Notes under the pieces: generated by a model
Databases searched by the model: none
The model's input: the letters and a program-made list of their open reading frames with translations, nothing else
What the model was told of the DNA's origin: nothing
Assembly (NCBI GenBank): GCA_964457775.1
Contig: CAYWEW010000004.1
Coordinates: 24,705-88,704 of the forward strand
DNA: 64,000 nucleotides
Reading direction: 5' to 3'
Source of the DNA: an uncultured Candidatus Saccharibacteria bacterium
GTDB lineage: Bacteria; Patescibacteriota; Minisyncoccia; Phycocordibacterales; UBA5272
Part shown: positions 1 to 64,000 of the stretch, in pieces
Layout: the number at the start of each line of letters is the position of its first letter
How positions within the stretch are numbered: position 1 is the first letter of the stretch
Position numbers and translations under genes: made by a program

Positions 1-447
1 CAGAGACCAATTAGAGTTGATTTAGCGGAAGTTCTTATTGTTAAATTAAATATTCCTCCTGTATCAATAACTATTATTGATGGACCTTTTACTACACTTG
101 TGCCGACTGGAAACAAAAACGAATTCACTCTCTATCATGTTACAGAATCAATACTTGATCGATATGTGCCCAAAAATGGCTTAATTAAAAAGGATTGGAA
201 GAGATTGTCGAATCAAGAATCAATTATTAAAGAGAGTCAAAAATTCTTACCAATACTAAAAGATGCTGTTGTCACCGAATCAAGAATAGTGCATCGTGGT
301 GTAGAGGCGTATCGTGAACATGATGATTCTAGAGTTGTTGACCTTGTTGAACACGGCTTTGGGTGTTTTTCAATATTAAGTGGGAAAATATTAAGCAGTG
401 TAACTACTGGCAAAAAAATTGCTAACATTATTAAAAAAAATAAATAA
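1..447 (+). CDS. C-terminal fragment of an unidentified protein; gene begins upstream of the window
   Basis: The reading frame is open from position 1 with no stop until 447. The listed ORF start at 100 is internal. No recognisable motif. Confidence 0.4.
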   Translation, partial: QRPIRVDLAEVLIVKLNIPPVSITIIDGPFTTLVPTGNKNEFTLYHVTESILDRYVPKNGLIKKDWKRLSNQESIIKESQKFLPILKDAVVTESRIVHRGVEAYREHDDSRVVDLVEHGFGCFSILSGKILSSVTTGKKIANIIKKNK

Positions 448-449
448 GC

Positions 450-1181
450 TTATTTTTTTAAATTAGACAGGTATAGAAGAGTGGCATCTAGTGCATCTAA
501 ATTTCCAGTATCAAGCCAAACAGAATATGGCACCCATGTGAAATCTGCCCCTCTTTTAATCATTTCATCTAAAATTGGCACATCTGAAATTTGAGAATCG
601 TTTGGATTATTTTTATAAATTTGTTCCAAGATTTCCCAATACATTTTATAATCAAAAATACCATCTAATCCTATATGAATTGAATCAAATCCTAAAATAC
701 CTCTTTCGTTAAAGTGAAGTATTCTATTGTTCTTTATTGAGTGAGTTCTATAGTGTTCAAGTGGTAATTTACTAACATTCCAATCCTCAACATACCCACC
801 AATCCAATTGTGATCAGGTTCTGGAATTTTCTCAACAAAAATACCATCACATGCATGAAATATAAACGGGCACTGCAAATTGTCTTTTGCCTTTAACATA
901 GAATACCCAAGACTACTCCCCTCTCCTTCGTATTTATCAACCCAAACAAATTCAAAAATTCTTTCAGGATATTCTTTTTCAAGAAAGTCTTTAACGGATT
1001 GCCCTAAATATCCTAAAGTTATAACTATCGGGATATTAAATGGATAAGAGTCTAAAAGATAACAAATAGTTGCTCTACCATTTAACGGAACTAGTGATTT
1101 ATTTACTGTCTTTGTAATTTCTCCTAACCGTGAACCAGTCCCTGATGTTGGAATTAAAACTTTATACTTTAAACTACTCAT
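450..1181 (-). CDS. sugar-phosphate nucleotidyltransferase (NTP_transferase fold)
   Basis: N-terminal KVLIPTSGTGSRLG glycine-rich loop. Paralogous to the N-terminal domain of the 2628-4226 gene. Last gene of the minus-strand operon. Confidence 0.65.
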   Translation of the reverse strand: MSSLKYKVLIPTSGTGSRLGEITKTVNKSLVPLNGRATICYLLDSYPFNIPIVITLGYLGQSVKDFLEKEYPERIFEFVWVDKYEGEGSSLGYSMLKAKDNLQCPFIFHACDGIFVEKIPEPDHNWIGGYVEDWNVSKLPLEHYRTHSIKNNRILHFNERGILGFDSIHIGLDGIFDYKMYWEILEQIYKNNPNDSQISDVPILDEMIKRGADFTWVPYSVWLDTGNLDALDATLLYLSNLKK

Positions 1182-1195
1182 CTAAATTTTTGATA

Positions 1196-1606
1196 CTACT
1201 CCTCTCTAACAGAATCAACTACTGCGTGCTCACTTTCGATTTTTCCATCTGGTCTTTGGGTATCATCTTCTAAACGTACCACATCATCAACCTCAGGGGT
1301 AGAAACCTCCTGAAGAATAATGTCAGTAATAGCAATAACACGATGCTTCTTAGGTGGCGCAACATTGAAAAAGTCTCCTGCTGTCATCTGGAATTTCTCC
1401 ACAACACCATTGTCATTTTCAAGCCAAACTTCTGCTTCTCCAGCAATAATAAAGTTAGTTTCAATTTTTTTATTATGATACTGATAACTTGTACGTGTTC
1501 CTGCGTTTATATAAATACGCTTATAACAATAATGGTCATTTAACTCAAGCCAAACTTCCTTTCCCCATGGCTTTGTAACTTCTTTGAATGGTTTACTCTT
1601 GTACAT
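1196..1606 (-). CDS. stand-alone cupin, mannose-6-phosphate-isomerase type II C-terminal-domain-like
   Basis: KPWGKEVW...YQYHNKK...F motif pattern mirrors the cupin end of the ManC encoded at 15069-16496 (KPWGEYEVL...QRHKRR). Confidence 0.55.
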   Translation of the reverse strand: MYKSKPFKEVTKPWGKEVWLELNDHYCYKRIYINAGTRTSYQYHNKKIETNFIIAGEAEVWLENDNGVVEKFQMTAGDFFNVAPPKKHRVIAITDIILQEVSTPEVDDVVRLEDDTQRPDGKIESEHAVVDSVREE

Positions 1607-2612
1607 AGTGATTAATTACATCTGATATAGTATTAATAATTGTTTCCTTTATATCTTCACGCTTAGAAAGTTCATTAATAAGCGCTAAATATGCTGGCTT
1701 TCCAAAATGATAATGTCCTGCGATTACTGAACATAACATTTTATTTTCTGCTGTATTTTTATTCATCCACTTTTTCCACTTACCTCCTTGATAAACTTCT
1801 TCTAGAAAATCATCAACTGGTATTCCGTAAACAAGGCACTTTGTGAGAACGATTTGTGTTTGAATAACGCCTAATTGTGGAGCAATATTAAGAGCATCAA
1901 CTATACCTCTTCTCATATTTATATCATCCTTTGGAAGATAATCTGCATTGTGTTCCTTTAACTTAAGTCCTTTGCTTTGCAACATCTTCGCAACCTTTTC
2001 AACAAAAGGCTTATTAAATGAGCCCGCTTGATTAATCTCCTTAATCACAGTTCCAGTTTGCACAACGTAAAACTCTGGATTACAAAAACTCTTAAAGAAA
2101 TCTATTTCCCTCTCCCATTCTGCCAAGTTAGGTAAGCTGTAATTTGTCCCAGTGTTTTCATCAGTACCAATCTCAAGCTCGATTTTTGGATTTAATTCTA
2201 AACAATGTAGTATCGCCTTCTTAGTTGCCTCTAATCTTTCACTATTAGTTCCTTTAAAGTGACAAAAGTCTATATGGATGAGATCAAAACCATTTTTTAT
2301 GTCATCTTCAATGGTTTTGTAAGTATCGTCTAAGTCAAAGTCACCATTAAAACCAGGACCACAATGATCTCGACAAATCTTAACTTTGGCAAGAGGGTTA
2401 TGTTTTTTCATATCCACCACAAATTCCATATATTCTTTAGTGGTCCAGTTGTTTACATAACCACCTTTGTAATCAATTTGATTTTTTGAAGCAATAAGCA
2501 TTAATGGCTTACGATGAAAATGGGAATATCTAAAAGTTGCCTCAACAATCTCCGGACTCATCGGACCAAGTGCAATTGATATAGAATTTGTGCTGTTTTT
2601 AAGTGAAATCAT
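1593..2612 (-). CDS. GatZ/KbaZ-family TIM-barrel protein (tagatose-bisphosphate aldolase accessory / ketose-phosphate epimerase family)
   Basis: LMLIASKNQIDYKGGYV...ICRDHCGP...LIHIDFCHF...EIGTDE aligns with GatZ motifs LIEATSNQVNQFGGYT...LGGDHLGP...IHLDCS...IGTEVP. Confidence 0.6.
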   Translation of the reverse strand: MISLKNSTNSISIALGPMSPEIVEATFRYSHFHRKPLMLIASKNQIDYKGGYVNNWTTKEYMEFVVDMKKHNPLAKVKICRDHCGPGFNGDFDLDDTYKTIEDDIKNGFDLIHIDFCHFKGTNSERLEATKKAILHCLELNPKIELEIGTDENTGTNYSLPNLAEWEREIDFFKSFCNPEFYVVQTGTVIKEINQAGSFNKPFVEKVAKMLQSKGLKLKEHNADYLPKDDINMRRGIVDALNIAPQLGVIQTQIVLTKCLVYGIPVDDFLEEVYQGGKWKKWMNKNTAENKMLCSVIAGHYHFGKPAYLALINELSKREDIKETIINTISDVINHYVQE

Positions 2613-2627
2613 AATTGTGATATTTTA

Positions 2628-4226
2628 TCACACCTTCAATGATTTATGAAGCATACTTCTTCCGAGACCGTGTAACAAATTATCAAACGGCGCATTATGA
2701 AGTGGTGCCATATTTAAGAAAATCAATGAAGTAATAATCTTAATCTTTCTTAAATCATAATTATTATCTAGCAAAAACTGCTCGTAATGTTCTTTTACTT
2801 CTAATAAATCACTTTTTACAAAATAATCATAATACGCATGGTCCCCAGAAACACTTGCTGAAAACATGCCGTCCTTAATCAATGGGTAAGATAGTATTGT
2901 TCCACCGTATAGTTTTGCAAGATCATAATATAAGTCACCTACATGAACCAATCCACCGAACTCATGCCTCCAATCAAGAAGTAAGAATTTATCCTTTTCT
3001 GATGATTTATTTTTTGAAATTAAAATATTATCAAATTGCAAATCACCGTGAAAATTTGATGGTGTCCCGCCTGCAATGTAATCCCAATCAATTTTTGCTA
3101 ATAATTCTTTTGTTGTTGGGACTTCTACCCCATTAACAAAACGACTTTCTTCTTCTGTGTTTGCTTTATCGGCATACATTTTAAGACGCTTTTCTGTTTT
3201 TGTTTTATAAAAATCTAGACAAGCTTTACTAAAATCATCTTTTTCTTTTTCAGATAATTTTGTATTTTTCCATAAGTATGTTTTTGCCCACTCCAAAAAT
3301 TCTCCTGCGACTTTTTGATTAAGTGCACTATATACAGTTTGCCCATCAACCATTTTGTATGAATAAAAATGATTTCTATGCCCTTCTATTTCTGGGGAAA
3401 TACCTGATAGGGCATTGTTTGCTCTGTGATTTCTTTTTTCTGTTACTGTTTTGTCAGCAAAAAACTTAATAACTCTACCGTTAACAAAATAAAGGAATTC
3501 ATCATCTTTACTGAAATCAAACTTGTGCCCTCCCCCTGAGAAATTAATATTTGTTTCTATATAGTTATCCTTAGACCCTGTATCAAACCAAGTGAAACCA
3601 ATTGGGACCAGCTTCTTTTCAATAAGCCCCTTGAAACCATCTGTCATTTGAAGCTCGTTTGCTTTTATTTCATTACTTTGCTCCAAGGCTAAGAAAAAGT
3701 CTTTATAATCACGAATTCCTGCCAATCCAATAAAAGCAAATTTATTATCGGTTTTAACTTTAGTATCTAGTTGGCATACAAGATTATTTTTTATTTTAAC
3801 AGTACAATATTGTTCTGTTTCATGAACTGGTGCAATACCTAACCAGTTTTCATCAATCTCTGGAATATCCTCAAGAACTATTGTGTCCGCTGTACAAAAA
3901 ATAAAAGGTGATTGTAAATGTTTCTTACAAGCCAAAAGTGAGTAACCTGGTCCACTGCCTGGTCCACTATATTTATCAACTTCAACAAAAGTAAACTTTC
4001 TATCTGGATATGCAAGTGTGAGATAGTCAACAACTGTATCCTTTTTATGCCCAACTGCTATTATTATTTCGGTATCTTCAGGAAACTTTTCGATAATATA
4101 AGAAATAACCGCCTTATTATTAACTGGTAAAATTCCTCTGTTGATTGAATCAGTGAAGTGACTTTCTTTTGGATCAACACCCGCTGCCAATATACAAACT
4201 TTATATTTATTATCTCCTATTTTCAT
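2628..4226 (-). CDS. bifunctional sugar-phosphate nucleotidyltransferase (N-terminal) / APH-choline-kinase-like phosphotransferase (C-terminal)
   Basis: N-terminal VCILAAGVDP...GPGYSLL nucleotidyltransferase fold. C-terminal HGDLQFDNILI Brenner kinase motif and DLYYDLAKL. Confidence 0.65.
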   Translation of the reverse strand: MKIGDNKYKVCILAAGVDPKESHFTDSINRGILPVNNKAVISYIIEKFPEDTEIIIAVGHKKDTVVDYLTLAYPDRKFTFVEVDKYSGPGSGPGYSLLACKKHLQSPFIFCTADTIVLEDIPEIDENWLGIAPVHETEQYCTVKIKNNLVCQLDTKVKTDNKFAFIGLAGIRDYKDFFLALEQSNEIKANELQMTDGFKGLIEKKLVPIGFTWFDTGSKDNYIETNINFSGGGHKFDFSKDDEFLYFVNGRVIKFFADKTVTEKRNHRANNALSGISPEIEGHRNHFYSYKMVDGQTVYSALNQKVAGEFLEWAKTYLWKNTKLSEKEKDDFSKACLDFYKTKTEKRLKMYADKANTEEESRFVNGVEVPTTKELLAKIDWDYIAGGTPSNFHGDLQFDNILISKNKSSEKDKFLLLDWRHEFGGLVHVGDLYYDLAKLYGGTILSYPLIKDGMFSASVSGDHAYYDYFVKSDLLEVKEHYEQFLLDNNYDLRKIKIITSLIFLNMAPLHNAPFDNLLHGLGRSMLHKSLKV

Positions 4227-4230
4227 ATAT

Positions 4231-5067
4231 TTATTTTTGTTTAATAATCTCCTTTACGTATTTCATCATCATACTAAGTGGCGCTTCTTTTCCAGTATAC
4301 AGTGTAAACTGAGCTGCTGCTTGATGGAAAGACATAACATAACCTGGAACAATTATCTTTTTTTCTTTTTTTGCTGTCTGTATTAATTTAGTGTTAAGTG
4401 GTGATACAACTACATCCATTATCACATCATACTTTTTTATATCATCTTTATTAATAACCATCTCATTAATATTTGGTGACATTCCAACTGGTGTAGCGTT
4501 AATAAAAATATTAGCTTTTATTTCTTTTGTTTTATTATTTGGACAGTATGTAATATTAAACTCACTAGAAACTTTTTTAGATTTTTTGTCATCACGTGAG
4601 GACAAAATTATTTCTTTACAACCTTCTTTTTTAAGAGCTACGATTGCTGCTCTTGCCGCTCCACCTGCTCCAACAATATGAGCAGTTTTTCCTTTTGCTT
4701 TATATACACTGATCAGTGCTTTTTGCACACCTATAACGTCAGTATTGTAACCAGTTAAGATACCATCATTATTAACTACGGTGTTTATTGCCCCTATCTC
4801 TTTTGCAACCACATCAACTTTGTCTAAATATTTACCTATAACAGTTTTATGAGGCATAGATACACCACAACCTTTTATATGAAGAACTCTAACTGCGTCA
4901 ACTGCTTTCGATAAGTCTTTTGGCATTACCTGAAATGGTTTATATATATAATCCATCGACAATGACTTGAACACCTTGTTAAAAATAAGACTACCGAAGT
5001 TACCCGGAGCAATTGCAATAGAAATACAACATGTTGTGTCTTTTGTGATTTTAATATTTTTTTTCAT
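4231..5067 (-). CDS. shikimate/quinate dehydrogenase family oxidoreductase (AroE-like)
   Basis: SMPHK, GAINTV, GYNTD, GAGGAARA and NATPVGM motifs. Confidence 0.7.
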   Translation of the reverse strand: MKKNIKITKDTTCCISIAIAPGNFGSLIFNKVFKSLSMDYIYKPFQVMPKDLSKAVDAVRVLHIKGCGVSMPHKTVIGKYLDKVDVVAKEIGAINTVVNNDGILTGYNTDVIGVQKALISVYKAKGKTAHIVGAGGAARAAIVALKKEGCKEIILSSRDDKKSKKVSSEFNITYCPNNKTKEIKANIFINATPVGMSPNINEMVINKDDIKKYDVIMDVVVSPLNTKLIQTAKKEKKIIVPGYVMSFHQAAAQFTLYTGKEAPLSMMMKYVKEIIKQK

Positions 5068-5072
5068 AATTT

Positions 5073-5576
5073 TTATAGTATATTTTTAATATTCTCGGGT
5101 AATTCAAAAAACTTTTCCATTATATGTAAACATGCTTCCCCTACCGCCCCTTCCCCCGCATTTGTTTGAGTAACATAGTCCGCATGTTTGCGGGCAAGAT
5201 AAAAGGCGCTTGCTGGTGCAATACTATATCTTATGTGATTAAAAATAATAGCATCATGTATACCATCCCCCATATATATAGATTCTTCTAAATCAAAATT
5301 TTCCTGCAACCAAGAAAGCCTACTCGCTTCACTAACTAGTGTTAAATTTAACCCCATGTCTTCTGCTACTCTTTTTCTACTTATATCGAAACCTCTTTTG
5401 TCGGCAGATATAGCACAAACATTTATAAACTTACTGAGCATTTTTATTCCATCATTATCATGTGGGCCAAAAACTTTAGCTAATTTACCATCCTTAGTGT
5501 ACAAAAACTGTCCTGTTGTTAACACCCCATCAACATCCAAAATTAAGTTTTTTATACTTTTTTGTGAAATATTCAT
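5073..5576 (-). CDS. KdsC-family HAD phosphatase (3-deoxy-sugar-phosphate phosphatase-like)
   Basis: LILDVDGVLTTG motif I and GDGIHDA motif. First gene of the minus-strand operon. Confidence 0.7.
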   Translation of the reverse strand: MNISQKSIKNLILDVDGVLTTGQFLYTKDGKLAKVFGPHDNDGIKMLSKFINVCAISADKRGFDISRKRVAEDMGLNLTLVSEASRLSWLQENFDLEESIYMGDGIHDAIIFNHIRYSIAPASAFYLARKHADYVTQTNAGEGAVGEACLHIMEKFFELPENIKNIL

Positions 5577-5634
5577 TAAGTGATTATAGTCTATAAAACT
5601 AAACTTTGCAAAAATATTACAACAAATAAATAAT

Positions 5635-6840
5635 GTGATATATACTACAAAAATGATTTTATACTTCGACAGCTACATTACAGATATACCCTTAAATGGT
5701 CAACATTCTACAATAAACGATGTTGTTAGATACGGTTGCAAAAACTACGCAATGCCAAAAAAAACTGAGATTGCAAAATACTCATTAGCAAGTTATGCAG
5801 TTTACCCTTGGAGTCATGTACTTATACGCTATGAACTTGATAACAAAGACGAGTACGAATCCTTCGATGCTTTCATTTTAAAATTATTCCCGAAGGCGGT
5901 TATTATGCACGAAAGAAGTGACAGCCAAGCTGATTATAGAAAGTCAGTAGAAATATTGGACACTTTTGATGATGATTGGATTTTCTATTCTCCAAACAAT
6001 GACCACCCAATGATGACGAATGATATATCAACAATAGATAAACTTATAGAAAAAGCAAACACTTACAAAGATAAATATGAATTTATCTCTATTTATTATT
6101 CTCATTTTAGTGAATTTCTAAATATATCAAAAAAGAAAAACCCTTTTAATGCTACTTTTGGAAAAGATACTAGAACATTAGAAGAAGATGACTTAGCAAT
6201 AACCATAGTGCGTAATGATGGTGACAACACTGCTGTTCAAATAGTTAACAAAAATCTCTTTAGACACTGGTTCGACTCTAAAGAATTAGGTGGTGGCAGA
6301 ATTATTAGATCAGAAGATGTTAGAAATTATTTTATTACACATAATCAATTAATTATAAATCCAAAAAAAGAGATTTGTGCTCATTTTGATGGTTACCCTC
6401 ACACAATAACTGCAAGACATGAAATTCTCCCAGAAGAAGTCCCTCCTCTTTTTGTTCCTCTTGGTTTTTTTGAAAATAATATAAAAATAAGATACGGGTA
6501 TGACGCTTATAAAGAAGGTTGGACAAATATAAATCCAACCTTAAAAAACTATAGTTTTAAAGACACAGAAACTGGAACAGACCTCAAATGGACACTTGAT
6601 GATATACCGTTATTTTGGAAAGAAAAAATATCTGAAATAGATGCGAATCCTTATCTAGACAAAAATACCATGCAGAAAGCAAGGGATGAAAATTATGAGC
6701 TGATTAAGAACCCTTGGAGTAACGAGTGGTATTATCTTCGTCAAGCCGCATATTTTATATTGGACATAATATATTACAACCCTAAACAAAAATTCCTTAT
6801 TAAAAAAAGTGAGTGGCTAAAGAATAAATCAAAAAAATAA
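5635..6840 (+). CDS. hypothetical protein (401 aa, soluble) within the polysaccharide island
   Basis: Long ORF with no recognisable motif. Start choice uncertain (second ATG at 5653). Confidence 0.4.
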   Translation: MIYTTKMILYFDSYITDIPLNGQHSTINDVVRYGCKNYAMPKKTEIAKYSLASYAVYPWSHVLIRYELDNKDEYESFDAFILKLFPKAVIMHERSDSQADYRKSVEILDTFDDDWIFYSPNNDHPMMTNDISTIDKLIEKANTYKDKYEFISIYYSHFSEFLNISKKKNPFNATFGKDTRTLEEDDLAITIVRNDGDNTAVQIVNKNLFRHWFDSKELGGGRIIRSEDVRNYFITHNQLIINPKKEICAHFDGYPHTITARHEILPEEVPPLFVPLGFFENNIKIRYGYDAYKEGWTNINPTLKNYSFKDTETGTDLKWTLDDIPLFWKEKISEIDANPYLDKNTMQKARDENYELIKNPWSNEWYYLRQAAYFILDIIYYNPKQKFLIKKSEWLKNKSKK

Positions 6841-6842
6841 GT

Positions 6843-8429
6843 TTATTTTTTTATACTTAATCTTTTTAACAGCAAAGAAGAAAAGCGTTCTACGTCATTC
6901 CAATCTTCTTGCTCAAAAAATCCAAAAAATTTATATATAACAATATAAAGAATAAAAGATATACCTCCTGCTATAAGAAGTGTAAATAGGTTAGAAATAA
7001 TATGTGAAACAAAAATATTATTAATTATTCCGACCAAACAACTTGTAACAATAGTTCCAGAAATTATTTTTATATAATATTTTTTTCTATTTAATAGATC
7101 TAAGTATCTAGTTTCAACATAATAAAATAGGTAAAAAATAGGGAGCACAGAAATAAGATATGCCCACGCTGCTCCCTTTATTCCAAAAAAAGGTAATAAT
7201 ACTACAAGTGCTACAACATTTAATAAAGCCATACCAACAGAAGATATTGTTAAAAATTTAAGTTTACCTAAACCTAAAAGAAAACTAGAGAGTGGTACAA
7301 AAAGTGCCAAAATAAAATTAGTTAAAGCCAAAATAACTAAAACGCTTGAAGACCTTTCAGCAAAATCTAAACTAAGCCAATATTGCAAAACCTGATAAGA
7401 AAAAGAAATTGTTGTTATGGTTAATGCCCCTGCAATTATAGTAATTAAACGAAATGTCCTAACATACATAGTCTTCATTCTTAATATTTCGTCACTTCCA
7501 GTAAACTGAGAGGTAAGTGGTAGCATGCCAACACTTAGTGCACCTGAAATACCAGGTATTCTTGTTGCCACATTCCCCGGCATACTATAGTAGGTCAAAT
7601 TACTTGGCCCTGCAAAAAATGGAATTATTAATTTATCCAATGAACTAAGTGATGTGCTGGCAAAATTATTTATGAATGCAACAATTCCAAATCTGTAGCA
7701 CTTAATTATTTCTTCTTTATACCAACGCAACTTAAATGTTGCTATCGGTAAAATGTTTTTTGCATTATAAAAAACAATCAGTGAAAAAATGGCAGTAATT
7801 AATAGTTGAGTAATAAAAATTTCTAATAAAGACCCCCCCAACTTAACAACAAGCAACATACCTAAACTAGAAAGTGTGGTTGATGCAATACTTATTTTAT
7901 TTATAATATCAAATCTCTGTATTGCTTGTAATATTATGTTATATGTCGAAGTTATTGTTGCGAAAAAAATGGCACCGCCAGAAAATATAAAGAGTTTTGA
8001 ATATTTTTCATATTCTGAAAAAGATGCAGGTAAAAAAGAAGTCCCTATTAAAGTAATACTCAATGAAACTAAAAGATAAAATGAACCTAATATAAAAAAT
8101 AGCAAATTAGCTGAATGTATCAAACGTATCATTGCTCCCTCATCCTTCTTCCCGAAATAAAATGAAAGATCTTTAAGTACTGCTAGTGACAAACCAAATT
8201 CCAGCAAACCTAGTAAACCCATTGATGTACTTATAAACAAATAGATACCGTATTCTTTCACCCCTAATGTGAATATAATTATGGGTGTTACTAATAAAGT
8301 AAAAATAATAGGCCAGAGATGCCCGACAATACTATATGAACTATTTTTAAAAGCTTTGTATGTAAGTGATTCTTTTTCCATTTTAGTCCTTTTTATTATA
8401 CTATCATGATAATACAGAACAGTCTTCAC
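6843..8429 (-). CDS. oligosaccharide flippase (Wzx/MOP superfamily)
   Basis: Twelve or more predicted TM segments and Wzx-like composition. Start may be an internal Met. Confidence 0.65.
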   Translation of the reverse strand: MKTVLYYHDSIIKRTKMEKESLTYKAFKNSSYSIVGHLWPIIFTLLVTPIIIFTLGVKEYGIYLFISTSMGLLGLLEFGLSLAVLKDLSFYFGKKDEGAMIRLIHSANLLFFILGSFYLLVSLSITLIGTSFLPASFSEYEKYSKLFIFSGGAIFFATITSTYNIILQAIQRFDIINKISIASTTLSSLGMLLVVKLGGSLLEIFITQLLITAIFSLIVFYNAKNILPIATFKLRWYKEEIIKCYRFGIVAFINNFASTSLSSLDKLIIPFFAGPSNLTYYSMPGNVATRIPGISGALSVGMLPLTSQFTGSDEILRMKTMYVRTFRLITIIAGALTITTISFSYQVLQYWLSLDFAERSSSVLVILALTNFILALFVPLSSFLLGLGKLKFLTISSVGMALLNVVALVVLLPFFGIKGAAWAYLISVLPIFYLFYYVETRYLDLLNRKKYYIKIISGTIVTSCLVGIINNIFVSHIISNLFTLLIAGGISFILYIVIYKFFGFFEQEDWNDVERFSSLLLKRLSIKK

Positions 8430-8456
8430 ATTTCTAAAATGTTATACTAAATAAAA

Positions 8457-9230
8457 ATGAAATTTACTGTTATAACTCCAACTTACAAAAGAGCAAATAA
8501 ACTGGTTAGAGCTGTTAATTCGGTACTTAGCCAAACATACACTGATTGGGAAATGATAATTGTAAATGATTCCCCGCATGATAATACATATCAAGGTTTT
8601 GCCTCATCAATCAATGACTCACGTATTCACTACCACATAAATGATACAAATCGTGGAGTAAATTATTCTAGAAATTTTGCTATGGACAAAGCATCTTCTG
8701 GTAGTGATTGGACTATATTTTTGGATGACGATGATTACTTAGCGCCTGATTCACTACAAACCTTCCATGATCTTATTTTGCTACATAGTGGAAAAAAGTG
8801 GTTCATCACAAATCGTGCATATGTAGATGGGAAACCAGTCACTCAATTTCCTGCCCCAGAAGCTGAATATTCTTATATATGGGACTGCTTAATTCTTAAG
8901 AGAGGAAAGGGTGATGTGACTCATTGTATAGAAACAAAATTACTCACAACAAACCATATTAGATATTCTAGACATATAAAACAAGCCGAGGAGTGGATCT
9001 TTTACTATCAAATTTCACTTTTAGAAAAATTATTTTATCATGACCACAATAGTACAATTACGGATGGTTATGATATAGAAAATGGTCTCAACTTTAGAAA
9101 AAGAACTCGGGAGGAGCAATTTAACACTCTTATGAAATTTGTACACGAAGGTCAACATTTAAAACTAATTGGGCGTCCAACGTTTATTTTGTACTTATTT
9201 ATGAGATTAATTAGATTATTAATAAAATAA
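8457..9230 (+). CDS. family 2 glycosyltransferase
   Basis: FTVITPTYKRANKLVRAVNSVLSQTYTDWEMIIVNDSP and FLDDDDYLAPD (DxD). Confidence 0.75.
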   Translation: MKFTVITPTYKRANKLVRAVNSVLSQTYTDWEMIIVNDSPHDNTYQGFASSINDSRIHYHINDTNRGVNYSRNFAMDKASSGSDWTIFLDDDDYLAPDSLQTFHDLILLHSGKKWFITNRAYVDGKPVTQFPAPEAEYSYIWDCLILKRGKGDVTHCIETKLLTTNHIRYSRHIKQAEEWIFYYQISLLEKLFYHDHNSTITDGYDIENGLNFRKRTREEQFNTLMKFVHEGQHLKLIGRPTFILYLFMRLIRLLIK

Positions 9231-9231
9231 G

Positions 9232-10158
9232 CTATATTTTATTATTAACAATATCTTCAATATAATTCTTAATGCTTTTTTTAGCCTTCCAACCTAGTTC
9301 GCGCTTTGCTCTAGAAACATCCACAACTGTATTCATTCTATTACCTTTACGTTCTGGCAACATAACGATTTCTAATCCGAACATTTTTGCTATTTCAAGA
9401 ATACTAAATCCTTCTTCAGCTCCAAGTCCGTAATCATCCCCTTCTCCTTTTTCCCCAACAAGAACAAGGCCTTTAACAATATCATCTATATGGGTAAAAT
9501 TTCTAACTTGTAGTCCTGGACTTACCACATTTATAGATTTTTTATTTTTAAAATTCTCTTTAAAAATACCAATAACTGTTGCATACGATCCCTTTGAAAT
9601 TTCTCTTGGTCCATATACATTATAAAAATAAGTAATTGCATATTTGAGCCCAAACCACTGACTGTAATTACGAACAAGTTCTGTATTACTTGCTTTTGTC
9701 CACGCATACGGACTTTGATCACGACCAATACCGCCATCAGCAAATTTAGTACTTGAACCAGCATAAATAAGTTTTACATTATTTATTCGACAAAACTCGA
9801 GCACTGCGAATGTTCCATTTTTATTATAGTCCCAAACTATATCCAAATCATCAAAACTTTTTTCTACTCGAGAATATTCACCTAAATGAAAAATAATGTC
9901 TGGGATTTTAGTAACATGTTTTTTAATGTTTTTTGTGTGTCCTTTTATATACGTTGCCCCTTTTATGTGATTTTCTTCTTTTCCAGTAAAATAATTATCT
10001 AATGAATAAACATCATATGAAACATCTTTAACAAGAGCTTCAATTAAGTGGGAGCCTATAAATCCAGCACCGCCTGTAACTAGTACTATTTTTTTGTTTG
10101 TTTTTGGGGATTTAGTCATGTAAGTATTCATAATACAATAAATAGATAATGAATACAA
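9232..10158 (-). CDS. NAD-dependent epimerase/dehydratase (extended SDR)
   Basis: VLVTGGAGFIGSHL Rossmann motif. Start probably the internal Met before TKSPK. Confidence 0.65.
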   Translation of the reverse strand: MYSLSIYCIMNTYMTKSPKTNKKIVLVTGGAGFIGSHLIEALVKDVSYDVYSLDNYFTGKEENHIKGATYIKGHTKNIKKHVTKIPDIIFHLGEYSRVEKSFDDLDIVWDYNKNGTFAVLEFCRINNVKLIYAGSSTKFADGGIGRDQSPYAWTKASNTELVRNYSQWFGLKYAITYFYNVYGPREISKGSYATVIGIFKENFKNKKSINVVSPGLQVRNFTHIDDIVKGLVLVGEKGEGDDYGLGAEEGFSILEIAKMFGLEIVMLPERKGNRMNTVVDVSRAKRELGWKAKKSIKNYIEDIVNNKI

Positions 10159-10171
10159 AATTTAACTTACT

Positions 10172-11113
10172 TTATTTATTACTAAAAAATTTCTTATAAT
10201 ATTCTGCTGTTTTCATTAATCCATCTTTAAGGCTAGTTTTTTTATCCCAACCTAAACTCTTTATTTTTGTACTATCAAGCGCGTGTTCCCTGGTCTCTGA
10301 AGCGTGTGACATTTCCACAATTTCAACACCTCCTTCATATCCAGCCACTTCACATATACTTTGCGCAACTTCATAAATAGTATGCTGTTGACCACCTATG
10401 CAATATATATCGCCTGGAGTTGCTTTTTCTTGCAAAAGCAACATTGCATCAATTAGGTCATCTATATAAATAAACTCTCTCAAACTATCTTTAAAAGAAG
10501 AGTAGACGACAGGTGCTTTGTTATCATAAACATGGGAAAATGACTTCGGTATTAATCTTGTACTATTTTGGTCACCTGGTCCATAGACATTAACAGTTCT
10601 AAAAATAATTACTGGAACTTTAAAACTTCTAAAATAATCTTGAGCTATAAAATCCTGACAAGCTTTTGCTGTTTCGTAAGTATTGCCAGGTAAAAAATGT
10701 GTTTCTTCATTGTATGGTGGTTCGGATCTTCCATATACTTTGTACGATGTACTTATAATAACCTTTTGAACTTTTACCTTGGAAATTCTAACTGCCTCAA
10801 GTAACGACGTTACTCCATAAACTGTATTTAGATACGAGGTTCTTGGATTTTTTGTATATTCAGAAACAATTGCCTCTCCGGCCAAATGATATATGTGAGT
10901 AACTTGGTGAGTTTGAAGAATATAAACCAAAAGTTCTACATTATTTATGTCCCCAACAACCGGAATAATTCTCTCTGAATTACCAAGATATTCGAAATTA
11001 TTACTTCTAGAAAGAAGGATGACTTTAGTTCTATCAGAATTAGATAACACTCTTTCAGTTAATGATCTACCTATAAAACCTGAAGCACCTGTTATTAGTA
11101 TAGTATTTGTCAT
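10172..11113 (-). CDS. NAD-dependent epimerase/dehydratase (4,6-dehydratase/reductase-like SDR)
   Basis: ILITGASGFIGRSL, SYKVYG (YxxxK) and C-terminal LGW motif. Start trimmed to MTNTIL. Confidence 0.6.
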   Translation of the reverse strand: MTNTILITGASGFIGRSLTERVLSNSDRTKVILLSRSNNFEYLGNSERIIPVVGDINNVELLVYILQTHQVTHIYHLAGEAIVSEYTKNPRTSYLNTVYGVTSLLEAVRISKVKVQKVIISTSYKVYGRSEPPYNEETHFLPGNTYETAKACQDFIAQDYFRSFKVPVIIFRTVNVYGPGDQNSTRLIPKSFSHVYDNKAPVVYSSFKDSLREFIYIDDLIDAMLLLQEKATPGDIYCIGGQQHTIYEVAQSICEVAGYEGGVEIVEMSHASETREHALDSTKIKSLGWDKKTSLKDGLMKTAEYYKKFFSNK

Positions 11114-11213
11114 TTTTAATATATGAAACTTATTATATATAAATACTAACACATTATTATAATTAATAACTAAAATGTACTTTGTTTTTAAATAATAGTA
11201 GAATAAATATTAT

Positions 11214-12176
11214 ATGAAACTACTAATTACTGGTGGGGCGGGGTTCATAGGCTCAAATTTTGTTCATTATATTTTTAATAAATATCCTGAATATGAAATT
11301 ATTAATCTTGATGCTTTAACTTATGCTGGCTGTAAAGAAAATTTAGAAATTTTTGAAAAAGATAGTAGGTATACATTTGTTCATGGTTCTATATGTGACA
11401 GATTGCTTGTTGATAGTCTAATGCAAAAAGTAGACGCAGTTGTTCATTTTGCAGCTGAATCTCATGTTGATAGGTCTATAGAAAATCCACAAGATTTTAT
11501 CATAACAAATATCGTAGGTACACATACACTTCTTCAATCTGCTTTACACAATGGGAATAAACGTTTTCATCATATTTCAACCGATGAAGTGTTTGGGCAA
11601 CTATCGGATACTGATGAGCCATTTTCTGAAACAACACCATATGACCCAAGAAGTCCATACAGTGCCTCCAAAGCTAGTTCAGACCATTTAGTTAGGTCTT
11701 ACTTTCATACATATGGTTTACCTATAACTATTTCAAATTGTTCAAATAATTACGGACAATATCACTTTCCAGAAAAGTTAATACCGCTTGCTATTACAAA
11801 TATTCTTAATAATAAAAAAGTTCCTATTTATGGCGATGGCATGCAAATAAGAGACTGGTTGCATGTTGAAGACCATTGTCGAGCAATTGATTTTATTTTA
11901 CATAAAGGCATTATAGGTGAAACATATTGTGTTGGAGGAGATAGTGAATACACCAATAAAGATCTTCTTCGCATTATTCTAAAGATTATGAATAAGGATG
12001 AGAGTCTTTTTGAATATGTAAAGGATAGGGCCGGACACGATAGGCGCTATGCTATTAATTTTTCCAAAATCGAAAAAGATCTTGGCTGGAAACCAATAAT
12101 TGATATAAAAACTGGACTAGAGAATACCATAAAGTGGTACAAAGAAAACGAAAAGTGGTGGAAAAACAAAAAGTAG
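11214..12176 (+). CDS. rfbB: dTDP-glucose 4,6-dehydratase
   Basis: ITGGAGFIGSNFV, HFAAESHVDRSI and YSASKASSDHLVRSY, full length. Confidence 0.9.
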   Translation: MKLLITGGAGFIGSNFVHYIFNKYPEYEIINLDALTYAGCKENLEIFEKDSRYTFVHGSICDRLLVDSLMQKVDAVVHFAAESHVDRSIENPQDFIITNIVGTHTLLQSALHNGNKRFHHISTDEVFGQLSDTDEPFSETTPYDPRSPYSASKASSDHLVRSYFHTYGLPITISNCSNNYGQYHFPEKLIPLAITNILNNKKVPIYGDGMQIRDWLHVEDHCRAIDFILHKGIIGETYCVGGDSEYTNKDLLRIILKIMNKDESLFEYVKDRAGHDRRYAINFSKIEKDLGWKPIIDIKTGLENTIKWYKENEKWWKNKK

Positions 12177-12212
12177 GTAAATGTGGTATAGTAATTAAAT
12201 AACTTGAATAAT

Positions 12213-12938
12213 ATGAAAGGAATTATTTTATCTGGCGGAGCAGGAACAAGACTTAGTCCATTAACCAAGGTAACATCTAAGCAACTTTTGCCTATATATA
12301 ATAGACCAATGATTTTTTATCCACTTAATACACTTATTAAAGCGGGTATAAAAGAAATTTTGATTATTGTAGCACCAGAAAAGGCCGGTGAATATCTGAA
12401 TCTTCTTGGTTCTGGTAAAAAGTTTGGTGTAAAATTTACATATGAAGTTCAAGACAAACCAAAAGGGCTACCTGAAGCATTTATTATTGGGGAAACTTTT
12501 TTAGGTAATGACGACGTTGTAATGATTCTTGGAGATAATATATTTGAAGAAGATTTATCTAAACACATAAGTTCATTTAAGAAAGGTGCACGCGTAGTCG
12601 CAAAAAAAGTTTCAGACCCTGAACGTTCTGGTGTTGTTGAGTTTGATAAAAATATGAAAGTTTTATCGATAGAAGAAAAACCAAAAAAACCAAAAAGTAA
12701 TTATATCATTCCTGGTTTTTATATTTGTGATTCTCGTGTTATTTCAATAGCAAAATCACTAAAACCTAGCAAGAGAAACGAGCTTGAGATTACTGATATC
12801 CTTAAACACTATTTGAAACTTGGAGAACTTGATGTTAGAAAAATAAATAAAAAATGGATTGATGCTGGAACGTTTGATTCTTTATTGAGTGCAAACATTC
12901 TTGCTCAAAAAAAACTACACAAAGATTTGATAATATAA
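12213..12938 (+). CDS. rfbA: glucose-1-phosphate thymidylyltransferase (short form)
   Basis: MKGIILSGGAGTRLSPLT, LGDNIF. ATG at 12213 (the listed 12204 is a TTG). Confidence 0.8.
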   Translation: MKGIILSGGAGTRLSPLTKVTSKQLLPIYNRPMIFYPLNTLIKAGIKEILIIVAPEKAGEYLNLLGSGKKFGVKFTYEVQDKPKGLPEAFIIGETFLGNDDVVMILGDNIFEEDLSKHISSFKKGARVVAKKVSDPERSGVVEFDKNMKVLSIEEKPKKPKSNYIIPGFYICDSRVISIAKSLKPSKRNELEITDILKHYLKLGELDVRKINKKWIDAGTFDSLLSANILAQKKLHKDLII

Positions 12939-12977
12939 ATAGTGTGGATTTAGGGAATATGATATATTGAATATATC

Positions 12978-14045
12978 ATGAAAAAAGCAATTATAACTGG
13001 AATAACAGGACAAGATGGGGCGTATTTAGCAAGGTTGCTTTTAGAAAAAGGCTATGAAGTGCACGGAATAAAACGCCGTAGCTCATTATTCAATACTGCT
13101 CGAGTTGATGACATATATGAAGACCAGCACACCGCCACACGATTCAAAATGCATTTTGGTGACCTGTCTGATACAAGTAGTTTGGTCCAAATCATAAAAG
13201 CAATACAGCCGGATGAAATTTATAACCTTGCTGCGCAATCACATGTAAAAGTTTCTTTTGAAATACCTGAATACACTGCTGATGTAGTTGCTGTTGGAGT
13301 GTTAAGAATATTAGAAGCTGTTCGCATTTGTGGCTTAGAAAAAACAACACGTATCTATCAAGCTTCTTCTTCTGAGATGTTCGGTGAGGTTCTCGAAACT
13401 CCACAAAAAGAAACTACTCCTTTTAATCCACGTAGTCCATATGGAGTTGCAAAAGTTTTTGGTTTTCAAATTATGAAAAATTATCGTGAGAGTTATGGTA
13501 TGTTTACCTCAAATGGAATACTTTTTAACCATGAAAGTCCAATGCGTGGTGAAACATTCGTAACAAGAAAAATTACTCGTGCTGTTGCGCGCATTTCACT
13601 TGGATTAGAGGAAATACTTTATCTTGGTAACTTAGATGCTAAACGCGACTGGGGTCATGCAAAGGATTACGTAGAGGCTATGTGGCTTATATTGCAACAT
13701 TCGTCCCCTGATGATTTTGTCATTGCAACTGGAGAACAATACAGTGTTAGAACTTTTGTTGAATTAGCTTTCAAGCATATTGGAGTTGATATTGTTTGGG
13801 AGGGAAAAGGTGTTGATGAAATAGGTAAAGATAAAAAAACTGGAAAGGTTGTTGTAAAAGTTGATGAGAAATATTATCGCCCAGCGGAAGTAGAAACACT
13901 TCTTGGGGATGCAACTAAAGCAAAAAAATTACTTGGTTGGACCCCAAAAATTAGCACCAAAGAATTACTTACAGAAATGATGATATATGACCTTGAAGAA
14001 GCAAAACGTGAAAAACACATAATTGATGGTGGTTTTAAAAAATAA
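12978..14045 (+). CDS. gmd: GDP-mannose 4,6-dehydratase
   Basis: [33 protein letters not shown] and [17 protein letters not shown]. Confidence 0.9.
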
Positions 14046-14058
14046 CATAACTTTAATT

Positions 14059-15006
14059 ATGGATAAAAATTCTCTTATTTATATAGCAGGACATAATGGA
14101 ATGGTAGGTAGTGCTATTGTTCGAGATTTAAAAGAAAAAGGTTTTACTAATATCATTACAAAAAAAAGAAATGAGCTTAATCTTCTTAGTCAATCAGATG
14201 TAGATTCTTTTTTTGAAAAAAATAAACCAGAATATGTTTTTCTTGCTGCTGCAAAAGTAGGAGGCATTATTGGTAATAGTGAATACCCGGCAGATTTTAT
14301 ATATGAAAATCTAATGATTGAATCAAATGTGATTAATGCTTCCTATAAAAATAAAGTGAGGAAATTACTCTTCCTTGGTTCATCGTGTATTTATCCAAAA
14401 TTCGCACCACAACCTATGACTGAGGATGTTCTTCTTACAAGTTCACTTGAACCTACAAATGAATATTATGCAGTAGCAAAAATTGCTGGTATAAAACTAT
14501 GTGAAGCTTATCGTCGTCAATATGGGTGTGATTTTATTTCTGTCATGCCAACTAATCTATATGGTAAGGGTGATTCTTATAATTTAAATAATTCTCATGT
14601 TATTCCTGCAATGATTAGAAAATTTCATGAAGCTAAAGAAAACAAATCCCCTACAGTAACTATTTGGGGAACAGGCAAACCAATGCGTGAATTTTTGTAT
14701 GCAGATGACTTAGCAAATGCATGTACATTCTTGATGGAAAATTACAGCGAAGAACAACACATAAATATTGGGACTGGTGTTGATGTCACTATAAAAGAAC
14801 TTGCGGAAACAGTTGGTGAGGTTATTGGTTATGAAGGTGAAATAATTTTTGACACAACTAAACCTGATGGAACTCCAAGAAAATTACTAGATGTAACAAA
14901 ATTACACAACCTCGGGTGGAAGCACACTATTGAATTAAAGGATGGACTTAAAATGGCATATAATGAATTCTTAACAGAATTATCAAATTCTTCTCTGCGT
15001 AGTTAG
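14059..15006 (+). CDS. fcl: GDP-L-fucose synthase
   Basis: [23 protein letters not shown] and [11 protein letters not shown] at 14059 chosen to avoid overlap with gmd. Confidence 0.85.
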
Positions 15007-15068
15007 TGTTATATTAGTTAAATATGTATTAGTATCTATTTTATTTTAACTCTGTTAAAATAAAATAA

Positions 15069-16496
15069 TTGTCTATGAAAAACATTATTTATCCTGTTAT
15101 TTTAGCTGGTGGTTCAGGCACAAGATTATGGCCACGCTCTAGAGAAAAGAGTCCTAAGCAATTCATTCCTCTTATTGAGGGAAGAAGTTTATTCCAAGAA
15201 ACATGTTTACGTTTTTCTGATAGAGGAATGTTTGCCTTTCCAACAATCATAACTCACGAAGAACATCGTTTTCTGGTACGAGATCAATTAAAAAAACTTG
15301 GCATTATTGATGCTAAAATTATCACAGAACCAGTTGCTAAAAACACATTAGCCGCCTGCTTATCTGCATCATATTTTTTAAAAAACACAGTTGGTAATAT
15401 TCCTATGCTGTTTACTCCTGCTGATCATATTACTTCTGAAGATGAACACCTATTAAATACACTTATGAACGCTCTACCCTTTGTTTTGGATGGGGCTATT
15501 TGTATTTTTGGAATTAAACCAAACACACCTAATACTGGTTATGGTTATATAACAAAAGGTAGTATTGTTAATAAAAATATATACAAACCCTCTTTGTTTA
15601 TAGAAAAACCAGAAAAGGAAAGGGCTATTGAACTTATAAAAGATGGAGCTCTATGGAATTCAGGTTTGTATTTTTGTACTCCAGAAACTCTTGAAAGTGA
15701 AGCGACTAAGTATGCGCCTAATTTACAAAATTTATTAGGTAACTTTTTCTTAAAATTAAAAGAAAATACCCATGGTTTTAATGTTATCAATAAGGATGTT
15801 TATGATTCAATTATTCCAATTTCTATAGACAAAGGTATAACTGAGAAAACTGATAGATTAATTATTGCAGAAACTCCTATCATTTGGAATGATCTTGGCT
15901 CTTGGAAATCACTTCATGATCATTTCGACAAAAACGAACATGGAAATGTGATACGTGGAGATGCTGTCTTGCTTGAAACTAAAAATTCATACGTGGAAAG
16001 TACGAGTCGACTTGTTACTATTTTTGGAGTTGAAAGTATTGGTGTTATAGAAACATCTGATGCTGTTTTAGTATTTAACCTTAAAGAAAGTGAGTCGGTT
16101 AAGAAAATTGTTGAAAAATTAAATGAAGACAAGAGAGCGGAGCTTGATGTCCACACTACAGTACAAAAACCATGGGGAGAGTATGAAGTACTTGGAGACG
16201 AAGAACATTATAAGGCAAAGAAATTAACAGTTTATCCAGGAAGCGGAGGACTGAGCATTCAAAGACATAAAAGACGTGCTGAGCACTGGATTGTTGTTAG
16301 TGGCATAGCAACAGTAACATTAGACGATAAAGTTTTTGAACTACAAAAGAATGAATCGGTATTTATTCCTATGGGATCACTTCATCGACTTCAAAATAAT
16401 CATAATGAGGTACTTCAGCTCATTGAAGTTCAAACTGGGGATTATTTTGGCGAAGATGACATTGAAAGGTTTGGTGACACGTACGGAAGGTCTTAG
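15069..16496 (+). CDS. manC: mannose-1-phosphate guanylyltransferase / mannose-6-phosphate isomerase (bifunctional)
   Basis: PVILAGGSGTRLWP N-terminus plus C-terminal cupin KPWGEYE...QRHKRRAEHW. Confidence 0.85.
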   Translation: MSMKNIIYPVILAGGSGTRLWPRSREKSPKQFIPLIEGRSLFQETCLRFSDRGMFAFPTIITHEEHRFLVRDQLKKLGIIDAKIITEPVAKNTLAACLSASYFLKNTVGNIPMLFTPADHITSEDEHLLNTLMNALPFVLDGAICIFGIKPNTPNTGYGYITKGSIVNKNIYKPSLFIEKPEKERAIELIKDGALWNSGLYFCTPETLESEATKYAPNLQNLLGNFFLKLKENTHGFNVINKDVYDSIIPISIDKGITEKTDRLIIAETPIIWNDLGSWKSLHDHFDKNEHGNVIRGDAVLLETKNSYVESTSRLVTIFGVESIGVIETSDAVLVFNLKESESVKKIVEKLNEDKRAELDVHTTVQKPWGEYEVLGDEEHYKAKKLTVYPGSGGLSIQRHKRRAEHWIVVSGIATVTLDDKVFELQKNESVFIPMGSLHRLQNNHNEVLQLIEVQTGDYFGEDDIERFGDTYGRS

Positions 16497-16507
16497 AATA
16501 TAACTTA

Positions 16508-17860
16508 TTATTTATTTCCGAATATTGATTTAAAGAAAGCAATTAATCTTGTATCTTTAACTAGTTTAGTATGTGTTAAATTAGTAGATGTTGAATTTAT
16601 ACTATTTTTATTAGTACTTGTTGACACTTCGATAACACGACTACTTATTTTCTTTTGAATATTATTAACTGCTAATTTTGTAGAAGATAATACTTTATTT
16701 ATTTCTTCTCGACCGGATTGCACAACAATTCTTTGATTATCCTCTGTTACATTTTCCTCAATAACATATCTAGTTACTTCTTCCATTGTTGGAAAAAGTA
16801 TTTTAATAATTGTGCTGGTGCTTATAGTTGTACTTGCAAAGCCCATAGCCATGCTTGATATATGTGTCACACTATTACTAGCAAGTACAGTATTTTTAGG
16901 AAATGAAAAATTTGCTCCATCAACAGAAAGTTTCCATTGAGATAAGTCTAATTCGTAATTATTTGAATTTGAAATATCAATATATTTTCCGTATTTACCT
17001 GTGCCAATTTTTGCAATTGAAATTTCTGGTGTAACAACTCTAACCAACATTCGACCAGTACCTGTTACATATCCGTTTGTTCCTTCTACCGAAACAACAT
17101 ATTTCCCTGGATAAGCATATCTATATATCGTTGAACTACCTACCCCTTGCCCTCCATCACCATATGCCCATGTGTATGTAAGATTATCAATATTTTTCCC
17201 AGCATGATTTAGACCAAAAACTGAAAAATTTGTATCTGCTCCAGCAATTACAATTTTATCTTGAGGTAGATAAAGTACTATGTCTGCAAGTGGAGCCGAC
17301 ATCTGTGCTACTGTTGCTTGAGTATTTGTTATCGATACAGACGAAGATGTTGTACTATATTCTAATACTGATAACTGATTAGTATTTCCAGGAGTTGCAC
17401 TACCTCTTACCCACACACTATCTATTTTTGATAATGTACTTCCGTCATTATTACCACCAATAGAAACAGTATAATTAGTAGCATCTACTTCTTGACCACT
17501 AGAAGTCTGCTTAAGTGAGACGTGTTCACCAGAATTAGAAAGTGAGAAGGCACTGTCGTAAATAATTCCAGAATAGTTTGGATTGTCTTCTAGAAATTTT
17601 GTCGGATTATCTACAATGACGGCATAACCGCCTACTGGTAAAATTGACCCGCCTGAATAACTTGCAATGCTGTGATTTGTGTTACTTTCAAAAAACTTCC
17701 ATGAAGTAATATCTACACCACCACTCGTGTCATTGAATATTTCTATCCATTCACGTGAAGTATCAGACCCTAAAGGGTCATACATTACTTCAGAAATATA
17801 AATTGCCTCAACTTGAGAAACGTAACTTATTAATGAAAAAATAATAAGTAGTTTCTTCAT
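16508..17860 (-). CDS. secreted protein with lamin-tail-domain (LTD) and PKD-like domain
   Basis: Signal peptide MKKLLIIFSLISYVSQVEA. ISEVMYDP..EWIEIFN LTD signature. YTWAYGDG...YAYPGKYVV PKD-like stretch. Confidence 0.55.
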   Translation of the reverse strand: MKKLLIIFSLISYVSQVEAIYISEVMYDPLGSDTSREWIEIFNDTSGGVDITSWKFFESNTNHSIASYSGGSILPVGGYAVIVDNPTKFLEDNPNYSGIIYDSAFSLSNSGEHVSLKQTSSGQEVDATNYTVSIGGNNDGSTLSKIDSVWVRGSATPGNTNQLSVLEYSTTSSSVSITNTQATVAQMSAPLADIVLYLPQDKIVIAGADTNFSVFGLNHAGKNIDNLTYTWAYGDGGQGVGSSTIYRYAYPGKYVVSVEGTNGYVTGTGRMLVRVVTPEISIAKIGTGKYGKYIDISNSNNYELDLSQWKLSVDGANFSFPKNTVLASNSVTHISSMAMGFASTTISTSTIIKILFPTMEEVTRYVIEENVTEDNQRIVVQSGREEINKVLSSTKLAVNNIQKKISSRVIEVSTSTNKNSINSTSTNLTHTKLVKDTRLIAFFKSIFGNK

Positions 17861-17863
17861 AAA

Positions 17864-19771
17864 TTACTCCTCAATCAATTTTCTGAGAATATCTTCCGCC
17901 ACCTCCTTTCTTCTCTTTTCTTCTTCTTTATGTTTAATATTATTTTCTACTGATACCCTTTTAACTTCTTCTTGTTTCTTGTTTATTGAATCATCACTCT
18001 TATCCTTAACCTCTTCTTTTATTGGAGAATTTTCACTCAAAGCTTTTGCCAGAGCATCTTTAAGAGACATGGCTGGCTTATCATCAAATTGTGTTGTTTG
18101 TGGAGTTGTTTTTTGTGCAAATGTTTTTGAGTTATTTATCTGATTGTTGGTGTGAGTATGCTTTGAATATGAATTATGAGTGGATTTGTCTACATTTATT
18201 TTAACTTCTGTTTGTATAATTGGTTGAGTAACTTCAATTGCTACTGGCTTTATTTCTTGTTTAATAACCTCAACCACTTCTGGTTTCTTTTCAATTTCTA
18301 TCTTTTTTACATCATCATATCTTTTTAAATTATTATCAAATCTCTTAAGATTATCACTACGTTTTGGTGGGTAAGGATTATCGTTTTTATATTCATTAAC
18401 TTTCAAAAACTTTCCATCAGGCAAAGCCGTTTCTACTTTTGGTTTATCAACTTTTGGAACTGGTTTGTAGAATTCTGCAACCTCATCTTCAACCATAAAC
18501 TTTGGTTTTGCGTATGTTGTACGTGAAAAATTTATCACCGCTTGCATGTGCGACTGAACAGGTTTTTGTATTGGTGGAAGTGTCTTAGCAGAAAATGGTT
18601 TTGACCCCTGTCCATCAATCATAAGTCGTATATAAATTTGATAAGCTGACAGATTAACAAAATCATCTAGTATAAAAAATGGCGCGAATTCTTTCTCAAA
18701 TACTTCAGCGTCTGTAGCTCCAACACGAAATGTAATCATTGTTCCCACGTTTCCAAACACCGCAGCCTTAACATCATCGGTCATCTGCTCTATATATTGA
18801 TGTGCGACAGTAAGTGCAAGTTTATATTTTCTTGCCTCTGAAAGAATACTTGCGAATGATTCATTGGCAAAGTTTTGAAATTCATCCACATAAAAATAGC
18901 ACGGAGGTAATTTTTCTTGAGTAGTTAAATCGACATCTGCTCGTGACATTGCAGCCAAGTATATTTTAGTTATCAAAAGTGACCCGAGTAAATTAGCGTT
19001 CCCTTCTCCCACTTTTCCTTTAGAAAGATTCACAATAAAAATCTTCTTCTCGTCCATCATTTTACGTGCATCAAATGATGTCTTCTTTTGTCCAATAATA
19101 TTTCTAATTAATGGATTAGAAATAAACTGACCGATTTTATTTTGAATTGATGGTGCAAGTTCTTGTGCCGTTTTATCCGTATAATTTGCATATTCATTTA
19201 CCCAAAAATCTTTTACGGTTGGGTCAGTTACATTAGAAACAATAAATTTTCGATACTCTTTATCAAACAACATTCTGTTTACACCAAGAAGAGTTTGTCC
19301 GTCATTCTCCAGGAGGGCAAGGATAATATTATTAAGCACATACTCCATACGAGCAGAAAATGTTCCTTTACCGTCACCATCAGTAAATATTTTCTTAAAT
19401 GCTGACATCATACCGTTTGCAAGAAGATATCTTTTTTCTGCTGGAACTTTTTCTAACATATTAAGACCCATCGGAAACTCACCATCAAATGGCGCAAAAT
19501 AAACAACATCCTTAATACGTGACTCTGGAATATGGTCGAGCAACTTTTCAGCAAGTGAACCATGTGGATCAATAACGAAAACACCTTCACCGTTATTTAT
19601 ATCTTGTATAACTAAGTTTTCAATAAGAACAGATTTACCCATACCGGACTTACCAATGATATAAGAATGCTTTGTTCTATCTATTTCTTTGATACCAAAT
19701 GTAAGCTGTTTATTACGATAATCAATTTTGCCTATATAGGTAACTTTTTGTGATGGACGATCGTCTGACAT
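17864..19771 (-). CDS. DUF87/HerA-FtsK superfamily P-loop ATPase, TraG/VirD4-like, with Lys/Glu-rich low-complexity C-terminus
   Basis: HSYIIGKSGMGKSVLI..GVFVIDPHGS Walker A context. Conserved LTVAHQY...FGNVGTMITFRVG. Confidence 0.5.
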   Translation of the reverse strand: MSDDRPSQKVTYIGKIDYRNKQLTFGIKEIDRTKHSYIIGKSGMGKSVLIENLVIQDINNGEGVFVIDPHGSLAEKLLDHIPESRIKDVVYFAPFDGEFPMGLNMLEKVPAEKRYLLANGMMSAFKKIFTDGDGKGTFSARMEYVLNNIILALLENDGQTLLGVNRMLFDKEYRKFIVSNVTDPTVKDFWVNEYANYTDKTAQELAPSIQNKIGQFISNPLIRNIIGQKKTSFDARKMMDEKKIFIVNLSKGKVGEGNANLLGSLLITKIYLAAMSRADVDLTTQEKLPPCYFYVDEFQNFANESFASILSEARKYKLALTVAHQYIEQMTDDVKAAVFGNVGTMITFRVGATDAEVFEKEFAPFFILDDFVNLSAYQIYIRLMIDGQGSKPFSAKTLPPIQKPVQSHMQAVINFSRTTYAKPKFMVEDEVAEFYKPVPKVDKPKVETALPDGKFLKVNEYKNDNPYPPKRSDNLKRFDNNLKRYDDVKKIEIEKKPEVVEVIKQEIKPVAIEVTQPIIQTEVKINVDKSTHNSYSKHTHTNNQINNSKTFAQKTTPQTTQFDDKPAMSLKDALAKALSENSPIKEEVKDKSDDSINKKQEEVKRVSVENNIKHKEEEKRRKEVAEDILRKLIEE

Positions 19772-19795
19772 AATAAATAGTATATCAAAACTAGA

Positions 19796-19821
19796 GACTA
19801 GGTGTTAGGGACTAGGTGTTA
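19796..19821 (-). promoter_or_regulatory. tandem direct repeat (GACTAGGTGTTA x2) upstream of the DUF87 ATPase start
   Basis: gactaggtgtta ggg actaggtgtta lies 25-50 nt upstream of the start at 19771. Candidate operator. Confidence 0.3.
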
Positions 19822-19834
19822 AATAAATAATGCA

Positions 19835-19870
19835 AAAGTAAAACGCCATCTTGCGATGGCGTTTGAAAAA
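19835..19870 (-). terminator. Rho-independent terminator
   Basis: AAACGCCATC-ttgc-GATGGCGTTT followed by a T-run on the minus strand. Confidence 0.6.
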
Positions 19871-19901
19871 ATTCATCAACAGAAAAGTTTTTATTTTACT
19901 T

Positions 19902-20158
19902 TTATGCAACTTCTGTTTCTTGAACTTTTTTATTGGGACAATTTTTCTCGAGTGCAATGAGAATCAATTTCCTCAACTCTTCACGACGAACGAATAGGTT
20001 CTTTGAAAGCCCGAGACTAACTCCCGTCCTCGGGTCTTTTTTGTCCGCCAAACCAGCGTCAAGGAAAAGAAATTGCGTGAACACTTCTCTTGCATTCAAT
20101 TCGTTCACAGGAAGACTGAAATTTGGGCGGTGAAAACGGAGCAACTCTCTCGAACTCA
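19902..20158 (-). CDS. hypothetical small protein (85 aa) in the GC-rich island
   Basis: AGGGGA Shine-Dalgarno 7 nt before the ATG at 20158. The longer listed ORF start is unlikely. Confidence 0.4.
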
Positions 20159-20242
20159 TTTGTATTCCCCTTTTTAAGAACATACAGCCGAGACGGCCGA
20201 AACTATACACTACCATTTTTCTCAAAAATTGCAAACAGTATA

Positions 20243-20296
20243 AAAATAAAAAGACCCCCATCTCGCATGACATTGTCATTTGATTTGGGGGTCTGA
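20243..20296 (-). terminator. Rho-independent terminator of the SPFH gene
   Basis: AGACCCCCA...TGGGGGTCT stem with a nested ATGACAaTGTCAT palindrome, followed by TTTTATTTTT on the minus strand. Confidence 0.55.
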
Positions 20297-20311
20297 CCAA
20301 TTACGGTCTTG

Positions 20312-21256
20312 TTATGCAGCCTTCAGGCCAGCAGTCTTGCCGGCCTCGCTCGTCGTCGCCTTTACAGCTGCGACAGTGTTGATCAAGTCACCGGCTGAAC
20401 GTGTGTCGACGATGACCATGTTGCCGTGAGCAGCCGCATTCGAAATGGTATCCAGACGATTGGTCTCGTTTAGGAACTGCATCGCTTCTTGCGAAGTGAG
20501 TCCAGCTTTTGTCATCGTTTCCATCGCTTGCTCGAGACCCCTGGCCATTGCTTCACGCATCTTAGCCATACCTTCACCTTGAAGTCGCTTGCTTTCCGAC
20601 TCTGCTTCTGCAACACCAACGAGTTTGATACGCGCAGCTTCTGCTTCGTTCACAGCCGCTTCTTTGAACCTCTTTGAAGCGATGACGCGGTTGAATGCGT
20701 CACGTACATCGTCGCTCGGCTGCGGTTGGTCAACAAGAACATTCTCGATGATATAGCCATAGCGTTCAAACTGCGTACTCAGAGCCTCTTTCACCTGCCC
20801 TTCCAGCAACTCGCGATTGACGTAAAGTTCCACCATGTCCATACCCGACGCCGTCTGACGAACGTTGTTGAGTACGTATGAAGTGATCTGCACTTCTGGT
20901 TTCTCGAGTTCGTAATGTGCCTTAACGGCACCCACCGAATCATCGCTCGCACGATACTGCACCTTAACGGGAAGTGTCATGAAGGCGTCGTCCTTGGTCT
21001 TGACACTTACATTGGTCTTTGTTTCTTGTTGTTGCAAGTTGACGAAATGTCTAACCGATGTTATCGGCCAAGGCATCTTGAACTGTAGACCAGGCAAACG
21101 TGCACGTGCGTGCGGTTTCCCGAAGGTCTCGAGGATACCTGCCGTCTTTCCACGAACGATGAAGATCGAGGTGAAAATAAGCCAGAACGTAACGAGAACC
21201 ATGACCATTTTCCACGAGAAGATGAAACCGACGATGTTGCTTAGGATGATTTCCAT
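20312..21256 (-). CDS. SPFH/band-7 domain protein (stomatin/HflC-like)
   Basis: N-terminal TM segment, then ...DAFNRVIASKRFKEAAVNEAEAARIKLVGVAEAE. RBS-supported ATG at 21256. Confidence 0.75.
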   Translation of the reverse strand: MEIILSNIVGFIFSWKMVMVLVTFWLIFTSIFIVRGKTAGILETFGKPHARARLPGLQFKMPWPITSVRHFVNLQQQETKTNVSVKTKDDAFMTLPVKVQYRASDDSVGAVKAHYELEKPEVQITSYVLNNVRQTASGMDMVELYVNRELLEGQVKEALSTQFERYGYIIENVLVDQPQPSDDVRDAFNRVIASKRFKEAAVNEAEAARIKLVGVAEAESESKRLQGEGMAKMREAMARGLEQAMETMTKAGLTSQEAMQFLNETNRLDTISNAAAHGNMVIVDTRSAGDLINTVAAVKATTSEAGKTAGLKAA

Positions 21257-21306
21257 TGATTGAACTCCTGTAGTGGTTGACAAAAAACATCTATATAAAC
21301 AGATGT

Positions 21307-21335
21307 ACTATATCATGATTATAATATTTTGTCAA
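21307..21335 (-). promoter_or_regulatory. sigma70-like promoter of the SPFH gene
   Basis: On the minus strand: TTGACA, 17-nt spacer, TATAGT, then GGAG RBS and ATG. Confidence 0.4.
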
Positions 21336-21352
21336 GCAAATTTTATCCGAAT

Positions 21353-22561
21353 TTACTGAGCTTTAAGAGCGGTCTGGGTGTATTTATTCGAAGGATCCCA
21401 CAGCATCCAGGATTTTATTCCTAAACGTTCACCGGCGCTAATTTGAGCTCTAACCATTTCCGCAGTATAAACCCCTCCCATATCAAAATCTTGATACCAT
21501 GGGCGATATTTTGCCCTTATAGTAGATGTTGACTGTCCTGTACTACTTGCCACTTCATCAGCAATTTCAATACCTAATTTCATGGAATAAGTAATGATTT
21601 CTCCTGGGTGTTGGGCTGGTTTTTGATAGCCTGCTGTTCCTGGATAAAAGTGTGAGGGATATATCATTGGAGCAACATAATCAAAAGTTTGAAGAGCGGC
21701 ATGCATATCTTGTCCAAGCACAGCAATGTCCACTTTTGTAACCATAATAATTCCGAACAAATCCCCTGACACAGGAATACCATCTTTTCTTAATGAGTCA
21801 GTAATATAATGATAAAAATCAGAAATTATAGCAGGCTTGTTTACATGTACCCCTCCTTTACCACTAATTGGAAATGACATGTCAGCTAATGCTCCATCGG
21901 TAGGGAATCTTATGTAGTCCAAATTAACTTCATCAAATCCTCGTGCGTAACTTTCTTTAGAAAGATCTTCAATGTATCTCCACATCTTTCTTGAGCCAGA
22001 GTCTACCCATGGTATGCCTTTATGATCCTTCCAAACTCCTCCCGTTTTTTTTGATAATACTGCTTCTTCTGGATGAAGTTTCACATAAAGCGGATCTTGA
22101 AAGGCAGACACGCGCGCAATAACATAAATATTTTTACTATGAAGCTCATCGATAAATTCGTTTATGTCTCGTGCTCGACCATCCCATGTAATTACTCCAG
22201 TATTATCTTTGACATCAATAACAACTGCGTTTAATTCAGTATCTTCAATCAGCTTCACAAGACGTGAGCGAATAGATGGACTACCAGCAACCCAACTCGA
22301 CATATATACCGCCTTCACATGCTCTGGTGTTTTGATATGAGTAACAATTCTTGGTGTTGTTGTTGCATTAACACTCTTTGAATTATTTTCTTTTTTTGAA
22401 ACACTACCAACAATACTAGAAGAGGTTGTAGCCTTTTCTTCTGCAAGAACATATTCCTCTGTTCCAAAATTCTTTACTATGGAAACATGTTGATACCCAC
22501 TATACATTATCCAAAAAAAAACTAAACTAACTAATGTTATAAACGCCCCGATTATTTTCAT
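21353..22561 (-). CDS. membrane-anchored putative glycoside hydrolase (GHL/DUF4015-type TIM barrel)
   Basis: N-terminal TM anchor. FDEVNLDYIRFP motif typical of GHL families. Confidence 0.5.
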   Translation of the reverse strand: MKIIGAFITLVSLVFFWIMYSGYQHVSIVKNFGTEEYVLAEEKATTSSSIVGSVSKKENNSKSVNATTTPRIVTHIKTPEHVKAVYMSSWVAGSPSIRSRLVKLIEDTELNAVVIDVKDNTGVITWDGRARDINEFIDELHSKNIYVIARVSAFQDPLYVKLHPEEAVLSKKTGGVWKDHKGIPWVDSGSRKMWRYIEDLSKESYARGFDEVNLDYIRFPTDGALADMSFPISGKGGVHVNKPAIISDFYHYITDSLRKDGIPVSGDLFGIIMVTKVDIAVLGQDMHAALQTFDYVAPMIYPSHFYPGTAGYQKPAQHPGEIITYSMKLGIEIADEVASSTGQSTSTIRAKYRPWYQDFDMGGVYTAEMVRAQISAGERLGIKSWMLWDPSNKYTQTALKAQ

Positions 22562-22800
22562 GAATTAACTTTGTGTTCGATTACAGGATTACTTTCTGTT
22601 TCTTGATGATCAGGACTATGCACAACCTTCTTGCGTAAATCGAGTGTACTAATATACAAAAATACACCAGCAATAATAAAAACAACATCTTTAAAAATAC
22701 TTGGGATAAAAATCCAAGGAGATAATACAAGGAGCACTGCAACAAAGCGTTTAATTCCGAGTGGTGACATAGTTAATACAGTATACAGTTTTTGTTTCAT
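22558..22800 (-). CDS. small two-TM membrane protein
   Basis: ATGA overlap with the downstream gene. Start trimmed to MKQKLY to avoid the upstream terminator. Confidence 0.35.
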   Translation of the reverse strand: MKQKLYTVLTMSPLGIKRFVAVLLVLSPWIFIPSIFKDVVFIIAGVFLYISTLDLRKKVVHSPDHQETESNPVIEHKVNS

Positions 22801-22821
22801 AGTTTCCAGTTTTAACAAACA

Positions 22822-22859
22822 TAAAAAGAAAACGAGCAAAACCTTCGGTTTTGCTCGTT
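22822..22859 (-). terminator. Rho-independent terminator
   Basis: AACGAGCAAAACC-gaa-GGTTTTGCTCGTT then TTCTTTTT on the minus strand. Confidence 0.6.
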
Positions 22860-22869
22860 ACAGTACCAA

Positions 22870-23409
22870 TCACGATGTTTCAAAGAGACGACGTTCCCAT
22901 GCATCAATAATCTTCAAACACAAATCACGTGACATGGTTACGCCCCCAGAACGACGACTAACAGAATAACGATTAATAGAAATCCTGTTTACGATAAACC
23001 TAAATTCAGACAAATCTGTTTCATTTGGGAAAATCACATACCCACCCAACCTATCGAAAGTGTCATCATTAGATCTAGCCGACTCCGTTATTGCTATCGG
23101 CAAAACAATTTTCATATGTTGCCCAACTTCACCGACCGGCCACTCACGCTGTTCTCCTTTGTCGCATATAGGCATACGGACATGAAACAATGGCGCCCTT
23201 CTACGCAATTCCTCAAAGGTGCTTGCAAAGTGACAATGCTCCAACGCTTGTAGATTTGGTCCATCTCCAATTGTCCTAACAATAGTGCTTATCTTTTGTG
23301 GAGGAAAAACGGCTTCATACTTTTCTAGATCAAGAAACAACTTCCATTCATCTTTGGGCATACACCCTCCGTTACAAAGAACACCTTTGTAGTAGTGCAA
23401 AGGTAACAC
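22870..23409 (-). CDS. hypothetical protein (179 aa), about 43% GC
   Basis: AAAGGGAAG RBS 7 nt upstream of the ATG. No recognisable motif. Confidence 0.45.
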   Translation of the reverse strand: MLPLHYYKGVLCNGGCMPKDEWKLFLDLEKYEAVFPPQKISTIVRTIGDGPNLQALEHCHFASTFEELRRRAPLFHVRMPICDKGEQREWPVGEVGQHMKIVLPIAITESARSNDDTFDRLGGYVIFPNETDLSEFRFIVNRISINRYSVSRRSGGVTMSRDLCLKIIDAWERRLFETS

Positions 23410-23518
23410 TCTTCTTCCCTTTCGAGACGACCTGGTCCATACGGATACAGGAATTACAACAAATCTAACATAGATAATTTTTAATTTCTAGTATTCTTTT
23501 TTTCAAACAAATAATCTC

Positions 23519-24211
23519 CTAATGTCCCTCAACAATCACCACAAATTCCCCTCTTATATGGTCTTTATTCATTTCAAAATACTTTTTTATTTCTTCAACT
23601 CCACCTCTTATGACTTCCTCGTGCATTTTGGTTAGCTCTCGTGCAATAACAATTTGTCGTTTATCATCAAGATATTTTGCAAGTGACTCAAGTGTCTTTT
23701 CTATACGATGTACTGATTCATAGAAAACTGAAGTCATTTCACTTTCAGTAATTATTTTGAATAATGTCTCACGTCCTTTCTTGTGTGGCAAAAATCCATA
23801 AAATGTAAAATTGGCTGACGATATTCCTGAAGCTGACAATGCTGTAATAAGAGCGGATGCTCCGGGCAAGGCAATCACGTCCACATCTTTCAATTCATTT
23901 CGTACTTTATCAACAAGAAGAACTCCGGGATCAGAAATAGTTGGAGTCCCAGCATCAGACACAAGAGCAATTTGTTTACCCTCTTCTAACATCTCCATGA
24001 TTTTTTCAATATTCTTCACCCCTGTCTGCGCATAAAAAACAGATGTCTTTGTTGTAATATCATATTCCTTAAATAATCTCTGAGTAACTGATGTGTCTTC
24101 ACACAAAACTAAATCGACTTCTTTCAAAATACGAAGTGCTCGAAGTGTTATATCTTCTAGATTACCGATTGGTGTTGGCACAACATACAACTTTCCAAAA
24201 TTGTCATTCAT
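23519..24211 (-). CDS. rsmI: 16S rRNA (cytidine1402-2'-O)-methyltransferase
   Basis: LYVVPTPIGNLEDITLRAL..LVSDAGTPTISDPG. Confidence 0.85.
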   Translation of the reverse strand: MNDNFGKLYVVPTPIGNLEDITLRALRILKEVDLVLCEDTSVTQRLFKEYDITTKTSVFYAQTGVKNIEKIMEMLEEGKQIALVSDAGTPTISDPGVLLVDKVRNELKDVDVIALPGASALITALSASGISSANFTFYGFLPHKKGRETLFKIITESEMTSVFYESVHRIEKTLESLAKYLDDKRQIVIARELTKMHEEVIRGGVEEIKKYFEMNKDHIRGEFVVIVEGH

Positions 24212-24320
24212 AATCGTATCCTATCACACAAAAGAAAAAGTCCCGACATCGCGCCGAGACTTCTGAAATCATGCCCACATTACAAACAAATAATTTATAA
24301 TCACAAACCATGTCCAAAAA

Positions 24321-24656
24321 CTAGAAGTTACCTTCCACTTCAATGGAGTCAATAGAAAAAAGAAATCCCTGCCTATGCTCGCTATACACAACTAGCCAAT
24401 AATTTGGAGGGACACCCTCTTCAAGAGAAATTTTTACAAACAAAAAACTTGCCCCCATTTTGCTTCGTTTCGATTTCAATATTTGTTCCGGCACAAAAAT
24501 CTGAACAGGTTTACTATCCTCTCCGACACAAAAGACCTCTGTCGTGTCCGTCAAATTGGTATGCTGTCTCAAAGTCATAGCTTTCGGACAATCAATAAAA
24601 TGACGAAGGGCTTTAGGTAAGAGCAAAGAGAAATCAAATCCATTGTCCACTTTCAC
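24321..24656 (-). CDS. hypothetical protein (111 aa)
   Basis: ORF only. Confidence 0.3.
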   Translation of the reverse strand: MKVDNGFDFSLLLPKALRHFIDCPKAMTLRQHTNLTDTTEVFCVGEDSKPVQIFVPEQILKSKRSKMGASFLFVKISLEEGVPPNYWLVVYSEHRQGFLFSIDSIEVEGNF

Positions 24657-24743
24657 TTCACTTCCCCTTTATTTCAAAAGAACAACAAAATCAATATAGA
24701 TTTGGAAGTTTATATATTAGCACAAATAACAATACGTACAAAT

Positions 24744-25748
24744 TTATTCCACAAAATTTACTTCTCTTTCTAATCGAATACCTGTATCTTGTTCTATCTT
24801 TTGTACAATCATTCCAGAAAATAAAATCACATCCTGATAAGTTGCATTCCCGTAATTCACAATTACAAGAGGTTGATTAGGCCATGTTCCGACATCGCCC
24901 ACGCGTACACCTTTCATTTGTGCTATATGTTCTATAAGCCAAGCTGCAGGAATTTTATATCCACCTTCAGTTTCATGAAGTGGAATGTCTTCATATTTAT
25001 TTCTTAATGATTCTCCTTTTTCTTTTGTAATTATAGGATTTTTAAAAAATGACCCCGTGTTCGGATAAACATTATAATCAGGTAATTTTTCTTTTCTAGT
25101 TTTGATAACAAGTTCTCTAACTTCTTTTGGGTTAATATTTTCTTTTCCAATTAAAATGTCTAATGGTTTATATGTAAGGATTGGATTTGAAATTTTTGAA
25201 AGTTTTATTGTAACAGAAGTAATCACATATCTCCCTTTCTCTTCTTTAAAAATTGAACTACGATAACCAAAATTGCACTGTTCATTTAATAATTCCATAA
25301 AATCATCTGTGACCGTGTCGTATACTCGTAAAGAAATAAGCGTGTCCTTCAATTCACTTCCGTATGCACCAATGTTTTGTACAGGGGCCGCCCCTACTGT
25401 ACCTGGAATGTATGATAGATTTTCTATTCCCCACCAATCTTTACTAACTACATAATCAACAATATCGTCCCATGTTTCACCTGCTCCAATTACAAGCAAA
25501 ACATTATTATCTGATTCCTTAACGTATGTTCCTTTTATTTCCATTTTCAAAAAAAGCACATTCTGAATTGTGTCATTAAAAAAAGAGTTAGTCCCTTCAC
25601 CCAAAACAGATACTTTTATATTACGAGCTTTTGCACATGAAAAAGCTTCACGAAGTTTTTCTTCAGTATCAACAACAACAAGATTTGCCTCACCTCCTAT
25701 ACGAAGTGAGGAGTAATCCTTCATTAATACTTTTTGTATATCTTTCAT
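24744..25748 (-). CDS. murB: UDP-N-acetylenolpyruvoylglucosamine reductase
   Basis: FAD-binding N-terminus, GSFFKNP and AAWLIE motifs. Confidence 0.85.
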   Translation of the reverse strand: MKDIQKVLMKDYSSLRIGGEANLVVVDTEEKLREAFSCAKARNIKVSVLGEGTNSFFNDTIQNVLFLKMEIKGTYVKESDNNVLLVIGAGETWDDIVDYVVSKDWWGIENLSYIPGTVGAAPVQNIGAYGSELKDTLISLRVYDTVTDDFMELLNEQCNFGYRSSIFKEEKGRYVITSVTIKLSKISNPILTYKPLDILIGKENINPKEVRELVIKTRKEKLPDYNVYPNTGSFFKNPIITKEKGESLRNKYEDIPLHETEGGYKIPAAWLIEHIAQMKGVRVGDVGTWPNQPLVIVNYGNATYQDVILFSGMIVQKIEQDTGIRLEREVNFVE

Positions 25749-25770
25749 TAATTACTTTGTAGTATATAAC

Positions 25771-25800
25771 AAAACCCGAATCAATTAATTCGGGCTTTGT
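25771..25800 (-). terminator. Rho-independent terminator between the tRNA locus and murB
   Basis: CCCGAAT-caattaa-ATTCGGG flanked by A- and T-runs (works on either strand). Confidence 0.5.
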
Positions 25801-25806
25801 TATTTT

Positions 25807-25903
25807 GTGCGCGGTCCTGGATTCGCCTCTCGCATTGCTATGCTCGAAACCTACGTCCTCTCTTCGAGGACTGCGGCCCGCGGTTCGAATCCAGGACCGC
25901 ATT
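25807..25903 (-). repeat. tRNA-trailing structured element, degenerate copy A
   Basis: 15-bp terminal inverted repeat GCGGTCCTGGATTCG...CGAATCCAGGACCGC (acceptor-like plus T-stem-like). Internal GTCCTC-tcttc-GAGGAC hairpin. Not a canonical tRNA. Confidence 0.4.
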
Positions 25904-25940
25904 AAAAATAAAAAGGTGGCAGGGGTCATTTTCATCATCT

Positions 25941-26068
25941 TTTTATTGCTGTGCGCGAACCAAGATTCGGTCACCTCGTCTCGTTTCAAGATTACTTGAA
26001 ACAGGAGACTCCTCGACCCCTATTCGAATCTTGATGGAAATGACGCAGGTCATTTCCTGTTCGCGCAC
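25941..26068 (-). repeat. tRNA-trailing structured element, copy B (downstream of tRNA-Ile)
   Basis: The acceptor strands GCGCGAA/TTCGCGC are identical to tRNA-Ile. H1 hairpin GGAAATGAC-CTGC-GTCATTTCC. P1 CAAGATTCG/CGAATCTTG encloses AATAGGGGTCGAGGAG and a TTTCAAG-taat-CTTGAAA hairpin. Confidence 0.55.
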
Positions 26069-26113
26069 AGAATACAAAAAGCTAAGGATACTTCCTTAGC
26101 TTTTTGTATTCTG

Positions 26114-26186
26114 TGCGCGAACCAAGATTCGAACTTGGGACCGCTCGAGTATCAGTCGAGTGCTCTACCAGCTGAGCTATTCGCGC
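26114..26186 (-). tRNA. tRNA-Ile (anticodon GAT)
   Basis: Manual fold. Acceptor GCGCGAA/TTCGCGC, D-arm GCTC-AGCTGGTA-GAGC, anticodon loop CTGATAC, T-arm CCAAG-TTCGAAT-CTTGG, discriminator A. Confidence 0.8.
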
Positions 26187-26341
26187 CTATTTTATTTTAC
26201 TACCTACACACTATGTGCACGTTTTAATATAAGCTACCAGCCGGGTCGTCCGTCTGCTGACTCCCTACATCTTCGAAGCCAAGCTTCTCGAGCTACCCAC
26301 GCTTATGTTACAAAATACTAACATAAAAAATAGCATAAGAA

Positions 26342-26371
26342 AAGCCGACATCGTTTGCACGATGCCGGCTT
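26342..26371 (-). terminator. Rho-independent terminator
   Basis: AAGCCGaCATCG-tttgca-CGATGCCGGCTT with a T-run on the minus strand. Confidence 0.5.
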
Positions 26372-26390
26372 TGATAGATTTGACATAGAT

Positions 26391-26759
26391 TCAATAAAAC
26401 AACCTATCCCAAACCCCCTTCACGAGGAAACGTTTCAGTTTGTCGTTCGGTCGAATGGAAATTAATCCGACAAACAAAAGAAACAGGAATCCAAAAGTGA
26501 TGCAATATCCGTACAGGTAGATCTCACTAACTTGTTGCATCATCATCCTTGAATCAGCGATTGAGAACCACATACCTACGACGATTACCATCGAGATGAG
26601 AACAACGATTATCGCGAAGTTATTAATAATTAGGTCTCTCCTTACCGCTTTAGTTTCAGCGCAAAACACATAGGAATCACTAGCTTTTTTGATGTACAAT
26701 TTTGTCCCCTTGTGAGTTAATCCGCAGTAAACTATATCACATATTGTGTCATGAGTCAA
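26391..26759 (-). CDS. hypothetical membrane protein (122 aa)
   Basis: Two hydrophobic segments. Confidence 0.35.
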   Translation of the reverse strand: MTHDTICDIVYCGLTHKGTKLYIKKASDSYVFCAETKAVRRDLIINNFAIIVVLISMVIVVGMWFSIADSRMMMQQVSEIYLYGYCITFGFLFLLFVGLISIRPNDKLKRFLVKGVWDRLFY

Positions 26760-26850
26760 GTATTGATTCTGATATACTTTTGCAAAAACAAAAAATACCC
26801 AGTAATGGGTATTTTTTAAAACACTCTACTACAAATTTTAATTTGCAAAA

Positions 26851-27321
26851 TTACCAAGCAAAATGCGCAAAGGCTTTGTTAGACTCTGCCATTCTATGTG
26901 TATCTTCCTTCTTCTTCACAGCACTTCCTTCGTTATTTGCTGCAGCCATAAGCTCATCAGCTAACTTAAGACGCATTGCCTTTCCTTTCTTTGCATTAGC
27001 TGCATCAAGAATCCAACGTAATGCGAGCATGAAACGACGATCTTCACGAACTTCGCGAGGAACTTGGTAGTTTGCTCCACCGATACGACGTGAACGTACT
27101 TCTGTAACTGGTCCAGCATTACGAAGAGCTGCTTCAAAAGTTTCCATAGGATCCTCGATTTTAAGCTTTTCCTTAATAACATCAAAAGCACCGTACACAA
27201 TATCACGTGCTGTGTTTTTCTTTCCACCCTCCATCACATAGTTAATAAACTTAGATACTTTAAGTGAATTATACTTAGCATCTGGCCCAACCATATTTCG
27301 ATTTTTAACTTTTCTACGCAT
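26851..27321 (-). CDS. rpsG: 30S ribosomal protein S7
   Basis: Full-length match, including [12 protein letters not shown] and [13 protein letters not shown]. Confidence 0.9.
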
Positions 27322-27545
27322 GTATTTAGTTGCCGTTGATCGTTAGGACGTTATTCGTTAGTCGTACAAAATACTTTACCAGTATTACATGTATTCCCTA
27401 ACGAAGAACGAACAACTAAGAACGGGGTTCTTGTGTTTTCCGTTCCCCGAAGCAATGGGTACTTCACAAGTGTTTAATTTCAGTAAGTGCTTCAATACTT
27501 GATAAACAAGTGCTATGTATACTACAACAAAATCACCAAAAAAGC

Positions 27546-27572
27546 AAAAGCTCGACCTTTGGTTGCGCTTTT
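27546..27572 (-). terminator. Rho-independent terminator after the YiiX-like gene
   Basis: AAAAGCTCGACC-ttt-GGTTGCGCTTTT followed by TTTTTTGG on the minus strand. Confidence 0.45.
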
Positions 27573-27573
27573 C

Positions 27574-27598
27574 TTTTACTTCTTTGCTATTACTCCTG
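27574..27598. repeat. 25-nt direct repeat DR1 (copy of the rpsL 3' end)
   Basis: ttttacttctttgctattactcctg matches ttttacttctttgctactgctcctg at 30841-30865 at 23 of 25 positions. Confidence 0.6.
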
Positions 27599-29377
27599 TA
27601 ATGTTGAATACTTCGGACGATTAAGAGTGGTTATAAAATCTTTAACGTCAGCACTGAAGGCTTGTTTTGTTGTTTCACTTGCGTCCAAAAAATACACAAA
27701 TTCTGTCTCTTTTGTCGGAGTATCGAATTCACTCACGAATTTTTCGACAATAGCATTCGGGGTAACAATTGTTCTTCCAGAAATAATCGCCTTCGGGAAA
27801 GTTACTCCGCCATTTTTACTTGTCTTAAAATATGCATCATATACAAGTTCGGAACAATATATTTCATTTTTTGTGTCCAAATCAAATGCATAATCATAAG
27901 GCTGACCATAATGTCCAAAAGCAGTTATTAATGCTTCCAGTTTTTCTTGTTTTGTTAATCTTGTTCTTGTGACCGCAACATAATCCACTGAAGCAGAACT
28001 TTCAACTGACTGAATTAGTGTCCCGTGTGTTTGGCTTTCTACAACCGAAGGAGAAAATCCTTTTTCATCCTTTTCACTCAAAACTTTATAAGCTTTTGGA
28101 TTTTCTGATTGTAGTAACATACTCATAGAAGAATATCCTCGATATGGGAAAACTTCTTCGAAGAAATTATCCATATCTTCTAAACTTCCAGTGTACATAC
28201 CTGCATGTGTCCAAAATCCTGGAATACCCAAGTTACTTGCATACCAATTCTTACGATAGACCATAATATCTCCAGGCTCCATTAACTTTTTCATCTCCTC
28301 GATTTGTTCTATTGTAATAAACTTCGAGGTTCTGTCACCAACATGTATATTACCTATCTTGTCTGTAATTACTGTCTTTTGAATTGGAAGCCACGTCTCA
28401 AATGCTTTTCTATCAAATAAGTTTTTATATACGACACTTCTGTGTGTAATTTGAGAAAATGCATTCTTAAAAATGTAATCATAACTTGTGCGAGAAACCT
28501 CAAGAAGTGACGCGTAGTTTGGTGAAACATATGTACTGTCTTCTGGTACTTTCAACTGATAATAAAGATAACCCAAGTTTCTTCTAAGGAAAGAATTTGA
28601 TGCGAAGAATCTAGCAGTAACATCATCATACAAAAAACCAGCACCTAAAGTGTCACTATATTCATTGAAAATTTTTATAGCAACAGGATTTTCACTAGCC
28701 TTCGAAATCACTTTATGGAAAATTTCAAATTTCTTAATATACAGTGAATAAGCAATGATAAATGACTGTGTGTGAGTTTCTTTGTTGTTAAACATAGAGA
28801 TTTGGTGGAAATACCTATGTCTATCTGTCATTTCTTCGGTCTCTATCGACGCAACAAGAAAAGACTCCCAATCACGCTTAAGTGACAATCCTTCTTCATA
28901 AGAAAGTTCGTTTTTTAAAATACCAGGATTCATTAAAAGCTTTTCTCCTGAAAGAATTAACTTGTCCAAAAGAACGGCAGCAACTTCAACATCTTCTTGT
29001 ACAATTTCTATTTGTTGTTCAGTTGTAAGTGGAGAAAAAACTTCCTTTTCATTTGGTATAACACTAGAAACCACATACCAAATAACAACAATAAATATTA
29101 GTACGGAGATAGCAATCTTGTGTCCTTTGGTAATTTTCTTTGTTGTATTAATGTATTTTTGTAAACTTTTACTAGTCCCATAATTAACAAAAATATTTTT
29201 AATTTTACGATAAACCACGTACAAAATCCCTAATGATATTACAACATGAAGAGGATCGAGTAGTTTTGTTACATAAGCAAATAGTGCAACTATAAGTAAC
29301 AAGACAATCGATATAATATTTATTAATAAACTAAACACACCTACAGATTGCTTGTTACTAGTATTTTTTTGTTTCAT
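27590..29377 (-). CDS. membrane-anchored protein with C-terminal YiiX/DUF830-like permuted papain-fold hydrolase domain
   Basis: N-terminal TM helices. C-terminal PGDIMVYRKN...FWTHAGMY...GQPYDYAFDLDTKNEIYCSELVYDAY (His and Cys motifs). Confidence 0.5.
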   Translation of the reverse strand: MKQKNTSNKQSVGVFSLLINIISIVLLLIVALFAYVTKLLDPLHVVISLGILYVVYRKIKNIFVNYGTSKSLQKYINTTKKITKGHKIAISVLIFIVVIWYVVSSVIPNEKEVFSPLTTEQQIEIVQEDVEVAAVLLDKLILSGEKLLMNPGILKNELSYEEGLSLKRDWESFLVASIETEEMTDRHRYFHQISMFNNKETHTQSFIIAYSLYIKKFEIFHKVISKASENPVAIKIFNEYSDTLGAGFLYDDVTARFFASNSFLRRNLGYLYYQLKVPEDSTYVSPNYASLLEVSRTSYDYIFKNAFSQITHRSVVYKNLFDRKAFETWLPIQKTVITDKIGNIHVGDRTSKFITIEQIEEMKKLMEPGDIMVYRKNWYASNLGIPGFWTHAGMYTGSLEDMDNFFEEVFPYRGYSSMSMLLQSENPKAYKVLSEKDEKGFSPSVVESQTHGTLIQSVESSASVDYVAVTRTRLTKQEKLEALITAFGHYGQPYDYAFDLDTKNEIYCSELVYDAYFKTSKNGGVTFPKAIISGRTIVTPNAIVEKFVSEFDTPTKETEFVYFLDASETTKQAFSADVKDFITTLNRPKYSTLQE

Positions 29378-29445
29378 ATTCTATTAAGTATGTCATTCAT
29401 TACTGACCATTACCATAGAGAAATACACAATTGGAGGGAAATAAC

Positions 29446-30351
29446 CTATTCCTTAAGATTCATAACTACCATCGCATGATCACTTCCAATAATTTCTTCA
29501 TCTAATGGTATATTGCTGTAACATTTTAAATCTTGATTAAGTACCGATACATTATCTATTAAATTAGATATTTCCTTAGATACAACCATGGTGTCAAATG
29601 TAAGTGGATTATTATCATGTATATGCGTCGTTAGATTCCCTTTATAACCGATTAGGACATCTAGTAACACCTTACTCTCTTCATTGCTTGCTTTCAGGAT
29701 ATCAAAACCACTACTATTATTATGTTCATTAAAATCACCGAGTAAAATAATTTCCCTCTTTTCATCGAGAGTCTTATCTGCAAAGGCTCTCAGCCCTCTC
29801 ATCTCCATTAATTTATAAAAAATACACCTAAACTTCGCATCTGTATATATTTGTTGACTAGAATTATAATCTTGTCCTTCCAAAAACATTGGCAGAAAGC
29901 TCTTTAAGTGGAAAGTGACTATTCTTAATTTTTTGCCACGATAACTATCTATATCAATTACAAGAATATCTCTTCTTTGTTTTATAGGTAATAAGTTATT
30001 TGTATCACCAATCTCTTGAATACTTGGTATAAATAAATCACCCAAAGAAACACTTTTGCAAGTAATATTTTGGGTTAGTGATTTTTTATACATAACAGCC
30101 ATACGAATTCCACGACTATTTGGCTTTGCAAAAAAACAATTATACCCAAGTTCTTCACTGATTATTGATACACCTTTTTCTCCTCCAACTTCTTGAAGAC
30201 ATATAATATCTAAGTCTTCTTTTTTAAATATTTCCTTAAAATAAGTAATTCGCTTGTTAAAAAACTCTTCATGGACCACATCTTCTGCCTCATCATCAAT
30301 TCGTGTCCCTGCATCATAAAAGTTCCTAAGATTATACGTCGCTATCTTCAT
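29446..30351 (-). CDS. endonuclease/exonuclease/phosphatase (EEP) family protein
   Basis: ATYNLRN, ICLQEV, LLGDFN and GSDHAMV motifs. Confidence 0.7.
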   Translation of the reverse strand: MKIATYNLRNFYDAGTRIDDEAEDVVHEEFFNKRITYFKEIFKKEDLDIICLQEVGGEKGVSIISEELGYNCFFAKPNSRGIRMAVMYKKSLTQNITCKSVSLGDLFIPSIQEIGDTNNLLPIKQRRDILVIDIDSYRGKKLRIVTFHLKSFLPMFLEGQDYNSSQQIYTDAKFRCIFYKLMEMRGLRAFADKTLDEKREIILLGDFNEHNNSSGFDILKASNEESKVLLDVLIGYKGNLTTHIHDNNPLTFDTMVVSKEISNLIDNVSVLNQDLKCYSNIPLDEEIIGSDHAMVVMNLKE

Positions 30352-30373
30352 ATAGAGAATTGTAACATGGCAA

Positions 30374-30405
30374 CAAAAATGCGCGACACTTGGTCGCGCT
30401 TTTTG
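30374..30405 (-). terminator. Rho-independent terminator (GCGCGAC...GTCGCGC family)
   Basis: GCGCGAC-acttg-GTCGCGC with T-runs on both sides. Confidence 0.55.
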
Positions 30406-30420
30406 AATTTTAGTTTTACT

Positions 30421-30750
30421 TCAAGTTTTGAGAGGGGTTACTGGTAAAGAGTAACGAACAACATCGACTCTTCTTCCAACTATTATTCTGTGGTTAATCT
30501 CCTTGCAAAGTTTACCTTCCTTATGTAGTTGCTCAAGGGCCATTCTTACATTTTTATCAGAAATATCTCTCCTGCCAGATGTTCTTTCCTTAATTATTTC
30601 AGCAATTTCAGGAACAGTAAACTTTCCATCTGGTGAGAAAAAACGAAGGAGCTCTTCGTAATTTTGATTATTTTCAAAGCCTACCCTTGTTAAATACGCA
30701 TTAATCAAAAGAGCAAAAACAACCAAAAAAACAATGCCGAGCCAATGCAT
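30421..30750 (-). CDS. membrane-anchored winged-helix (PadR/BlaI-like) protein
   Basis: N-terminal TM segment. ...SDKNVRMALEQLHKEGKL wing-helix pattern. Confidence 0.4.
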   Translation of the reverse strand: MHWLGIVFLVVFALLINAYLTRVGFENNQNYEELLRFFSPDGKFTVPEIAEIIKERTSGRRDISDKNVRMALEQLHKEGKLCKEINHRIIVGRRVDVVRYSLPVTPLKT

Positions 30751-30811
30751 GATAATTTCCTTTTTTAGAAAGATCTACAATTAAACTATATTAAAAAATA
30801 AATAAATGCAA

Positions 30812-30840
30812 GAAAAAACATCGCTTTCGCGATGTTTTTG
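30812..30840 (-). terminator. Rho-independent terminator directly after rpsL
   Basis: AACATCGC-gaaa-GCGATGTT followed by TTTTTCTT on the minus strand. Confidence 0.55.
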
Positions 30841-30865
30841 TTTTACTTCTTTGCTACTGCTCCTG
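30841..30865. repeat. 25-nt direct repeat DR2 (native rpsL 3' end)
   Basis: Covers the last rpsL codons (AGAVAKK-stop) and 2 nt beyond. Confidence 0.6.
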
Positions 30866-31274
30866 CCTTTGGACGCTTTGCTCCGTAGAGTGAGCGTGCT
30901 TGACGACGCTTATCAACTGGAGTTGCATCCAATCGTCCGCGAACGATGTGATAACGTACACCGGCCAAGTCCTTCACACGTCCACCACGGAGGATTACCA
31001 CTGAGTGCTCCTGCAGCTTGTGTCCTTCTCCTGGGATATATGCTGTTACTTCCATACCATTAGTAAGACGTACACGAGCAATTTTACGGAGAGCTGAGTT
31101 CGGCTTCTTTGGTGTTGTCGTTGTAACTTTTATACATACACCACGCTTGAAAGGTGAATCATAAAAATTAGGCTTGTTCTGAATTGCATTGAATCCACGA
31201 GTCATAGCAATAGAACGTGATTTCTTCACTGTTGTAGAGCGGGACTTCTTTACGAGTTGATTGATTGTTGGCAT
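30843..31274 (-). CDS. rpsL: 30S ribosomal protein S12
   Basis: MPTINQL..., [16 protein letters not shown] and GGRVKDLPGVRY-like segment. Confidence 0.9.
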
Positions 31275-31338
31275 AACTTAAATAGTAGTAGAATACTAAC
31301 AGAGAACACACTTTTTTGCAAGTAATCTATTTGCTAGA

Positions 31339-31866
31339 TTATTCAGATTTCTTCATTGCTACGATGGTATTATTCCTCAAATCATAGATAACTGCCACTC
31401 TCTGGTACATGATAATATAATCACCCACTTTCACATTTTCATAAAAACTGTTCTGTTTCTTGAGTATTTCAGCATCTTCTACACGCACCACGTCCTGTGG
31501 ATCCTCATTAGGTAGTGCCACGAGCTTCGAAACCCTATCGACTATTTCTGATTTTGAGACAACTACATCATTTAGAAGTGTCGTGTGAAAATATGAATAA
31601 GCCCCGTATAAAGTAGCAACTGTAATCGAAACACTTATAAAAATTCTGAATGCTGAGTGGAATATCTTAGAAAGAAGTATTTTTTTTAATGTTTGTTTGC
31701 TATATCTTTTTGTAGAATGAACAACTCTTGAAAATGAAGTAGTTTTATTATTCTTTAACAACGAAGAAGTTTGCAAATTCGGTCTTTTAATTTTATGTTG
31801 GGCAGAATGCTTCATATTAAATACATTATACCTTAAAAGGACAAAGATTAAGGACATCAAGGACAA
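31339..31866 (-). CDS. hypothetical membrane-anchored protein (175 aa)
   Basis: ORF with one TM segment. Confidence 0.35.
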   Translation of the reverse strand: MSLMSLIFVLLRYNVFNMKHSAQHKIKRPNLQTSSLLKNNKTTSFSRVVHSTKRYSKQTLKKILLSKIFHSAFRIFISVSITVATLYGAYSYFHTTLLNDVVVSKSEIVDRVSKLVALPNEDPQDVVRVEDAEILKKQNSFYENVKVGDYIIMYQRVAVIYDLRNNTIVAMKKSE

Positions 31867-31880
31867 TACCTGTGGACAGA

Positions 31881-32510
31881 CTACATCAATATAGTTCTTA
31901 CTAAATTAAATATATGTGGCATAAACATACCATAAATCATTGATGCTCCGATAATCGCTCCAATCATATAAATTGGATTATAAATTATACCTGAATTTAT
32001 ACGCATTCTTGGGAAAAGTGATTGTATGATTGCCATTCCATCAAACGGTGGGATTGGAATGAGATTAAAGAAAGCTAGTGAAACGTTTATTTTTATAATA
32101 GTAAACAATGCAGTTCCAACACCTATACTCAAACTCCCATAATTAGCCATAACTTTAAAAACAATCCCTGCCATAAATGCTATTAAAAGATTAGTAAGTA
32201 TTCCAGCTGAAGCTACAAAAGCTTCTCCAATCCTTGTTCTTATGTTGTAAGCGTTGTATGGAACAGGTTTTGCCCATCCAAAAAATGTACCAGCCATCAG
32301 AAACGCAAATAACGGCACAATGATAGATCCCATCATATCAATATGAGGGAGAGGGTTTAGTGTTAGACGCCCAGCCCTATTTGCAGTCTCATCTCCTTGT
32401 ATATACGCAGCATAACCGTGTGCAATTTCATGCAAAATAATAGAATATATGATAATAATAAAAGGAAATATTCCTTGTGAAATGGTCATGGCCTCGTTCA
32501 TATGAAACAT
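31881..32510 (-). CDS. M50 family (site-2-protease-like) zinc metalloprotease
   Basis: HEIAHG zinc motif inside a TM helix, downstream FDG. Confidence 0.6.
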   Translation of the reverse strand: MFHMNEAMTISQGIFPFIIIIYSIILHEIAHGYAAYIQGDETANRAGRLTLNPLPHIDMMGSIIVPLFAFLMAGTFFGWAKPVPYNAYNIRTRIGEAFVASAGILTNLLIAFMAGIVFKVMANYGSLSIGVGTALFTIIKINVSLAFFNLIPIPPFDGMAIIQSLFPRMRINSGIIYNPIYMIGAIIGASMIYGMFMPHIFNLVRTILM

Positions 32511-32602
32511 AATACCACATAGATACTTTTTGTTTTAATTGATATATTTTAGTTGCAAAAGGCACTTTTACGTGATAGTATATGACAACTAACTAGAAAT
32601 CT

Positions 32603-32806
32603 ATGGCAAACATCTGTCCACTATGCGAAAAAGGTTCAAGAGTCGTTGGAAAATATAGCAACTCTGTTCGTGCTACCAAGTTCAACCCAGCGGGAGACCG
32701 TCGTGTATACCCGAACCTACAATGGGCTCGTATTCCTAATGGTCCTCGTATAAAGATTTGTACAGGATGTATGAAGAAAGGAATTCATCTCCAAATCAAG
32801 CTATAA
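32603..32806 (+). CDS. rpmB: 50S ribosomal protein L28
   Basis: CPLCEKG...SVRATKFNP..PNLQ...RIKICTGCMKKG. Confidence 0.75.
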   Translation: MANICPLCEKGSRVVGKYSNSVRATKFNPAGDRRVYPNLQWARIPNGPRIKICTGCMKKGIHLQIKL

Positions 32807-32833
32807 CAATAAGCTTCTAGCTGTTGTTTTTAA

Positions 32834-32868
32834 CAAAAAACGCGACCTGAGTCGCGTTTAATTATTTT
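32834..32868 (+). terminator. Rho-independent terminator of rpmB
   Basis: AACGCGAC-ctga-GTCGCGTT followed by taattatttt. Confidence 0.55.
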
Positions 32869-33212
32869 AACCTTTTAACTGAAGGTACGGTCATATCATG
32901 AATCTTTAAACCAAGACCAGTAAGACCGACGAAAGCCATCATTTGCATCAGAGGGTGTCCTACCAAATTATGCATCGCCCAGACATGCCTCTGCCATTTA
33001 ATAGATGGCAAACCCTCTACTGCGCTCGGTTTAAACAAAAGAGTTATTTCTAGAGCATCTATTCCTTCTGCCAAATATACACCCCCTTCCTTTGTTGTAA
33101 TCTGTATCTCAAGAACATCTAAATCTTTATAATCTATACCCACAACAGAGTCTGTAGATATTACGACTGCGCCTGTTTTAATGAAACGAGGATAGATCTT
33201 AGGAAATAGCAT
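32862..33212 (-). CDS. hypothetical protein (117 aa)
   Basis: Start trimmed to MLFPKIY. 14-nt overlap with the upstream gene. Confidence 0.35.
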   Translation of the reverse strand: MLFPKIYPRFIKTGAVVISTDSVVGIDYKDLDVLEIQITTKEGGVYLAEGIDALEITLLFKPSAVEGLPSIKWQRHVWAMHNLVGHPLMQMMAFVGLTGLGLKIHDMTVPSVKRLK

Positions 33213-34443
33213 AGCCACCACTCTTCTCCATGAGATTAAAATTACGTTCAATAAAATCAATAACTCGAAATGATGGAACCCGTCTATTGTAAACAATATT
33301 CGGACCATGATTATCCAAATACACCGCAAAGATTCCTGGCTCTATTTCACGAATACCTCGAGACGTATTTGCTCCGCACTCATGACTCCCACATTCAAAC
33401 TCTCTTTGAGAAACAATAGGGACGAGAGAGTCTGTTTTTATTGTGCTATGAAAATGAACAATACAATCCAGATCAGCATGCTCGTTAAAAATAATTCGCT
33501 GTGACTGACCGCCCACCGATGGCTTCGCACCATGGGCAATCACTTGTCGATCATCAACAGAATCAATTTTAACTAGGCCAATATTAGCAAGGTCATTAAA
33601 GTTTCTTTTTCTTGGAGAGGTCAGGAATTCACCTTCTTTAACCTTAACAGCAAAGTGTCCGGCTGTTACTCCACGAAAAGTCTTATATGCTCCTTGATCT
33701 ATACAGTAATCAACAACCTCTCTAAGAGAATCCGGAACGTAAGGGGACCGCCATGGCGTCATCACATCATCAACAACAACACTTTTTGTAAAAGTGAGCT
33801 CTGACCGATGCAAGACCATATCAACCAAATTACGCAGAACGTGTTCTCTATCTTTACTTTCGTGATACACAGCTTCTTCTGGTGCGACAATCATATTCGT
33901 CCTTGTCACAACATCATTTGCCAAAACAAGGTTCACACTTGAGGCTTTCAACATATTAAGAGCCTGCTTATATGATTCCTCACTTGTAGCATTACATGTC
34001 GTCTTAAAACCAACAAGAAAAATATCTTTTCTAGCATTTGCGCCTGCACGAACACTGCTGATGATTTTTTGTGCCGGAAAAAGTAACATGCTATCTATTC
34101 CGTCTGAGGTCTTCAAACGTGGAGCATACTTGCCACCCTCGACCCCATCAACAGTCCCAACAAAATCAGTAAGCGCGATATTCATAAAGATAATCTTAGT
34201 TGCCTTATCGTTACAAATATCCCTCACCAACCCAGCAACGTCATCATTTGTAACCAAACTGCTTGAACTATCAGCCATCTTGGTTAAATGAAGACGCACT
34301 TCGTACTTGTCTTTGTCAAAGACTTCTTCACAAAGCTTTGCGATCTGCCTTGCAGTGTTACCGAATGCTGGTGCAGACAACGCAAGGTGACTACGAACAT
34401 GATTGAATGTTCCACCTCCCAAAACATGTATTATTGATTTCAT
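33199..34443 (-). CDS. fusion protein: CoaB-like (DFP-family ligase fold) N-terminal domain plus class II aldolase/adducin C-terminal domain
   Basis: N-terminal VLGGGTFNHVRSHLALSAPAFGNTARQIA, KIIFMNIALTDF and FLVGFKTT...LVLANDVV resemble CoaB. C-terminal KPSVGGQSQRIIFNEHADLDCIVHFHS is an aldolase_II signature. Confidence 0.5.
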   Translation of the reverse strand: MKSIIHVLGGGTFNHVRSHLALSAPAFGNTARQIAKLCEEVFDKDKYEVRLHLTKMADSSSSLVTNDDVAGLVRDICNDKATKIIFMNIALTDFVGTVDGVEGGKYAPRLKTSDGIDSMLLFPAQKIISSVRAGANARKDIFLVGFKTTCNATSEESYKQALNMLKASSVNLVLANDVVTRTNMIVAPEEAVYHESKDREHVLRNLVDMVLHRSELTFTKSVVVDDVMTPWRSPYVPDSLREVVDYCIDQGAYKTFRGVTAGHFAVKVKEGEFLTSPRKRNFNDLANIGLVKIDSVDDRQVIAHGAKPSVGGQSQRIIFNEHADLDCIVHFHSTIKTDSLVPIVSQREFECGSHECGANTSRGIREIEPGIFAVYLDNHGPNIVYNRRVPSFRVIDFIERNFNLMEKSGGYAIS

Positions 34444-34551
34444 GATAGATCCTTTGGTTAGGTTTGATAAAAAGAACTGCTGTTCCTTTTACAGAATACA
34501 GTGGGTTGTGTTTTAAGACAATGTGTGTTTATAATAATATATAAACATACT

Positions 34552-35322
34552 ATGACTCGCCTAGCAAAATTACTTCTTGATATAGGATTAACAGACACAG
34601 AGACTGCTGTCTTTGACCATCTCTATCACAATGGTAAAAATACTGCTTCTACAATTAGCCTCACTCTATCTAAAAATAGAGCAACAATATACCATGCACT
34701 ACACTCATTGAAAACAAAAGGTCTTCTATGTGTAGAAAATGAAAATGGCACTAATCATTTCAGTGTTCCAAATAAAGAAATTTTTTCATCATACTTTGAG
34801 CACAAGGAAGAGATGATACATAAGCACAAAAAAGAAGTTGAGGAATACATGTCCAAAAAAAAGCCTCTGATTAAAAAATCCGAGGAAACCACAGAATTCT
34901 ACACTGGGGACGAAGGTATTCGCATGGCATTAGAAAAAGCCTTTCGCTGTAAAACAAAAAGGTGGGATATCATTGCTCCCAGAAACAATTTTTTTACTAG
35001 TGCAAACGAAGAATTTGCTGATTACTATATGCACAGTAGAAAAAAATACAAAATACTTTCACGTAGTTTATGGGAAAAGACAAAAAACGAACCACTTCTA
35101 GTAACAAAAATATTACAAGAAGAAAGAAACCCTAGATATTTGGACGAAAAGGCAAGTAATACTTTTAGTTCAATCCTTATACTTTATGATGACTCTGCTT
35201 TATGCATTTCTTCACACAAAGAGCGTACCGCAATAATAATCCAGTCTGAAAGTATGCACAGCATTCTGAAAATGCAATTTAATTTACTCTACGATAGTGC
35301 AATCAGGCCAGAAATAAAATGA
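34552..35322 (+). CDS. TrmB-family transcriptional regulator
   Basis: LGLTDTETAVFDHLYHNGKNTASTISL..IYHALHSLKTKGLL wHTH. Confidence 0.65.
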   Translation: MTRLAKLLLDIGLTDTETAVFDHLYHNGKNTASTISLTLSKNRATIYHALHSLKTKGLLCVENENGTNHFSVPNKEIFSSYFEHKEEMIHKHKKEVEEYMSKKKPLIKKSEETTEFYTGDEGIRMALEKAFRCKTKRWDIIAPRNNFFTSANEEFADYYMHSRKKYKILSRSLWEKTKNEPLLVTKILQEERNPRYLDEKASNTFSSILILYDDSALCISSHKERTAIIIQSESMHSILKMQFNLLYDSAIRPEIK

Positions 35323-35418
35323 ATGGTCCTCGTGTAAAGATTTGTATTTGATGTAATAAACATATCAAATTAAGTACATAAAATAAGAAATTTAATGAAA
35401 TAGTATATACTTTATTAT

Positions 35419-36564
35419 ATGCAAACATTTAATTTTAGTGAACTTATTCTTCTTATTGGGGTTTATTTGTTAATAATGACAGTGTTGTACGCTTATAAAT
35501 TTATAAATAGTAAAGATGTTATTAGAGCTTGGTACAAAAAAAGATTAATTATAAATTGTGTTTCCATTTTTGTTTTACTTTTACTTTGGGCTTTTACCGC
35601 TATGCAACGTACTGTTATGTATGGCATAGGTCAAGGTGGGTCAGTACCAATTCCAGGTATGGCTTCATCAATGAATTCTAGAATGATAAATATTCCAAAT
35701 TATTATAATAACAATAACGGAGACATAACTGACACAAGAGAGTTCATAAAAAAGACTTTTTCAGCAAATCTAAAAACGAGGGAGGTAGAAGATGTCGCGA
35801 AGAAAGTTGAACTACTTATTAAAGGACTTGGGGGGCGTATAGATAACTCAAATATTACGAACACATATGCTACTTTTAGTTTTGTAATTCCAAAATCAAA
35901 CTTAGATGACTTTGAATCTCAAATAAGATCTTATGTTCATAAAAAATTCTATTCCCAGACAATTACCTCCCAAAACCTTCTAGGGGAGAAGCAAGACCTT
36001 GAGCGTAATCAGGATTCCACAAAAGATTCAATTGATTCTCTTACAACACAAAGACAACAAGTACAGAATGATTACACAAAAAATGCAAATACTATAAAAT
36101 CAAAAATAGAAACTAAAAGTTCTCAATTAAAAACCGTACGTGATAATATCCTAAAAAAAGAAAACGAACTTAGTGTAGCCACAAATACAAATATAATAAC
36201 TGAAAAAAATCAGGAATTGAGGACTCTACGAAATTCTGAAAGTAATCTAAACCAAGGAATCACAACTTTAGTTTCAGAATTTAATAATTTGTCTAATCTT
36301 TTCAAGTCTCAAATGTCTAATCTTGGGGCGTCATTAGAAGACCAAAATAATGTGCTTATTAGTTTGGACAAACAGACCGATTCCTTCTTGAACAAAGTAG
36401 AAACTGTTCAAGGGACTATATATATTAGTTTCGTTTCAGTTTGGGCAATTATCGATATCTTCTCTCCTATAAACCCAATAATAATATTATTTGTTGTATT
36501 TATAATTATTAGATTGATATTTTTAAACAAACAAGAGAAGAAGTTACTTGAATTACAGAAGTAG
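35419..36564 (+). CDS. membrane protein with central coiled coil (DUF4349-like architecture)
   Basis: TM at both ends. Q/N/S-rich coiled-coil middle. Confidence 0.4.
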   Translation: MQTFNFSELILLIGVYLLIMTVLYAYKFINSKDVIRAWYKKRLIINCVSIFVLLLLWAFTAMQRTVMYGIGQGGSVPIPGMASSMNSRMINIPNYYNNNNGDITDTREFIKKTFSANLKTREVEDVAKKVELLIKGLGGRIDNSNITNTYATFSFVIPKSNLDDFESQIRSYVHKKFYSQTITSQNLLGEKQDLERNQDSTKDSIDSLTTQRQQVQNDYTKNANTIKSKIETKSSQLKTVRDNILKKENELSVATNTNIITEKNQELRTLRNSESNLNQGITTLVSEFNNLSNLFKSQMSNLGASLEDQNNVLISLDKQTDSFLNKVETVQGTIYISFVSVWAIIDIFSPINPIIILFVVFIIIRLIFLNKQEKKLLELQK

Positions 36565-36610
36565 TAAGTGCGTAAATAGCTGCTGAACTAAACACTAATT
36601 AAACAGCAAG

Positions 36611-36642
36611 AAAAGCGCGCTTAAAATCGCGCTTTTGCTTTT
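36611..36642 (+). terminator. Rho-independent terminator (GCGCG-stem family)
   Basis: AAAAGCGCG-cttaaaat-CGCGCTTTTGCTTTT. Confidence 0.55.
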
Positions 36643-36694
36643 ACACATATCTTATTGTAGGATTACGACATCTCAATCACTAAAGGAAGAGATC

Positions 36695-37099
36695 ATGTCG
36701 TTCTTTATTAATGGAATTTTTTGGCAGGAAGGAATGTTCCCATACATTGGTCATGCTCCAATAATTGGTGAAGTGGTAATGATTGGTGAAGCACAAGTCG
36801 AAGCTGTCTTCTCAGGAATGATTGGTGAAAGAATTATCAACAAAATATCTGATGGCTTCTTGGTTGATGTGTACGGGCAATCCGAGCTCACCGATTTTGA
36901 AGTTCGAGAAAAAAACATGCAATTCACGAAACGCTACTTTCATCGAGACGATGAAATTCTCTACGACTTCAAAAAGTCCGAAGGTGGAGTCTGGGTCGGC
37001 AGGTGGCATGGCAAACGAGTTGGTGAAGGTGGAACGAAATGCATTCTCACCGAAATTCCTGAAACATTTTTCACGCAACAATTTCCAAACAAAAAATAA
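36695..37099 (+). CDS. cassette 1: hypothetical protein (134 aa)
   Basis: AAGGAAG RBS and ATG at 36695. Preceded by the conserved TAGGAT-containing upstream element. Confidence 0.4.
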   Translation: MSFFINGIFWQEGMFPYIGHAPIIGEVVMIGEAQVEAVFSGMIGERIINKISDGFLVDVYGQSELTDFEVREKNMQFTKRYFHRDDEILYDFKKSEGGVWVGRWHGKRVGEGGTKCILTEIPETFFTQQFPNKK

Positions 37100-37120
37100 T
37101 TTATATGTACAATTATTGTG

Positions 37121-37152
37121 AAGCGCGACCTACAGTCGCGCTTTTCTTTTTT
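37121..37152 (+). terminator. Rho-independent terminator (AGCGCGACC...GGTCGCGCTTTTC family)
   Basis: AGCGCGACC-taca-GTCGCGCTTTTCTTTT. Confidence 0.6.
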
Positions 37153-37199
37153 ATTTCACATGTTAGGATATGATTATAGTTCATTCACAGGAGAAAATA

Positions 37200-37355
37200 A
37201 TGAAAAAAAGCAGGGGTAGAAAAGGAAGGGTAGTTAAACCTGTGTCGCGTATCCCTGAAACATACAGGGATCCTTTGACAGGTGTATATGCTTTCCCAGC
37301 AAGTTTCGGAGAAAGTTTTGCCGAGAGAATCAGGATACGTTTCGCAAAAAAGTAA
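37200..37355 (+). CDS. cassette 2: small basic protein (51 aa)
   Basis: AGGAG RBS and ATG at 37200. Same upstream element and terminator as its neighbours. Confidence 0.35.
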   Translation: MKKSRGRKGRVVKPVSRIPETYRDPLTGVYAFPASFGESFAERIRIRFAKK

Positions 37356-37358
37356 CTT

Positions 37359-37388
37359 AGCGCGACCTTTGGTCGCGCTTTTCTTTTT
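37359..37388 (+). terminator. Rho-independent terminator (same family)
   Basis: AGCGCGACC-tttg-GTCGCGCTTTTCTTTTT. Confidence 0.6.
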
Positions 37389-37440
37389 ACCCTAAAATGC
37401 TAGGATACGATTATTGCTCATTACATGAAAGGGTATATAA

Positions 37441-37692
37441 ATGAAAAATGTCCTAAGAGGAGGAGCTCCTTTTACTCTTCCGCAAATTCGAAAACAGCTA
37501 GGCATGAGTCAGGATGGCCTTGCTACTTTGCTTGAGGTGTCAACTGATACTATTCAAGCATGGGAGAATGGTAGAAAAAAACCAAGTAGCACATCAAGGT
37601 TACTCCTTGAGATGCTTGCGGCAGATCAAAAAAACACAATCCGTTTGATAAAAAAATCTGCTGGATTTTTCTTCCAACCAAACCCAAAATAA
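37441..37692 (+). CDS. cassette 3: HTH XRE-family protein (HigA/MqsA-like antitoxin-type C-terminus)
   Basis: LPQIRKQLGMSQDGLATLLEVSTDTIQAWENGRKKPS helix-turn-helix. Confidence 0.65.
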   Translation: MKNVLRGGAPFTLPQIRKQLGMSQDGLATLLEVSTDTIQAWENGRKKPSSTSRLLLEMLAADQKNTIRLIKKSAGFFFQPNPK

Positions 37693-37711
37693 ATAGGTAA
37701 AATTTTTGAAT

Positions 37712-37742
37712 AAGCGCGACCGAAGGTCGCGCTTTTCTTTTG
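37712..37742 (+). terminator. Rho-independent terminator (same family)
   Basis: AGCGCGACC-gaag-GTCGCGCTTTTCTTTT. Confidence 0.6.
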
Positions 37743-37770
37743 CAATTCATTCGCACTTATCTTTACATAT

Positions 37771-38697
37771 CTATTTGTCTGTCTTAACCTCCATCATCCT
37801 ACCGTCAGTCACAAAAGAAATACTTCCTCTGTCTATTGTGCTTATAATTTCTTTTGTGTATTTTTGTAATCTGTCAATCGTCTCTACATTCGGATGTCCG
37901 TACTTATTATTTTTTCCTGCACTCACGACTGTGTACTCGGGTTTGATGTAACTTAGCAACTGCTCTCCACTTGATGTCTTACTTCCATGATGCCCTACTT
38001 TGTACACTGTCACATTTTTTGGAAGCGCACCACTATCGAATAATTTATTTTCTTTTGCTGTTGGTAAGTCTCCAGTTAACAAAAAACTTTGTTCTCCGTA
38101 TGTGATGACCATACTCACTGATGCATCATTCGTATCATTTTTCTTTTCTTGATAATTTTTTTGTGGGTACAAAATTTGTGCAGTTACTCCATCATGAAAA
38201 TCAATCACATCTCCTGTACGTGCGACATACATATCTGCATGTTCGACATCGATATGTTTATCTAACTCACCAAAAACTTTTGTGTCACTATGTACTGGTG
38301 ATTCTATAATTGTATGTGCTTTATATTTTTCTAAAACTGGAATTAATCCAGTCACATGATCTGCATCCGGATGAGTTGCGACTATCACATCTATCTCACG
38401 ATCAAAGTATGACATTTCAGAATCTAGTCTAGATAAAATTATATTCGTCGGACCACCATCTATAAGCATTTGTTTTCCACTTGGAGTTTGTACAAAAATT
38501 GCATCACCTTGTCCAACATCGAGAAAAGAAACTTTGAGTTTTTGTGGTGTGATTAATTTGTATATCACAATTGCTGATATCAAAATAATAAATAATGAAA
38601 TGAAAACAAAAGTAACTTTTCCATAATTATGAATAAAATCTTTTGTGCTTTTTCTCACATTTTCTCTCCACTCATTCATATGATAATAGTAACACAA
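37771..38697 (-). CDS. ComEC C-terminal metallo-beta-lactamase domain protein (split comEC, part 2)
   Basis: FLDVGQGDAIFVQTPSGKQMLIDGG..., HPDADHVTGL. Confidence 0.6.
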   Translation of the reverse strand: MCYYYHMNEWRENVRKSTKDFIHNYGKVTFVFISLFIILISAIVIYKLITPQKLKVSFLDVGQGDAIFVQTPSGKQMLIDGGPTNIILSRLDSEMSYFDREIDVIVATHPDADHVTGLIPVLEKYKAHTIIESPVHSDTKVFGELDKHIDVEHADMYVARTGDVIDFHDGVTAQILYPQKNYQEKKNDTNDASVSMVITYGEQSFLLTGDLPTAKENKLFDSGALPKNVTVYKVGHHGSKTSSGEQLLSYIKPEYTVVSAGKNNKYGHPNVETIDRLQKYTKEIISTIDRGSISFVTDGRMMEVKTDK

Positions 38698-38785
38698 GCG
38701 GAACCTTTGGTTCTGTTTACCCTATTTGTATTTGCTAAAATCTACCAACTAAGAGCTAACAGTTGTTTGTTGTATACTATACCCC

Positions 38786-39358
38786 ATGATCGACTTACAC
38801 ATAATAATTTCCTCCTGGTCATACCTAGCCATCTTTATATTAATGTTCACCAACGGTGTCGGGAATTTTCCTTCTTCGCAATTCCTTTATCTTATTTGTG
38901 GTTACTTCATTAGTACAGGTAACTTACTTTTTGTCCCAACTATTCTTGTAGGAACGATAGGCAACGCCTTGGGAAATATCACAACTTTTTTTCTCATAAA
39001 AAAATACGGCGAATCCTTTGCTCGAAAGTTGTTTATGCTTGATGAGGAAAAATTTAGAAAAATTTACTCGGCTCTTCACAGCACTTTTCAAGATAAAGGT
39101 TTGTGGTGGTTATTCTTAGGAAAATTAACTCCTTCGATAAAAGCCTTCGTTCCTATGGTCGCTGGTTTAGCAAATACTGAGAGTAAAATTACCTCTTTGA
39201 TATTTTTTGTAGGATCTCTCCTTTGGGCAATTATGGTTACTTCGATTGGTTATTTCTTCGGTGAACACATCTCACTCACCTCTCTCACGGCCGTTTCACT
39301 GACTGTAGGTTCTATCATTATCTTTATTGTTTATAAGAAAGTTTACAAAAACCTATAA
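38786..39358 (+). CDS. DedA/TVP38 family membrane protein
   Basis: Multi-TM protein. DedA-type re-entrant loop region (FPSSQFLYLICGYF). Confidence 0.55.
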   Translation: MIDLHIIISSWSYLAIFILMFTNGVGNFPSSQFLYLICGYFISTGNLLFVPTILVGTIGNALGNITTFFLIKKYGESFARKLFMLDEEKFRKIYSALHSTFQDKGLWWLFLGKLTPSIKAFVPMVAGLANTESKITSLIFFVGSLLWAIMVTSIGYFFGEHISLTSLTAVSLTVGSIIIFIVYKKVYKNL

Positions 39359-39368
39359 CAAAATTCTT

Positions 39369-40925
39369 TCAGTAGGAAATTATGTCGGTGAGATTTCCAT
39401 TCTCTCTTGTTGCACGCGTTTCATTATTATATTTTCTTAAAATTAATATCATTAGAATAGAAACGAAAAGATAAATAAAACACATCGTTTTAAATGAAAC
39501 GTTAAGCATAACTGTCGAGTAAGGAAATAATTCTATTGTTCTTGCTACCCATATCATGACCCCAATTAGTACTGAATCTATGTATCCAATAAGTAGTGAT
39601 AATGTGTGTGAAATGTATGAAAAAAATACAACCAAGAATGAGAACAACATCGCAATTGGTACAAATGGAACGACAAGCACATTCGCTATGAGGGCGTACA
39701 CTGACACTGTCCCGAAGGTGTACATAACATAAGGCAATGTCGCGAAGTAGGCAGACAAGGTAGTAATGAAGAGTTCTCTTAAAGAGAGTGGCGACACGTA
39801 AGAGAAATATTTTTGAAATAACAATGTAAGTGGTTCACTCATATACACCAATCCAACCGTTGCGAGAAACGAGAGATGAAGTGATACATCGTGCATGAGC
39901 GCATATGGTTCATACATCACAATTATAAATAACGAAATTATCAAAGCTTGCTTCGCTACATATTGACGACCGACCAACATTGCGAGTAACGCGATGAACG
40001 CCATCAGAGTTGCACGTATAACACTCGGACTACCCCCTACCATAATTACAAAAAGTACTACTGAAATTGAAGCGAACACAATACGCAAAGTAAGTGGAAG
40101 AAACGCGAGTGCAAACAAAATAGAAGCAATTACAATTACTATATTGAAACCAGAAAGAACCACAATGTGAGATAGTCCTGCAGAACGAAATGTCTGAGTT
40201 AATTCTTTGGACATTGATGATGCTCCGAACAACATCCCGCTTGCAAGTGATGACGCGGGTGATGAAACATAAGTATCAATTCTTGTAGTTAAATTTTCTT
40301 TCAGACGACCCAACACATCTCTTATAGCATGAGCCTCACTATCAATCCCCTCCACACGGGGGTACATCATTTCACTTCCAATATTTTTGGTCAGTAAGTA
40401 TGAAGCGTAATCAAATCCTTTTTCTTTGATCTCGTTATGAGAATAAATAATTTTTGGAACAGTAACTTTTCCAGAAAGTTTGAGCGTCTCGCCTATTTCA
40501 TATTTTGGATAAAGCGGTGTGCGAACTTCTACCGCAAGTGCTTCAACATCTTTGACAATCGGCTCTACTGAAAAAATTTGATACTCATTTTTTGTCTCTG
40601 GTGATGTAACAATTACAGCATTGAATGTACAACTACTCTCACATACAAAATTATTTTTCTCCTCAACTAATTGTACACGGATGATTCCGATAAATAGTCC
40701 GAGACAAAAAAGTGAAGTGACGAGCGGAAAAGGAAAATGATGAAGGATGTCGAAGATGTCCTTCATCATTTTTCTTTTCCGCTCCCAACCATACAACCCC
40801 AACTGTATCACCCCGAGCACCACTGCTAGCACCCCCACCTCACTTCCATACACAGACATCTCTCCAATCACAATTCCTAACAATGCTCCGACTACGAATA
40901 TAACTGTCTTTGCATGTGTTGTCAT
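39369..40925 (-). CDS. ComEC/Rec2 N-terminal membrane 'Competence' domain protein (split comEC, part 1)
   Basis: SVIRATLMAFIALLAMLVGR...LHLSFLATVGL competence-domain signature. Confidence 0.6.
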   Translation of the reverse strand: MTTHAKTVIFVVGALLGIVIGEMSVYGSEVGVLAVVLGVIQLGLYGWERKRKMMKDIFDILHHFPFPLVTSLFCLGLFIGIIRVQLVEEKNNFVCESSCTFNAVIVTSPETKNEYQIFSVEPIVKDVEALAVEVRTPLYPKYEIGETLKLSGKVTVPKIIYSHNEIKEKGFDYASYLLTKNIGSEMMYPRVEGIDSEAHAIRDVLGRLKENLTTRIDTYVSSPASSLASGMLFGASSMSKELTQTFRSAGLSHIVVLSGFNIVIVIASILFALAFLPLTLRIVFASISVVLFVIMVGGSPSVIRATLMAFIALLAMLVGRQYVAKQALIISLFIIVMYEPYALMHDVSLHLSFLATVGLVYMSEPLTLLFQKYFSYVSPLSLRELFITTLSAYFATLPYVMYTFGTVSVYALIANVLVVPFVPIAMLFSFLVVFFSYISHTLSLLIGYIDSVLIGVMIWVARTIELFPYSTVMLNVSFKTMCFIYLFVSILMILILRKYNNETRATRENGNLTDIISY

Positions 40926-40934
40926 ATACAGACC

Positions 40935-41441
40935 TTAGACTTGAAAAAAGTAATCCTTTTTCGGCCCTCTATATAATTGCAAATCATTCGCATCATCTGC
41001 GCACATCGTTGCTATAGTATCTGCTCTTTCATTCATTGTTATTCCCACATGAGCTTGTACATATGTCCACACAACTTTTATACCTTCTCCTTTCAATCTA
41101 TCTTCTTCTTTTTTCAACATCTCCCACAAGTCTTGATTGAGTACTGGCTTCTTGGTTGACCCTTTCCACCCCTTTCTAATCCATCCATCTATCCATTCAG
41201 TCATTCCCTTTTTCACATACTGACTATCGGTACACACTTCCACTTCTTTAACTTTTGTCGCACTTATATCTATTTCTTTTAGTCCATGTATCGCGCCCAA
41301 CAATTCCATTCTGTTATTCGTGGTCAAATTTTCTCTCCCCCCTAGCTCCATAACCCCATCCTCTGTCATCACTATTGCTGACCATCCACCTGGACCAGGA
41401 TTCCCCCTTGAACTTCCATCAGTATAAATCTTAATTTTCAT
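40935..41441 (-). CDS. rnhA: ribonuclease HI
   Basis: IYTDGSSRGNPGPGGW, TNNRMEL, D/E catalytic set. Confidence 0.85.
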   Translation of the reverse strand: MKIKIYTDGSSRGNPGPGGWSAIVMTEDGVMELGGRENLTTNNRMELLGAIHGLKEIDISATKVKEVEVCTDSQYVKKGMTEWIDGWIRKGWKGSTKKPVLNQDLWEMLKKEEDRLKGEGIKVVWTYVQAHVGITMNERADTIATMCADDANDLQLYRGPKKDYFFQV

Positions 41442-41476
41442 TTTCTAAGTATATCAAATTAAACAACTAAATATTT

Positions 41477-42835
41477 CTAGCGTAATGGTGTAGACTTTAT
41501 TCTTTCCTCAACTGCCTTTATAAGAGAAGTATTTCTAATATTTTCTCTTAAATCTTTTTTGAAAGTAGAACTATTTATATCAATATTTGGCGTGACCCCT
41601 CTTCCTTCTATTGGAATATTATCATCACGAAGGGTTAAGCTATTCACCAAGAAAAGCGAGAACTTTTCATCTTCACTCATTTGAGTTAGAAGTGGATACG
41701 TATTCTCTACCGTACCCCAACCTCGTGTAACACTACCAACAACTATTGCCAACTTTAGGCGCTTGAATACTGCTGCAGTCAATTCAGCCGTTGATTGTGT
41801 CATGTTATCAGTGAGTACAACTATTTCTTTGTATCGCGCGAGTGGTTCGAACTTAGGAATTTTAGTACGCTCTACCTGGAATTCCCCTTGATGTAATAAA
41901 TCGAAAGCGAATTGATTCTCTCCAATAAACGCCCCTAGGAATATTTGAAGGAAGTCCAGCGCTCCACCAATATTTCCTCTAAAGTCGATTATCAAACTAT
42001 CCAATCGCGGAGTCGTACTAGCATTATCAATAATAGTTGCGAACTCACGTAATGTGGTGGGAGAAATTTTACTTATTGATAAATAAACAGTAGTGCCCAT
42101 AATCATCCCCGATATTGTCGGTTCTATCTGACTACTGTCATATAACTTTTTGTTATTCTCATCTGTCAAAACTTTTCTTGCATAAGTTATTTTCTTCAAC
42201 TCTTCTATTGCCTCTGGGTTAGTAGACTTCGATAGAATAACTTCTTTTTCTTTATATGCCTGTTCCACCACGGCGACCGTCGCCCCCTTCTCTACTCCCA
42301 AGTCTTTGTACAAATCTTTTTCTTTATTGATATTGCTCACATTGTCTCTCAGCGCAACTTCCTGTTTTTTGGAATACAAACCATTTCTTCCCATTGGCTC
42401 TAGGTTGTATGTTGCCACGTTTACTATATCGATTACCATTTGTTTTTTGGAAGATGTTCCATTAACCGACATCAATGCTTCATTTATCATTTTAGAAACA
42501 TCAGCTCTACTATTACTTATCAGTGTTGGTGGTGTTAACTGTGTGTTCACCTTCTGTATAGACAGCTGAAACAGCTTCGCCATGTCTTCCTCTTTTACTT
42601 TTGCCCAATAATTTTTGGAAATAGAATCATACACCTCCATTACGAAGCGCACATATACATCTTTCTCTTCAGGTGTTTGATATACAACCACATCAGCTTT
42701 TTTTTCAAAAAAATAATTGTATGTGTAATACGCCGAAGAAGAAAGCAGAATTGCGACACATATTGCAATCCCAACTTTTAACAAAAAGATTTTTCGTGTA
42801 TGTTTTATTTTTAAAATATTTTTTAGTGAATTCAT
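41477..42835 (-). CDS. S41-family C-terminal processing peptidase
   Basis: FRGNIGGAL, TQSTAELTAAVF (Ser) and TRGWGT (Lys region). Confidence 0.55.
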   Translation of the reverse strand: MNSLKNILKIKHTRKIFLLKVGIAICVAILLSSSAYYTYNYFFEKKADVVVYQTPEEKDVYVRFVMEVYDSISKNYWAKVKEEDMAKLFQLSIQKVNTQLTPPTLISNSRADVSKMINEALMSVNGTSSKKQMVIDIVNVATYNLEPMGRNGLYSKKQEVALRDNVSNINKEKDLYKDLGVEKGATVAVVEQAYKEKEVILSKSTNPEAIEELKKITYARKVLTDENNKKLYDSSQIEPTISGMIMGTTVYLSISKISPTTLREFATIIDNASTTPRLDSLIIDFRGNIGGALDFLQIFLGAFIGENQFAFDLLHQGEFQVERTKIPKFEPLARYKEIVVLTDNMTQSTAELTAAVFKRLKLAIVVGSVTRGWGTVENTYPLLTQMSEDEKFSLFLVNSLTLRDDNIPIEGRGVTPNIDINSSTFKKDLRENIRNTSLIKAVEERIKSTPLR

Positions 42836-42892
42836 ACAAATATACTATTACTTAGTATCTCAAATAATTTATATATTACCTATATGAATAAG

Positions 42893-44215
42893 TTAAAGAA
42901 ACAACAAGCCCCTATCCAATTCATCCGCGTCTGTCCCGCCTAATTTTTCTTTGTGTTTGAGCGCGCCTTGAGTGGAGGCGAGGTGCACGACTCGTTTGCC
43001 GAACTTGTTCTCGAGAGTGTCTAACTGTTTATGTATCGCTTCGAACTTATCCGCTCTATCTGAGTTACCGAACAAGTCTCCCTGCACCACAGCGCCTTGT
43101 GCCAGGTCTTGTAATGTCACCCCTGTTGTACGATACATCACACCTCTCTTATGCATCGCGTCCAATCGTTCGGAAGCCAAAGAGATAATAGTCTCAGGTG
43201 CATTCGTTGGTGAAGATAATTGTATGAGTGCCGTTGTGAATTGAAAGTTTTGGTCTTTCAAAAAAATAGAAATCTTCTTAGGTGTCAGTTTATAATGTCT
43301 CGCCTTCGCACATGCATCCTCAATGTTTTTGGATAATTGTGAAAGAAGAAATGCTTTGTCATTTGTTGTAGGGAAAAATGTTTTCGTCTTCTGTATAGAA
43401 TCGTATTCAGTTTTTGGTTTTGTGTCGAGCTCTATTATCACTTCGCCGTGGAGCTCTCTCCAGATACTCTCATATGGTTTCGACAATGTACTATGTATCC
43501 ATTCCAAGTTTTGATTAGCGAAATCCCCTGCAGTATGTATTCCCAATCTTTTTAATTTCTCTACTGTCTTCGGACCTATGCCCCAGATTTTATCTATTGC
43601 GAATTTATCCAAGAATTCCTGCGCATTATCTTTTGTAATCACAGTCAGACCATTTGGTTTCACCCACTTAGACGCTACCTTTGCCAATACTTTATTCGGA
43701 GCCAGACCAATCGTAACCGACAGTCCCAACTCCTCATTCACTTCTTTCTTGATTCGCTCTGCGATTTCCAAGTAACTCATCTTCAGTGGCTTATCCAATC
43801 CCGTTAATTCCGCGAAGCATTCATCGATACTGTATTCCTCTACATCATCAGCATATCTTCTTACAATGTCGAACATCATACTCGAATACTTCGCATATGA
43901 TTGATAATCCCCTGGAAGCACAATCACTTGAGGGAAATCTTTTTTGATTTTGAATATCGGCATACCACGAGTTATACCGAGTGCTTTTGCTTCATATGAA
44001 AAAGCAGACGCAATACCACGCTCCTCCCCCGTCACTACTGGCAACCCTTTTAATTTCGGATTCTTCGCCACCTCCACCCCCACAAAAAAAGCATCCCCAT
44101 CCATATGAAAAATCACCCGCTCGCGTACGAACTTTCGAATCAGCGAATTCGCGGCTGTGCCGTAAATAGATTGGTTTTCCTCACTCATTCCGCCATTGTA
44201 TCCTCTCACAAACAA
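42893..44215 (-). CDS. dinB: DNA polymerase IV (Y-family)
   Basis: IFHMDGDAFFVGVE, YSIDECF, GIGPKTVEKL. Confidence 0.85.
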   Translation of the reverse strand: MFVRGYNGGMSEENQSIYGTAANSLIRKFVRERVIFHMDGDAFFVGVEVAKNPKLKGLPVVTGEERGIASAFSYEAKALGITRGMPIFKIKKDFPQVIVLPGDYQSYAKYSSMMFDIVRRYADDVEEYSIDECFAELTGLDKPLKMSYLEIAERIKKEVNEELGLSVTIGLAPNKVLAKVASKWVKPNGLTVITKDNAQEFLDKFAIDKIWGIGPKTVEKLKRLGIHTAGDFANQNLEWIHSTLSKPYESIWRELHGEVIIELDTKPKTEYDSIQKTKTFFPTTNDKAFLLSQLSKNIEDACAKARHYKLTPKKISIFLKDQNFQFTTALIQLSSPTNAPETIISLASERLDAMHKRGVMYRTTGVTLQDLAQGAVVQGDLFGNSDRADKFEAIHKQLDTLENKFGKRVVHLASTQGALKHKEKLGGTDADELDRGLLFL

Positions 44216-44252
44216 AAATTCTATAGAACGGAATACAAATGTGTTATATAAA

Positions 44253-46028
44253 TTAAATAACCTTAAACCCTATTTCTTTTAAATATTCAAAAGTAGAATT
44301 ATAAAAATCAGGATTTCGTGTTGGATCATTTTTATCACCATCAGGTATAACAATTACCATTCCTTGTCTTGCTCTAGTTAAAAGAACTCTGTAAGCATTT
44401 TTAAGATAGTTTTGTCGTTCTAACTTTCTGATATGATTCCAACGACTACCAACAAATGACCAATGTTCCCAACCATTATTGGTATATCTAAAATCTGCAT
44501 CCCAAATTACACAAGACCAATCTAGTTCAAGACCTTGAACATGAAACTCTGTTGCAACATCTTCGAGGTAATAAGATGAACGTACATCATCCTTTCCATC
44601 TAAAAACCAATGAATTGGATCAACTGGAGATTTAACATCTATAGCATATGGTTTTAATCTTTCTGCTTGAGAAGAAACCATAATTCCGTAACGTTCCGAA
44701 CCCCTCGCCTGCTCTTTTAACCATTGTTTCGCTTTGGAAACATCTCGAGTAATAACCATTGGGTATTTATTTTTTATATTATTTAAAGTATCTTGTGCGT
44801 CATTTAATTTAATATCAAGCAATTGTTTAAAAAGTAGAGAGACGTGCTCAGCACGAAATGAACGCATAGAAACATCAAGATGTAACTCATCTCTAGTTAC
44901 AACTAGAGGGTTATATTTTAATTCATCCAATACTTTTCCAGCTCCATACTCACTATCAGTTAGTCTAGAAGAAATATAAATATGCCAATCTGGAAAAGAT
45001 CTATTCATGGACTCAATCCATTCACTAATACCAGCTTCTCCGGTATTAATCTCTTGACCCCCACCAACAAGACAAACAACAACGGCCCAATCTTGATGTC
45101 TATCTAAACACGATATAAGAAACTCGGGTTCTGATTGTTTAAAATTAGGCATACCCTTTTTCCTATGCATAAAATTTACTGTTTGTTGTAAATCCCATGC
45201 ACGTTGTGATTCATCAAATAATACAACGTGCTCAATTGGTGGTTTTTCAAAATCAACCAAACATTCATCACGAAAATTATGAACGTTCTGAATAAACATT
45301 TTAACATTACTCATTACTTCTCCTTTTTTAATTTTATGACCTCGTTCCTTTTCATGTCTAACCTTATCTCGTGTTAGTGCTTCACGTAAGATTGCAACAA
45401 GTGGTCCATTACCAGAAAGAAAAACACTATACAAATCATTATCTTTATCTATATGTTTAGTTGCAATATTTAGTCCGACTAATGTTTTACCAGCACCTGG
45501 TACACCAGTAACAAAACAAATTGATTTATGTGATTTATTTTTAGATAAATTTATTATTTCTGAAACTGTTTCTGATGTTTTAGTTAAATTAACTGCGCCA
45601 GCATCACTACGAGATATGTTAACCACCGAATGACCATTGTACAAAGACATCGCCGCTTCAATGATTGTTGGTGTAGGGCAATACCTACCCATCTCCCATT
45701 GTTTTATATCAATATCTTTATCCTCAACAAATATTAAAATATTATTTATTGCTTGATTAAGTAATTCACTGTTACACATCACAGGAATAAGCAGCTTATC
45801 GTTTTGTAATGTAGTAGAAACAACAGTAACAGCACTCTTTGATTTAGTAGCTATTAGTACTGGAGCAATATAATGTTCATGACTTGACTCATGAAAGTTT
45901 TTTAAATCTAAAGCATAATCCCAAACTTGATCTATAGATGATGATAAAAATTCTTTATCGCCAACTTTAAATTCAAGTACAAATACTACTGGTCCAATAA
46001 GTAATACAACATCAATTCTTTTTGCCAT
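44253..46028 (-). CDS. DUF2075-type protein: PD-(D/E)xK-like N-terminus plus SF1-helicase-like ATPase
   Basis: IDVVLL...VLEFK (D...ExK), [34 protein letters not shown]. Possible frameshift at the 5' end (see findings). Confidence 0.55.
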
Positions 46029-46387
46029 ACGAGGAATTGAATACTCAAAATAAATAGAACCCTTAAAGTTAACTAAAGTATTTTTTAAAATCTCTATTTC
46101 TTCAACCCATGCATCACGTTGATTTTGACCAAGATCAAAATCACTATTTTTTGTTAAGACACCAAGAATTTCATCTGATTTCGTTTTAGGAAATTAGATA
46201 TCGAATCAGAATAATATTCTCGTTTCATATATATTTTATAATTCTACCACCAACCAAAGTTAAAGCGAAAGTAAATTAAAAAGCAAGAAAAGGTTTTAGA
46301 TACGAGGAGCAAGGGATTTTTATGAGGAGACGTACGAGTAGTACGTTGACGATTAAAAATCCCTTGTGACAAAGTAGATGAGACCTT

Positions 46388-46678
46388 TTATGGCTTTTTA
46401 CCACCTTTTATATCCAACATTTGTAGTGGACTCTCTACCCCCGGAGTCCAATCTGCTTTTATTTCACCAAATCTTTTTTCGAACTCTGCGATATTATACG
46501 CGAGTGACTGACTCAATCTCTTCGCATGTTGTGGAGTGAGTGCATATGTCATCGCATTCTCACCGGATAACATAGCAAGTATAAAAAATTCTGGAGTAGC
46601 TCCAATGTTCACGTTTTCACAAAACTGTTTTGGTATTTTTTTCAAGTCCATATCATAAGAGTATACACCAAAAGACAA
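46388..46678 (-). CDS. DUF3467-like small protein
   Basis: ...ENVNIGATPEFFILAM pattern. Confidence 0.4.
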   Translation of the reverse strand: MSFGVYSYDMDLKKIPKQFCENVNIGATPEFFILAMLSGENAMTYALTPQHAKRLSQSLAYNIAEFEKRFGEIKADWTPGVESPLQMLDIKGGKKP

Positions 46679-46679
46679 A

Positions 46680-46712
46680 ACAAAAACGCGCCAACCTTAG
46701 CGCGTTTGTAAT
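46680..46712 (-). terminator. Rho-independent terminator
   Basis: AACGCGC-taaggttg-GCGCGTT followed by TTTTGTTTTG on the minus strand. Confidence 0.55.
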
Positions 46713-46723
46713 TGCGTTGCCTA

Positions 46724-47065
46724 TCAATTAAAGTCGAGCAACATGGCCTTCGCAGGACAGTGGTCGAAGCTAATCGGCGAGTCCCCTTTTATGCCGGTCA
46801 GGTAATAATCCCTGATTTGCCTCGGGTAAAAGTCGGCGGTTATTGGACCACCTCCCTTTTCGCGCAAATTCATGGTGAGAATCACCCTTTCGTTCTCCCG
46901 GTCGAATTTCGCTTTGACGACTCTCCCGAAAATACTGACCCCGGGGAAATTATCAAGCGAAACCGCCATTCTTCCGCGATAATCCAGAAGCGCTTCTTTG
47001 AGTGCTCTCAAATGCGCATGCTCCGGAATACCCAGAACCTTCTGACTTCTCTTGTCTCCAATCAT
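46724..47065 (-). CDS. hypothetical protein (113 aa) in a segment of about 50% GC
   Basis: AAGGGGGTG RBS 4 nt before the ATG at 47065. Terminator immediately downstream. Preferred over the antisense TTG-start ORF. Confidence 0.4.
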   Translation of the reverse strand: MIGDKRSQKVLGIPEHAHLRALKEALLDYRGRMAVSLDNFPGVSIFGRVVKAKFDRENERVILTMNLREKGGGPITADFYPRQIRDYYLTGIKGDSPISFDHCPAKAMLLDFN

Positions 47066-47150
47066 ATTCACCCCCTTTGTACAGATACTTGTCGAATAAC
47101 AAGAACATCCAATTATCATTCTACAACTATTTAACTATTTGTCAAACTTT

Positions 47151-47426
47151 TTAAAACAAATCGTTATGTGTCCCAATATCAATAAGAACTAAAACTAACT
47201 CATTCTTAATTATTTGATACACCAAAAGCAAATCTCCTTGTATATGACATTCTCTGTACCCACCATATTCTCCATGCAATTTATGGTCACGGTATTTTAT
47301 AGGAAGAGATTTACCGTTTGCAATCAAATCAATTACAACATCAACATCTAGCAATTTTACCTTGCCATTTTTTACAAGTTTTTTAATCGATTTCTTGTAA
47401 TCTTTTGAAAAATAAACTTGATACAT
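47151..47426 (-). CDS. yafQ: type II toxin YafQ (RelE/ParE superfamily mRNA interferase)
   Basis: ...KYRDHKLHGEYGGYRECHIQGDLLLVYQI..LVLIDIGTHNDLF. Confidence 0.75.
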   Translation of the reverse strand: MYQVYFSKDYKKSIKKLVKNGKVKLLDVDVVIDLIANGKSLPIKYRDHKLHGEYGGYRECHIQGDLLLVYQIIKNELVLVLIDIGTHNDLF

Positions 47427-47428
47427 AA

Positions 47429-47701
47429 TTAGCCAAAAATTGCTCTGTGCATCTCTTCTGCATTCTTATACCCTTTTGTTTTTAAAGCTTCTTTTACTTG
47501 TTTATCCCACTCTGCTCGAATTTGCTTCGGTGTTCTTGATGGCTTAAATGGTATCCCCTGTTCAATCACAACCTGATTAAGAAACATCTTCACAGCACTC
47601 GACAAATCAAGCCCCAAAGCTGATAAGGTCTTACTTGCATCTCTTTTTGTTTTTTCTTCAATTCTTATACTTAATGTAGTCATGGTATAAGTGTAGGACA
47701 A
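47429..47701 (-). CDS. dinJ: type II antitoxin DinJ/RelB family
   Basis: LSIRIEEKTKRDASKTLSALGLDLSSAVKMFLNQVV ribbon-helix-helix. 2-nt gap to yafQ. Confidence 0.7.
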   Translation of the reverse strand: MSYTYTMTTLSIRIEEKTKRDASKTLSALGLDLSSAVKMFLNQVVIEQGIPFKPSRTPKQIRAEWDKQVKEALKTKGYKNAEEMHRAIFG

Positions 47702-47734
47702 TGTACGTACAATGTCAATACACTATTTTTACCC

Positions 47735-49588
47735 TTATTTTACAATATCTTTTATCCTCAACCGGAGCTCCGTCTTTCCTCTAAACACTGACTTCTCAAT
47801 ATGTGCGAGTAATGTATGCTTCTTCTTTGTTTTTTCTTCTAATTCTTTTGATGCAAAAAATATAATTGCTTTCACCTCATCAAATTTTGAACCACCACCC
47901 TTTGGATAAATAACTTCCAAATGTTCCCCTTTCTTGCCGAACCACCTTACAGATAATGGTTCCACATCTTTAAAAGCAAACAAGGGTTTTGGATTACCAA
48001 CACCAAATGGTGCGAGAACGTTGACGGCATTGTGCGTTATAAGATTCACATCATTCAAATTCAAACTAGCATGAACCACTGTCACATCACTTCCCAATTC
48101 TTTTATCTCAACATGCTTAATCGATTCATTAAGTGCGTCTGATAATTCTCCAACTCTGTCTATTGCACAAGAAAATCCCCCTGCCTGTTCATGACCACCA
48201 GCATGTGTAATAACTCCTGGAAATAATTCCATACATCTTGTCATCAGTTCTACAACGTGCACGTCACCTCTCGAACGACAGGACCCTTTGACCGAAGTCT
48301 TATCGTCCCCTTGTCCATAAACAAAAGTCGGCTTCCCTGTTTCATCAATAATTTTCTGTGCGATCAATCCCAATATCCCTGGCCCCCAAGATAAATCTCC
48401 AACAACAATGACGCTGTTACTATAAACACTATGATCAAAATCAATCCCCTCTGTTATATCCTTCACTCCTTGCTTCCTTTCTATATTCAAAGATTCCAAA
48501 TCATCAACATATTTTTGTGATTTAATATTATCTTTCTCATACAACATATTATGTGCCTGTATCGGATCCCCCATTCTTCCCGCTGCATTTATTCTCGGTG
48601 CAATAGTAAAAGCAATATCATCTTCTGTTAAATGTTCCTTCGACACTCCTTGATTACGAAAGATATGATTGAGTCCATGACGTTTCGTCATTCGAAGAAC
48701 TTTCAATCCGAAATATGCGAGAGCACGATTCTCCTTCACTAATGGAACCATATCCGCAACAGTTGATATCCCAACAAGATCAAGTAACCATTTCTCATAA
48801 CCTTCCTTCAAGGTTGCGACAGTATCCAATACTTTTTTCCAGGAATCACCTTTTGCTTTTATCTTTTTCTTTTCGTTTATTTCTTCCTTTAATTTTGAAA
48901 GCAAAGCGCATGACAACTTCCACGCCACGGCACAACCACACAACATATCATCATGATAATTACACACATCCTGCTTAGAGTTAATCACTGCAACCGCATC
49001 TGGTACTACTTGTATGTATTTCTTCGCATTCTTCCCGCTTTTAACTTTTGACTTTACACTTTCGACTTCTTCCGTAACCGGAAGGTGGTGGTCGGTTACA
49101 ATAATATCAACCCCTTTTTCTTTCGCATATTTCACCTCATCAATATTCGTAATCGCCAAATCCACTGTAATAATAAGCGTTACACCCTGCTCTTTTAGTG
49201 AATCAATCGCATGATTATGCAATCCATAACCTTCATTATGTCTATGTGGCACATACATCAAAATCTTTTCATATCCAATATCATTAAAAAATGTACGAAG
49301 TAGTACTCCACCAGGAATACCATCACAATCATAATCACTATATATAGCAATCGTTTCATCATTCTTCATCGCATCAATAGTTCTCTTAACCGCATCACTC
49401 ATACCATGAATATCAAATGGATTCCCAATATCTATATCATAAGAAGGATTAATGAAACGTTCAGCTTCCCTTTTGCTCTCTATTCCACGTTGAACGAGTA
49501 ATTGTGCAGTAAGTGGATGAATGTCCATACCCTCGAACAATTCATGTATTTTTTCTTGAGAAATATGTTTTATTACATCATGTGACAT
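47735..49588 (-). CDS. recJ: single-stranded-DNA-specific exonuclease RecJ
   Basis: DHH motifs IAIYSDYDCDGIPGG, DLAITN, VTDHH. DHHA1 region. Confidence 0.85.
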   Translation of the reverse strand: MSHDVIKHISQEKIHELFEGMDIHPLTAQLLVQRGIESKREAERFINPSYDIDIGNPFDIHGMSDAVKRTIDAMKNDETIAIYSDYDCDGIPGGVLLRTFFNDIGYEKILMYVPHRHNEGYGLHNHAIDSLKEQGVTLIITVDLAITNIDEVKYAKEKGVDIIVTDHHLPVTEEVESVKSKVKSGKNAKKYIQVVPDAVAVINSKQDVCNYHDDMLCGCAVAWKLSCALLSKLKEEINEKKKIKAKGDSWKKVLDTVATLKEGYEKWLLDLVGISTVADMVPLVKENRALAYFGLKVLRMTKRHGLNHIFRNQGVSKEHLTEDDIAFTIAPRINAAGRMGDPIQAHNMLYEKDNIKSQKYVDDLESLNIERKQGVKDITEGIDFDHSVYSNSVIVVGDLSWGPGILGLIAQKIIDETGKPTFVYGQGDDKTSVKGSCRSRGDVHVVELMTRCMELFPGVITHAGGHEQAGGFSCAIDRVGELSDALNESIKHVEIKELGSDVTVVHASLNLNDVNLITHNAVNVLAPFGVGNPKPLFAFKDVEPLSVRWFGKKGEHLEVIYPKGGGSKFDEVKAIIFFASKELEEKTKKKHTLLAHIEKSVFRGKTELRLRIKDIVK

Positions 49589-49706
49589 AGCTCGAAGTAT
49601 ACAGCATCACTCTGTTACACATCTAAATCATAATTAAACACACATGTCCTTTATAAAGGACATGATATTCAAACATAATATTTAAAGGGTTTTATAAAGG
49701 ACAAAT

Positions 49707-51212
49707 CTACTTAACTTTGAATTGCTTACGTATTTCTTTAATTTGTTCTTTGTTTTTCTCTTCCATCTCTTCTTTTCCTGCTTTGCCTAGCAATCTGAGC
49801 TCAATATCTGATAATTTAATCAATTCTAGTGCGCGTTTATCTAGATATTCTTCAGTATTTTTCTCTGGATTATCAAGCACTTCGTCGAATAATGCATGTA
49901 AAACAAAGCCAATCTTCGGCCCAGCCGTTTCTTGTGTAACGTCCATGATTCGTTTCCCGTCAGTTTTTAGCATTTTTAGTGTAACTGGATCCTGTATCGC
50001 TTGTTCTACCATTGATTCATACATTCTCAGTCTATATGGCTCTTCTTTTGGCCTTCCAGTGCCCACTCTGTCGCAAATGCGTAGATTGATCAAATCCCAT
50101 ATATTATCCTTGCCTACGTTCGTAATTAGGCGTCTAACAGCTGATATAGTTATCTGCTCAGTGTCGGAAAAGAACATATGCCAACGCACGAACATGGACA
50201 CTCTGTCTGTCATCTCTTTTGGAAACTTTAGTCGCTCCAATATTTCACGTGAAACACGCCCACCAACAACATCGTGGCCATAAAATGTATAATCTCCTTT
50301 CTCTTTTGAGAAACGGCGTGTTTCTGGCTTGGAAATGTCGTGTAACACTGCTGACAAACGTATATGTAACGGCCACTTCTTATCAGCGGCATGCTGTAAT
50401 GTGCGAAGATTGTGCTCCCAAACATCGAAACTGTGAGCCTGATTCTGCATAACCCCTATTCCACGCTCTAATTCTGGCACCACATATTTCAAAATATCCA
50501 CGTCTTTCATGATAACAATACCCCTCATCGGGAAATCAGTCATCAAAAGCTTGATAAATTCATCTTTTATCCTTTCACATGAAACGTTTCGCAAAAGATG
50601 GGCGTTTCTCTCGATACTTTCACGTGTAACGCTATCAATATCAAAGTCCAATTGGCTCATAAGTCTAATTCCTCTCATAAGTCGTAAAGCATCTTCGTTG
50701 AAACGCACATCTGGATTGCCGACCGCTCTTATGATTTTCTTTTGTATATCTAACTGTCCTTCGAAAGGATCGATTATTTCTCCAGTCATTGGATTGTAGG
50801 CAATGGCGTTACACGTGAAATCTCGACGCTTCAAATCATCTTCTATGTCCTTGCTCCACTTCACTTCATCTGGATGTCTGTTGTCAGAATATGTGGTTTC
50901 TAAACGATATGGTGTAACTTCAACAATCTTAACCGTTTCATCACTGCAAGCGGGTAAATTCTCCTCCCCACAAGTGACAACCCCTACGGTGCCATAAGTA
51001 TTTTCATAAAAAGTCTTTGGAAATAAGGCGATTATTTCCTCTGGGGTGGCGTTTGTTGTAATATCAAAATCTTTTGGTTTATTCCCCATAATTAAATCAC
51101 GAACACAGCCACCAACAAGAAACGCTTCGAATGAGGCGTTTTGAAGCACAGCAAGTACCATTGTTACTTCTTTTGGTATTCCTGTCCCTATTTTTTGCTG
51201 TATTTGTGTCAT
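49707..51212 (-). CDS. cca: CCA-adding tRNA nucleotidyltransferase with HD domain
   Basis: GGCVRDLIMG..DFDITT polymerase-beta head. HD motif HSFDVWEH...LLHDISK. Confidence 0.8.
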   Translation of the reverse strand: MTQIQQKIGTGIPKEVTMVLAVLQNASFEAFLVGGCVRDLIMGNKPKDFDITTNATPEEIIALFPKTFYENTYGTVGVVTCGEENLPACSDETVKIVEVTPYRLETTYSDNRHPDEVKWSKDIEDDLKRRDFTCNAIAYNPMTGEIIDPFEGQLDIQKKIIRAVGNPDVRFNEDALRLMRGIRLMSQLDFDIDSVTRESIERNAHLLRNVSCERIKDEFIKLLMTDFPMRGIVIMKDVDILKYVVPELERGIGVMQNQAHSFDVWEHNLRTLQHAADKKWPLHIRLSAVLHDISKPETRRFSKEKGDYTFYGHDVVGGRVSREILERLKFPKEMTDRVSMFVRWHMFFSDTEQITISAVRRLITNVGKDNIWDLINLRICDRVGTGRPKEEPYRLRMYESMVEQAIQDPVTLKMLKTDGKRIMDVTQETAGPKIGFVLHALFDEVLDNPEKNTEEYLDKRALELIKLSDIELRLLGKAGKEEMEEKNKEQIKEIRKQFKVK

Positions 51213-51242
51213 AGATTGTGTTAATATACCCTTTGTAAATAA

Positions 51243-51314
51243 GCTTCCGTAGTGAAATGGATATCACAACGGTCTTCGGAACCGTCGTTCTGGGTTCGAA
51301 TCCTAGCGGAAGCA
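51243..51314 (+). tRNA. tRNA-Arg (anticodon TCG)
   Basis: Manual fold. Acceptor GCTTCCG/CGGAAGC, anticodon loop CTTCGGA, T-arm CTGGG-TTCGAAT-CCTAG. Confidence 0.75.
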
Positions 51315-51520
51315 CAAAAATGTGAGTGAAACGAGTATTTTTGTGCTTCCGCAGAAAGTGACCTGCGTCACTTTCGTTAGGATTCGAATGAAAAACCGGT
51401 ACACGAGATTCGCGGAGCGAATACTTGTCGGTTTTTCCGGGGTAGCGAAACAATATTTTTATCGAGTCCGTAGGACGAGCTGAAAAATATATGTTTGGTG
51501 ACCGAGTCCTAGCAAATCCC
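51315..51520 (+). repeat. tRNA-trailing structured element, copy C (after tRNA-Arg)
   Basis: Inverted repeat GGAAGCACAAAAAT...TATTTTTGTGCTTCC regenerates the tRNA 3' end. H1 GAAAGTGAC-CTGC-GTCACTTTC. GGATTCGAATGAAAAACCGGTACAC. CTTGTCGGTTTTTCCGGGGTAGCGA. GGTGACCGAGTCC. Confidence 0.5.
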
Positions 51521-51964
51521 TACCCCTCCCAAATTGTACCACCCTCCCTCATTTTATTTAGTGACTACTCCACTTTCTTCGTTCCCTGTTTTTATAAATT
51601 GCTGTGACTGCAATTACGGCCATTACTCCAAGTAGAATATAAATTATTCTTAATGATGAAGTTTTAATGTATGTTTTTCCTGGTCCACAAGCAGAACTAG
51701 GTGTTTTGTTTGTATGAATAAGTGTGTACTCATCTATGTTTGTGTAAACTGGACCAAGTAAATTAGTCTTAATTATCAAGTCTTTTGCTTCAAACTTCAT
51801 TGGTGGTAATAATGATGGGGAGCATGCACTAGCAACGTTTATTTGAAGAAGTATTAAGGACAATATAATTAATGGTGATATTACTTTATGGGACATGGTT
51901 ATTTATAAATAATAACACATAATACGCTTTGTTGTAGAACGTTTTACGGAGAATCGGTCACCAC

Positions 51965-52171
51965 TACGGCTCGCTTTAAAAAGCTTTGCTTTTCTCATCT
52001 CGCACGTAGTCGCGACCCCGGGAAAAACCGACAAGCAATTCATTCAAAAAATTAATGACCCCTATTTTTTGATTGAATTCTTGTGTACCGGTTTTTCGTT
52101 CGATTCTCCACAGACATGTCGCAGGTCATGTCTTTACACCACACAAAATACTCACTACGTTCCTATTTTAG
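51965..52171 (-). repeat. tRNA-trailing structured element, copy G (after tRNA-Gly-GCC)
   Basis: Collinear with copy C. H1 AGACATGAC-CTGC-GACATGTCT. GGAGAATCGAACGAAAAACCGGTACAC. AATAGGGGTC. CTTGTCGGTTTTTCCCGGGGTCGCGAC. Confidence 0.5.
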
Positions 52172-52242
52172 TGCGGCGTAGGAGAATCGAACTCCTGTCT
52201 CAACCTTGGCAAGGTCGTGTTCTACCACTAAACCAACACCGC
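52172..52242 (-). tRNA. tRNA-Gly (anticodon GCC)
   Basis: Manual fold. Acceptor GCGGTGT/ACGCCGC, anticodon loop TTGCCAA, T-arm AGGAG-TTCGATT-CTCCT. Confidence 0.75.
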
Positions 52243-52550
52243 ATTGAGAGCAATTGTAACACGACAAAAGCATAATGAAAAGATGTGATTCTAAGAAAGC
52301 GTTATATACTAAACACTAGGCGTTTCTTGTGAAAAGGTCATGTTGACAACATATAGAAATCTGGGGATAAACCTGTGAGTAGTGGGTATAACGGACATAC
52401 AAATTACTCTAGGTCAAATCAATTATGCTATGGCCTTTATACCAAAAAAGACTTGTTAAATATAGGTTTTTTAAGGTCAGAGACTTTTAATTAGACAAAT
52501 AAAATAAGGACATCTGTTTCACGTGAAACGAATCAAATATATAGTAAATT

Positions 52551-52940
52551 ATGGCAGAACATAATGAAATTGGAAAAATTGGAGAGAATATAACAAAAAC
52601 GTTTCTTATGAAACACGGTTTTTCTGTTGTTGATATAAACTATAGGACCAAATATGGGGAAATTGACATTATAGCTAAAAAAGACAACGTAGTTAGATTT
52701 GTTGAGGTTAAGAGTGTGAAAGTCAGAGACTTTGAGAGTATTAGTAACTTGGCAGTGAAGCCAGAGGACAATTTAACAAATGACAAATGGTCAAAACTTG
52801 TTGTTTCATGCGAAACGTATTTGAAACATAAAAATATTTCACATGAAACTAAATGGCAGATTGATCTTGCTTGTGTTTATATTAATACTGAAATAAGGGA
52901 GGGGAAGGTGGTGTTGATGGAGAATGTGAGTAGGGGGTAA
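52551..52940 (+). CDS. yraN: YraN/UPF0102 family endonuclease-like protein
   Basis: GENITKTFLMKHGFSVVDINYRTKYGEIDIIAKKDNVVRFVEVKS. Confidence 0.6.
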   Translation: MAEHNEIGKIGENITKTFLMKHGFSVVDINYRTKYGEIDIIAKKDNVVRFVEVKSVKVRDFESISNLAVKPEDNLTNDKWSKLVVSCETYLKHKNISHETKWQIDLACVYINTEIREGKVVLMENVSRG

Positions 52941-53018
52941 TGAAAGTTTGATTGATTACTATAACTACATGCATATTTCAGAATATATGCTAGAATGTTC
53001 AATACGTTTACTTAATAT

Positions 53019-53091
53019 CGGAATGTGGTGTAACGGCTAACATCCCTGGTTTGGGACCAGGTGACTCCGGGTTCGAATCCCGGCATTCCGA
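53019..53091 (+). tRNA. tRNA-Pro (anticodon TGG)
   Basis: Manual fold. Acceptor CGGAATG/CATTCCG, anticodon loop TTTGGGA, T-arm CCGGG-TTCGAAT-CCCGG. Confidence 0.75.
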
Positions 53092-53245
53092 CAAATTGTA
53101 AAATCACACTTGTAATCAAGTGTGATTTTACTTTGGAGGATGCAGTGAGTGAACTGCTTCACTCACGTCGGCGATTCGAATAGGGGTCGCGAGAGCTATA
53201 TTTCGAGCACGCGAGAAATAGACCTTGTGACCGAATCCCGGCATG
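53092..53245 (+). repeat. tRNA-trailing structured element, copy D (after tRNA-Pro)
   Basis: Hairpin AAAATCACACTTG-taatc-AAGTGTGATTTT. H1 GTGAGTGAA-CTGC-TTCACTCAC. P1 GATTCG/CGAATC encloses AATAGGGGTCG. The 3' end CCGAATCCCGGCAT copies the tRNA-Pro T-stem/acceptor. Confidence 0.5.
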
Positions 53246-53266
53246 ACTATATGCTAAACTTGATTA

Positions 53267-53497
53267 ATGAATACACCACAAACAGGGGAGATATGGCAAC
53301 ATTATAAAACGAAAGGGGAATATGAAATTATTGGTCTTGGTCAACTACAAACAAAAGTAGAGTCTCTTGATATGAAAGAGTGTGTTATTTATAAATCACC
53401 AGCTGGCACACTGTGGGCACGACCACTGGCTGATTTTGTAGAAGATATTAAGAATGAAGAAGGGGAGATGACACCAAGATTTAAAAAAGTAAGATAA
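53267..53497 (+). CDS. DUF1653-like small protein
   Basis: GEIWQHYKTKGEYEIIG...LWARPLADF pattern. Confidence 0.45.
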   Translation: MNTPQTGEIWQHYKTKGEYEIIGLGQLQTKVESLDMKECVIYKSPAGTLWARPLADFVEDIKNEEGEMTPRFKKVR

Positions 53498-53512
53498 AAG
53501 AAAAAGACGTCG

Positions 53513-54076
53513 TTAGACGTCTTTTGCAAGAAGGTATTTCAAGCAATCTTCACAATATGGGGATTCTCTTTTGTATCTGGAAGAGGCTCTTTTAGTCCAT
53601 ATCGAATCAGACTCATCTTCACTCATTACACAATTGTTTAGGCAGTGACCTGTGCCGTTAGTACTAATACTTAGTCGGGCGCGATGCTTATTTATTAAAC
53701 CCATTGAATGACCCAGCTCGTGCAGGATTAAGTCCCAAACTTTTGCAGACCATTTCATGGAGTTGTTTCTAGGAATATCTTTTACGCCTATCACACACCT
53801 GTCGGGTAATGATAGGCCAAAAACTCTTTTTCTTCTCCACGTTAGATTCGCATTAACAATATAAAAGGTAAAACCTTTACAAAACATATGTACTTTTCTT
53901 TGAAAAATTACTGATGTTGGTACTGTTTCCCTTTCAGAAAGAATGGAGAGATCTTCATTTGACTCAACTGAGTACGTTACGTCAGTGAATATTTTTCTCA
54001 AATCTCTGACAACTCTGCGAATAACCTTGTTTGTGCCGTGTGGGACGAATGGATCTAAAACGAAACGAATGTACAT
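53513..54076 (-). CDS. archaemetzincin-like zinc metalloprotease (M54-type)
   Basis: HELGHSMGLINKH plus GHCLNNCVM and CEDC cysteine cluster. Confidence 0.55.
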   Translation of the reverse strand: MYIRFVLDPFVPHGTNKVIRRVVRDLRKIFTDVTYSVESNEDLSILSERETVPTSVIFQRKVHMFCKGFTFYIVNANLTWRRKRVFGLSLPDRCVIGVKDIPRNNSMKWSAKVWDLILHELGHSMGLINKHRARLSISTNGTGHCLNNCVMSEDESDSIWTKRASSRYKRESPYCEDCLKYLLAKDV

Positions 54077-54174
54077 GATACCCTCCCTTTATTGTTTCTA
54101 TTAATATACTATCAGAATTTTATACTAATCAAAACTAGAAAAGTCTAATCAAATATGATAGGATATATTTCACA

Positions 54175-54245
54175 AGCGGTGTTGGTTTAGTGGTAGAATG
54201 CCTGCCTTCCAAGCAGGAGACAAGAGTTCGATTCTCTTACGCCGC
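54175..54245 (+). tRNA. tRNA-Gly (anticodon TCC)
   Basis: Manual fold. Acceptor GCGGTGT/ACGCCGC, anticodon loop CTTCCAA, T-arm AAGAG-TTCGATT-CTCTT. Confidence 0.75.
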
Positions 54246-54442
54246 ACAGAAATATAAAATCCTGAAACAAATTGTTTCAGGATTTTATATTTCTGTGCGG
54301 CGTAAGCAAGACAACTGCTTGTCTTGCATAGAGAATCGAATAGGGGTCGAGGAGCCATTTGTTTCTTGTAATCAAGAAACTGGCGAGGTGACCGATTCTC
54401 TTGAAGACTTATTTGTCGGTTTTTCCCGAGGTCGCGACTAGG
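54246..54442 (+). repeat. tRNA-trailing structured element, copy E (after tRNA-Gly-TCC)
   Basis: 30-bp inverted repeat regenerating the tRNA 3' end. H1 GCAAGACAA-CTGC-TTGTCTTGC. P1 AGAGAATCG/CGATTCTCT encloses AATAGGGGTCGAGGAG and TTTCTTG-taat-CAAGAAA. TTTGTCGGTTTTTCCCGAGGTCGCGAC. Confidence 0.55.
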
Positions 54443-54575
54443 AGTGTTTTGTGAATAACAAAGTTATGAAACAAAACACTCAAAGTAATGACCGATTCTC
54501 TTACAATCGTTTGTCCAATTCTGTATTTCTTTATATAATACCCAAAGAAGTTCAACTACCCCCAAGGAGAAAATC

Positions 54576-54821
54576 ATGCCGTGCGAATGCAAGTGCCAAT
54601 GTTCTTGTCATCATAAGGATATTCCTTTTTCGGAGATGTCGAAAGCAGATCAAGCAAAACTGAAGAGGGAAGCAGGTTACGGTTTATCAAGAAAGCTTTT
54701 GGGTAAAGAGAGTCTGGCTCATCGTGAAAAACTAGACCACTCTCTATCATTAGATGAATCAAGAAGAAGACAAACACAGCGAGCTTTTGAAGCCTTTAAC
54801 GATAGTTTCGGCAAAGGATAA
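54576..54821 (+). CDS. small protein with Cys-rich N-terminus (MPCECKCQCSCHH)
   Basis: AAGGAGAAAATC RBS. Terminator at 54836-54868. Confidence 0.4.
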   Translation: MPCECKCQCSCHHKDIPFSEMSKADQAKLKREAGYGLSRKLLGKESLAHREKLDHSLSLDESRRRQTQRAFEAFNDSFGKG

Positions 54822-54981
54822 AAAATAGAAAAACAAAAACCCCGAGCAAACTTTCTGCTTGGGGGTTTTACTTATCACTCTATGAAAAATAACTATGTGC
54901 ATATAGTTGCTAATTTTATATTTAAAGAGTGATATTATTATATAAGATACTTAACTGCTCTTTAATTTAAGGAGAGATGTC

Positions 54982-55338
54982 ATGAAGCTTGTAAAATTTG
55001 ACAGTGTGAAGAAAGATGAATTCCAACTAGTAAGATTAAACAAGCTTTTGAGTCACTTTCTCAAGATGATTGGTGATGTTGACGCAAGAATACAATCAAC
55101 TGAAACAGAGGAGACTGAAAGAATCATTCTGGAAGAAGATAAGAAGTTTTTCTTGGAGGAATATTCCAAGACCAAAGAAGAGTTGGATCTCATGCTCCAC
55201 AATCTTGGTCTGGATAGACGGGGTGACTGGATACTTTGGAGGGGGAGGTTGCGCAGGGGTCTGAAGGTAATTTCTGGTAATAGGGGAGTTGGAATAACCA
55301 ACCGAGTTGAGAGTTGTCTTAAGTTGGTGCAAAAATAA
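54982..55338 (+). CDS. hypothetical protein (118 aa)
   Basis: TAAGGAGAG RBS. Perfect palindromic terminator at 55342-55372. Confidence 0.4.
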   Translation: MKLVKFDSVKKDEFQLVRLNKLLSHFLKMIGDVDARIQSTETEETERIILEEDKKFFLEEYSKTKEELDLMLHNLGLDRRGDWILWRGRLRRGLKVISGNRGVGITNRVESCLKLVQK

Positions 55339-55393
55339 TAAAAGGTGCGATCATAGTCTATGATCGCACCTTAATATTTATATATTTAATATA

Positions 55394-55855
55394 CTACTTC
55401 AAGTATTCAATCACTTCCTTTGCATGTTCCTTTGGCTTCACCTCTTCATATATCTTTTTTATTTTACCCGTCTTGTCTATTAAAAAAGATTGTCTAAGTA
55501 CACCCATATATTCGCGGCCCATAAACTTTTTCTTTGCCCATACACCATATAACTCACACACTTTATGATCAGTGTCAGATAATAAAGTGAAAGGAAGTTT
55601 ATACTTTGTTTTGAATTTATTATGTGACTTGTTGTTATCAGGGGAGATACCTAATACAACCAAGCCTAGCTTCTCCATCTCTTTGTAATTATCTCTTATC
55701 TCACAAGCTTCTGTGGTGCAACCTGGTGTATCATCTTTTGGATAAAAATAAATTAAAACTTCTTTACCTAGGAAATCTGACAACTTATAATCTTTGTTAT
55801 CATCCCCGAGCAATTTAAAATCTGGTGCTTTATCTTTTTCTTGTAATTTTTTCAT
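55394..55855 (-). CDS. bcp: thiol peroxidase Bcp (peroxiredoxin)
   Basis: APDFKL..., FYPKDDTPGCTTEAC. Confidence 0.8.
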   Translation of the reverse strand: MKKLQEKDKAPDFKLLGDDNKDYKLSDFLGKEVLIYFYPKDDTPGCTTEACEIRDNYKEMEKLGLVVLGISPDNNKSHNKFKTKYKLPFTLLSDTDHKVCELYGVWAKKKFMGREYMGVLRQSFLIDKTGKIKKIYEEVKPKEHAKEVIEYLK

Positions 55856-55961
55856 AGGTTCATTATATACCCAACAAAACAACAAAACAAAAACAAGGCC
55901 GAAGGCCTTGTTTTTGTTTTAAGAATTAAGTATCAGTAAAGACTGACTTATTTACTTCAAA

Positions 55962-56234
55962 CTATTCAACTGCATCCTTAAGAGCCTTTGCTGCTGAGAA
56001 CTTTGGCACTTTCTTTGCTGGAACCTTAACTGTTTCACCAGTCTTTGGGTTACGAGCTTCACGAGCCTTACGTAGCTTTACTGAGAATTTTCCTACACCA
56101 GCAATAGCTACCTCATCTCCCTTAGAAAGAGTTTTAACGATTGTACCGAAAACTGCTTCTACTACTTCTTCTGCTTGCACTTTTGTTGAGCCAAGTACTG
56201 CGTGTACTGCTTCAATAAGACCTGCTTTGTTCAT
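55962..56234 (-). CDS. hup: DNA-binding protein HU
   Basis: MNKAGLIEAV...GFGKF-like arm RNPKTGETVKVPAKKVPKF. Start trimmed to the canonical Met. Confidence 0.8.
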   Translation of the reverse strand: MNKAGLIEAVHAVLGSTKVQAEEVVEAVFGTIVKTLSKGDEVAIAGVGKFSVKLRKAREARNPKTGETVKVPAKKVPKFSAAKALKDAVE

Positions 56235-56444
56235 ATGAGTGAATGTTATTGATGTTGTGTTTCCTAGGACAGCAACATCAAAAAATAAATTTATTAATTC
56301 CTTTGCATGCATACCGCATACGATAGGATAAAATAAGTATATACTGCCATGTTTTTTACGCAAGTCATAAAACAATAAATTACACTTTTGTCAAAATTTA
56401 ATTTATGATGTAGAGTTAGGACTATCCAAACAAAGGAGACTGCT

Positions 56445-56714
56445 GTGTTCAACTTTTTTAGGCGTTTGACTGAGGTGATTTTTGGAGTAAGAATACTAGT
56501 TGTCCTTGGAGAAAAGTTTGACCAAGATGACCCAAAAAACCACTTGATAACCTATCTTCCTGTCGTACCAAGAACTGGTGAGAGTCTTGTTCTGTGCATA
56601 TACGGACAAGTCCGTCTCACCAAACACAAGGTAAATGACGTCCAACACTCACCGTACGGCAAATATGCAAAAATCTGCATCTTTGTCGAAGAAAATGGTT
56701 CAGCGGATTACTAG
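56445..56714 (+). CDS. hypothetical protein (89 aa, GTG start)
   Basis: AAGGAGA RBS before a GTG. Confidence 0.3.
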   Translation: MFNFFRRLTEVIFGVRILVVLGEKFDQDDPKNHLITYLPVVPRTGESLVLCIYGQVRLTKHKVNDVQHSPYGKYAKICIFVEENGSADY

Positions 56715-56822
56715 AGGGGAGTAAGACGTTTATTGTTTGGAGATCGCAGAGCCACCCGGTTTTGCGATTTTCTTTTTAGAGCTATATAAACAATAAATCC
56801 ATCAATAAAAATATATTTCAAA

Positions 56823-57587
56823 TTATGGCTTTATCCCACTTGTTTCCCATAAAACATCAAAATGTAACTTCATCAAATCTGCAAAATCTTTTGAATGAAC
56901 AATAAAACCAAAAATTTCCTTATGTGAAGATATAAAAGATACCTTGTCGCCGTATATTGTATAGCCCATTGAAATCGAGGAATTATCCTTTAAATACTTT
57001 CTTTTTATTAAGTTATCTTTACCTTCCCAAATATAATCACTTGATGGTTTATTCTTTTGTGGCCAGAGTGCATGTATGGTTATTTTCTCCTGTATTCTTC
57101 TGTTATTAAAACGAATTAATGACTCCTTCCCTAAGACAGAAAGCATTTCATTATAAGGCCACATAGTATAAATTGTTTTACCTTTATTCCATAAAATATC
57201 ATTCAAAAGATGGCTGAGTCCTAACTTACCTTCAAAGAACTTGATTGTTGGGTTTTCGGTTCTTGTTGAATTTAACAAGTCAGGAAGCATTTTTAGAAAC
57301 ATTTCTTTTTTCTCTGAAAGAGACTCTATGTTTTCTTGTAGCACTTCACCAACTTGTCTTACATCATCCAGTGCAAAATATGATTTGTTATCTAATTTTC
57401 TTTCAACAATTAGTCCTTTCTTTTTAAGTAATGACAAGTGGTCATAAGTAGACGGACGAGTGAGCGATAAACGCTCGGATAACATTCTTGGTGTTGCTTC
57501 TCCATTTTCCAACAGCTCTTTATATATCTTTTGTGAAGAAGGGGGAAGGTTTAGACTTTTTAAAATGTCTTCTAGGTTATATTTCAT
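56823..57587 (-). CDS. TrmB-family transcriptional regulator
   Basis: LPPSSQKIYKELLENGEATPRMLSERLSLTRPSTYDHLSLLKKKGLI. Confidence 0.6.
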   Translation of the reverse strand: MKYNLEDILKSLNLPPSSQKIYKELLENGEATPRMLSERLSLTRPSTYDHLSLLKKKGLIVERKLDNKSYFALDDVRQVGEVLQENIESLSEKKEMFLKMLPDLLNSTRTENPTIKFFEGKLGLSHLLNDILWNKGKTIYTMWPYNEMLSVLGKESLIRFNNRRIQEKITIHALWPQKNKPSSDYIWEGKDNLIKRKYLKDNSSISMGYTIYGDKVSFISSHKEIFGFIVHSKDFADLMKLHFDVLWETSGIKP

Positions 57588-57696
57588 AAATTAGATATTT
57601 GTCGAGTTTCGTCGACAGTTTAACATATTGCTATTATGGGTGTAAAGTTCACTCAGTAGTTCGTTACATCAACCAAAACAAAAGAAAGGAAACATC

Positions 57697-58239
57697 ATGA
57701 TCACCAGAATCAAGAAGTCGCTGGCTTATGTCCCAGCGTCGCTTTTGGAAGCCACCAGCTTCCTCGTCTCCATCGGTCAGAAGCAACGCGAGATTAATCG
57801 TCTCAAGCGTGAAGCCAAACAAAAAGTGGAGGCGATCAATCTCGCTACCAAGAAGTCGGTCGATGAACTGACAAAAGAACGTGATACGTTCTTCACGGCT
57901 CTGTTCGCCTTCGCTTCTCCAAGGAAGGCTGAGCTGACGAAGGTCACCCGTTCGCAAAAAACGAACGCTGGAACCTTCGGTTGGCGCTTCACCACTCCTT
58001 ATGTCGATATCGCAGAAGGCAAAAGCGATCAAGACATAATCGCAACACTGAAGAAAGCTGGTCTCACTGACTACATCCGCGTCATCGAAGAAGTTGACCG
58101 CGAGGCAATGCTTCGTGATCGTCCGGAAGTGAAAGGTGTTTCCTATTCCAATCGTGACGAATTCTTTGCCAAGCCCAAGCTTGCAAAAGAAGATGGTCGT
58201 GCAGAAGAGCTCGTCAAAACCGAAGCGATTGATGTTTAA
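57697..58239 (+). CDS. Mu Gam-like host-nuclease inhibitor / DNA-end-binding protein
   Basis: AYVP, IGQKQREINRLKRE, FGWRFTTPYVDI...LKKAGLTDYIRVIEEVDREAML are collinear with phage Mu Gam. About 50% GC. Confidence 0.6.
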   Translation: MITRIKKSLAYVPASLLEATSFLVSIGQKQREINRLKREAKQKVEAINLATKKSVDELTKERDTFFTALFAFASPRKAELTKVTRSQKTNAGTFGWRFTTPYVDIAEGKSDQDIIATLKKAGLTDYIRVIEEVDREAMLRDRPEVKGVSYSNRDEFFAKPKLAKEDGRAEELVKTEAIDV

Positions 58240-58257
58240 TCGTTTCTGGTAACCCTT

Positions 58258-58294
58258 AAGCTGGATTCACTTCGTGAATCCAGCTTTTTATTTA
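58258..58294 (+). terminator. Rho-independent terminator of the gam-like gene
   Basis: AAGCTGGATTCAC-ttcg-GTGAATCCAGCTT followed by TTTTATTTAT. Confidence 0.65.
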
Positions 58295-58295
58295 T

Positions 58296-59018
58296 CTAAA
58301 TTCTTTTATATAGAAGTTTAAATATTTCTTTCTGAAACTGTGCGAGATTTTTATTTTCAATAATTACACCTTGTAACTGACCAATATCAATGAAAGCAAC
58401 TTTATTACCATAAATTAATTGTATGCAATCTTGATTAAAAATAGATTCATTCTTTGGAATAACTTTTGTGGCACGCTCCAATCGTTTCTGTTTTATTTCA
58501 GCAGAAGACCAATTAGAAATAACAAAGCGCTCCAACTGTTTCTTGTCACGTATAGCTCTATAATCTTTTGGTAAAAACTTATTAACGTACTCAGTATCTG
58601 TTTCTGATGTATACCTATAGAAAATTCCTCCTTTCTTTAGAGATTCAACAAGGTCAGAAAAGATAGAAGTGACTCCGGACTTTCCTTGCACTGTTTTGAT
58701 AACTGTTTCTAAGTGAGGAGAGCTATACTCTTCGCTAAGAATATCAATACTTGCGTGTGTTTCTTCGTAAATTTTTTGTGCACGTTTTTTTAGAGCATCC
58801 GGTGATAGGGGGATATACACTTTTTTCGAACCAGATGAGCCTCGTGTGACTAATCCTTTCTCTAGAAGAGAGTCTATTGTTCTATAGGCATAAGGTCTGT
58901 GCAACTTAGTTCTGCTTACTATATCACTAATACTAAGAGGTCCACACTTAATAAGAAGTATATATACGTCTGACTCTTTATCATTAAGTCCCAAAAAAGT
59001 TAGAAAATTGTAATTCAT
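58296..59018 (-). CDS. TrmB-family transcriptional regulator
   Basis: LGLNDKESDVYILLIKCGPLSISDIVSRTKLHRPYAYRTIDSLLEKGLV. Confidence 0.6.
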   Translation of the reverse strand: MNYNFLTFLGLNDKESDVYILLIKCGPLSISDIVSRTKLHRPYAYRTIDSLLEKGLVTRGSSGSKKVYIPLSPDALKKRAQKIYEETHASIDILSEEYSSPHLETVIKTVQGKSGVTSIFSDLVESLKKGGIFYRYTSETDTEYVNKFLPKDYRAIRDKKQLERFVISNWSSAEIKQKRLERATKVIPKNESIFNQDCIQLIYGNKVAFIDIGQLQGVIIENKNLAQFQKEIFKLLYKRI

Positions 59019-59189
59019 GTACTAATAATAGTACATTGTTACATTTATGTAAAGTACTTATAAAATAATACTTAAATAACATTCATGAATATACATATTA
59101 CAAAAAATACACAAAATAATACATGAATAATTATTATTTGATAAAGTTACCCCGGAAGAAGTTCATTGAAACAAACAAAGGAGAAAATC

Positions 59190-59405
59190 ATGAAGGTTAT
59201 TAAGGCAAAATCTTGGATGATATACGAATGCGGTGGATGTAAGTCTAAGTTAGAGGCTGATATAGGTGATGTGTGGTGCTCAGCAGGAACAGATATAAGC
59301 GGTACATATGACGAAGATTATTATATAACCTGTCCTGTATGTGGAACAAATAGACATCTTTCATATAAAGAAGTCCCACCAAAAGCAAAGAAAGACCACT
59401 ACTAA
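59190..59405 (+). CDS. small zinc-ribbon-like protein (CxxC...CPVC)
   Basis: AAGGAG RBS and ATG at 59190. Paralogous to the next gene. Confidence 0.4.
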   Translation: MKVIKAKSWMIYECGGCKSKLEADIGDVWCSAGTDISGTYDEDYYITCPVCGTNRHLSYKEVPPKAKKDHY

Positions 59406-59415
59406 GGGAATCAAC

Positions 59416-59664
59416 ATGAAACTAATCGAAGAAGGTAATTGGAAAATTCCTTGGTCAATGGAAGTGGTCTGCGTAGAAAAAGGATGTGGTGCAAAAGTTC
59501 TGATTGAAGAAAAGGATGTAAAGCCTGTCGATTATGATGCATATAATTATTATGCAGACTGCATGATTTGTGAGAGGAAAATACTTATTTCAGAAAAGGA
59601 TGTGCCGCAAAGAATGAAAAATGTGCTTGATAAAAAAAGGAAACATCGAGACTCTGACTGGTGA
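59416..59664 (+). CDS. small zinc-ribbon-like protein, paralogue
   Basis: AAGGGAA RBS and ATG at 59416. C..GC...C.IC spacing parallels the previous gene. Confidence 0.4.
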   Translation: MKLIEEGNWKIPWSMEVVCVEKGCGAKVLIEEKDVKPVDYDAYNYYADCMICERKILISEKDVPQRMKNVLDKKRKHRDSDW

Positions 59665-59710
59665 TAATCTTACTAACCAACTTCATCTTTTCAACAACAA
59701 GGAGATAATC

Positions 59711-60688
59711 ATGAAACAAGACAACTTCATCCCTGAAATATCTAAGGTTGAATTATATAGGCGTGCAAAATATATTAAACCAATAGTCTCATTTAATGGA
59801 GTTCAACACTACATTAAAGATGTAGACTTAGAAAATGTTTCGTATATTTGGGATGCTAAAAAAGAAAAAGAAGTTACAGGATTGATTTTATTGGGTCAAA
59901 GAATTACATATCACACATTCGGTTATTATCTTCTTTTTAAGCCATCAATTGCTGAAGTGCTTGCGCAAATACCTGAAGAGTATTTGGAAGAAGTGGTGGC
60001 GTTTGAAATTGTAGCGAAACCTCAAGATGCAGATGACTTAAATAGGTACACAGATATTACAAACGCTGGTTATCATATGGCGATTACACATTTCTACAAA
60101 AGAAAGGAAAAGGTCATGAAAGTCATCAAAAAAGGCCCCGTGAATTCGGCCTTGAAAAAAATGAAGGTGCTAAAAGATAAGCCTGAGAAACTCTCAATTG
60201 GTGATGTCGCTGATTTTCCAAAAAAAGGAATTATGTTCAAAGATATATCTCCTTTACTTGCTAATCCAGAGGAGTTCAGTGGTCTGATTAAGCACCTTGC
60301 AAAAAGTTGGAAAGGTAAAGTTGATAAGATTGGTGGATTCGATGCTCGGGGATTCATCTTTGCCTCTACTCTTGCTTATGAAATGAAACTTCCGTTCTTC
60401 ATGCTTCGGAAAAAAGGGAAGCTTCCCGGTGAGACCATCTCGGTTAAATATGGTCTTGAATACGGTGAAGCATCACTTGAAGTAGGGAAGAGTGCAGTGA
60501 GTGCTGGCGATAAGGTTCTTCTTGTGGATGATGTTCTTGCAACCGGAGGAACGGCAGAGGCAGGGTGCAAACTCGTTGAGGAATTGGGAGGTGTTGTTAT
60601 TGGTGTCCAATTTGTTCTCGAGCTTGAATCTCTTTCTGGTCGGAATCTTCTTAGTGGTTATGATGTGCATTCAGTTGTTATCTCGTGA
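59711..60688 (+). CDS. apt: adenine phosphoribosyltransferase fused to an N-terminal domain of about 150 aa of unknown function
   Basis: C-terminal FPKKGIMFKDISPLL, FDARGFIF, VLLVDDVLATGGT (PRPP motif). AGGAGA RBS and ATG at 59711. A possible internal start near 60115 would make two genes. Confidence 0.55.
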   Translation: MKQDNFIPEISKVELYRRAKYIKPIVSFNGVQHYIKDVDLENVSYIWDAKKEKEVTGLILLGQRITYHTFGYYLLFKPSIAEVLAQIPEEYLEEVVAFEIVAKPQDADDLNRYTDITNAGYHMAITHFYKRKEKVMKVIKKGPVNSALKKMKVLKDKPEKLSIGDVADFPKKGIMFKDISPLLANPEEFSGLIKHLAKSWKGKVDKIGGFDARGFIFASTLAYEMKLPFFMLRKKGKLPGETISVKYGLEYGEASLEVGKSAVSAGDKVLLVDDVLATGGTAEAGCKLVEELGGVVIGVQFVLELESLSGRNLLSGYDVHSVVIS

Positions 60689-60695
60689 GACTATC

Positions 60696-61091
60696 ATGAG
60701 ATACAGTGTGGATGCCATTATGAGATATAAAGATGGGTTCGTTATCATTGAGCGACTATCTTTTCCTTTTGGCCTTGCTCTTCCTGGTGGTGGTATTGAA
60801 GAAGGGGAAGACAAGACCACTGCGGTTATAAGAGAAGTCGAGGAAGAAACAGGTCTTCTGTTTAAAATAAAATCCTGGCTTCCAAAAACTTATAACGAGG
60901 ATAACCGTGATCCGAGGTGGCCAGCAACTTCATTTGTTGCAGAAGGTATGGCAACTGGAGATATTCGCAACGAACCAGGAAAAACAAAAGTGATTCTCCT
61001 TTCTAAAGATGAGATAATAATTAACGCTGATAAATTTGCGTTTGATCATTATCAAATCTTTTGTGATTATTTGTTGCTTATACAAAAGTAA
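60696..61091 (+). CDS. NUDIX hydrolase
   Basis: GGGIEEGEDKTTAVIREVEEETGL Nudix box. Confidence 0.7.
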   Translation: MRYSVDAIMRYKDGFVIIERLSFPFGLALPGGGIEEGEDKTTAVIREVEEETGLLFKIKSWLPKTYNEDNRDPRWPATSFVAEGMATGDIRNEPGKTKVILLSKDEIIINADKFAFDHYQIFCDYLLLIQK

Positions 61092-61092
61092 C

Positions 61093-61123
61093 AAATGGGC
61101 GACACCTTCGGTGTCGCCCATTT
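61093..61123 (+). terminator. Rho-independent terminator (works on either strand)
   Basis: AAATGGGCGACACC-ttc-GGTGTCGCCCATTT. Confidence 0.65.
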
Positions 61124-61135
61124 TTATTACCCAAA

Positions 61136-61393
61136 CTACTTTACGAACTTAACTGTTAAATAAGTGCCAATGAATGATCCAATGACAAGTGGAATTAAGT
61201 ATAAATAATTTTTTGTATAAGAAATAACTGTGAAAGCGGTGAGTATATGAATAAGTGAACCATATGAAGCAGCAAGAAACGGGGCCTTAGCTGTAACTTT
61301 AATCATATAAAGAGCCCATAAAGCGTCAGTGACCAAAGTCGCTACTAATACTAAAAAGAAAATGGCAGGAGACATATTAAAATAATTATACAC
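61136..61393 (-). CDS. small membrane protein (85 aa)
   Basis: Two TM segments. Confidence 0.3.
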   Translation of the reverse strand: MYNYFNMSPAIFFLVLVATLVTDALWALYMIKVTAKAPFLAASYGSLIHILTAFTVISYTKNYLYLIPLVIGSFIGTYLTVKFVK

Positions 61394-61464
61394 TACAAAA
61401 CCAGTCTATTTACACAAAGTAAAAATAAAGTAGAGTAAAAATAGACTGTTCAAAGGAGAGCAAG

Positions 61465-61587
61465 ATGAAATTAGACGATGAAGCAATAGCAAGAATGAAA
61501 TTATCCAATCTTTTTCTTAAAATCGCAATACCTCTTGCAATTGTGTTGTTGTGGATAGTTATGCCGATATTTCTCTTATCCAAGTAA
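61465..61587 (+). CDS. small hydrophobic peptide (40 aa), not in the ORF track
   Basis: AAAGGAGAG RBS 5 nt before ATG. MKLDDEAIARMKLSNLFLKIAIPLAIVLLWIVMPIFLLSK. Followed by terminator AAAAGCTACCC...GGGTAGCTTTT. Confidence 0.3.
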   Translation: MKLDDEAIARMKLSNLFLKIAIPLAIVLLWIVMPIFLLSK

Positions 61588-61749
61588 ACAAAAGCTACCC
61601 TATACAATGGGTAGCTTTTCTATTTAGTGCGATTATTTTATTCTCCACACTTTCGCATATTCATTATAGATGACCATAAGATAAATGTAGTGGACCTACG
61701 TTGACCAAATAAAATTTTGTAGCGATAAAGCTTATAGAATAATTTTAAA

Positions 61750-63264
61750 CTAACGGGCAAATTCTATCATGCGACTTTCGCGAATGACGTGAATCTTTAT
61801 CTCCCCTGGGAATCTCAACTCTTGTTCAACTCGAAGCGCAATATCACGTGCAAGTGTTCGTGCTTCCAAATCATTCACAAGAAGAGGGGAAACGAATATT
61901 CTTATTTCTCGTCCTGCTTGTAGCGCATACACACGCTCAATGCCCGTAAATGACATTGCTAGGGCCTCTAAGTCCTCAAGACGCTTAATATATCTATCCA
62001 CTGTGTCTCTTCGTGCTCCAGGGCGTCCTCCACTTATAGCGTCTGCAACCTGAACAATAACACTCTCAGGTGTTTCATATGGATATTCTTCATGATGAGC
62101 TTGCATTGCGAGTATGACTCTCTCATCGACTCCATACTTCATTAATATCTTGCGACCAATCTCAACATGAGTACCTTGTATTTCATGATCAACAGCTTTT
62201 CCAATGTCATGAAGAAGTGCTCCTGCCTTTGCAACGTGTACATCTACACCTAGTTCTGTTGCGAGCACTCCTGCAATGTGAGCCATCTCTATTGAATGAT
62301 CCAAAACATTTTGCCCGTAACTTGTTCTAAAATAAAGTCGTCCTATAATCGGTATCAATTCTTCAGGAATAGAAAGTAATCCGCAAGCAAGCACTGCTTC
62401 TTCTCCTTTCTTTCGCATAAACACTCCAATTTCTTTTTTTGCTTTTTCAAGACACTCTTCAATCTTCACTGGTTGTATACGACCGTCCTTGATTAACATC
62501 TCGAGCGCATTCACTGCAATTGCGCGACGAACCGGATCAAAACATGAAATAACTATTCCATTAGGTACTTCATCAACCAAAACTTCTACCCCCGCAAGTC
62601 TTTCAAAGGTTTTGATATTGCGCCCCTCTTTGCCAATTACTTTTCCTTTTATCTCATCATTCTCTATTTCAACTGTTGCTGTCATGAATTGTGCAATTTG
62701 ACCATTGGCAATACGATATATACTACTGACCAAAATATCTCGAGCTTTTTCTTCTAACTTTATTTCTCCATCACGTGCGAGTTTGAGTGTGCGTAATTGC
62801 AAATCATCATGAGCTTCTCTTTCTATTTTGTTAAGCAACAATTCTTTTGCTTCATCGGTTGATAATCTTGCAACATTCTCTAATTCTTTTGATATTTCTT
62901 TTTCTTTATTTTCAATTTTCTCTTTAAGATTTTGAAGTTCCTTTCCTTTTTCTTTAATTGAAATTACTTCTTGAGACATTTCGTTATCGCGACGAATCAA
63001 ATCTTGTTCGCGTTTGTCTAACCTTTCTTCTTGTTTAAGAATACGCTCTTCCGCTCTTTTCATTTCATCACGAATAGCACTTGCTTTTGTAAGTGCTTCA
63101 TCTTCGATTGTGCGTGCTTCACGTTTTGCTTTCAACAGCTTCTCTTCTATATCGGCTTCTATTGAGCCACGACGAGAAATAGCAACATAATGGCGTATAA
63201 CATACCCAACTAAACCACCAACTATCATTACGATGGCTCCTTCTATTAGAAGTATTGTGTTCAT
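61750..63264 (-). CDS. rny: ribonuclease Y
   Basis: N-terminal TM, KH domain GKVIGKEGRNIKTFE, HD domain HSIEMAHIAG...LLHDIGK. Confidence 0.85.
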   Translation of the reverse strand: MNTILLIEGAIVMIVGGLVGYVIRHYVAISRRGSIEADIEEKLLKAKREARTIEDEALTKASAIRDEMKRAEERILKQEERLDKREQDLIRRDNEMSQEVISIKEKGKELQNLKEKIENKEKEISKELENVARLSTDEAKELLLNKIEREAHDDLQLRTLKLARDGEIKLEEKARDILVSSIYRIANGQIAQFMTATVEIENDEIKGKVIGKEGRNIKTFERLAGVEVLVDEVPNGIVISCFDPVRRAIAVNALEMLIKDGRIQPVKIEECLEKAKKEIGVFMRKKGEEAVLACGLLSIPEELIPIIGRLYFRTSYGQNVLDHSIEMAHIAGVLATELGVDVHVAKAGALLHDIGKAVDHEIQGTHVEIGRKILMKYGVDERVILAMQAHHEEYPYETPESVIVQVADAISGGRPGARRDTVDRYIKRLEDLEALAMSFTGIERVYALQAGREIRIFVSPLLVNDLEARTLARDIALRVEQELRFPGEIKIHVIRESRMIEFAR

Positions 63265-63276
63265 TTTATTTTAAAT

Positions 63277-63864
63277 CTACTTTGAAACTTTTGGCTTAAG
63301 TATTTGATCTACGATTCCATACTTCTTAGCCTCATCAGCACTCATCCAATAATCACGGTCACCATCTTTTTCAAGTTGTGCTTTTGTTTTACCGGTTGCA
63401 AGCGCAAGCATGGTATACAACTTATCTTTAAGAAGAAGAATATGCTTTGATGTTATTTCAATATCAGAAGCCTGACCTTCAACACCAGTAAGTGGTTGAT
63501 GAATCATCACTTCAGAATTTGGAAGTGAGTAACGCTTTCCTTTTGCTCCTTGTGAAAGAATAATCGCACCCATGGACGCTGCCATACCTACACAGACAGT
63601 AGCAACTGCAGGTTTAATATGATTCATCGCATCAACGATAGCAAGACCTGATTGAATTTGACCACCAGGGGAGTTGATATATAGTGTGATGTCTTTTTTT
63701 GGATCTTCACTTTCAAGAAAAAGAAGCTGAGCAATGACAATGTTGGCTACATTATCATCAATTGGACCTGCTAAGAAAATAATACGTTCGCGAAGTAGTC
63801 GTGAGTAAATATCATATGCACGCTCACCAAATTGGCTTTTTTCAATAACTGTTGGGATTAACAT
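63277..63864 (-). CDS. clpP: ATP-dependent Clp protease proteolytic subunit
   Basis: [26 protein letters not shown] (Ser), IHQPL (His). Confidence 0.9.
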
Positions 63865-64000
63865 AATAAGTAGTTACTAGTTGGTAGTTTTAAGTTGATG
63901 GTTTCGTACAAACAATACAACTAATTTCTAACAACGATAAATAATAAATAATTTAGAACAAAAACAAATTTCAATAACACAAATGCGGTTCAAAAACTTT

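Follow-up and report, generated by a model that had tools for sequence, protein, structure and literature searches.

The six genes carried by the minus strand between positions 450 and 5576 of the 64,000-nucleotide stretch analysed here (the window) are a genuine operon, which is kept by uncultured bacteria and archaea and by marine phages, hundreds in all. On balance, it would seem to encode a self-contained route from a central ketose phosphate to a nucleotide-activated rare aldose for a Wzx-dependent surface glycan. By analogy with the phage synthesis of UDP-arabinose, its most likely logic is that of an isomerase, a 1-kinase, a phosphatase and a nucleotidyltransferase (NT). The initial annotation had described these genes as a single functional unit for a nucleotide-activated carbohydrate fitting no textbook nucleotide-sugar route. 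The unit was supported by the recurrence of the module and the novelty of the route by a literature search, in which no paper on the six-gene cluster was found. However, a better precedent was found than those that it had chosen, the second nucleotidyltransferase is explained below as a replacement and not as a second activation step, and nothing was found in favour of the cyclitol that it had offered as alternative to a keto-sugar intermediate.

Organization and genomic context of the operon

All six ORFs were co-directional and found at the coordinates given in Table 1. In order from position 5576 they are separated by 5, 4 and 15 nt, followed by a 14-nt overlap between the GatZ-like and cupin genes and by a last gap of 14 nt, in agreement with the short gaps and overlaps previously annotated. 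The six family assignments also hold, although each product scores under its curated equivalog cut-off.

Table 1. Features of the operon and of its flanking region in the window.
Feature	Coordinates	Strand	Remarks
KdsC-type HAD phosphatase gene	5576..5073	-	167 aa
SdhL/AroE-like oxidoreductase gene	5067..4231	-	278 aa
NTK (nucleotidyltransferase-kinase fusion) gene	4226..2628	-	532 aa
NTK domains	2628..4226	-	NT, ~aa 1-230; APH-like kinase, ~aa 235-532
GatZ-like TIM barrel gene	2612..1593	-	339 aa
PMI-type cupin gene	1606..1196	-	136 aa
NT2 (stand-alone nucleotidyltransferase) gene	1181..450	-	243 aa
Sigma-70-like promoter match	5583..5612	-	TTGCAA-17-TATAAT; 7 nt upstream of first gene
o401	5635..6840	+	401 aa; divergent; candidate dedicated transferase for the product
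Wzx-type flippase	6843-8429	-	Polysacc_synt and MatE matches; glycan-assembly context
GT2 glycosyltransferase	8457-9230	+	Glycos_transf_2 match; glycan-assembly context

The promoter match agrees with 10 of the 12 consensus positions and is the best within positions 1-7000; sigma-70-like hits were in total no more numerous than in shuffled controls, and it is to be read as a consensus match only. The wzx, GT2 and dTDP/GDP-sugar genes reported as neighbours of the operon are present, the latter including RmlB, RmlA, GMD, a GDP-fucose-synthase-like SDR and a canonical ManC/PMI. The product of o401 gave no match in Pfam, NCBIfam or PDB. Its homologues share the invariant residues N121-x-D123-H124 and H250-x-D252, and one adjoins the module at 10 of the 80 genome loci and on 17 of the 74 viral contigs.

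Conservation of the module

In a gene-neighbourhood search, NTK homologues of bacteria, archaea and phages were accompanied by the same roles, at 80 non-redundant genome loci and on 74 viral contigs. Where both flanks of the module extended for 4 kb or more (57 genome loci), the cupin and the GatZ-like gene were each present in 55, a reductase of either type in 51, a phosphatase of any type in 51, and all five roles together in 46. The figures for 57 viral loci were 57 (cupin), 54 (GatZ-like) and 57 (SDH-like reductase). Counted as loci without correction for phylogeny, and with many taxonomic labels deriving from MAG binning, this co-occurrence is far beyond chance. The phage contigs bearing the module include at least one from a genuine T4-like marine phage.

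These roles also survive non-orthologous displacement. In the 57 full-flank loci the reductase was SDH-like in 33 and a classical FabG-like SDR in 18, and no locus had both. The KdsC-type HAD was found in 49 of them and was substituted by an IMPase-family protein in 2, while in viral contigs it is replaced by a PNK3P-like HAD of about 120 aa. Furthermore, several gene fusions join steps of the module: cupin with NTK (loci L067 and L080 and about 70 viral contigs; 57 IMG/VR contigs have the module in this form), NTK with the GatZ-like protein (L044 and L050), and either the HAD or the IMPase-family protein with NT2. The kinase, the HAD, the SDH, the cupin and the GatZ-like protein all keep their catalytic motifs.

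All these data contradict the option, left by the initial annotation, that the dehydrogenase and GatZ-like genes are unrelated neighbours. Both are integral, and two non-homologous enzymes that never co-occur keep the reductase role. It is hardly credible that a catabolic GatZ/SDH pair lies by accident next to an unrelated NT-kinase salvage pair. GatZ homologues are indeed best known from galactitol/tagatose catabolism and all the domain matches are under curated cut-offs, but such a juxtaposition is contradicted by the co-occurrence, fusions and role-preserving displacements across bacteria, archaea and phages. In addition, the gaps between the genes are operonic, and no transporter or catabolic kinase is conserved alongside the six-gene set.

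Predicted functions of the encoded proteins

The first gene product matched TIGR01670 (KdsC/YrbI subfamily) with an E value of 4.5e-19 and 68.9 bits, against a cut-off of 107. Across 48 orthologues, conservation is at least 95% for its DxD nucleophile (D14/D16) and GDxxxD motif (D104/D108). It is a KdsC-type, cap-less sugar-phosphate phosphatase of HAD subfamily IIIA, and we propose that it removes the distal phosphate.

The second product reached 223 bits with the shikimate dehydrogenase profile (cut-off, 252), and its closest PDB relatives are 1nvt (Methanocaldococcus jannaschii AroE) and 1npy (HI0607 SdhL). The 5-ketofructose reductase 7cok also belongs to the SDH-like family, and the catalytic Lys/Asp dyad is common to SdhL-type enzymes, 7cok and the window enzyme (K74/D110), in which N95, Q249 and R158 are conserved as well. 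R158 suggests the use of NADP(H). In the alignment the carboxylate binders of AroE (S14/S16/Y215) are changed to N23/G25/V221; HI0607 SdhL shares the N-terminal NFG in place of the HSxSP of AroE, and the equivalent of Tyr215 is lost in both. We therefore found nothing in favour of a cyclitol intermediate, as the shikimate carboxylate binders are absent and a FabG-like SDR substitutes for this enzyme elsewhere. Embedded, unlike SdhL, in a nucleotide-sugar operon, it is proposed to be an NADP(H)-dependent reductase of a keto-sugar or keto-sugar phosphate.

GatZ and KbaZ are fructose-6-P/tagatose-6-P 4-epimerases, and GatZ has a His/Glu/His zinc site (PMC11907403). Sequence similarity of the GatZ-like protein to this family is confined to its N-terminal 100 aa, about a third of a chain some 80 aa shorter. 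However, the AlphaFold model (pLDDT 86) had as top Foldseek matches GatZ 2fiq and 3txv (TM 0.78, 16% identity). The fold is thus shared, as is the Asp-His motif (D82-H83, aligned with D87-H88 of GatZ). The invariant H83, E147 and H221 are placed where strands beta3, beta5 and beta7 end, and would match the zinc site of GatZ. On the contrary, the GatZ-specific Glu44 and Cys20 (PMC11907403) correspond to I40 and G16, and the genetic context is biosynthetic instead of catabolic. This protein is a short TIM barrel of class II aldolase fold, for which we propose metal-dependent retro-aldol activity; it may act as a C4 epimerase of ketose phosphates, but a true aldolase is an alternative.

The cupin matched PF01050, the C-terminal cupin of PMI (E 5.5e-9). 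Conservation is at least 95% for KPWG, Q42-x-H44, E49, H88 and R111-x-x-D114-x-x-x-R118 near the C-terminus, and these motifs align with those of the ManC/PMI domain encoded in the same window. A homologue in cyanophage S-CAM1 (32% identity, E 7e-16) occupies the place of GmhA in a heptose-type gene set comprising a PfkB kinase, an HldE-type NT, a small HAD, an epimerase and a GT9-like protein. We propose a type II PMI-like isomerase converting a ketose phosphate into an aldose phosphate.

In the AlphaFold model of NTK (pLDDT 84), the NT domain matches RmlA/GalU by Foldseek, and its profile match is LicC (E 1.6e-8). The APH match of the kinase domain is weak (E 0.0017 in the window and 1.9e-5 in the best orthologue), but conservation is at least 95% for the motifs K254, H393-G-D-x-x-F-D-N400 and D418-W-R. 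By analogy with phage enzymes discussed below, this domain may be a sugar-phosphate 1-kinase. The NT signature in the window reads LAAGVDPKES...INR, the consensus being LAAGxGSRMG...INK. This loss of the GxGSR/K signature suggests that the domain is inactive, which we only infer because both signature positions are still basic (R20K and K30R).

NT2 gave a weak NTP_transferase match and is paralogous to the NT domain of NTK, with 37% identity over 227 aa (E 1e-41). It retains an intact G14-x-G16-S-R18 signature and K28. Its presence tracks the decayed signature in NTK (13/15 versus 4/56, Fisher p 3.8e-9), NT2 being seen almost solely where, as in the window, that domain is without GxGSR/K. The idea that NT2 performs a second activation step was rejected in favour of a paralogue standing in for the decayed domain, and NT2 is proposed as the catalytically competent sugar-1-phosphate nucleotidyltransferase of the operon.

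Some of these features could also point to an NDP-polyol as the product, for instance a CDP-alditol, as in LicA-LicC, pneumococcal Gtp1-3 and TarIJ. The reductase would then yield an alditol from a ketose or aldose, the phosphatase and kinase would shift the phosphate to another hydroxyl, and the NT would make the CDP-alditol for a teichoic-acid-like phosphodiester decoration. The reductase is nearly universal and of a small-molecule type, SDH-like or classical FabG-like SDR, and reductase and NT are always paired in known NDP-alditol routes. LicC is the best PDB profile match of the NT domain, source annotations label the protein choline kinase, and the alkaline-phosphatase superfamily is represented by a few neighbours (Phosphodiest, 4/131; Sulfatase, 3/131). 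However, the PMI-like isomerase, equally universal, is left without a role, and Foldseek puts the NT domain nearest to sugar-1-phosphate enzymes. Moreover, the 25 commonest neighbour families include GT1, GT2 and GT4 but no TagF-type, LicD-type or CDP-alcohol phosphotransferase, and the module is also carried by DPANN archaea and by phages, which have no known teichoic-acid-type polymers. We consider an NDP-polyol improbable.

Comparison with known systems

The nearest characterised system is the UDP-D-arabinofuranose route of phage HY126, with homologues in RB69 (gp55, gp53:52, gp51) and DLP3 (gp83-81), as described in PMC13326640, which cites He et al. (2026, Nat Chem Biol) and Mahler et al. 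(2025, Cell Host Microbe). According to that paper, an isomerase provides Ara-5-P from Ru5P, and the NT-kinase fusion AfhE is both arabinose-5-P 1-kinase and UDP-arabinose pyrophosphorylase. Its kinase thus acts on an already phosphorylated sugar, and the distal phosphate is taken off later by the HAD AfhF (Ara-1,5-P2 to Ara-1-P).

AfhE resembles NTK in that an RmlA/LicC/MurU-like NT at the N-terminus is followed by an APH-like kinase, and its partners, a HAD-IIIA phosphatase and a ketose-phosphate isomerase, are adjacent and in the same order (in RB69: isomerase, NT, kinase, small HAD). The NTK model matched RB69 ORF052c, the kinase (E 3e-10, TMt 0.64), and also ORF053c, the NT. NTK and AfhE-type proteins are remote (14-15% identity, hhalign probability 43-60%), but hhalign gave 36% identity over 70 columns of the kinase core, and HGDxxFxN...DxRxxFG...YDxAK is common to both. 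The small HAD of the viral module shares a PHROG named 'phosphoheptose isomerase', a label borne by RB69 p051. As AfhE shares the domain order of NTK and its kinase core is a remote homologue, AfhE/AfhF is a better model than the LicA-LicC or AmgK-MurU logic previously suggested. The differences are that the isomerase is a PMI-type cupin and not a SIS-domain enzyme, that the window phosphatase is KdsC-type, that GatZ-like protein and reductase are extra and core in the module, and that NT activity would have moved to NT2 in the window. The substrate is probably other than Ru5P/Ara5P alone.

Afh systems arabinosylate 5-hydroxycytosine in phage DNA, whereas in cellular genomes the module accompanies Wzx and glycosyltransferases. 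A sugar donor for DNA hypermodification in place of a surface glycan is very unlikely, even though the nearest characterised relatives act in phage DNA modification (PMC13326640) and many viral contigs bear the module. Enterococcus phage 9183 also has a distant NT-kinase and small-HAD pair, surrounded by thymidylate synthase, dUTPase, dTMP kinase and DNA polymerase. Nevertheless, the window operon lies beside Wzx, GT2 and dTDP-/GDP-sugar genes on a cellular contig with tRNAs, and no thymidylate-synthase-like gene adjoins it. Elsewhere the commonest neighbours are flippases, GT1/GT2/GT4 glycosyltransferases, methyltransferases and SDR epimerases, the first two prevailing across the 80 genome loci.

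The NDP-heptose pathway (GmhA, HldE/HddA, GmhB, HldE-C/HddC) follows the same logic of isomerase, C1 kinase, HAD-IIIA phosphatase and NT, and HldE is likewise a kinase-NT fusion, although of opposite domain order to NTK. Its SIS isomerase and PfkB/GHMP kinase are non-homologous to the cupin and the APH-like kinase, the GatZ-like and reductase steps are additional in the module, and the window has no heptosyltransferase.

MupP-AmgK-MurU, in turn, comprises a HAD phosphatase, an APH-type anomeric kinase and a small NT, as in the module, and Bacteroides FKP (fucokinase/GDP-fucose pyrophosphorylase) has the NT N-terminal and the kinase C-terminal, as NTK. They raise the possibility, which we regard as rather unlikely, of a salvage-like order in which the phosphatase acts first. 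The GatZ-like enzyme, cupin and reductase would act on a sugar 6-phosphate (or n-phosphate), the HAD would free the sugar, the APH-like kinase would phosphorylate the anomeric carbon and the NT would activate it, with net chemistry and product class (an NDP-aldose) equal to those of the preferred reading. The other known APH-family sugar kinases (NahK, AmgK and MtnK) take unphosphorylated sugars, and KdsC-type phosphatases, as in the NCBIfam matches, free Kdo or KDN prior to activation. MurU is a weak match of the NT domain (4y7t, E 1.9), and a sequence of phosphorylation, epimerisation and dephosphorylation is thermodynamically favourable for pulling the GatZ equilibrium (PMC11907403). However, AfhE, the sole characterised NT-kinase fusion of such architecture, phosphorylates a sugar 5-phosphate (PMC13326640), the HAD-NT2 and IMPase-NT2 fusions pair phosphatase with NT, as for consecutive steps, and the cap-less HAD-IIIA and IMPase/FBPase families typically take bisphosphates or bulky substrates. 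As to the two known systems themselves, MupP-AmgK-MurU is not orthologous to the module, the FKP kinase is a GHMP kinase, both are salvage routes without the sugar-remodelling enzymes of the module, and archaea and phages bearing the module lack murein.

Proposed pathway

In the preferred route, with the kinase before the phosphatase, the GatZ-like metal enzyme would remodel a ketose phosphate by retro-aldol chemistry, as expected from its family, in the simplest form by C4 epimerisation as GatZ does from fructose-6-P to tagatose-6-P. At this stage the NADPH-dependent SdhL-like enzyme would reduce, also judging by family, the carbonyl of a non-nucleotide intermediate. Converting a ketose phosphate into an aldose needs no reductase, and the near-universal reductase therefore points to a second carbonyl outside the proposed scheme. 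The PMI-like cupin, from its family, would afterwards give the aldose phosphate. By analogy with the characterised homologous system, the NTK kinase domain would phosphorylate C1 to a sugar 1,n-bisphosphate, the KdsC-type HAD would take off the distal phosphate and a nucleotidyltransferase would form the NDP-sugar, this step falling to NT2 in the window, where the catalytic signature is no longer present in the fused NT domain. Finally, o401 and/or GT2 would transfer the sugar and Wzx would flip the product.

Operon organization and genomic context

The six genes of the module were found on the minus strand, at exactly the places claimed for them in the initial annotation and separated, in order, by gaps of 5, 4 and 15 nt, a 14-nt overlap and a gap of 14 nt. 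A sigma-70-like match (TTGCAA-17-TATAAT, 10/12) directly upstream of the first gene was the top one in the first 7 kb, as a consensus match only. The family names proposed for the six proteins were all confirmed by Pfam and NCBIfam. Every match fell under its curated cut-off; the proteins are divergent members of these families and not orthologues of KdsC, AroE, GatZ, LicA/LicC or PMI.

Across from the operon lie genes for Wzx, a GT2 transferase, RmlA, RmlB, GMD, a fucose-synthase-like SDR and a canonical bifunctional ManC/PMI, and tRNAs are present in the window. The glycan gene block is adjoined by the gene of a 450-aa protein with lamin-tail and PKD domains, probably a surface protein. Further on, the G+C content rises to 0.45, versus about 0.33 in the flanking DNA, over a stretch spanning two ORFs that are possibly highly conserved housekeeping genes; a search of Rfam gave nothing accounting for this rise.

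Coordinates of the module genes, neighbouring features and related loci
Feature	Sequence	Position	Strand	Remark
HAD (KdsC-type)	window	5576..5073	-	
SDH-like enzyme	window	5067..4231	-	
Nucleotidyltransferase-kinase fusion (NTK)	window	4226..2628	-	532 aa
GatZ-like protein	window	2612..1593	-	
Cupin	window	1606..1196	-	
Stand-alone nucleotidyltransferase (NT2)	window	1181..450	-	
Sigma-70-like match	window	5612..5583		
401-aa protein	window	5635-6840	+	invariant NxDH and HxD motifs (A3, alignment of its homologues)
Canonical bifunctional ManC/PMI	window	15069-16496		
Lamin-tail/PKD protein	window	16508-17860	-	
Stretch of raised G+C	window	20001-22000		ORFs 20312-21283 and 21353-22561
TylC3-like C-methyltransferase	loci L006, L009, L015, L026, L046, L049, L061, L062, L078, L084 and others			
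Distant NTK-like locus	Caballeronia grimmiae plasmid p3 (L087)	8561-10551		
Cupin-containing heptose-type set	cyanophage S-CAM1 (L165)	4594-6342		
Distant NT-kinase fusion and small HAD	Enterococcus phage 9183 (L166)	6645-8620		gp046-gp047
Phage module	Marine virus AG-345-E15 (L167, MH319741)	19633-22805		

The two nucleotidyltransferases

According to Pfam and the AlphaFold model, NTK combines an N-terminal nucleotidyltransferase (NT) and a C-terminal APH-like kinase on one polypeptide. The kinase domain retains K254, HGDxxFDN and DWR and had no sequence-detectable relative in the PDB. The pyrophosphorylase signature, which in most NTKs is LAAGxGSRMG...INK, reads LAAGVDPKES...INR in the window protein. 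NT2 shares 37% identity with the NTK NT domain (E 1e-41) and retains G14-x-G16-S-R18 and K28. Among 71 NTKs, an NT2 gene was found nearby in 13 of the 15 with a decayed signature, the two exceptions being truncated loci, and in 4 of the 56 with an intact one (Fisher p 3.8e-9, without phylogenetic correction). The simplest reading of these sequence data is that there is one activation step and that NT2 would stand in for the decayed domain. The second stand-alone nucleotidyltransferase of the initial annotation is present, and both its identity to the NT domain and its association with decayed signatures explain it as a probable replacement. Two successive activations by nucleotide, of the kind found in legionaminic acid synthesis, were set aside in favor of paralogue replacement, given that NT2 tracks the decay of the NT domain in NTK. 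The pair would be a clean example of a pseudo-enzyme domain with a stand-alone paralogue as backup.

The GatZ-like protein, cupin, reductase and phosphatase

The best solved matches of the GatZ-like AlphaFold model (pLDDT 86) were GatZ 2fiq and 3txv (TM 0.78), with class II FBP, tagatose-bisphosphate and sulfofructose-phosphate aldolases ranked behind them. Its D82-H83 aligns with D87-H88 of GatZ, and the invariant H83, E147 and H221, at the ends of strands beta3, beta5 and beta7, agree with the His/Glu/His zinc site that accompanies a catalytic Asp in GatZ, whose epimerization of fructose-6-P to tagatose-6-P uses retro-aldol chemistry (PMC11907403). Membership of GatZ/KbaZ (IPR012062, TIGR02810) was judged by a full-length match above the cut-off, the Asp-His pair with the His/Glu/His site, and the residues Glu44, Cys20 and Lys279. 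TIGR02810 gave the protein 28 bits against a cut-off of 569, and the signature residues Glu44 and Cys20 correspond to Ile40 and Gly16. As these two GatZ-specific residues are not conserved, the protein is, on its sequence, best treated as a separate subfamily.

The cupin bears the hallmarks of type II PMI (KPWG, Q-x-H, E, H and a C-terminal RxEDDxxR). A housekeeping PMI was ruled out for it by the canonical ManC/PMI that the window already encodes, which also speaks against a GDP-mannose route (PMI, PMM, GMP): the PMI ligand set is there, but the module has no mutase.

The SDH-like enzyme, which scored 223 bits against the shikimate dehydrogenase equivalog (cut-off 252), has retained the Lys/Asp dyad together with an Arg characteristic of NADP binders. 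The three residues that hold the shikimate carboxylate in AroE (Ser14, Ser16 and Tyr215) are all replaced, as in HI0607 SdhL, and the family also includes 5-ketofructose reductase (7cok). Both this enzyme and the FabG-like SDR that takes its place at 18 other loci are of types acting on small, non-nucleotide substrates. With the carboxylate binders lost and such a displacement observed, a shikimate, quinate or other carbocyclic product was rejected, and the cyclitol intermediate proposed in the initial annotation finds no support.

The HAD protein, of the cap-less subfamily IIIA, retains its DxD and GDxxxD core intact. It fell short of KdsC in two profiles, with 68.9 bits against a cut-off of 107 (TIGR01670) and 60 against 208 (PRK09484), and neither KdsA nor KdsB was conserved with the module. 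A Kdo- or KDN-type ulosonic acid route was discarded: the module lacks a KdsA-/NeuB-type synthase as well as a CMP-type synthetase, and the GatZ-like protein does not have the KdsA fold.

Distribution and conservation of the module

More than 2500 homologues of NTK were found, and an exhaustive HMMER scan gave 659 clusters at 50% identity (E <= 1e-30). The closest to the window protein (60-77% identical) come from Patescibacteria and DPANN archaea, its nearest relatives being in Candidatus Yonathbacteria and Kaiserbacteria, and the homologues of the GatZ-like protein have the same pattern. The window NTK is also 100% identical to a protein of NCBI assembly GCA_013565695.1 (contig JACCDT011231186.1), whose contig numbering points to more than a million contigs; this CPR-like sequence may stem from a very large metagenome or a contaminated host assembly. 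Taking one genome per species, 80 NTK loci were found and these include, beyond CPR and DPANN, MAGs labelled SAR86, Pelagibacteraceae, Halieaceae, Legionella, Planctomycetota, Gemmatimonadota, Verrucomicrobiota, Bdellovibrionales, Elusimicrobia and Omnitrophota. When CPR copies of NTK are compared with archaeal ones, identity averages 0.55, which is no lower than within CPR (0.54) and suggests that the gene may have been transferred repeatedly between domains, MAG labels being imperfect. The search of plasmids returned only a distant paralogue, in Caballeronia. The cluster there is O-antigen-like, uses an ABC transporter and encodes a 536-aa NTK-like protein (22% identity) alongside a 130-aa 'capsular biosynthesis protein'; this cultured bacterium possibly offers a tractable distant relative.

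The roles were counted by tblastn at the 57 loci with at least 4 kb on either side of NTK. The cupin was present in 55, the GatZ-like protein in 55, a reductase in 51 and a phosphatase in 51, with all five roles in 46. The reductase was SDH-like at 33 loci and a 240-aa FabG-like classical SDR at 18, never both together. The phosphatase was a KdsC-type HAD and sometimes an IMPase-family enzyme; the phage versions have a HAD of about 120 aa. Fusions of cupin to NTK, NTK to the GatZ-like protein, HAD to NT2 and IMPase to NT2 were also seen. The survival of these roles through non-homologous replacement is strong evidence, at the level of sequence, for counting both the dehydrogenase and the aldolase-like gene as parts of the pathway, contrary to the possibility raised earlier that they are unrelated neighbours.

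In six DPANN and CPR loci (L016, L018, L021, L024, L036 and L063) the IMPase-family phosphatase often accompanies NT2, to which it is fused in L018, and L021 and L036 have an additional PfkB-like kinase of about 283 aa. IMPase, PfkB-like kinase and NT2 constitute a second kinase/phosphatase/NT set beside the first.

Phage copies and the 401-aa protein

On 74 IMG/VR contigs (L088-L164) the module consists of a cupin-NTK fusion together with genes for a short SDH-like enzyme, the GatZ-like protein and a HAD of about 120 aa; a homologue of the window 401-aa protein often comes next. In GenBank, Marine virus AG-345-E15 carries small HAD, cupin, NTK and GatZ-like genes. Since endonuclease V, a DNA primase and the two subunits of ribonucleotide reductase are also encoded on its contig, this is a real T4-like marine phage and at least some of the phage copies are truly phage-borne. 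An auxiliary glycan or DNA-modification pathway is possible for the phage module.

The 401-aa protein family had no match in Pfam, NCBIfam or the PDB. Its members stand alongside the module at 10 genome loci and 17 viral loci, and it is a candidate new transferase family.

Enterococcus phage 9183 encodes a distant NT-kinase fusion (24% identity) and a small HAD that wrongly bears the name 'phosphoheptose isomerase', both among genes for dTMP kinase, dUTPase, DNA polymerase and a thymidylate-synthase homologue; this locus looks like an Afh-type DNA glycosylation cassette of a Gram-positive phage.

Comparison with known activation pathways

AfhE of phage HY126 is described as a dual arabinose-5-P kinase and UDP-arabinose pyrophosphorylase, and AfhF as a Mg-dependent HAD converting Ara-1,5-P2 into Ara-1-P (PMC13326640, which cites He et al. 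2026 and Mahler et al. 2025); RB69 gp53:52, gp51 and gp55 are the homologues of AfhE, AfhF and the arabinose-5-P isomerase. NTK shares the AfhE architecture, an N-terminal sugar-1-P NT and a C-terminal APH-like kinase, in NTK a putative sugar-phosphate 1-kinase, on one polypeptide. When its model was compared with viral structures (BFVD), two-domain homologues were found in Tenacibaculum phage PTm1, a giant virus and others. RB69 ORF052c matched only the kinase domain (E 3e-10, TMt 0.64) and the adjacent ORF053c matched the NT domain (E 6e-4), within the gene order isomerase, NT, kinase, small HAD. The homology detected by hhalign between NTK and AfhE-type proteins is remote (kinase core E 2.5e-4, NT E 8.6e-5), with 36% identity over 70 columns of the kinase cores, including HGDxxFxN ... 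DxRxxFG ... YDxAK.

A HAD-IIIA phosphatase, a possible counterpart of AfhF, is encoded in the adjacent genes, KdsC-type in the window and small and PNK3P-like in viral versions, with a putative role on the distal phosphate. No protein of the SIS domain type that isomerizes Ru5P to Ara5P in the Afh system was found in the operon or conserved with it, the isomerase role being taken by the PMI-type cupin. In addition, Afh is coupled to a 5-hydroxycytosine synthase and DNA arabinosyltransferases, whereas the operon is adjoined by Wzx, GT2 and dTDP-/GDP-sugar genes, and no ThyA homologue is adjacent to it.

NDP-heptose synthesis (GmhA/HldE/GmhB) shares with AfhE/AfhF the order of steps isomerase, C1 kinase, distal phosphatase and NT, but it uses a SIS sedoheptulose-7-P isomerase and a PfkB/GHMP kinase where the module has a cupin and an APH-like kinase. 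By analogy with AfhE/AfhF and with heptose logic, the four activation steps of the module would follow this same order. In cyanophage S-CAM1 the gene set around a cupin homologue (32% identity, E 7e-16) lacks a SIS isomerase; its other members are a PfkB kinase, an epimerase, an HldE-type NT, a GT9-like protein and a small DxDGT HAD. This set, in which the HldE-type domain is cytidylyltransferase-like, has similar ones in S-CAM3, P-TIM68 and Sf-CH8, and seems to be a heptose-type pathway with the cupin in the place of GmhA; the 107-aa HAD of these cyanophages is labelled 'phosphoheptose isomerase' and the cupin 'cysteine dioxygenase'.

A LicA-LicC pathway was sought through a PF01633 choline kinase, LicC, the LicB transporter and the LicD transferase. 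The module gave no Choline_kinase (PF01633) match, LicD was not within its 25 commonest neighbour families, and the only likeness was that of the NT domain of NTK to LicC (1jyk, E 1.6e-8). Regarding AmgK-MurU-MupP recycling of MurNAc, MurU 4y7t matched at only E 1.9, and DPANN archaea and phages carry the module in abundance, always with sugar-remodelling enzymes. The profile matches thus assigned it neither to a LicA-LicC nor to an AmgK-MurU variant and, with heptose and Kdo also discarded, the claim that the operon follows no textbook route stands. The interpretation given in the initial annotation largely holds as well, with two corrections: the second NT is explained differently, and the closest characterized precedent is AfhE/AfhF, not AmgK-MurU or LicA-LicC.

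Nature of the product

Conversion of a ketose phosphate into an NDP-aldose needs no reductase, yet one is near-universal in the module and, therefore, an extra carbonyl is implied. This carbonyl could come from the GatZ-like enzyme acting as an aldolase with a keto-aldehyde acceptor; alternatively, the product may undergo a reduction of another kind. A TylC3-like C-methyltransferase (Methyltransf_23 with a C-methyltransferase C-terminal domain), found with the module in 17 of the 80 genome loci and fused to NT2 in L074, also points to an enolizable keto intermediate, and its presence suggests a branched-chain variant of the product.

We tentatively propose, with less than even confidence, that the product may be an NDP-sugar so far undescribed in any glycan, made by a route that CPR, DPANN and marine phages share and exchange horizontally. 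A GatZ-type retro-aldol enzyme and a keto-reductase would set its skeleton and stereochemistry at the sugar-phosphate level, independently of NDP-sugar 4,6-dehydratases; a C4-epimeric or L-series pentofuranose, a talo-configured hexose or heptose, or an aldol-assembled deoxy sugar could serve as examples. An NDP-polyol in place of an NDP-aldose is less likely, as it leaves the isomerase without a role and the neighbours are dominated by glycosyltransferases, not phosphotransferases. NDP-talose, a C4-epimeric heptose, L-pentofuranoses, a 6-deoxyhexose from DHAP and methylglyoxal, and CDP-2-glycerol were each considered as the specific product and were not supportable.

Biological significance

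CPR bacteria and DPANN archaea, which live attached to host cells, constitute a large share of microbial diversity, yet to our knowledge almost nothing is known of their surface chemistry. The literature was searched for this gene combination and no published description of the cluster was found; the module is a new variation on known sugar-activation systems. It is among the more widespread unannotated glycan pathways in these organisms and is common to marine proteobacteria and T4-like phages. Once identified, its product would be a new nucleotide sugar, GatZ-type enzymes would gain a first role in biosynthesis, and the recently discovered activation logic of AfhE/AfhF would reach beyond phage DNA modification into cellular glycans.

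Follow-up and report, generated by a model that had tools for sequence, protein, structure and literature searches.

Structured trailers downstream of tRNA genes in Patescibacteria carry an antisense strand and a copy of the 3' end of their own tRNA

Behind the tRNA-Ile gene of the DNA analysed here, a stretch of 64,000 nucleotides that we call the window, lie two structured elements, B and A. There is very little doubt that they represent two sister classes of one superfamily of structured elements located directly downstream of same-strand tRNA genes in Patescibacteria (CPR). The architecture is almost certainly shared by all: each element has a 5' strand antisense to segment C56-A73 of its own tRNA and the adjoining trailer, a conserved core that is not tRNA, and a 3' strand that copies the same segment. 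Given this three-part build, the three copies of a tRNA 3'-end 20-mer at the locus are the tRNA end itself and the 3' closing strands of B and A, not att sites.

On the minus strand the locus reads tRNA-Ile, palindromic hairpin, element B, hairpin, element A, terminator, murB (Table 1). The 20-mer, TGTGCGCGAACCAAGATTCG, has two exact occurrences in the 64 kb, where chance would give none. The first lies in the real tRNA-Ile gene at 26112-26131, as had been noted before; the second is at 25950-25969, ten nucleotides from the position (25940-25959) previously given for it. The exact direct repeat is in fact 21 nucleotides long, 26111-26131 being the same as 25949-25969. The diverged third copy at 25806-25825 was confirmed, with 16 of 20 positions identical, and the description of the locus in the original prediction, two tandem shadow elements with three direct copies of a tRNA 3' end, is thus correct. 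Absent from it was a perfect 30-nucleotide inverted repeat, 26059-26088 with 26093-26122, which forms a palindrome (26059-26122) joining the last 9 nucleotides of the tRNA, the hairpin and the first 9 nucleotides of B. Hairpins 1 and 3 resemble intrinsic terminators by eye, and a simple terminator scan reported hairpin 3 alone and on the opposite strand only. The structured cores of the elements are not terminators.

Table 1. Coordinates in the window of the parts of the tRNA-Ile locus and of the trailers behind the other tRNA genes
Feature	Position	Strand	Remarks
tRNA-Ile(GAT), without encoded CCA	26114-26186	minus	ARAGORN; Rfam RF00005, 73.1 bits
X, tRNA nucleotides C56-A73 plus trailer CAG	26111-26131	minus	master copy of the 21-nt direct repeat
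Hairpin 1	26071-26110	minus	A-tract, 8-bp G+C core, U-tract; terminator-like; centre of the 30+30-nt palindrome
Anti-acceptor strand of B, CUGUGCGCGAAC	26059-26070	minus	complement of the acceptor 3' strand, the discriminator and the CAG of the tRNA; likewise of B's own 3' end (P1)
P2 hairpin of B	26036-26057	minus	9 bp, CUGC tetraloop; covariation at all 9 pairs, with 101 as with 58 homologues
P3 5' strand of B (anti-T)	26026-26033	minus	complementary to the 3' half of the tRNA T-loop and the T-stem 3' strand
J of B	26019-26025	minus	conserved unpaired GAAUAGG; family consensus AAUA(N)GGG
P4 domain of B	25969-26018	minus	base GGUCG/UGACC with conserved G.U pair; apical part variable
X', 3' strand of B (P3 and P1 3' strands)	25949-25968	minus	adding the final C of P4 (25969) gives the exact 21 nt of X
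Hairpin 2	25907-25947	minus	weak spacer hairpin between B and A, flanked by A-rich and U-rich tracts
Element A (A-type)	25806-25903	minus	5' arm 25886-25900, core 25826-25885, 3' arm 25811-25825, tail GCACA
Hairpin 3	25768-25801	minus	terminator-like, precedes murB
murB start codon ATG	25748		
B-related long-variant trailer after tRNA-Arg(TCG) (tRNA 51243-51314)	51338-51440	plus	46 bits; whole element to about 51520
B-related long-variant trailer after tRNA-Gly(GCC) (tRNA 52172-52242)	52020-52149	minus	33 bits; whole element about 51945-52150
B-type trailer after tRNA-Pro(TGG)	53129-53254	plus	86 bits
B-type trailer after tRNA-Gly(TCC)	54290-54415	plus	88 bits
5'-truncated second element after the tRNA-Gly(TCC) trailer	about 54405-54505		

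The core of element B begins 85 nucleotides past tRNA-Ile on the same strand and is made up of P2, which has a CUGC loop, the AAUAGG bulge, and P4, in which a G.U pair is conserved. Both its anti-T and its anti-acceptor strand are perfectly complementary to tRNA-Ile. The predicted fold has a free energy of -63.9 kcal/mol (z = -9.1 against shuffled sequence). A covariance model, R1, was built from 101 aligned homologues from at least 36 Patescibacteria genomes, and B is its best match in the window (95.2 bits, E = 6.5e-24). Across the 101 aligned elements 93.8% of the paired cells can pair, compared with 34-46% when partners are slid, and the covariation score is 0.49 against 0.185 for shuffles, none of 500 of which scored as high. 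A second, mixed alignment of 58 elements, about 26 of them not selected by the pattern, gave the same structure with 94.6% paired. Here the innermost pair of P3 switches from C-G to U-A together with position 57 of the tRNA, and the G.U pair of P4 is retained in 56 of 57 elements. G.U is commoner than A.C in P3 and P4. The outer helix is more variable: among 71 elements the anti-acceptor strand is present in 48 and the acceptor copy in 35, and both occur together, completing the closing acceptor helix P1, in 21. These counts mark P2, P3 and P4 as the constant parts and the outer helix as optional. A pairing of the CUGC loop of P2 with a GCAG of the core was considered and rejected; GCAG does occur in some C-type and A-type cores, without covariation.

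Element A folds at -51.1 kcal/mol (z = -6.0 against shuffled sequence) and is closed, as had been described, by a perfect 15-bp inverted repeat, 25811-25825 with 25886-25900, which forms 15 consecutive pairs in the fold. Its core runs AACCGCGGGCCGCA, a hairpin with a GAAGA loop, GUAGGUUUCGAG, a second hairpin and GAGAGG. The B-type model R1 gave no match to it at E up to 10. A homologue of A follows tRNA-Leu in another locus (L081; nhmmer E = 5.5e-8), with weaker ones in L094 and L047; altogether A-type homologues were found in L081, L094, L047, L023 and L012, in tRNA contexts that include tRNA-Leu, tRNA-Met and tRNA-Lys. The order in L047, tRNA-Met followed by a B-type and then an A-like element, is the arrangement of the window. 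Five members have in common a contiguous antisense arm with anti-T followed by UCGAACCG..GG, a hairpin, GAGRGG, and then CGA with the T-copy. The hairpin covaries (GUCCUC/GAGGAC against ACCUGC/GCAGGU), and double changes are found in 10 of 19 pairs of the five-member alignment, which is a small sample. The frame, anti-T...UCG and CGA...T-copy, is the same in the five A-type members as in the B-type. A is evidently a member of a sister class that has the frame of B and falls outside the B-type model. As to whether both elements score as members of the trailing family, B does, as the top match in the window at 95 bits, and A, which R1 misses, belongs to a class that shares the frame. The arm of A, which B separates from tRNA-Ile, differs from that tRNA at 4 of 20 positions, each compensated inside A, so what A keeps is apparently a helix of its own rather than complementarity to the tRNA. 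A either came from another tRNA locus or drifted while retaining its own helix; a tRNA with the 3' end of A was sought among the compared loci and none was found.

The five tRNAs of the window (Ile, Arg, Gly-GCC, Pro and Gly-TCC) lie on both strands, each with its trailer on its own strand, and R1 finds exactly one B-type or B-related match behind each of them. To see the family as a whole, an exact core pattern was scanned over 185,579 genomes, one per species. It returned 91 stretches, all from CPR (Patescibacteria) MAGs except for one chance match, with the labels Paceibacterota/Parcubacteria, Nomurabacteria, 'Saccharibacteria' and Gracilibacteria; the S7 protein of the window is nearest to those of Nomurabacteria and Parcubacteria. 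A same-strand tRNA lies at most 330 nucleotides upstream of 81 of 105 cores (control positions gave 9, 13 and 4), and the tRNAs ahead of the cores comprise 24 anticodon species and 15 amino-acid identities. For the 167 tRNAs in the compared loci, a copy of the T-segment was found downstream of 83 and upstream of 10, and its antisense downstream of 87 and upstream of 6. An R1 search of the loci found 156 elements, about 50 of them outside the pattern selection.

This distribution bears directly on the lead reading of the original prediction, in which the repeats are att scars left by an integrase. Att direct repeats of integrative elements in tRNA genes can occupy the T-loop sublocation, and like them the repeats here start in the T-loop, end shortly past the tRNA 3' end and bracket foreign sequence. 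Nevertheless, it is extremely unlikely that a tyrosine integrase acting at the 3' end of the tRNA left the elements behind, whether as scars or as miniature cargo with attL/attR repeats. B is an ordinary family member and A belongs to a sister class, and by the refuting condition that the prediction set for itself the att reading fails. The search for a tyrosine integrase that the prediction had called for came up empty: a Pfam scan of 68 ORFs of the 64-kb window found only housekeeping genes and no integrase, transposase or reverse transcriptase. The 'cargo' would be only 120-140 nucleotides with a conserved structured core, an inverted copy is present besides the direct one, and one and the same core follows tRNAs of 15 identities with repeats matched to each. 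One site-specific integrase cannot explain trailers behind five tRNAs of different identity. A scan of IMG/VR with the B pattern found nothing, and with the A pattern two G+C-rich chance matches only.

Pseudo-tRNA copies were a second suggestion of the prediction. B does resemble a paralogue of tRNA-Ile in which a single hairpin takes the place of the D and anticodon arms and 57 nucleotides are inserted into the T-loop; it starts with an acceptor 5' strand and a hairpin, goes on with the T-stem 5' strand, a T-loop-like UUCGAAU and the insertion, and finishes with the 3' strands of T-stem and acceptor, the discriminator and the trailer. The anatomy of a tandem pseudo-tRNA duplication is therefore borne out, while a non-tRNA core behind tRNAs of 15 identities is left unexplained by it. 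That the elements are functionless copies in decay is very unlikely. This reading would account for the tRNA-like order and for orphan elements that lie behind degenerate tRNA-like 3' halves, but it is largely refuted by the same non-tRNA P2 and core behind 15 tRNA identities in at least 36 genomes; the strong covariation argues against it, as does a frame conserved like the tRNA itself between genomes whose MurB proteins are 66% identical. Neither A nor B is recognised by tRNA models (ARAGORN, and Rfam RF00005 at E up to 10), and ARAGORN reports the five real tRNAs only.

The antisense strands follow the sequence of the neighbouring tRNA closely. Anti-T is Watson-Crick complementary to its own tRNA at 625 of 710 positions and tracks differences between orthologous tRNAs, such as CCCGG and CCCTG in tRNA-Pro or G57 and A57 in the T-loop. 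At 38 positions the tRNA and the 3' copy differ; the antisense strand pairs only with the tRNA version at 20 of these and only with the copy at 6. The direct repeat extends at least 3 nucleotides into the genomic trailer in 14 of 29 cases, and since the sense copy runs into the genomic trailer it was copied at the DNA level and not from mature, CCA-ended tRNA. A retro-copy of mature tRNA of the primer-binding-site (PBS) kind was rejected because both the antisense and the sense copies follow the genomic trailer CAG and not CCA.

An empty-site comparison with relatives had been proposed, and a syntenic locus (L099) was found through the S7 protein. It has the order of the window, with S7, a small ORF, tRNA-Ile and murB (S7 97% and MurB 66% identical), and its tRNA-Ile is 100% identical to that of the window. 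The site is not empty: the tRNA-proximal frame is present, and P4 and element A are absent. The flanks of hairpin 1, the anti-acceptor strand and the anti-T strand are identical in the two genomes. The stem of hairpin 1 has three compensatory double changes in L099 and still pairs perfectly, P2 has three compensatory changes and a CUAC loop, and an 18-nucleotide loop takes the place of the bulge and P4. The acceptor copy is missing as well, and the tRNA leader cannot be aligned with that of the window. This pattern implies a tRNA-proximal frame that is under constraint or constantly homogenised and a variable P4 and A; with both of these absent here, the core is possibly dispensable cargo. Four further relatives found through S7 have the usual S7-fusA order and no tRNA-Ile, and the relatives found through MurB in metagenome contigs were only 36-42% identical and without synteny. 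At other orthologous tRNAs the trailing element is of B-, C- or A-type or is missing altogether (after tRNA-Cys it is B, C or missing), and for these differing types mobility fits as well as function.

The main rival to a function in RNA is a selfish or neutral palindromic repeat acting at the DNA level, similar to REP or MITE sequences. Such a repeat would form hairpins in single-stranded DNA, would owe its spread or its homogeneity to template switching, gene conversion or an HUH/Y1 transposase, and would have the core as the recognition site of the enzyme. The turnover of element type and presence at orthologous tRNAs speaks for it, together with palindromes that stay perfect even where their stem sequence has turned over, the reach of the repeat into the genomic trailer (a DNA copy), a Y1_Tnp gene in a related genome (L102), and public assemblies that break at the elements. 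One locus without a tRNA (L049) has two whole elements head-to-head as one giant perfect palindrome, and another (L075) has tandem identical units. The perfect palindromes, the L049 pair included, show that template switching at the DNA level operates here, and on its own this could be a source of both the 'compensatory' changes and the antisense strand. Nonetheless, we consider a DNA-level repeat unlikely to be the explanation. The orientation always follows the tRNA and not replication, the copies lie solely behind tRNAs or tRNA remnants, and the outer arms come from the tRNA and not from the element. The G.U pair stands in 56 of 57 elements beside covarying pairs, and palindrome correction at the DNA level would erase it. 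Loops and bulge are conserved even between distant lineages of CPR, and the 64 kb encode no transposase.

That G.U outnumbers A.C and that the orientation to the tRNA is fixed both speak for an RNA from the sense strand, rather than single-stranded DNA, as the probable form in which pairing is maintained. In our view the elements probably function as RNA of the tRNA strand, produced as the 3' trailer of the tRNA, which assumes transcription past hairpin 1. The trailer would arise by read-through of a leaky hairpin, or obligatorily where no terminator intervenes. Behind tRNA-Cys the core lies only about 47 nucleotides past the tRNA end, and the interval, which contains no U-tract and is too short for a promoter, makes co-transcription there hard to avoid. 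Folding of 71 predicted read-through transcripts paired the T-stem 3' strand of the tRNA with the downstream antisense strand in 67 and the acceptor 3' strand with the downstream strand in 56; when the cloverleaf was enforced, the predicted structure was a median of 11 kcal/mol less stable. The clamp is a nearest-neighbour energy prediction, which leaves out tRNA tertiary structure, modifications and co-transcriptional folding.

As a tentative mechanism, we propose that the precursor is bistable and that its two states, cloverleaf and clamp, serve 3'-end maturation or quality control. In the first state the tRNA cloverleaf would be formed and the element closed on itself through P1 and P3. In the second the antisense strand of the element would clamp the T-arm and the acceptor 3' strand of the tRNA into one long duplex. 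The toggle could control or quality-check the 3'-end maturation of read-through precursors, for example by presenting a substrate for a double-stranded-RNA nuclease, and the P2/J/P4 core may be a protein-binding platform. Unequal recombination between the direct repeats could have given rise to tandem arrays like that of B and A. As an explanation of the whole, a tRNA-matched trailer superfamily that acts at the RNA level through a clamp-type mechanism is the best we can offer, and one that we hold about as readily as we doubt it.

Two narrower roles for the RNA were weighed against this proposal. The elements might be no more than reinforced terminators or insulators, or structures that block exonucleases at the end of the tRNA transcription unit. 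Hairpins with A and U tracts bracket each unit, and at tRNA-Gly(TCC) in L018 and L046 palindromic terminators extend into the acceptor strand without an element following them, which would fit such a role. It has only a slim chance of being the full account, as the matching of anti-T and T-copy, the conserved loop and bulge and the G.U pair are unexplained by it, and the antisense strand comes after the U-tract, where it is no help to termination. The other role, quite unlikely in our estimate, is that of an independent tRNA-like small RNA. RNase P would release it at the 5' end of P1 and RNase Z behind the copied discriminator, a CCA would be added, and the RNA would act in trans, with its tRNA-derived stems as a processing scaffold only. 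P1 and P3 do reproduce the acceptor/T-stem stack of the neighbouring tRNA with P2 at the position of the D and anticodon arms, the discriminator is included in the copy, a gene for a CCA-adding enzyme lies in the window, and an orphan element with no tRNA nearby (L010) keeps P1 through G.U pairs. Yet P1 is complete in only 30% of the elements, so a strict tRNA-mimic or processing model cannot be general. The P1 of B pairs through the discriminator and 3 trailer nucleotides and thus has no free N73; with the T-loop replaced, the S-domain of RNase P and the CCA enzyme would be without a measuring point; the elements go unrecognised by ARAGORN and by the tRNA model of Rfam; and L099 has no acceptor copy. 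An MBL-fold protein of the window (37771-38697) was considered as RNase Z and rejected, NCBIfam assigning it to the ComEC C-terminal domain.

Returning to tRNA-matched trailers, they share features with several known systems. Among these are tRNA-like structures that tRNA enzymes cut out, such as MALAT1 mascRNA, the tRNA-like domain of tmRNA and the bacterial YrlA Y-RNA-like RNAs, which likewise imitate the acceptor/T-arm stack and are placed so that tRNA-processing enzymes could define their ends; the trailers differ in imitating their own neighbouring tRNA and carrying its antisense, in having a large domain in place of the T-loop, and in an acceptor helix that is often incomplete. REP/BIME and MITE repeats are likewise multi-copy, strongly folding, intergenic, found at the 3' ends of transcription units and disruptive to assembly, whereas the trailers are confined to tRNA 3' flanks, lie always on the tRNA strand, take their arms from the neighbouring gene and conserve a G.U pair. 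Attenuators, riboswitches and rRNA processing stalks likewise have mutually exclusive helices in one transcript (here X:anti-X against anti-X:X') or a long flanking duplex as a possible nuclease substrate; the competing segment in the trailers is, in contrast, part of a mature tRNA. External transcribed spacers from tRNA 3' ends can be small RNAs, as is 3'ETS-leuZ of E. coli. Here, too, a functional RNA comes from a tRNA 3' trailer, but those are single unstructured sponges and not a conserved structured family matched to each tRNA. From att repeats in tRNA genes, finally, the trailers differ by the missing integrase, a length of 120-140 nucleotides, the inverted copy and one core at 15 tRNA identities.

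Rfam 15, searched at gathering and at permissive thresholds, contains no family that matches the trailers at E up to 10 around tRNA-Ile or at E up to 0.1 across 51200-54600, and on the palindromes it gave only spurious matches to microRNA hairpins. No hammerhead core was seen by eye, and the Rfam models of self-cleaving ribozymes (hammerhead, HDV-like, twister, hatchet, pistol and others) had no match at E up to 10. We found no description of such trailers in the open-access full-text literature, and the class is apparently undescribed. We know of no described system in which every tRNA gene is accompanied by a conserved structured module that bears both the antisense and a copy of the tRNA's 3' third.

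The Patescibacteria make up a very large share of the bacterial tree, most of it uncultivated. Their genomes are tiny, and even so they devote an estimated several kilobases to trailers. On the practical side, the trailers break metagenome assemblies at tRNA loci, and annotation could mistake them for integration scars or pseudo-tRNAs. A module matched in sequence to each tRNA lies outside the described schemes of tRNA maturation, regulation and mobile elements. More speculatively than the clamp itself, the trailers may constitute a cis-acting RNA module behind most CPR tRNA genes, each programmed by complementarity to its own tRNA to clamp the T-arm and acceptor 3' strand reversibly in the precursor, with P2/J/P4 as the platform for a putative dedicated protein; tRNA biogenesis or quality control would then have a new, RNA-guided layer. 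If the trailers act as DNA, they would be a new kind of gene-targeted repeat. If they act as RNA, they pose a testable question on how tRNA 3' ends are made and policed with a reduced set of RNases.

In publicly available short-read assemblies, contigs from the same organism or from close relatives (loci L001-L003, L100 and L101) stop within the tRNA-Ile trailer region, in one example 124 nt upstream of murB. Some 600 homologues of the YraN gene that lies within the window's tRNA cluster were found at ~70-100% identity; among the matches listed (the best 120 of some 600), all the named homologues are from Patescibacteria, and contigs of ~1 kb carry most of them, so assembly-breaking repeats border the gene on either side. 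Encoded CCA is absent from all five tRNA genes of the window, and a gene for a CCA-adding nucleotidyltransferase-like protein lies close to one of them. Also encoded in the window are a ComEC split into two ORFs (the competence domain and the MBL domain), a YafQ/RelB toxin-antitoxin pair, a Mu Gam-like protein, and a Schlafen-type helicase.

Coordinates of features in the window and in compared loci
Feature	Location	Strand	Remark
CCA-adding tRNA nucleotidyltransferase-like protein with HD domain, gene	window 49707-51212	-	30 nt from tRNA-Arg
YraN/UPF0102 (PD-(D/E)XK-type) gene	window 52551-52940	+	between tRNA-Gly(GCC) and tRNA-Pro
Long-variant element, 5'-truncated	window 54405-54505	+	3' of first tRNA-Gly(TCC) trailer
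Further window genes	window 37771-38697 and 39369-40925 (-); 47151-47701 (-); 57697-58239 (+); 44253-46028 (-)		
Spacer mini-hairpin GCGAAGC or CUCAC-GAA-GUGAG	e.g. L081 3535-3550		also L093, L034
Convergent tRNA-Pro and tRNA-Gly(TCC)	L021 5428-5618		
Giant palindrome	L049 ~2380-2655		
Y1_Tnp (IS200/IS605 or RAYT-type) gene	L102 6332-6504	-	adjoins fusA

Many loci have a mini-hairpin in place of the long hairpin in the spacer that follows tRNA-Cys, tRNA-Gly(GCC), tRNA-Thr or tRNA-Arg, and these mini-hairpins pair with the final nucleotides of the tRNA. At L021, two tRNA genes converge tail to tail on a common bidirectional hairpin without a trailer; here a hairpin stands between the end of one tRNA and the antisense of the other's end although no element is present. 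Orphan elements in seven loci (L092, L089, L067, L013, L010, L029 and L058) have no upstream tRNA detectable by ARAGORN or Rfam; 5' of them lie degenerate tRNA-like 3' halves, in which an acceptor-like end comes after an odd T-arm such as GUGGGUACUUAACCCAC. In the L010 orphan, G.U pairs preserve the closing helix though the tRNA is absent.

The trailer array after tRNA-Gly(TCC) is a mosaic, and the truncated element within the window has a T-segment copy of its own, matching tRNA-Gly. At L049, where there is no tRNA, two whole B-type elements (the class with the P2/J/P4 core) stand head to head about a single hairpin and form one perfect giant palindrome, which is evidence for palindrome-extending template switching in these genomes. 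Template switching, gene conversion and an HUH/Y1 transposase are the routes by which the elements would spread or be homogenised if they were selfish or neutral palindromic DNA repeats. The genome of L102, a related CPR bacterium, contains B-type elements besides a Y1_Tnp gene, and the presence of this gene bears on the explanation of the elements as mobile DNA.

Follow-up and report, generated by a model that had tools for sequence, protein, structure and literature searches.

Long inverted repeats at tRNA 3′ ends mark the junction with an uncatalogued downstream element in CPR bacteria

Bacterial tRNA maturation is deemed well understood, with RNase P maturing the 5′ end and the CCA enzyme, together with RNase Z or exonucleases, the 3′ end. 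T-box RNAs and RNase P external guide sequences read tRNAs by base pairing, and tmRNA, YrlA and mascRNA are precedents for RNAs with tRNA-like domains. To our knowledge, there is no known system in which each tRNA gene has just behind it a conserved structured element that contains the complement of that tRNA's 3′ half as well as a copy of it.

Such an arrangement occurs in a 64,000-nt stretch of DNA (hereafter, the window) from an uncultured Candidatus Saccharibacteria bacterium. The inverted repeats that follow its tRNA genes are only the conspicuous margin of something larger, at the junction of the tRNA gene with an uncatalogued 3′ element, designated the shadow. The shadow shares with the above RNAs a sequence-specific complementarity to the acceptor end and a coaxial acceptor-like and T-stem-like helix, which the CCA enzyme, RNase P or RNase Z might recognize, but it is situated 3′ of a tRNA gene, and not in a 5′-UTR as expected of a T-box; it pairs with 22 nt or more, including the T-loop and the trailer, and not with NCCA; and it has no specifier loop and no T-loop/D-loop elbow. 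Rfam searches at the gathering score and at E ≤ 5 returned only true tRNAs, plus meaningless matches to miRNA hairpins, with no match to a T-box, and we found no description of the element in Rfam or in the literature searched.

Elements downstream of the tRNA genes in the window

All five tRNA genes of the window, each identified by both ARAGORN and Rfam, carry a connector hairpin and then a shadow (Table 1), and a covariance model (CM) of the element has no matches elsewhere in the window. Shadows span 110–330 nt and consist, in this order, of an anti-acceptor; a 9-bp hairpin with a CUGC loop, H1; the antisense of the T-stem 3′ strand and T-loop (anti-T); a bulge (AAUA(C)GGGG) and a rod (GUCG..UGACC); and a sense copy of the T-loop and T-stem 3′ strand, extending in some copies to the acceptor 3′ strand. 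The gene for tRNA-Ile(GAT) does not encode CCA and ends in A73-C74-A75. The orphan element located beyond its shadow fits a tRNA 3′ end (..ATCCAGGACCGCGCA) that is absent from the window, and is of the same type as the element found after tRNA-Lys at locus L139. The sole MBL-fold protein among the window ORFs is the C-terminus of ComEC, and not RNase Z.

The perfect inverted repeats that the initial annotation described as taking in the 3′ strand of tRNA-Ile, tRNA-Gly(TCC) and tRNA-Arg are real, with about none expected from shuffled windows. There are nine perfect hairpins of at least 14 bp and a loop of up to 20 nt in the window, and four of them, including the two longest, are directly 3′ of tRNAs; in contrast, 19 out of 20 block-shuffled versions of the window contained no such hairpin and the other contained one. 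The coordinates and description in the initial annotation were otherwise correct, but the arms of the three repeats had been given slightly too short (28, 30 and 14 bp for Ile, Gly(TCC) and Arg, instead of 30, 35 and 16 bp). Each repeat takes in the last 9–12 nt of its own tRNA; in the case of tRNA-Ile, the last ~10 nt are held by the right arm as read on the + strand. The corresponding hairpin of tRNA-Pro is also perfect, and tRNA-Gly(GCC) has an imperfect counterpart with G·U-type pairs. The distal arm of the Ile repeat does run directly into the conserved hairpin H1, a shadow element does follow the repeats, as had been proposed, and our data also support that the repeats are much longer than a terminator requires.

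Table 1. Coordinates of tRNA genes, connectors, shadows and associated features in the window
Feature	Coordinates	Strand	Details
Terminator-like hairpin	25775..25794	−	Ends the tRNA-Ile/shadow unit, immediately before murB
Second, orphan shadow-like element	25806..25900	−	Core type X, without H1; fold z = −7.0
Exact direct repeat of the tRNA-Ile 3′ end	25949..25969	−	21 nt (CGAATCTTGGTTCGCGCACAG); closes the shadow
Ile shadow, short type	25955..26073	−	CM R1 98.2 bits; fold −63.9 kcal/mol, z = −9.3; anti-acceptor, H1, anti-T, TCGAAT-AGGGGTCG...GGTGACCGA core (25967-26027), sense copy
H1 of the Ile shadow	26036..26057	−	9-bp stem, CUGC loop, conserved A...G-U flanks
Connector palindrome, Ile	26059..26122	−	30-bp perfect arms (26059-26088/26093-26122), 4-nt loop; last ~10 nt of the tRNA, A-run, inner hairpin (26080-26088/26093-26101), U-run, anti-acceptor (26059-26070)
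tRNA-Ile(GAT)	26113..26186 (26186→26113)	−	ARAGORN; Rfam 73.1 bits
tRNA-Arg(TCG)	51243..51315	+	
Type-2 connector, Arg	51306..51352	+	16-bp perfect repeat (51306-51321/51337-51352), loop GUGAGUGAAACGAGU, no GC inner hairpin; acceptor 3′ strand and A-run paired with U-run and anti-acceptor
Arg shadow, long type	51338..51513	+	CM 48.9 bits (5′ part); motif matches; H1 51354-51375; anti-T 51376-51388; inserted module GAAAAACCGG...CGGTTTTTCC; GGTGACCGA 51497-51505; T-stem copy 51506-51513
Type-2 connector and long-type Gly(GCC) shadow	51946..52170	−	CM 35.7 bits; anti-acceptor UGUGGUGUA, G·U pairs with the tRNA; GGTGACCGA 51954-51962
tRNA-Gly(GCC)	52171..52242	−	
tRNA-Pro(TGG)	53019..53092	+	
Connector hairpin and short-type Pro shadow	53093..53246	+	CM 87.1 bits; 15-bp perfect hairpin (53098-53131); anti-acceptor partly decayed
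tRNA-Gly(TCC)	54176..54247	+	
Palindrome, Gly(TCC)	54236..54306	+	35 bp perfect (54236-54270/54272-54306); includes last 12 nt of the tRNA
Gly(TCC) shadow	54290..54504	+	CM 92.9 bits; short-type unit 54290-54407 and an appended module
Second T-stem copy, Gly(TCC)	54490-54504	+	GACCGATTCTCTTAC; ends the appended module

Distribution, pairing and fold

CM searches identified more than 100 copies in contigs (MAGs) of Saccharibacteria, Paceibacterota and Nomurabacteria and none in non-CPR loci, using as negative controls the loci from an unspecific 15-mer scan of a genome collection (120 loci, most of them found by chance). A metagenome scan yielded 69 loci, and we analysed 43 non-redundant, tRNA-linked copies. 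These are associated with at least 15 tRNA isotypes and have a single layout with a constant offset of 36 nt; the only tmRNA gene found also carries a shadow. Most of the tRNA genes examined, both in the genome of the window and in many other CPR bacteria, carry the hairpin and the shadow, and this conservation of the architecture across CPR lineages contradicts a restriction of the repeat to this strain, which the initial annotation had named as an outcome that would speak against its proposal. Connectors are of two types: type 1 (35 of the 43 loci) has an inner GC hairpin and a T-run, whereas type 2 (the Arg, Gly(GCC), Cys and Thr connectors; eight loci) lacks the inner GC hairpin and has its T-run within the descending arm. 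Even where the CCA enzymes of the genomes compared share only 77 % identity, H1 and the type-2 connector are conserved and show compensatory changes. The element is absent from the orthologous tRNA-Arg gene in L068, and tRNA-Gly(TCC) in L068 and L163 keeps the hairpin and the anti-acceptor with no core, indicating that the element is not essential for tRNA maturation. We rejected a phage origin, since there were no matches in phage records or in IMG/VR contigs.

Anti-acceptor and anti-T form a guide that is the Watson-Crick complement of the T-loop, T-stem 3′ strand, acceptor 3′ strand, discriminator and first trailer bases of its own tRNA, and that is split by H1 precisely opposite tRNA positions 64/65. 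Anti-acceptors pair at 10.67 out of 12 positions, compared with 6.34 ± 0.27 after re-dealing the shadows among the tRNAs (2000 trials, maximum 7.5), and the anti-T does so at 5.79 out of 6, compared with 4.03 ± 0.13 when re-dealt. The anti-T tracks the sequence of the T-loop, with TTCGACC facing GGTCGAA and TTCAA-type loops facing TTGAA...GACCAA. C74 is present in all 43 tRNA genes and A75 in 35 of them, both within the duplex. Pairing of tRNA and guide showed no wobble bias (13 G·U versus 14 A·C), which we consequently dropped as a proof of RNA pairing, and 16 palindromes were 100 % Watson-Crick over 28–30 bp; together, these features look more like DNA-level copying or conversion than selection on RNA pairing. 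The possibility that the shadow is a direct or inverted tRNA pseudogene was discarded, because the register of the anti-T is the exact complement of positions 54–65 and the order of the arms does not fit.

The alignment also supports a conserved fold. Pairing in H1 reached 98.9 %, with changes on both sides in nine out of nine pairs and a covariation of 0.482, compared with 0.171 after shuffling (none of 500 reached 0.482) and up to 0.125 in slid controls. Its CUGC loop was conserved in 36 and the flanking A/G in 34 of the 43 copies. The ratio of G·U to A·C was 6:0 in H1 and 70:0 in the rod, or 28:0 when excluding the bases fixed by the search pattern, indicating that it is the tRNA-sense strand that folds; in alignment A1, part of the core is invariant because the search pattern requires it. 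By eye, the junction did not fit a K-turn, a hammerhead or an H/ACA pocket, because no target base is unpaired at it, and an E-value search of positions 51000-54800 found no Rfam family of known self-cleaving ribozymes (hammerhead, HDV, twister, pistol, hatchet or hairpin). The 3′ sense copy can also pair with the guide. Predicted structures pairing the acceptor 3′ strand with the guide were more stable than any containing the acceptor stem in 40 of the 43 loci (mean difference, −12.6 kcal/mol), and in these 40 a read-through transcript would prefer the duplex of the tRNA 3′ end with the anti-acceptor over the cloverleaf.

Possible roles of the element

The initial annotation assigned to the repeats a function as terminators, which the sequences support only in part. 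Judging from the sequence, the inner hairpin is terminator-like: type-1 connectors resemble intrinsic bidirectional terminators, and that of tRNA-Ile fits one by eye (GCTAAGGA/TCCTTAGC + TTTTTGTATT). A consensus terminator scanner did not flag the type-1 connectors, because their stem continues through the U-run. They share with the intrinsic terminators found behind tRNAs a GC-rich hairpin that stands immediately after the tRNA, between an A-run and a U-run complementary to each other, but their helix takes up a further 9–12 bp of the mature tRNA and leads on to a three-way junction, with the conserved element behind it. A terminator role is not general, since the type-2 connectors, including those of Arg and Gly(GCC) in the window, lack the GC hairpin, have the U-run inside the stem and do not conform to an intrinsic terminator. 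With no terminator before it, the guide must be co-transcribed at type-2 loci; at the other 35 loci, the terminator-like hairpin and U-run upstream of the guide argue that it is rarely transcribed. We also rejected that the shadow ends in its own terminator, because a U-run after the element was not enriched (6 of 43 loci versus a 19 % background).

Among the options raised by the initial annotation, an RNA processing signal is the most plausible class. We tentatively favour the reading that the element is a co-transcribed, tRNA-programmed 3′-trailer RNA module that captures or presents the 3′ half of the pre-tRNA. The inner hairpin and U-run, where present, would stop most transcripts, whereas those that continue, which would be all of them at type-2 loci, would contain the guide. 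The guide would then invade the acceptor stem through strand displacement starting at the adjacent hairpin, and the 3′ half of the pre-tRNA would be zipped into a long perfect duplex beside a fixed three-way junction (H1), 8–9 bp from the N73/C74 processing site. Duplex and junction could be a platform on which a putative trans factor recognizes the read-through precursor, to separate and process it or to dispose of it; candidates for the factor include RNase P, with the acceptor-like helix as its substrate, and an endonuclease specific for double strands or for junctions. Re-pairing of the 3′ sense copy with the guide might finally free the 3′ half of the tRNA. RNase III would be just one candidate nuclease, not the specific one; its geometry is plausible at type-1 connectors, and at type 2 the putative site is only 5–6 bp from the loop. 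The lack of a linked transposase or integrase counts in favour of this trailer module, whereas the decay of the anti-acceptor while the core is intact, as seen in the window tRNA-Pro and in L186, L143 and L149, counts against it.

A conceivable, if doubtful, alternative is that the element functions at the DNA level as a recombination or integration module, be it an attachment or landing site or a non-autonomous miniature integrative element, at the 3′ segment of tRNA and tmRNA genes. It would act as folded sense-strand ssDNA or as a long homology, with a target from the T-loop to the 3′ end; the sense copy would be the duplicated target (an att-like direct repeat), and on folding the antisense copy would re-create a double-stranded replica of it, as in CTXφ attP(+) and integron attC. 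The 3′ ends of tRNA and tmRNA genes are classical integrase targets, and the unit is bounded by direct repeats of the tRNA 3′ end, which extend at least 10 nt beyond CGA in 13 of the 43 loci and include trailer bases in the 21-nt repeat of Ile. Units occur in tandem or chained (L126, L180, L181, L139 and L186) or with genes between them, such as a 171-aa ORF in L170, and a 175-nt unit is duplicated, with two mismatches, ~6 kb apart around a HerA-type cargo (L132/L173). Whole units flanking inserted genes suggest a role in recombination. The same reading is favoured by recombinant joints within the core (L156 versus L166), a head-to-head pair (L125), core variants shuffled among isotypes and orthologous loci, the presence/absence polymorphism, and the Watson-Crick pairing of tRNA and guide with no wobble bias.

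Nevertheless, orthologous tRNA loci retain the same connector type and H1, pointing to vertical inheritance and not to repeated insertion; the orientation is always that of tRNA transcription; and the 28 G·U pairs of the rod outside the pattern-fixed bases, with no A·C, are typical of RNA and would be weak in DNA hairpins. Moreover, an element specific for one tRNA would kill other tRNAs on spreading, which makes an origin by mobility hard to model. Pfam/NCBIfam scans of the larger window ORFs did not identify any transposase, integrase or RT, and clustering of the ORFs around the 69 loci returned only housekeeping families, with no recurring recombinase. There were no copies in viral contigs. 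Nor did the window contain additional, distant tRNA 3′-end copies, which also led us to reject a cassette organization. The resemblance to the att sites left by integrase-borne islands, a group that takes in cis-mobilizable elements without an integrase, includes the direct repeat from the T-loop to the 3′ end, the targeting of tmRNA, and islands or extra genes beside units. However, what lies between the repeats is in most cases just ~155 nt of sequence, non-coding and with a conserved structure; the shadow adds an antisense copy of the segment and is vertically conserved at each locus; and no integrase was found, including in the portion examined of L132/L173. As in attC and CTXφ attP(+), two inverted target-like copies can pair in one strand and mimic a duplex site, structure is conserved over sequence, and there are conserved unpaired bases and strand-specific folding, but the shadow has no IntI/XerCD context, its arms are customised to the tRNA, its rod is rich in G·U and the sequence of its core is conserved. 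Bridge RNAs (seekRNAs) of IS110/IS1111 have two internal guide loops, whereas the shadow guide is a contiguous 12+12 nt complement, and there was no DEDD/Tnp gene among the window ORFs or at the 69 loci.

It is unlikely that the shadow is an independent tRNA-like small RNA, produced from read-through or from its own start and excised by the tRNA machinery, and that it then, in trans, mimics the acceptor/T minihelix in an isoacceptor-specific manner, serves as its decoy or works as an antisense to the tRNA or its gene. When the acceptor copy is present, P1 and P2 form a coaxial acceptor-like and T-stem-like helix with the sequence of the tRNA, with G+1 opposite C72 and U at −1; in L186 the element resembles a gene, with its own tRNA-trailer copy and a terminator behind it; and the conserved loops suggest a protein partner. 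However, the acceptor copy is missing in ~70 % of the loci, and P1 continues through N73-C74-A75, leaving no free NCCA-like end. A T-loop/D-loop elbow is also lacking, the shadow pairing with T-loop positions 56–60; the Rfam models for the tRNA clan, tmRNA and Y RNA gave no match; and the antisense register truly complements positions 54–65 instead of copying the 5′ strands.

We consider it quite unlikely that the repeat itself has no dedicated function and is an ordinary bidirectional terminator that was perfected, and extended into the tRNA, by quasi-palindrome mutation or gene conversion, with the sense copies being scars of earlier integrations at tRNA genes. Templated mutagenesis or homogenisation of quasi-palindromes would account for the perfect arms, the differences among genomes and the lack of wobble bias in the pairing of tRNA and guide. 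Indeed, identical tRNA-Gly(TCC) genes in four related genomes are followed by four differing, internally perfect palindromes; the trailer parts contain 468 Watson-Crick pairs, four G·U, four mismatches and no A·C; and tRNA-Gly(TCC) in L068 and L163 has only the hairpin and anti-acceptor. But this is a mutational process and not an element, and it leaves unexplained the core and the sense copy, the position of H1 at 64/65 in every locus, the complementarity past H1 into the T-stem and T-loop, the covariation in the conserved bulge, rod and loops, and the retention of more than 100 copies in streamlined genomes across CPR classes.

Lastly, a strict IS200/IS605, REP/RAYT or integron attC site, also contemplated in the initial annotation, is most improbable: the hairpins do fold strand-specifically and have conserved unpaired bases, but no HUH (Y1), RAYT or IS200 transposase, IntI or other recombinase was found among the window ORFs or at the 69 loci; IS200/IS605 and REP elements lack a direct target copy, whereas here direct copies of the tRNA 3′ end, of 5–40 nt, bound the unit; the arms are customised for each tRNA, instead of being short subterminal palindromes with a fixed tetranucleotide target; the consensus contains neither a REP GTAG-type head nor an attC R-box; tRNA 3′ copies do not mark cassettes in the window; and the elements follow the orientation of the tRNA and not that of replication.

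In its broadest form, which we regard as speculative and rather doubtful, the trailer module would be part of a genome-wide RNA-programmed system of CPR bacteria, in which every tRNA or tmRNA gene has its own guide (anti-acceptor and anti-T, split by H1) that directs a conserved trans factor to the tRNA 3′ half. This factor would be involved in guide-dependent 3′ maturation or quality control of the pre-tRNA, leaving N73-C74 for an HD-type CCA enzyme, or in an RNA-guided recombination platform at tRNA genes. Action as RNA would make the element the first guide for handling pre-tRNAs that is encoded in cis and programmed by the tRNA, and would add a large new RNA family to the bacterial radiation that is least understood; in CPR bacteria, no small RNA has so far been validated (bioRxiv 10.1101/2022.03.25.485537). 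Saccharibacteria are now culturable and transformable (PMC10633639), which makes the element easy to test. Action as DNA would make it a folded recombination site of a new kind, explaining the entry of islands into CPR tRNA loci. Either way, it would occupy around 1 % of a streamlined genome, as roughly estimated from 130–330 nt for each of 30–45 tRNAs in 0.8–1 Mb.

Layout of the element behind the tRNA genes

ARAGORN and Rfam call five tRNA genes in the window, none of which encodes CCA. The perfect inverted repeats that the initial annotation described after tRNA-Ile, tRNA-Arg and tRNA-Gly(TCC) are real, and the window holds nine perfect hairpins of at least 14 bp, compared to about zero per shuffle in 20 block shuffles; four of these, with the two longest among them, are immediately 3′ of tRNAs. 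As also claimed, the repeats take in the tRNA 3′ end, the tRNA-proximal arm comprising the last 9–12 nt of the mature tRNA and the first trailer bases.

Examining each tRNA in its own orientation, we found one 3′ layout behind all five: a connector hairpin, followed by a folded element, the shadow, made of anti-acceptor, H1, anti-T, bulge, rod and sense copy. The anti-acceptor is the complement of tRNA positions 65–76, and the anti-T that of the T-stem 3′ strand (positions 61–64) plus the whole T-loop, terminating in TCGAA; position 65 pairs with the anti-acceptor rather than the anti-T. Both constitute the guide, which is split by H1, a 9-bp hairpin with a CUGC loop, a conserved A before it and G-U after it. 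The bulge, AAUA(C)GG, and the rod, GGUCG...UGACC with a variable distal hairpin, form the core. The element is completed at its 3′ end by CGA and a sense copy of the 3′ portion of the T-loop and of the T-stem 3′ strand; at tRNA-Ile this copy extends over the acceptor 3′ strand, the discriminator and 'CAG'. In the Arg and Gly-GCC shadows the core is longer and contains an inserted module (GAAAAACCGG...CGGTTTTTCC), and the Gly-TCC shadow is a short unit with an appended module. Folded in isolation, the shadows are much more stable than shuffled sequences (Ile shadow, −63.9 kcal/mol, z = −9.3). The inverted repeat is therefore the pairing of the tRNA 3′ strand with the 5′ guide of the shadow, and its distal arm runs directly into H1, as the initial annotation had it.

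An orphan shadow-like element after the Ile shadow has a second core type (TCGAACCG...GTTTCGA...GAGAGGCGA), also found behind tRNA-Lys in the related locus L139, lacks H1 and matches a tRNA 3′ end (ATCCAGGACCGCGCA) absent from the window; it suggests a tRNA lost or relocated, or an element outliving its tRNA.

Features of the window (window coordinates)
Feature	Coordinates	Strand	Remarks
tRNA-Ile-GAT	26186->26113	minus	ARAGORN, Rfam
tRNA-Arg-TCG	51243-51315	plus	ARAGORN, Rfam
tRNA-Gly-GCC	52242->52171	minus	ARAGORN, Rfam
tRNA-Pro-TGG	53019-53092	plus	ARAGORN, Rfam
tRNA-Gly-TCC	54176-54247	plus	ARAGORN, Rfam
tRNA-Ile inverted repeat	26059-26088 / 26093-26122		30 bp perfect, 4-nt loop
tRNA-Gly-TCC inverted repeat	54236-54270 / 54272-54306		35 bp perfect
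tRNA-Arg inverted repeat	51306-51321 / 51337-51352		16 bp perfect
tRNA-Ile sense copy	25949-25969		21-nt exact direct repeat
Orphan shadow-like element	25806-25900	minus	after Ile shadow
Terminator	25775-25794		terminator-like hairpin after orphan element
Type-2 connector loops, each with a mini-hairpin	51322-51336, 52150-52170		GYGAARC
HD-domain CCA-adding/repair-type enzyme	49707-51212	minus	immediately upstream of tRNA-Arg
Small co-oriented ORFs directly behind shadows	53267-53497, 54576-54821, 51558-51896		DUF1653 protein, Cys-rich 81-aa protein, 112-aa protein without Pfam match
Split ComEC	37771-38697, 39369-40925		Competence-domain ORF and separate MBL-domain ORF, DedA/VTT gene between
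Schlafen-group-3-like helicase	44253-46028
TrwB-like type IV coupling protein	17864-19771

Matching to the tRNA and fold of the shadow

The flanks of the shadow are programmed by the adjacent tRNA. Among 43 non-redundant tRNA-linked copies from at least 15 isotypes, an anti-acceptor and its own tRNA pair at 10.67 of 12 positions on average, versus 6.34 ± 0.27 when shadows were re-dealt among tRNAs (maximum 7.5, 2000 trials); for the anti-T, the figures are 5.79 of 6 and 4.03 ± 0.13. tRNA-specific T-loops are mirrored in the anti-T (TTCGACC by GGTCGAA), and in copies outside the search pattern TTCAA-type T-loops accompany TTGAA...GACCAA instead of TCGAA...GACCGA. H1 is always opposite tRNA positions 64/65, a fixed 8–9 bp from N73/C74. 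Since the register is the true complement of positions 54–65, and not a copy of the tRNA 5′ strands, a tRNA pseudogene is ruled out. In the CPR tRNA genes CCA is absent, position 74 being C in 43/43 and position 75 A in 35/43.

Part of the core invariance in A1, the alignment of pattern-retrieved copies, is imposed by the search pattern. In this alignment, H1 is 98.9 % paired, with both-side changes in 9/9 pairs, and pairing reaches 89 % in P2 (anti-T versus sense copy) and 90 % in the rod; the covariation score was 0.482, against 0.171 ± 0.010 in shuffles (reached by 0/500) and at most 0.125 in slid controls. H1 and the rod appear to be under structural selection. The ratio of G·U to A·C is 6:0 in H1 and 70:0 in the rod (28:0 leaving out the 42 fixed by the pattern), and the shadow therefore folds on the tRNA-sense strand, as RNA or sense ssDNA. 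Conserved independently of the pattern are the CUGC loop (36/43), the A...G flank (34/43) and the G-U junction (31/43), and the bulge/rod motif is kept in 39 copies found by the covariance model only, with natural variants AAUACGGGGUCG, GUGGCCGA and others.

Distribution of the family

Shadows form a family of structured elements that is conserved across the CPR and sits 3′ of tRNA and tmRNA genes. The window is from a cellular genome (MurB, RecJ, YraN, AhpC, ComEC, HD-type CCA enzyme, nucleotide-sugar cluster), and its Arg/Gly/Pro/Gly tRNA cluster has a syntenic counterpart in a Candidatus Saccharibacteria MAG (L068), whose CCA enzyme is 77 % identical to that of the window. Searching metagenomes with a gapped core pattern gave 69 loci, five of them GC-rich chance matches. 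A covariance model built from 42 copies identified exactly the five tRNA-linked elements in the window and 106–114 copies in the CPR loci. Among 100 essentially random bacterial or archaeal loci, all hits of at least 35 bits were in six CPR loci, labelled Saccharibacteria, Paceibacterota and Nomurabacteria, and two GC-rich non-CPR loci gave weak hits only (ca. 22 bits); no copies were found in viral contigs and phage records. An anti-acceptor (up to 2 mismatches, within 110 nt) follows 57/99 tRNAs of CPR loci, versus 1/11 in control loci, with the anti-T at a fixed 36-nt offset in 54 of the 57, versus 0/11. In L167, a tmRNA gene (Rfam; 485–880, minus strand) is followed by a connector and a shadow, downstream to 274, whose guide fits the tmRNA's own 3′ end (GTGGAGGTGGG / CGGGATCGAA) and whose H1 loop is other than CUGC.

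No Rfam family matches the shadow, and a full-text search, of incomplete coverage, found no description of it; according to a transcriptome preprint on TM7x, that organism has no validated small RNAs (10.1101/2022.03.25.485537). In single features the shadow is like a terminator, a tRNA att repeat, a folded ssDNA recombination site or an RNA that reads or mimics tRNA, but it appears to belong to none of these classes, and the HUH, REP and attC readings first proposed for the repeats failed in membership tests.

Connectors, rearrangement and possible role

At 35/43 loci the connector is of type 1 (A-run, GC hairpin, complementary U-run) and resembles by eye a canonical bidirectional intrinsic terminator, although a terminator scanner misses it because the stem runs on through the U-run. 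The original view of the repeats as terminators is consistent with these loci, but not with the remaining eight (Arg-TCG, Gly, Cys, Thr, Ser-GCT), whose type-2 connector has no GC hairpin. Here, the acceptor 3′ strand plus A-run pairs with the U-run plus anti-acceptor, the loop holding a GYGAARC mini-hairpin; judging from this arrangement, the guide would necessarily be co-transcribed with the tRNA. The mini-hairpin covaries (GCGAAGC, GUGAAAC, GUGAAGC) and occurs also in L123, L163, L164, L169 and L178, and rod variants B and C bear a GCRAAGC motif at their tip, beside a T-loop-like UUCGA. As DNA, d(GCGAAGC) forms a hairpin of unusual stability.

Constrained folding of tRNA, connector and shadow at 43 loci predicts that the guide outcompetes the acceptor stem thermodynamically: acceptor-3′:guide structures beat every acceptor-stem-keeping structure at 40 loci (mean difference, −12.6 kcal/mol). 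In the unconstrained MFE of the Ile locus, the tRNA 3′ half is zipped to the guide and the 5′ half is paired with the distal copy. Because these folds favor guide pairing, the guide, once transcribed, would be an intramolecular 'anti-tRNA'.

Four related genomes sharing the tRNA cluster have the same tRNA-Gly-TCC, while their type-1 palindromes are all different yet each internally perfect; H1 and the type-2 connectors show orthology and carry compensatory changes. Rod variants are swapped among orthologous loci, at least five discrete ones recurring across isotypes and genomes. The tRNA-Arg of L068 has no shadow, and Gly-TCC in L068 and L163 retains the hairpin and anti-acceptor alone. Arms of 28–30 bp are 100 % Watson-Crick at 16 loci, trailer parts of arms contain 468 Watson-Crick, 4 GU and 0 AC pairs and 4 mismatches, and tRNA:guide pairing has no wobble bias (13 G·U vs. 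14 A·C). The differing but perfect palindromes, the all-Watson-Crick arms and the lack of wobble bias suggest that the arms are held identical by DNA-level conversion, for example quasi-palindrome templating or recombination. The organism encodes ComEC, and related Saccharibacteria are naturally transformable (PMC10633639).

Shadow units are tandem or chained in L126, L180, L181, L139 and L186. L125 (721–967) contains two head-to-head shadows with one common palindrome and no tRNA, and L156 and L166 differ by a recombinant joint within the conserved core, at which L166 has the 5′ part of one shadow fused to the 3′ copy of a tRNA-Trp shadow; the L156/L166 and L125 rearrangements use shadows as repeats. 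In L170 (4300–5500, minus strand), two units behind tRNA-Lys enclose an ORF for a 171-aa membrane protein. A 175-nt unit (tRNA-Gln 3′ end, hairpin, shadow and 3′ copy) occurs twice on Ga0172379_10000163 (L132, L173), with 2 mismatches and ca. 6 kb apart, bracketing genes for a HerA-type ATPase, a 382-aa unknown protein and an M23 peptidase, in what looks like an island bounded by whole units. Separately, upstream of the shadows in L184 and L188, the tRNA is replaced by a recurrent segment (CACGAGAAGGGTCG...GGACCTTRTGGGG...TTTCGGGGCAC) whose last part is an incomplete tRNA-Lys 3′ end. The space behind shadows is variable, as L068 has much shorter intervals at the positions syntenic to those behind the window shadows.

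Direct repeats, islands, perfect Watson-Crick arms and presence/absence polymorphism are better explained by the main rival, a DNA-level recombination or landing module, than by an RNA. This module is nevertheless rather unlikely: a rod rich in G·U, vertical conservation locus by locus and an orientation that strictly follows tRNA transcription all agree poorly with it, and it lacks a recombinase, no integrase, transposase or RT having been found in the L132/L173 interval (1 kb of it missing), in the window or, as a recurrent neighbor, near the 69 loci. A trans-acting tRNA-like sRNA is improbable, accounting for parts of the data only. A purely mutational by-product, which likewise explains parts of the data only, is also improbable.

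We tentatively favor a shadow that acts as RNA on transcripts passing the connector. A passage in PMC7479834, citing earlier work, states that bacterial RNase Z is suppressed by cytidines right after the discriminator; the HD-type CCA enzyme beside tRNA-Arg would suit an unusual 3′-end route, as would the invariant C74, but both are only suggestive of it. In the RNA model, the guide would trap the pre-tRNA 3′ half in a perfect duplex, with a fixed three-way junction next to it. This structure would be read by a trans factor that processes or disposes of the precursor, and the sense copy would afterwards reset the guide.
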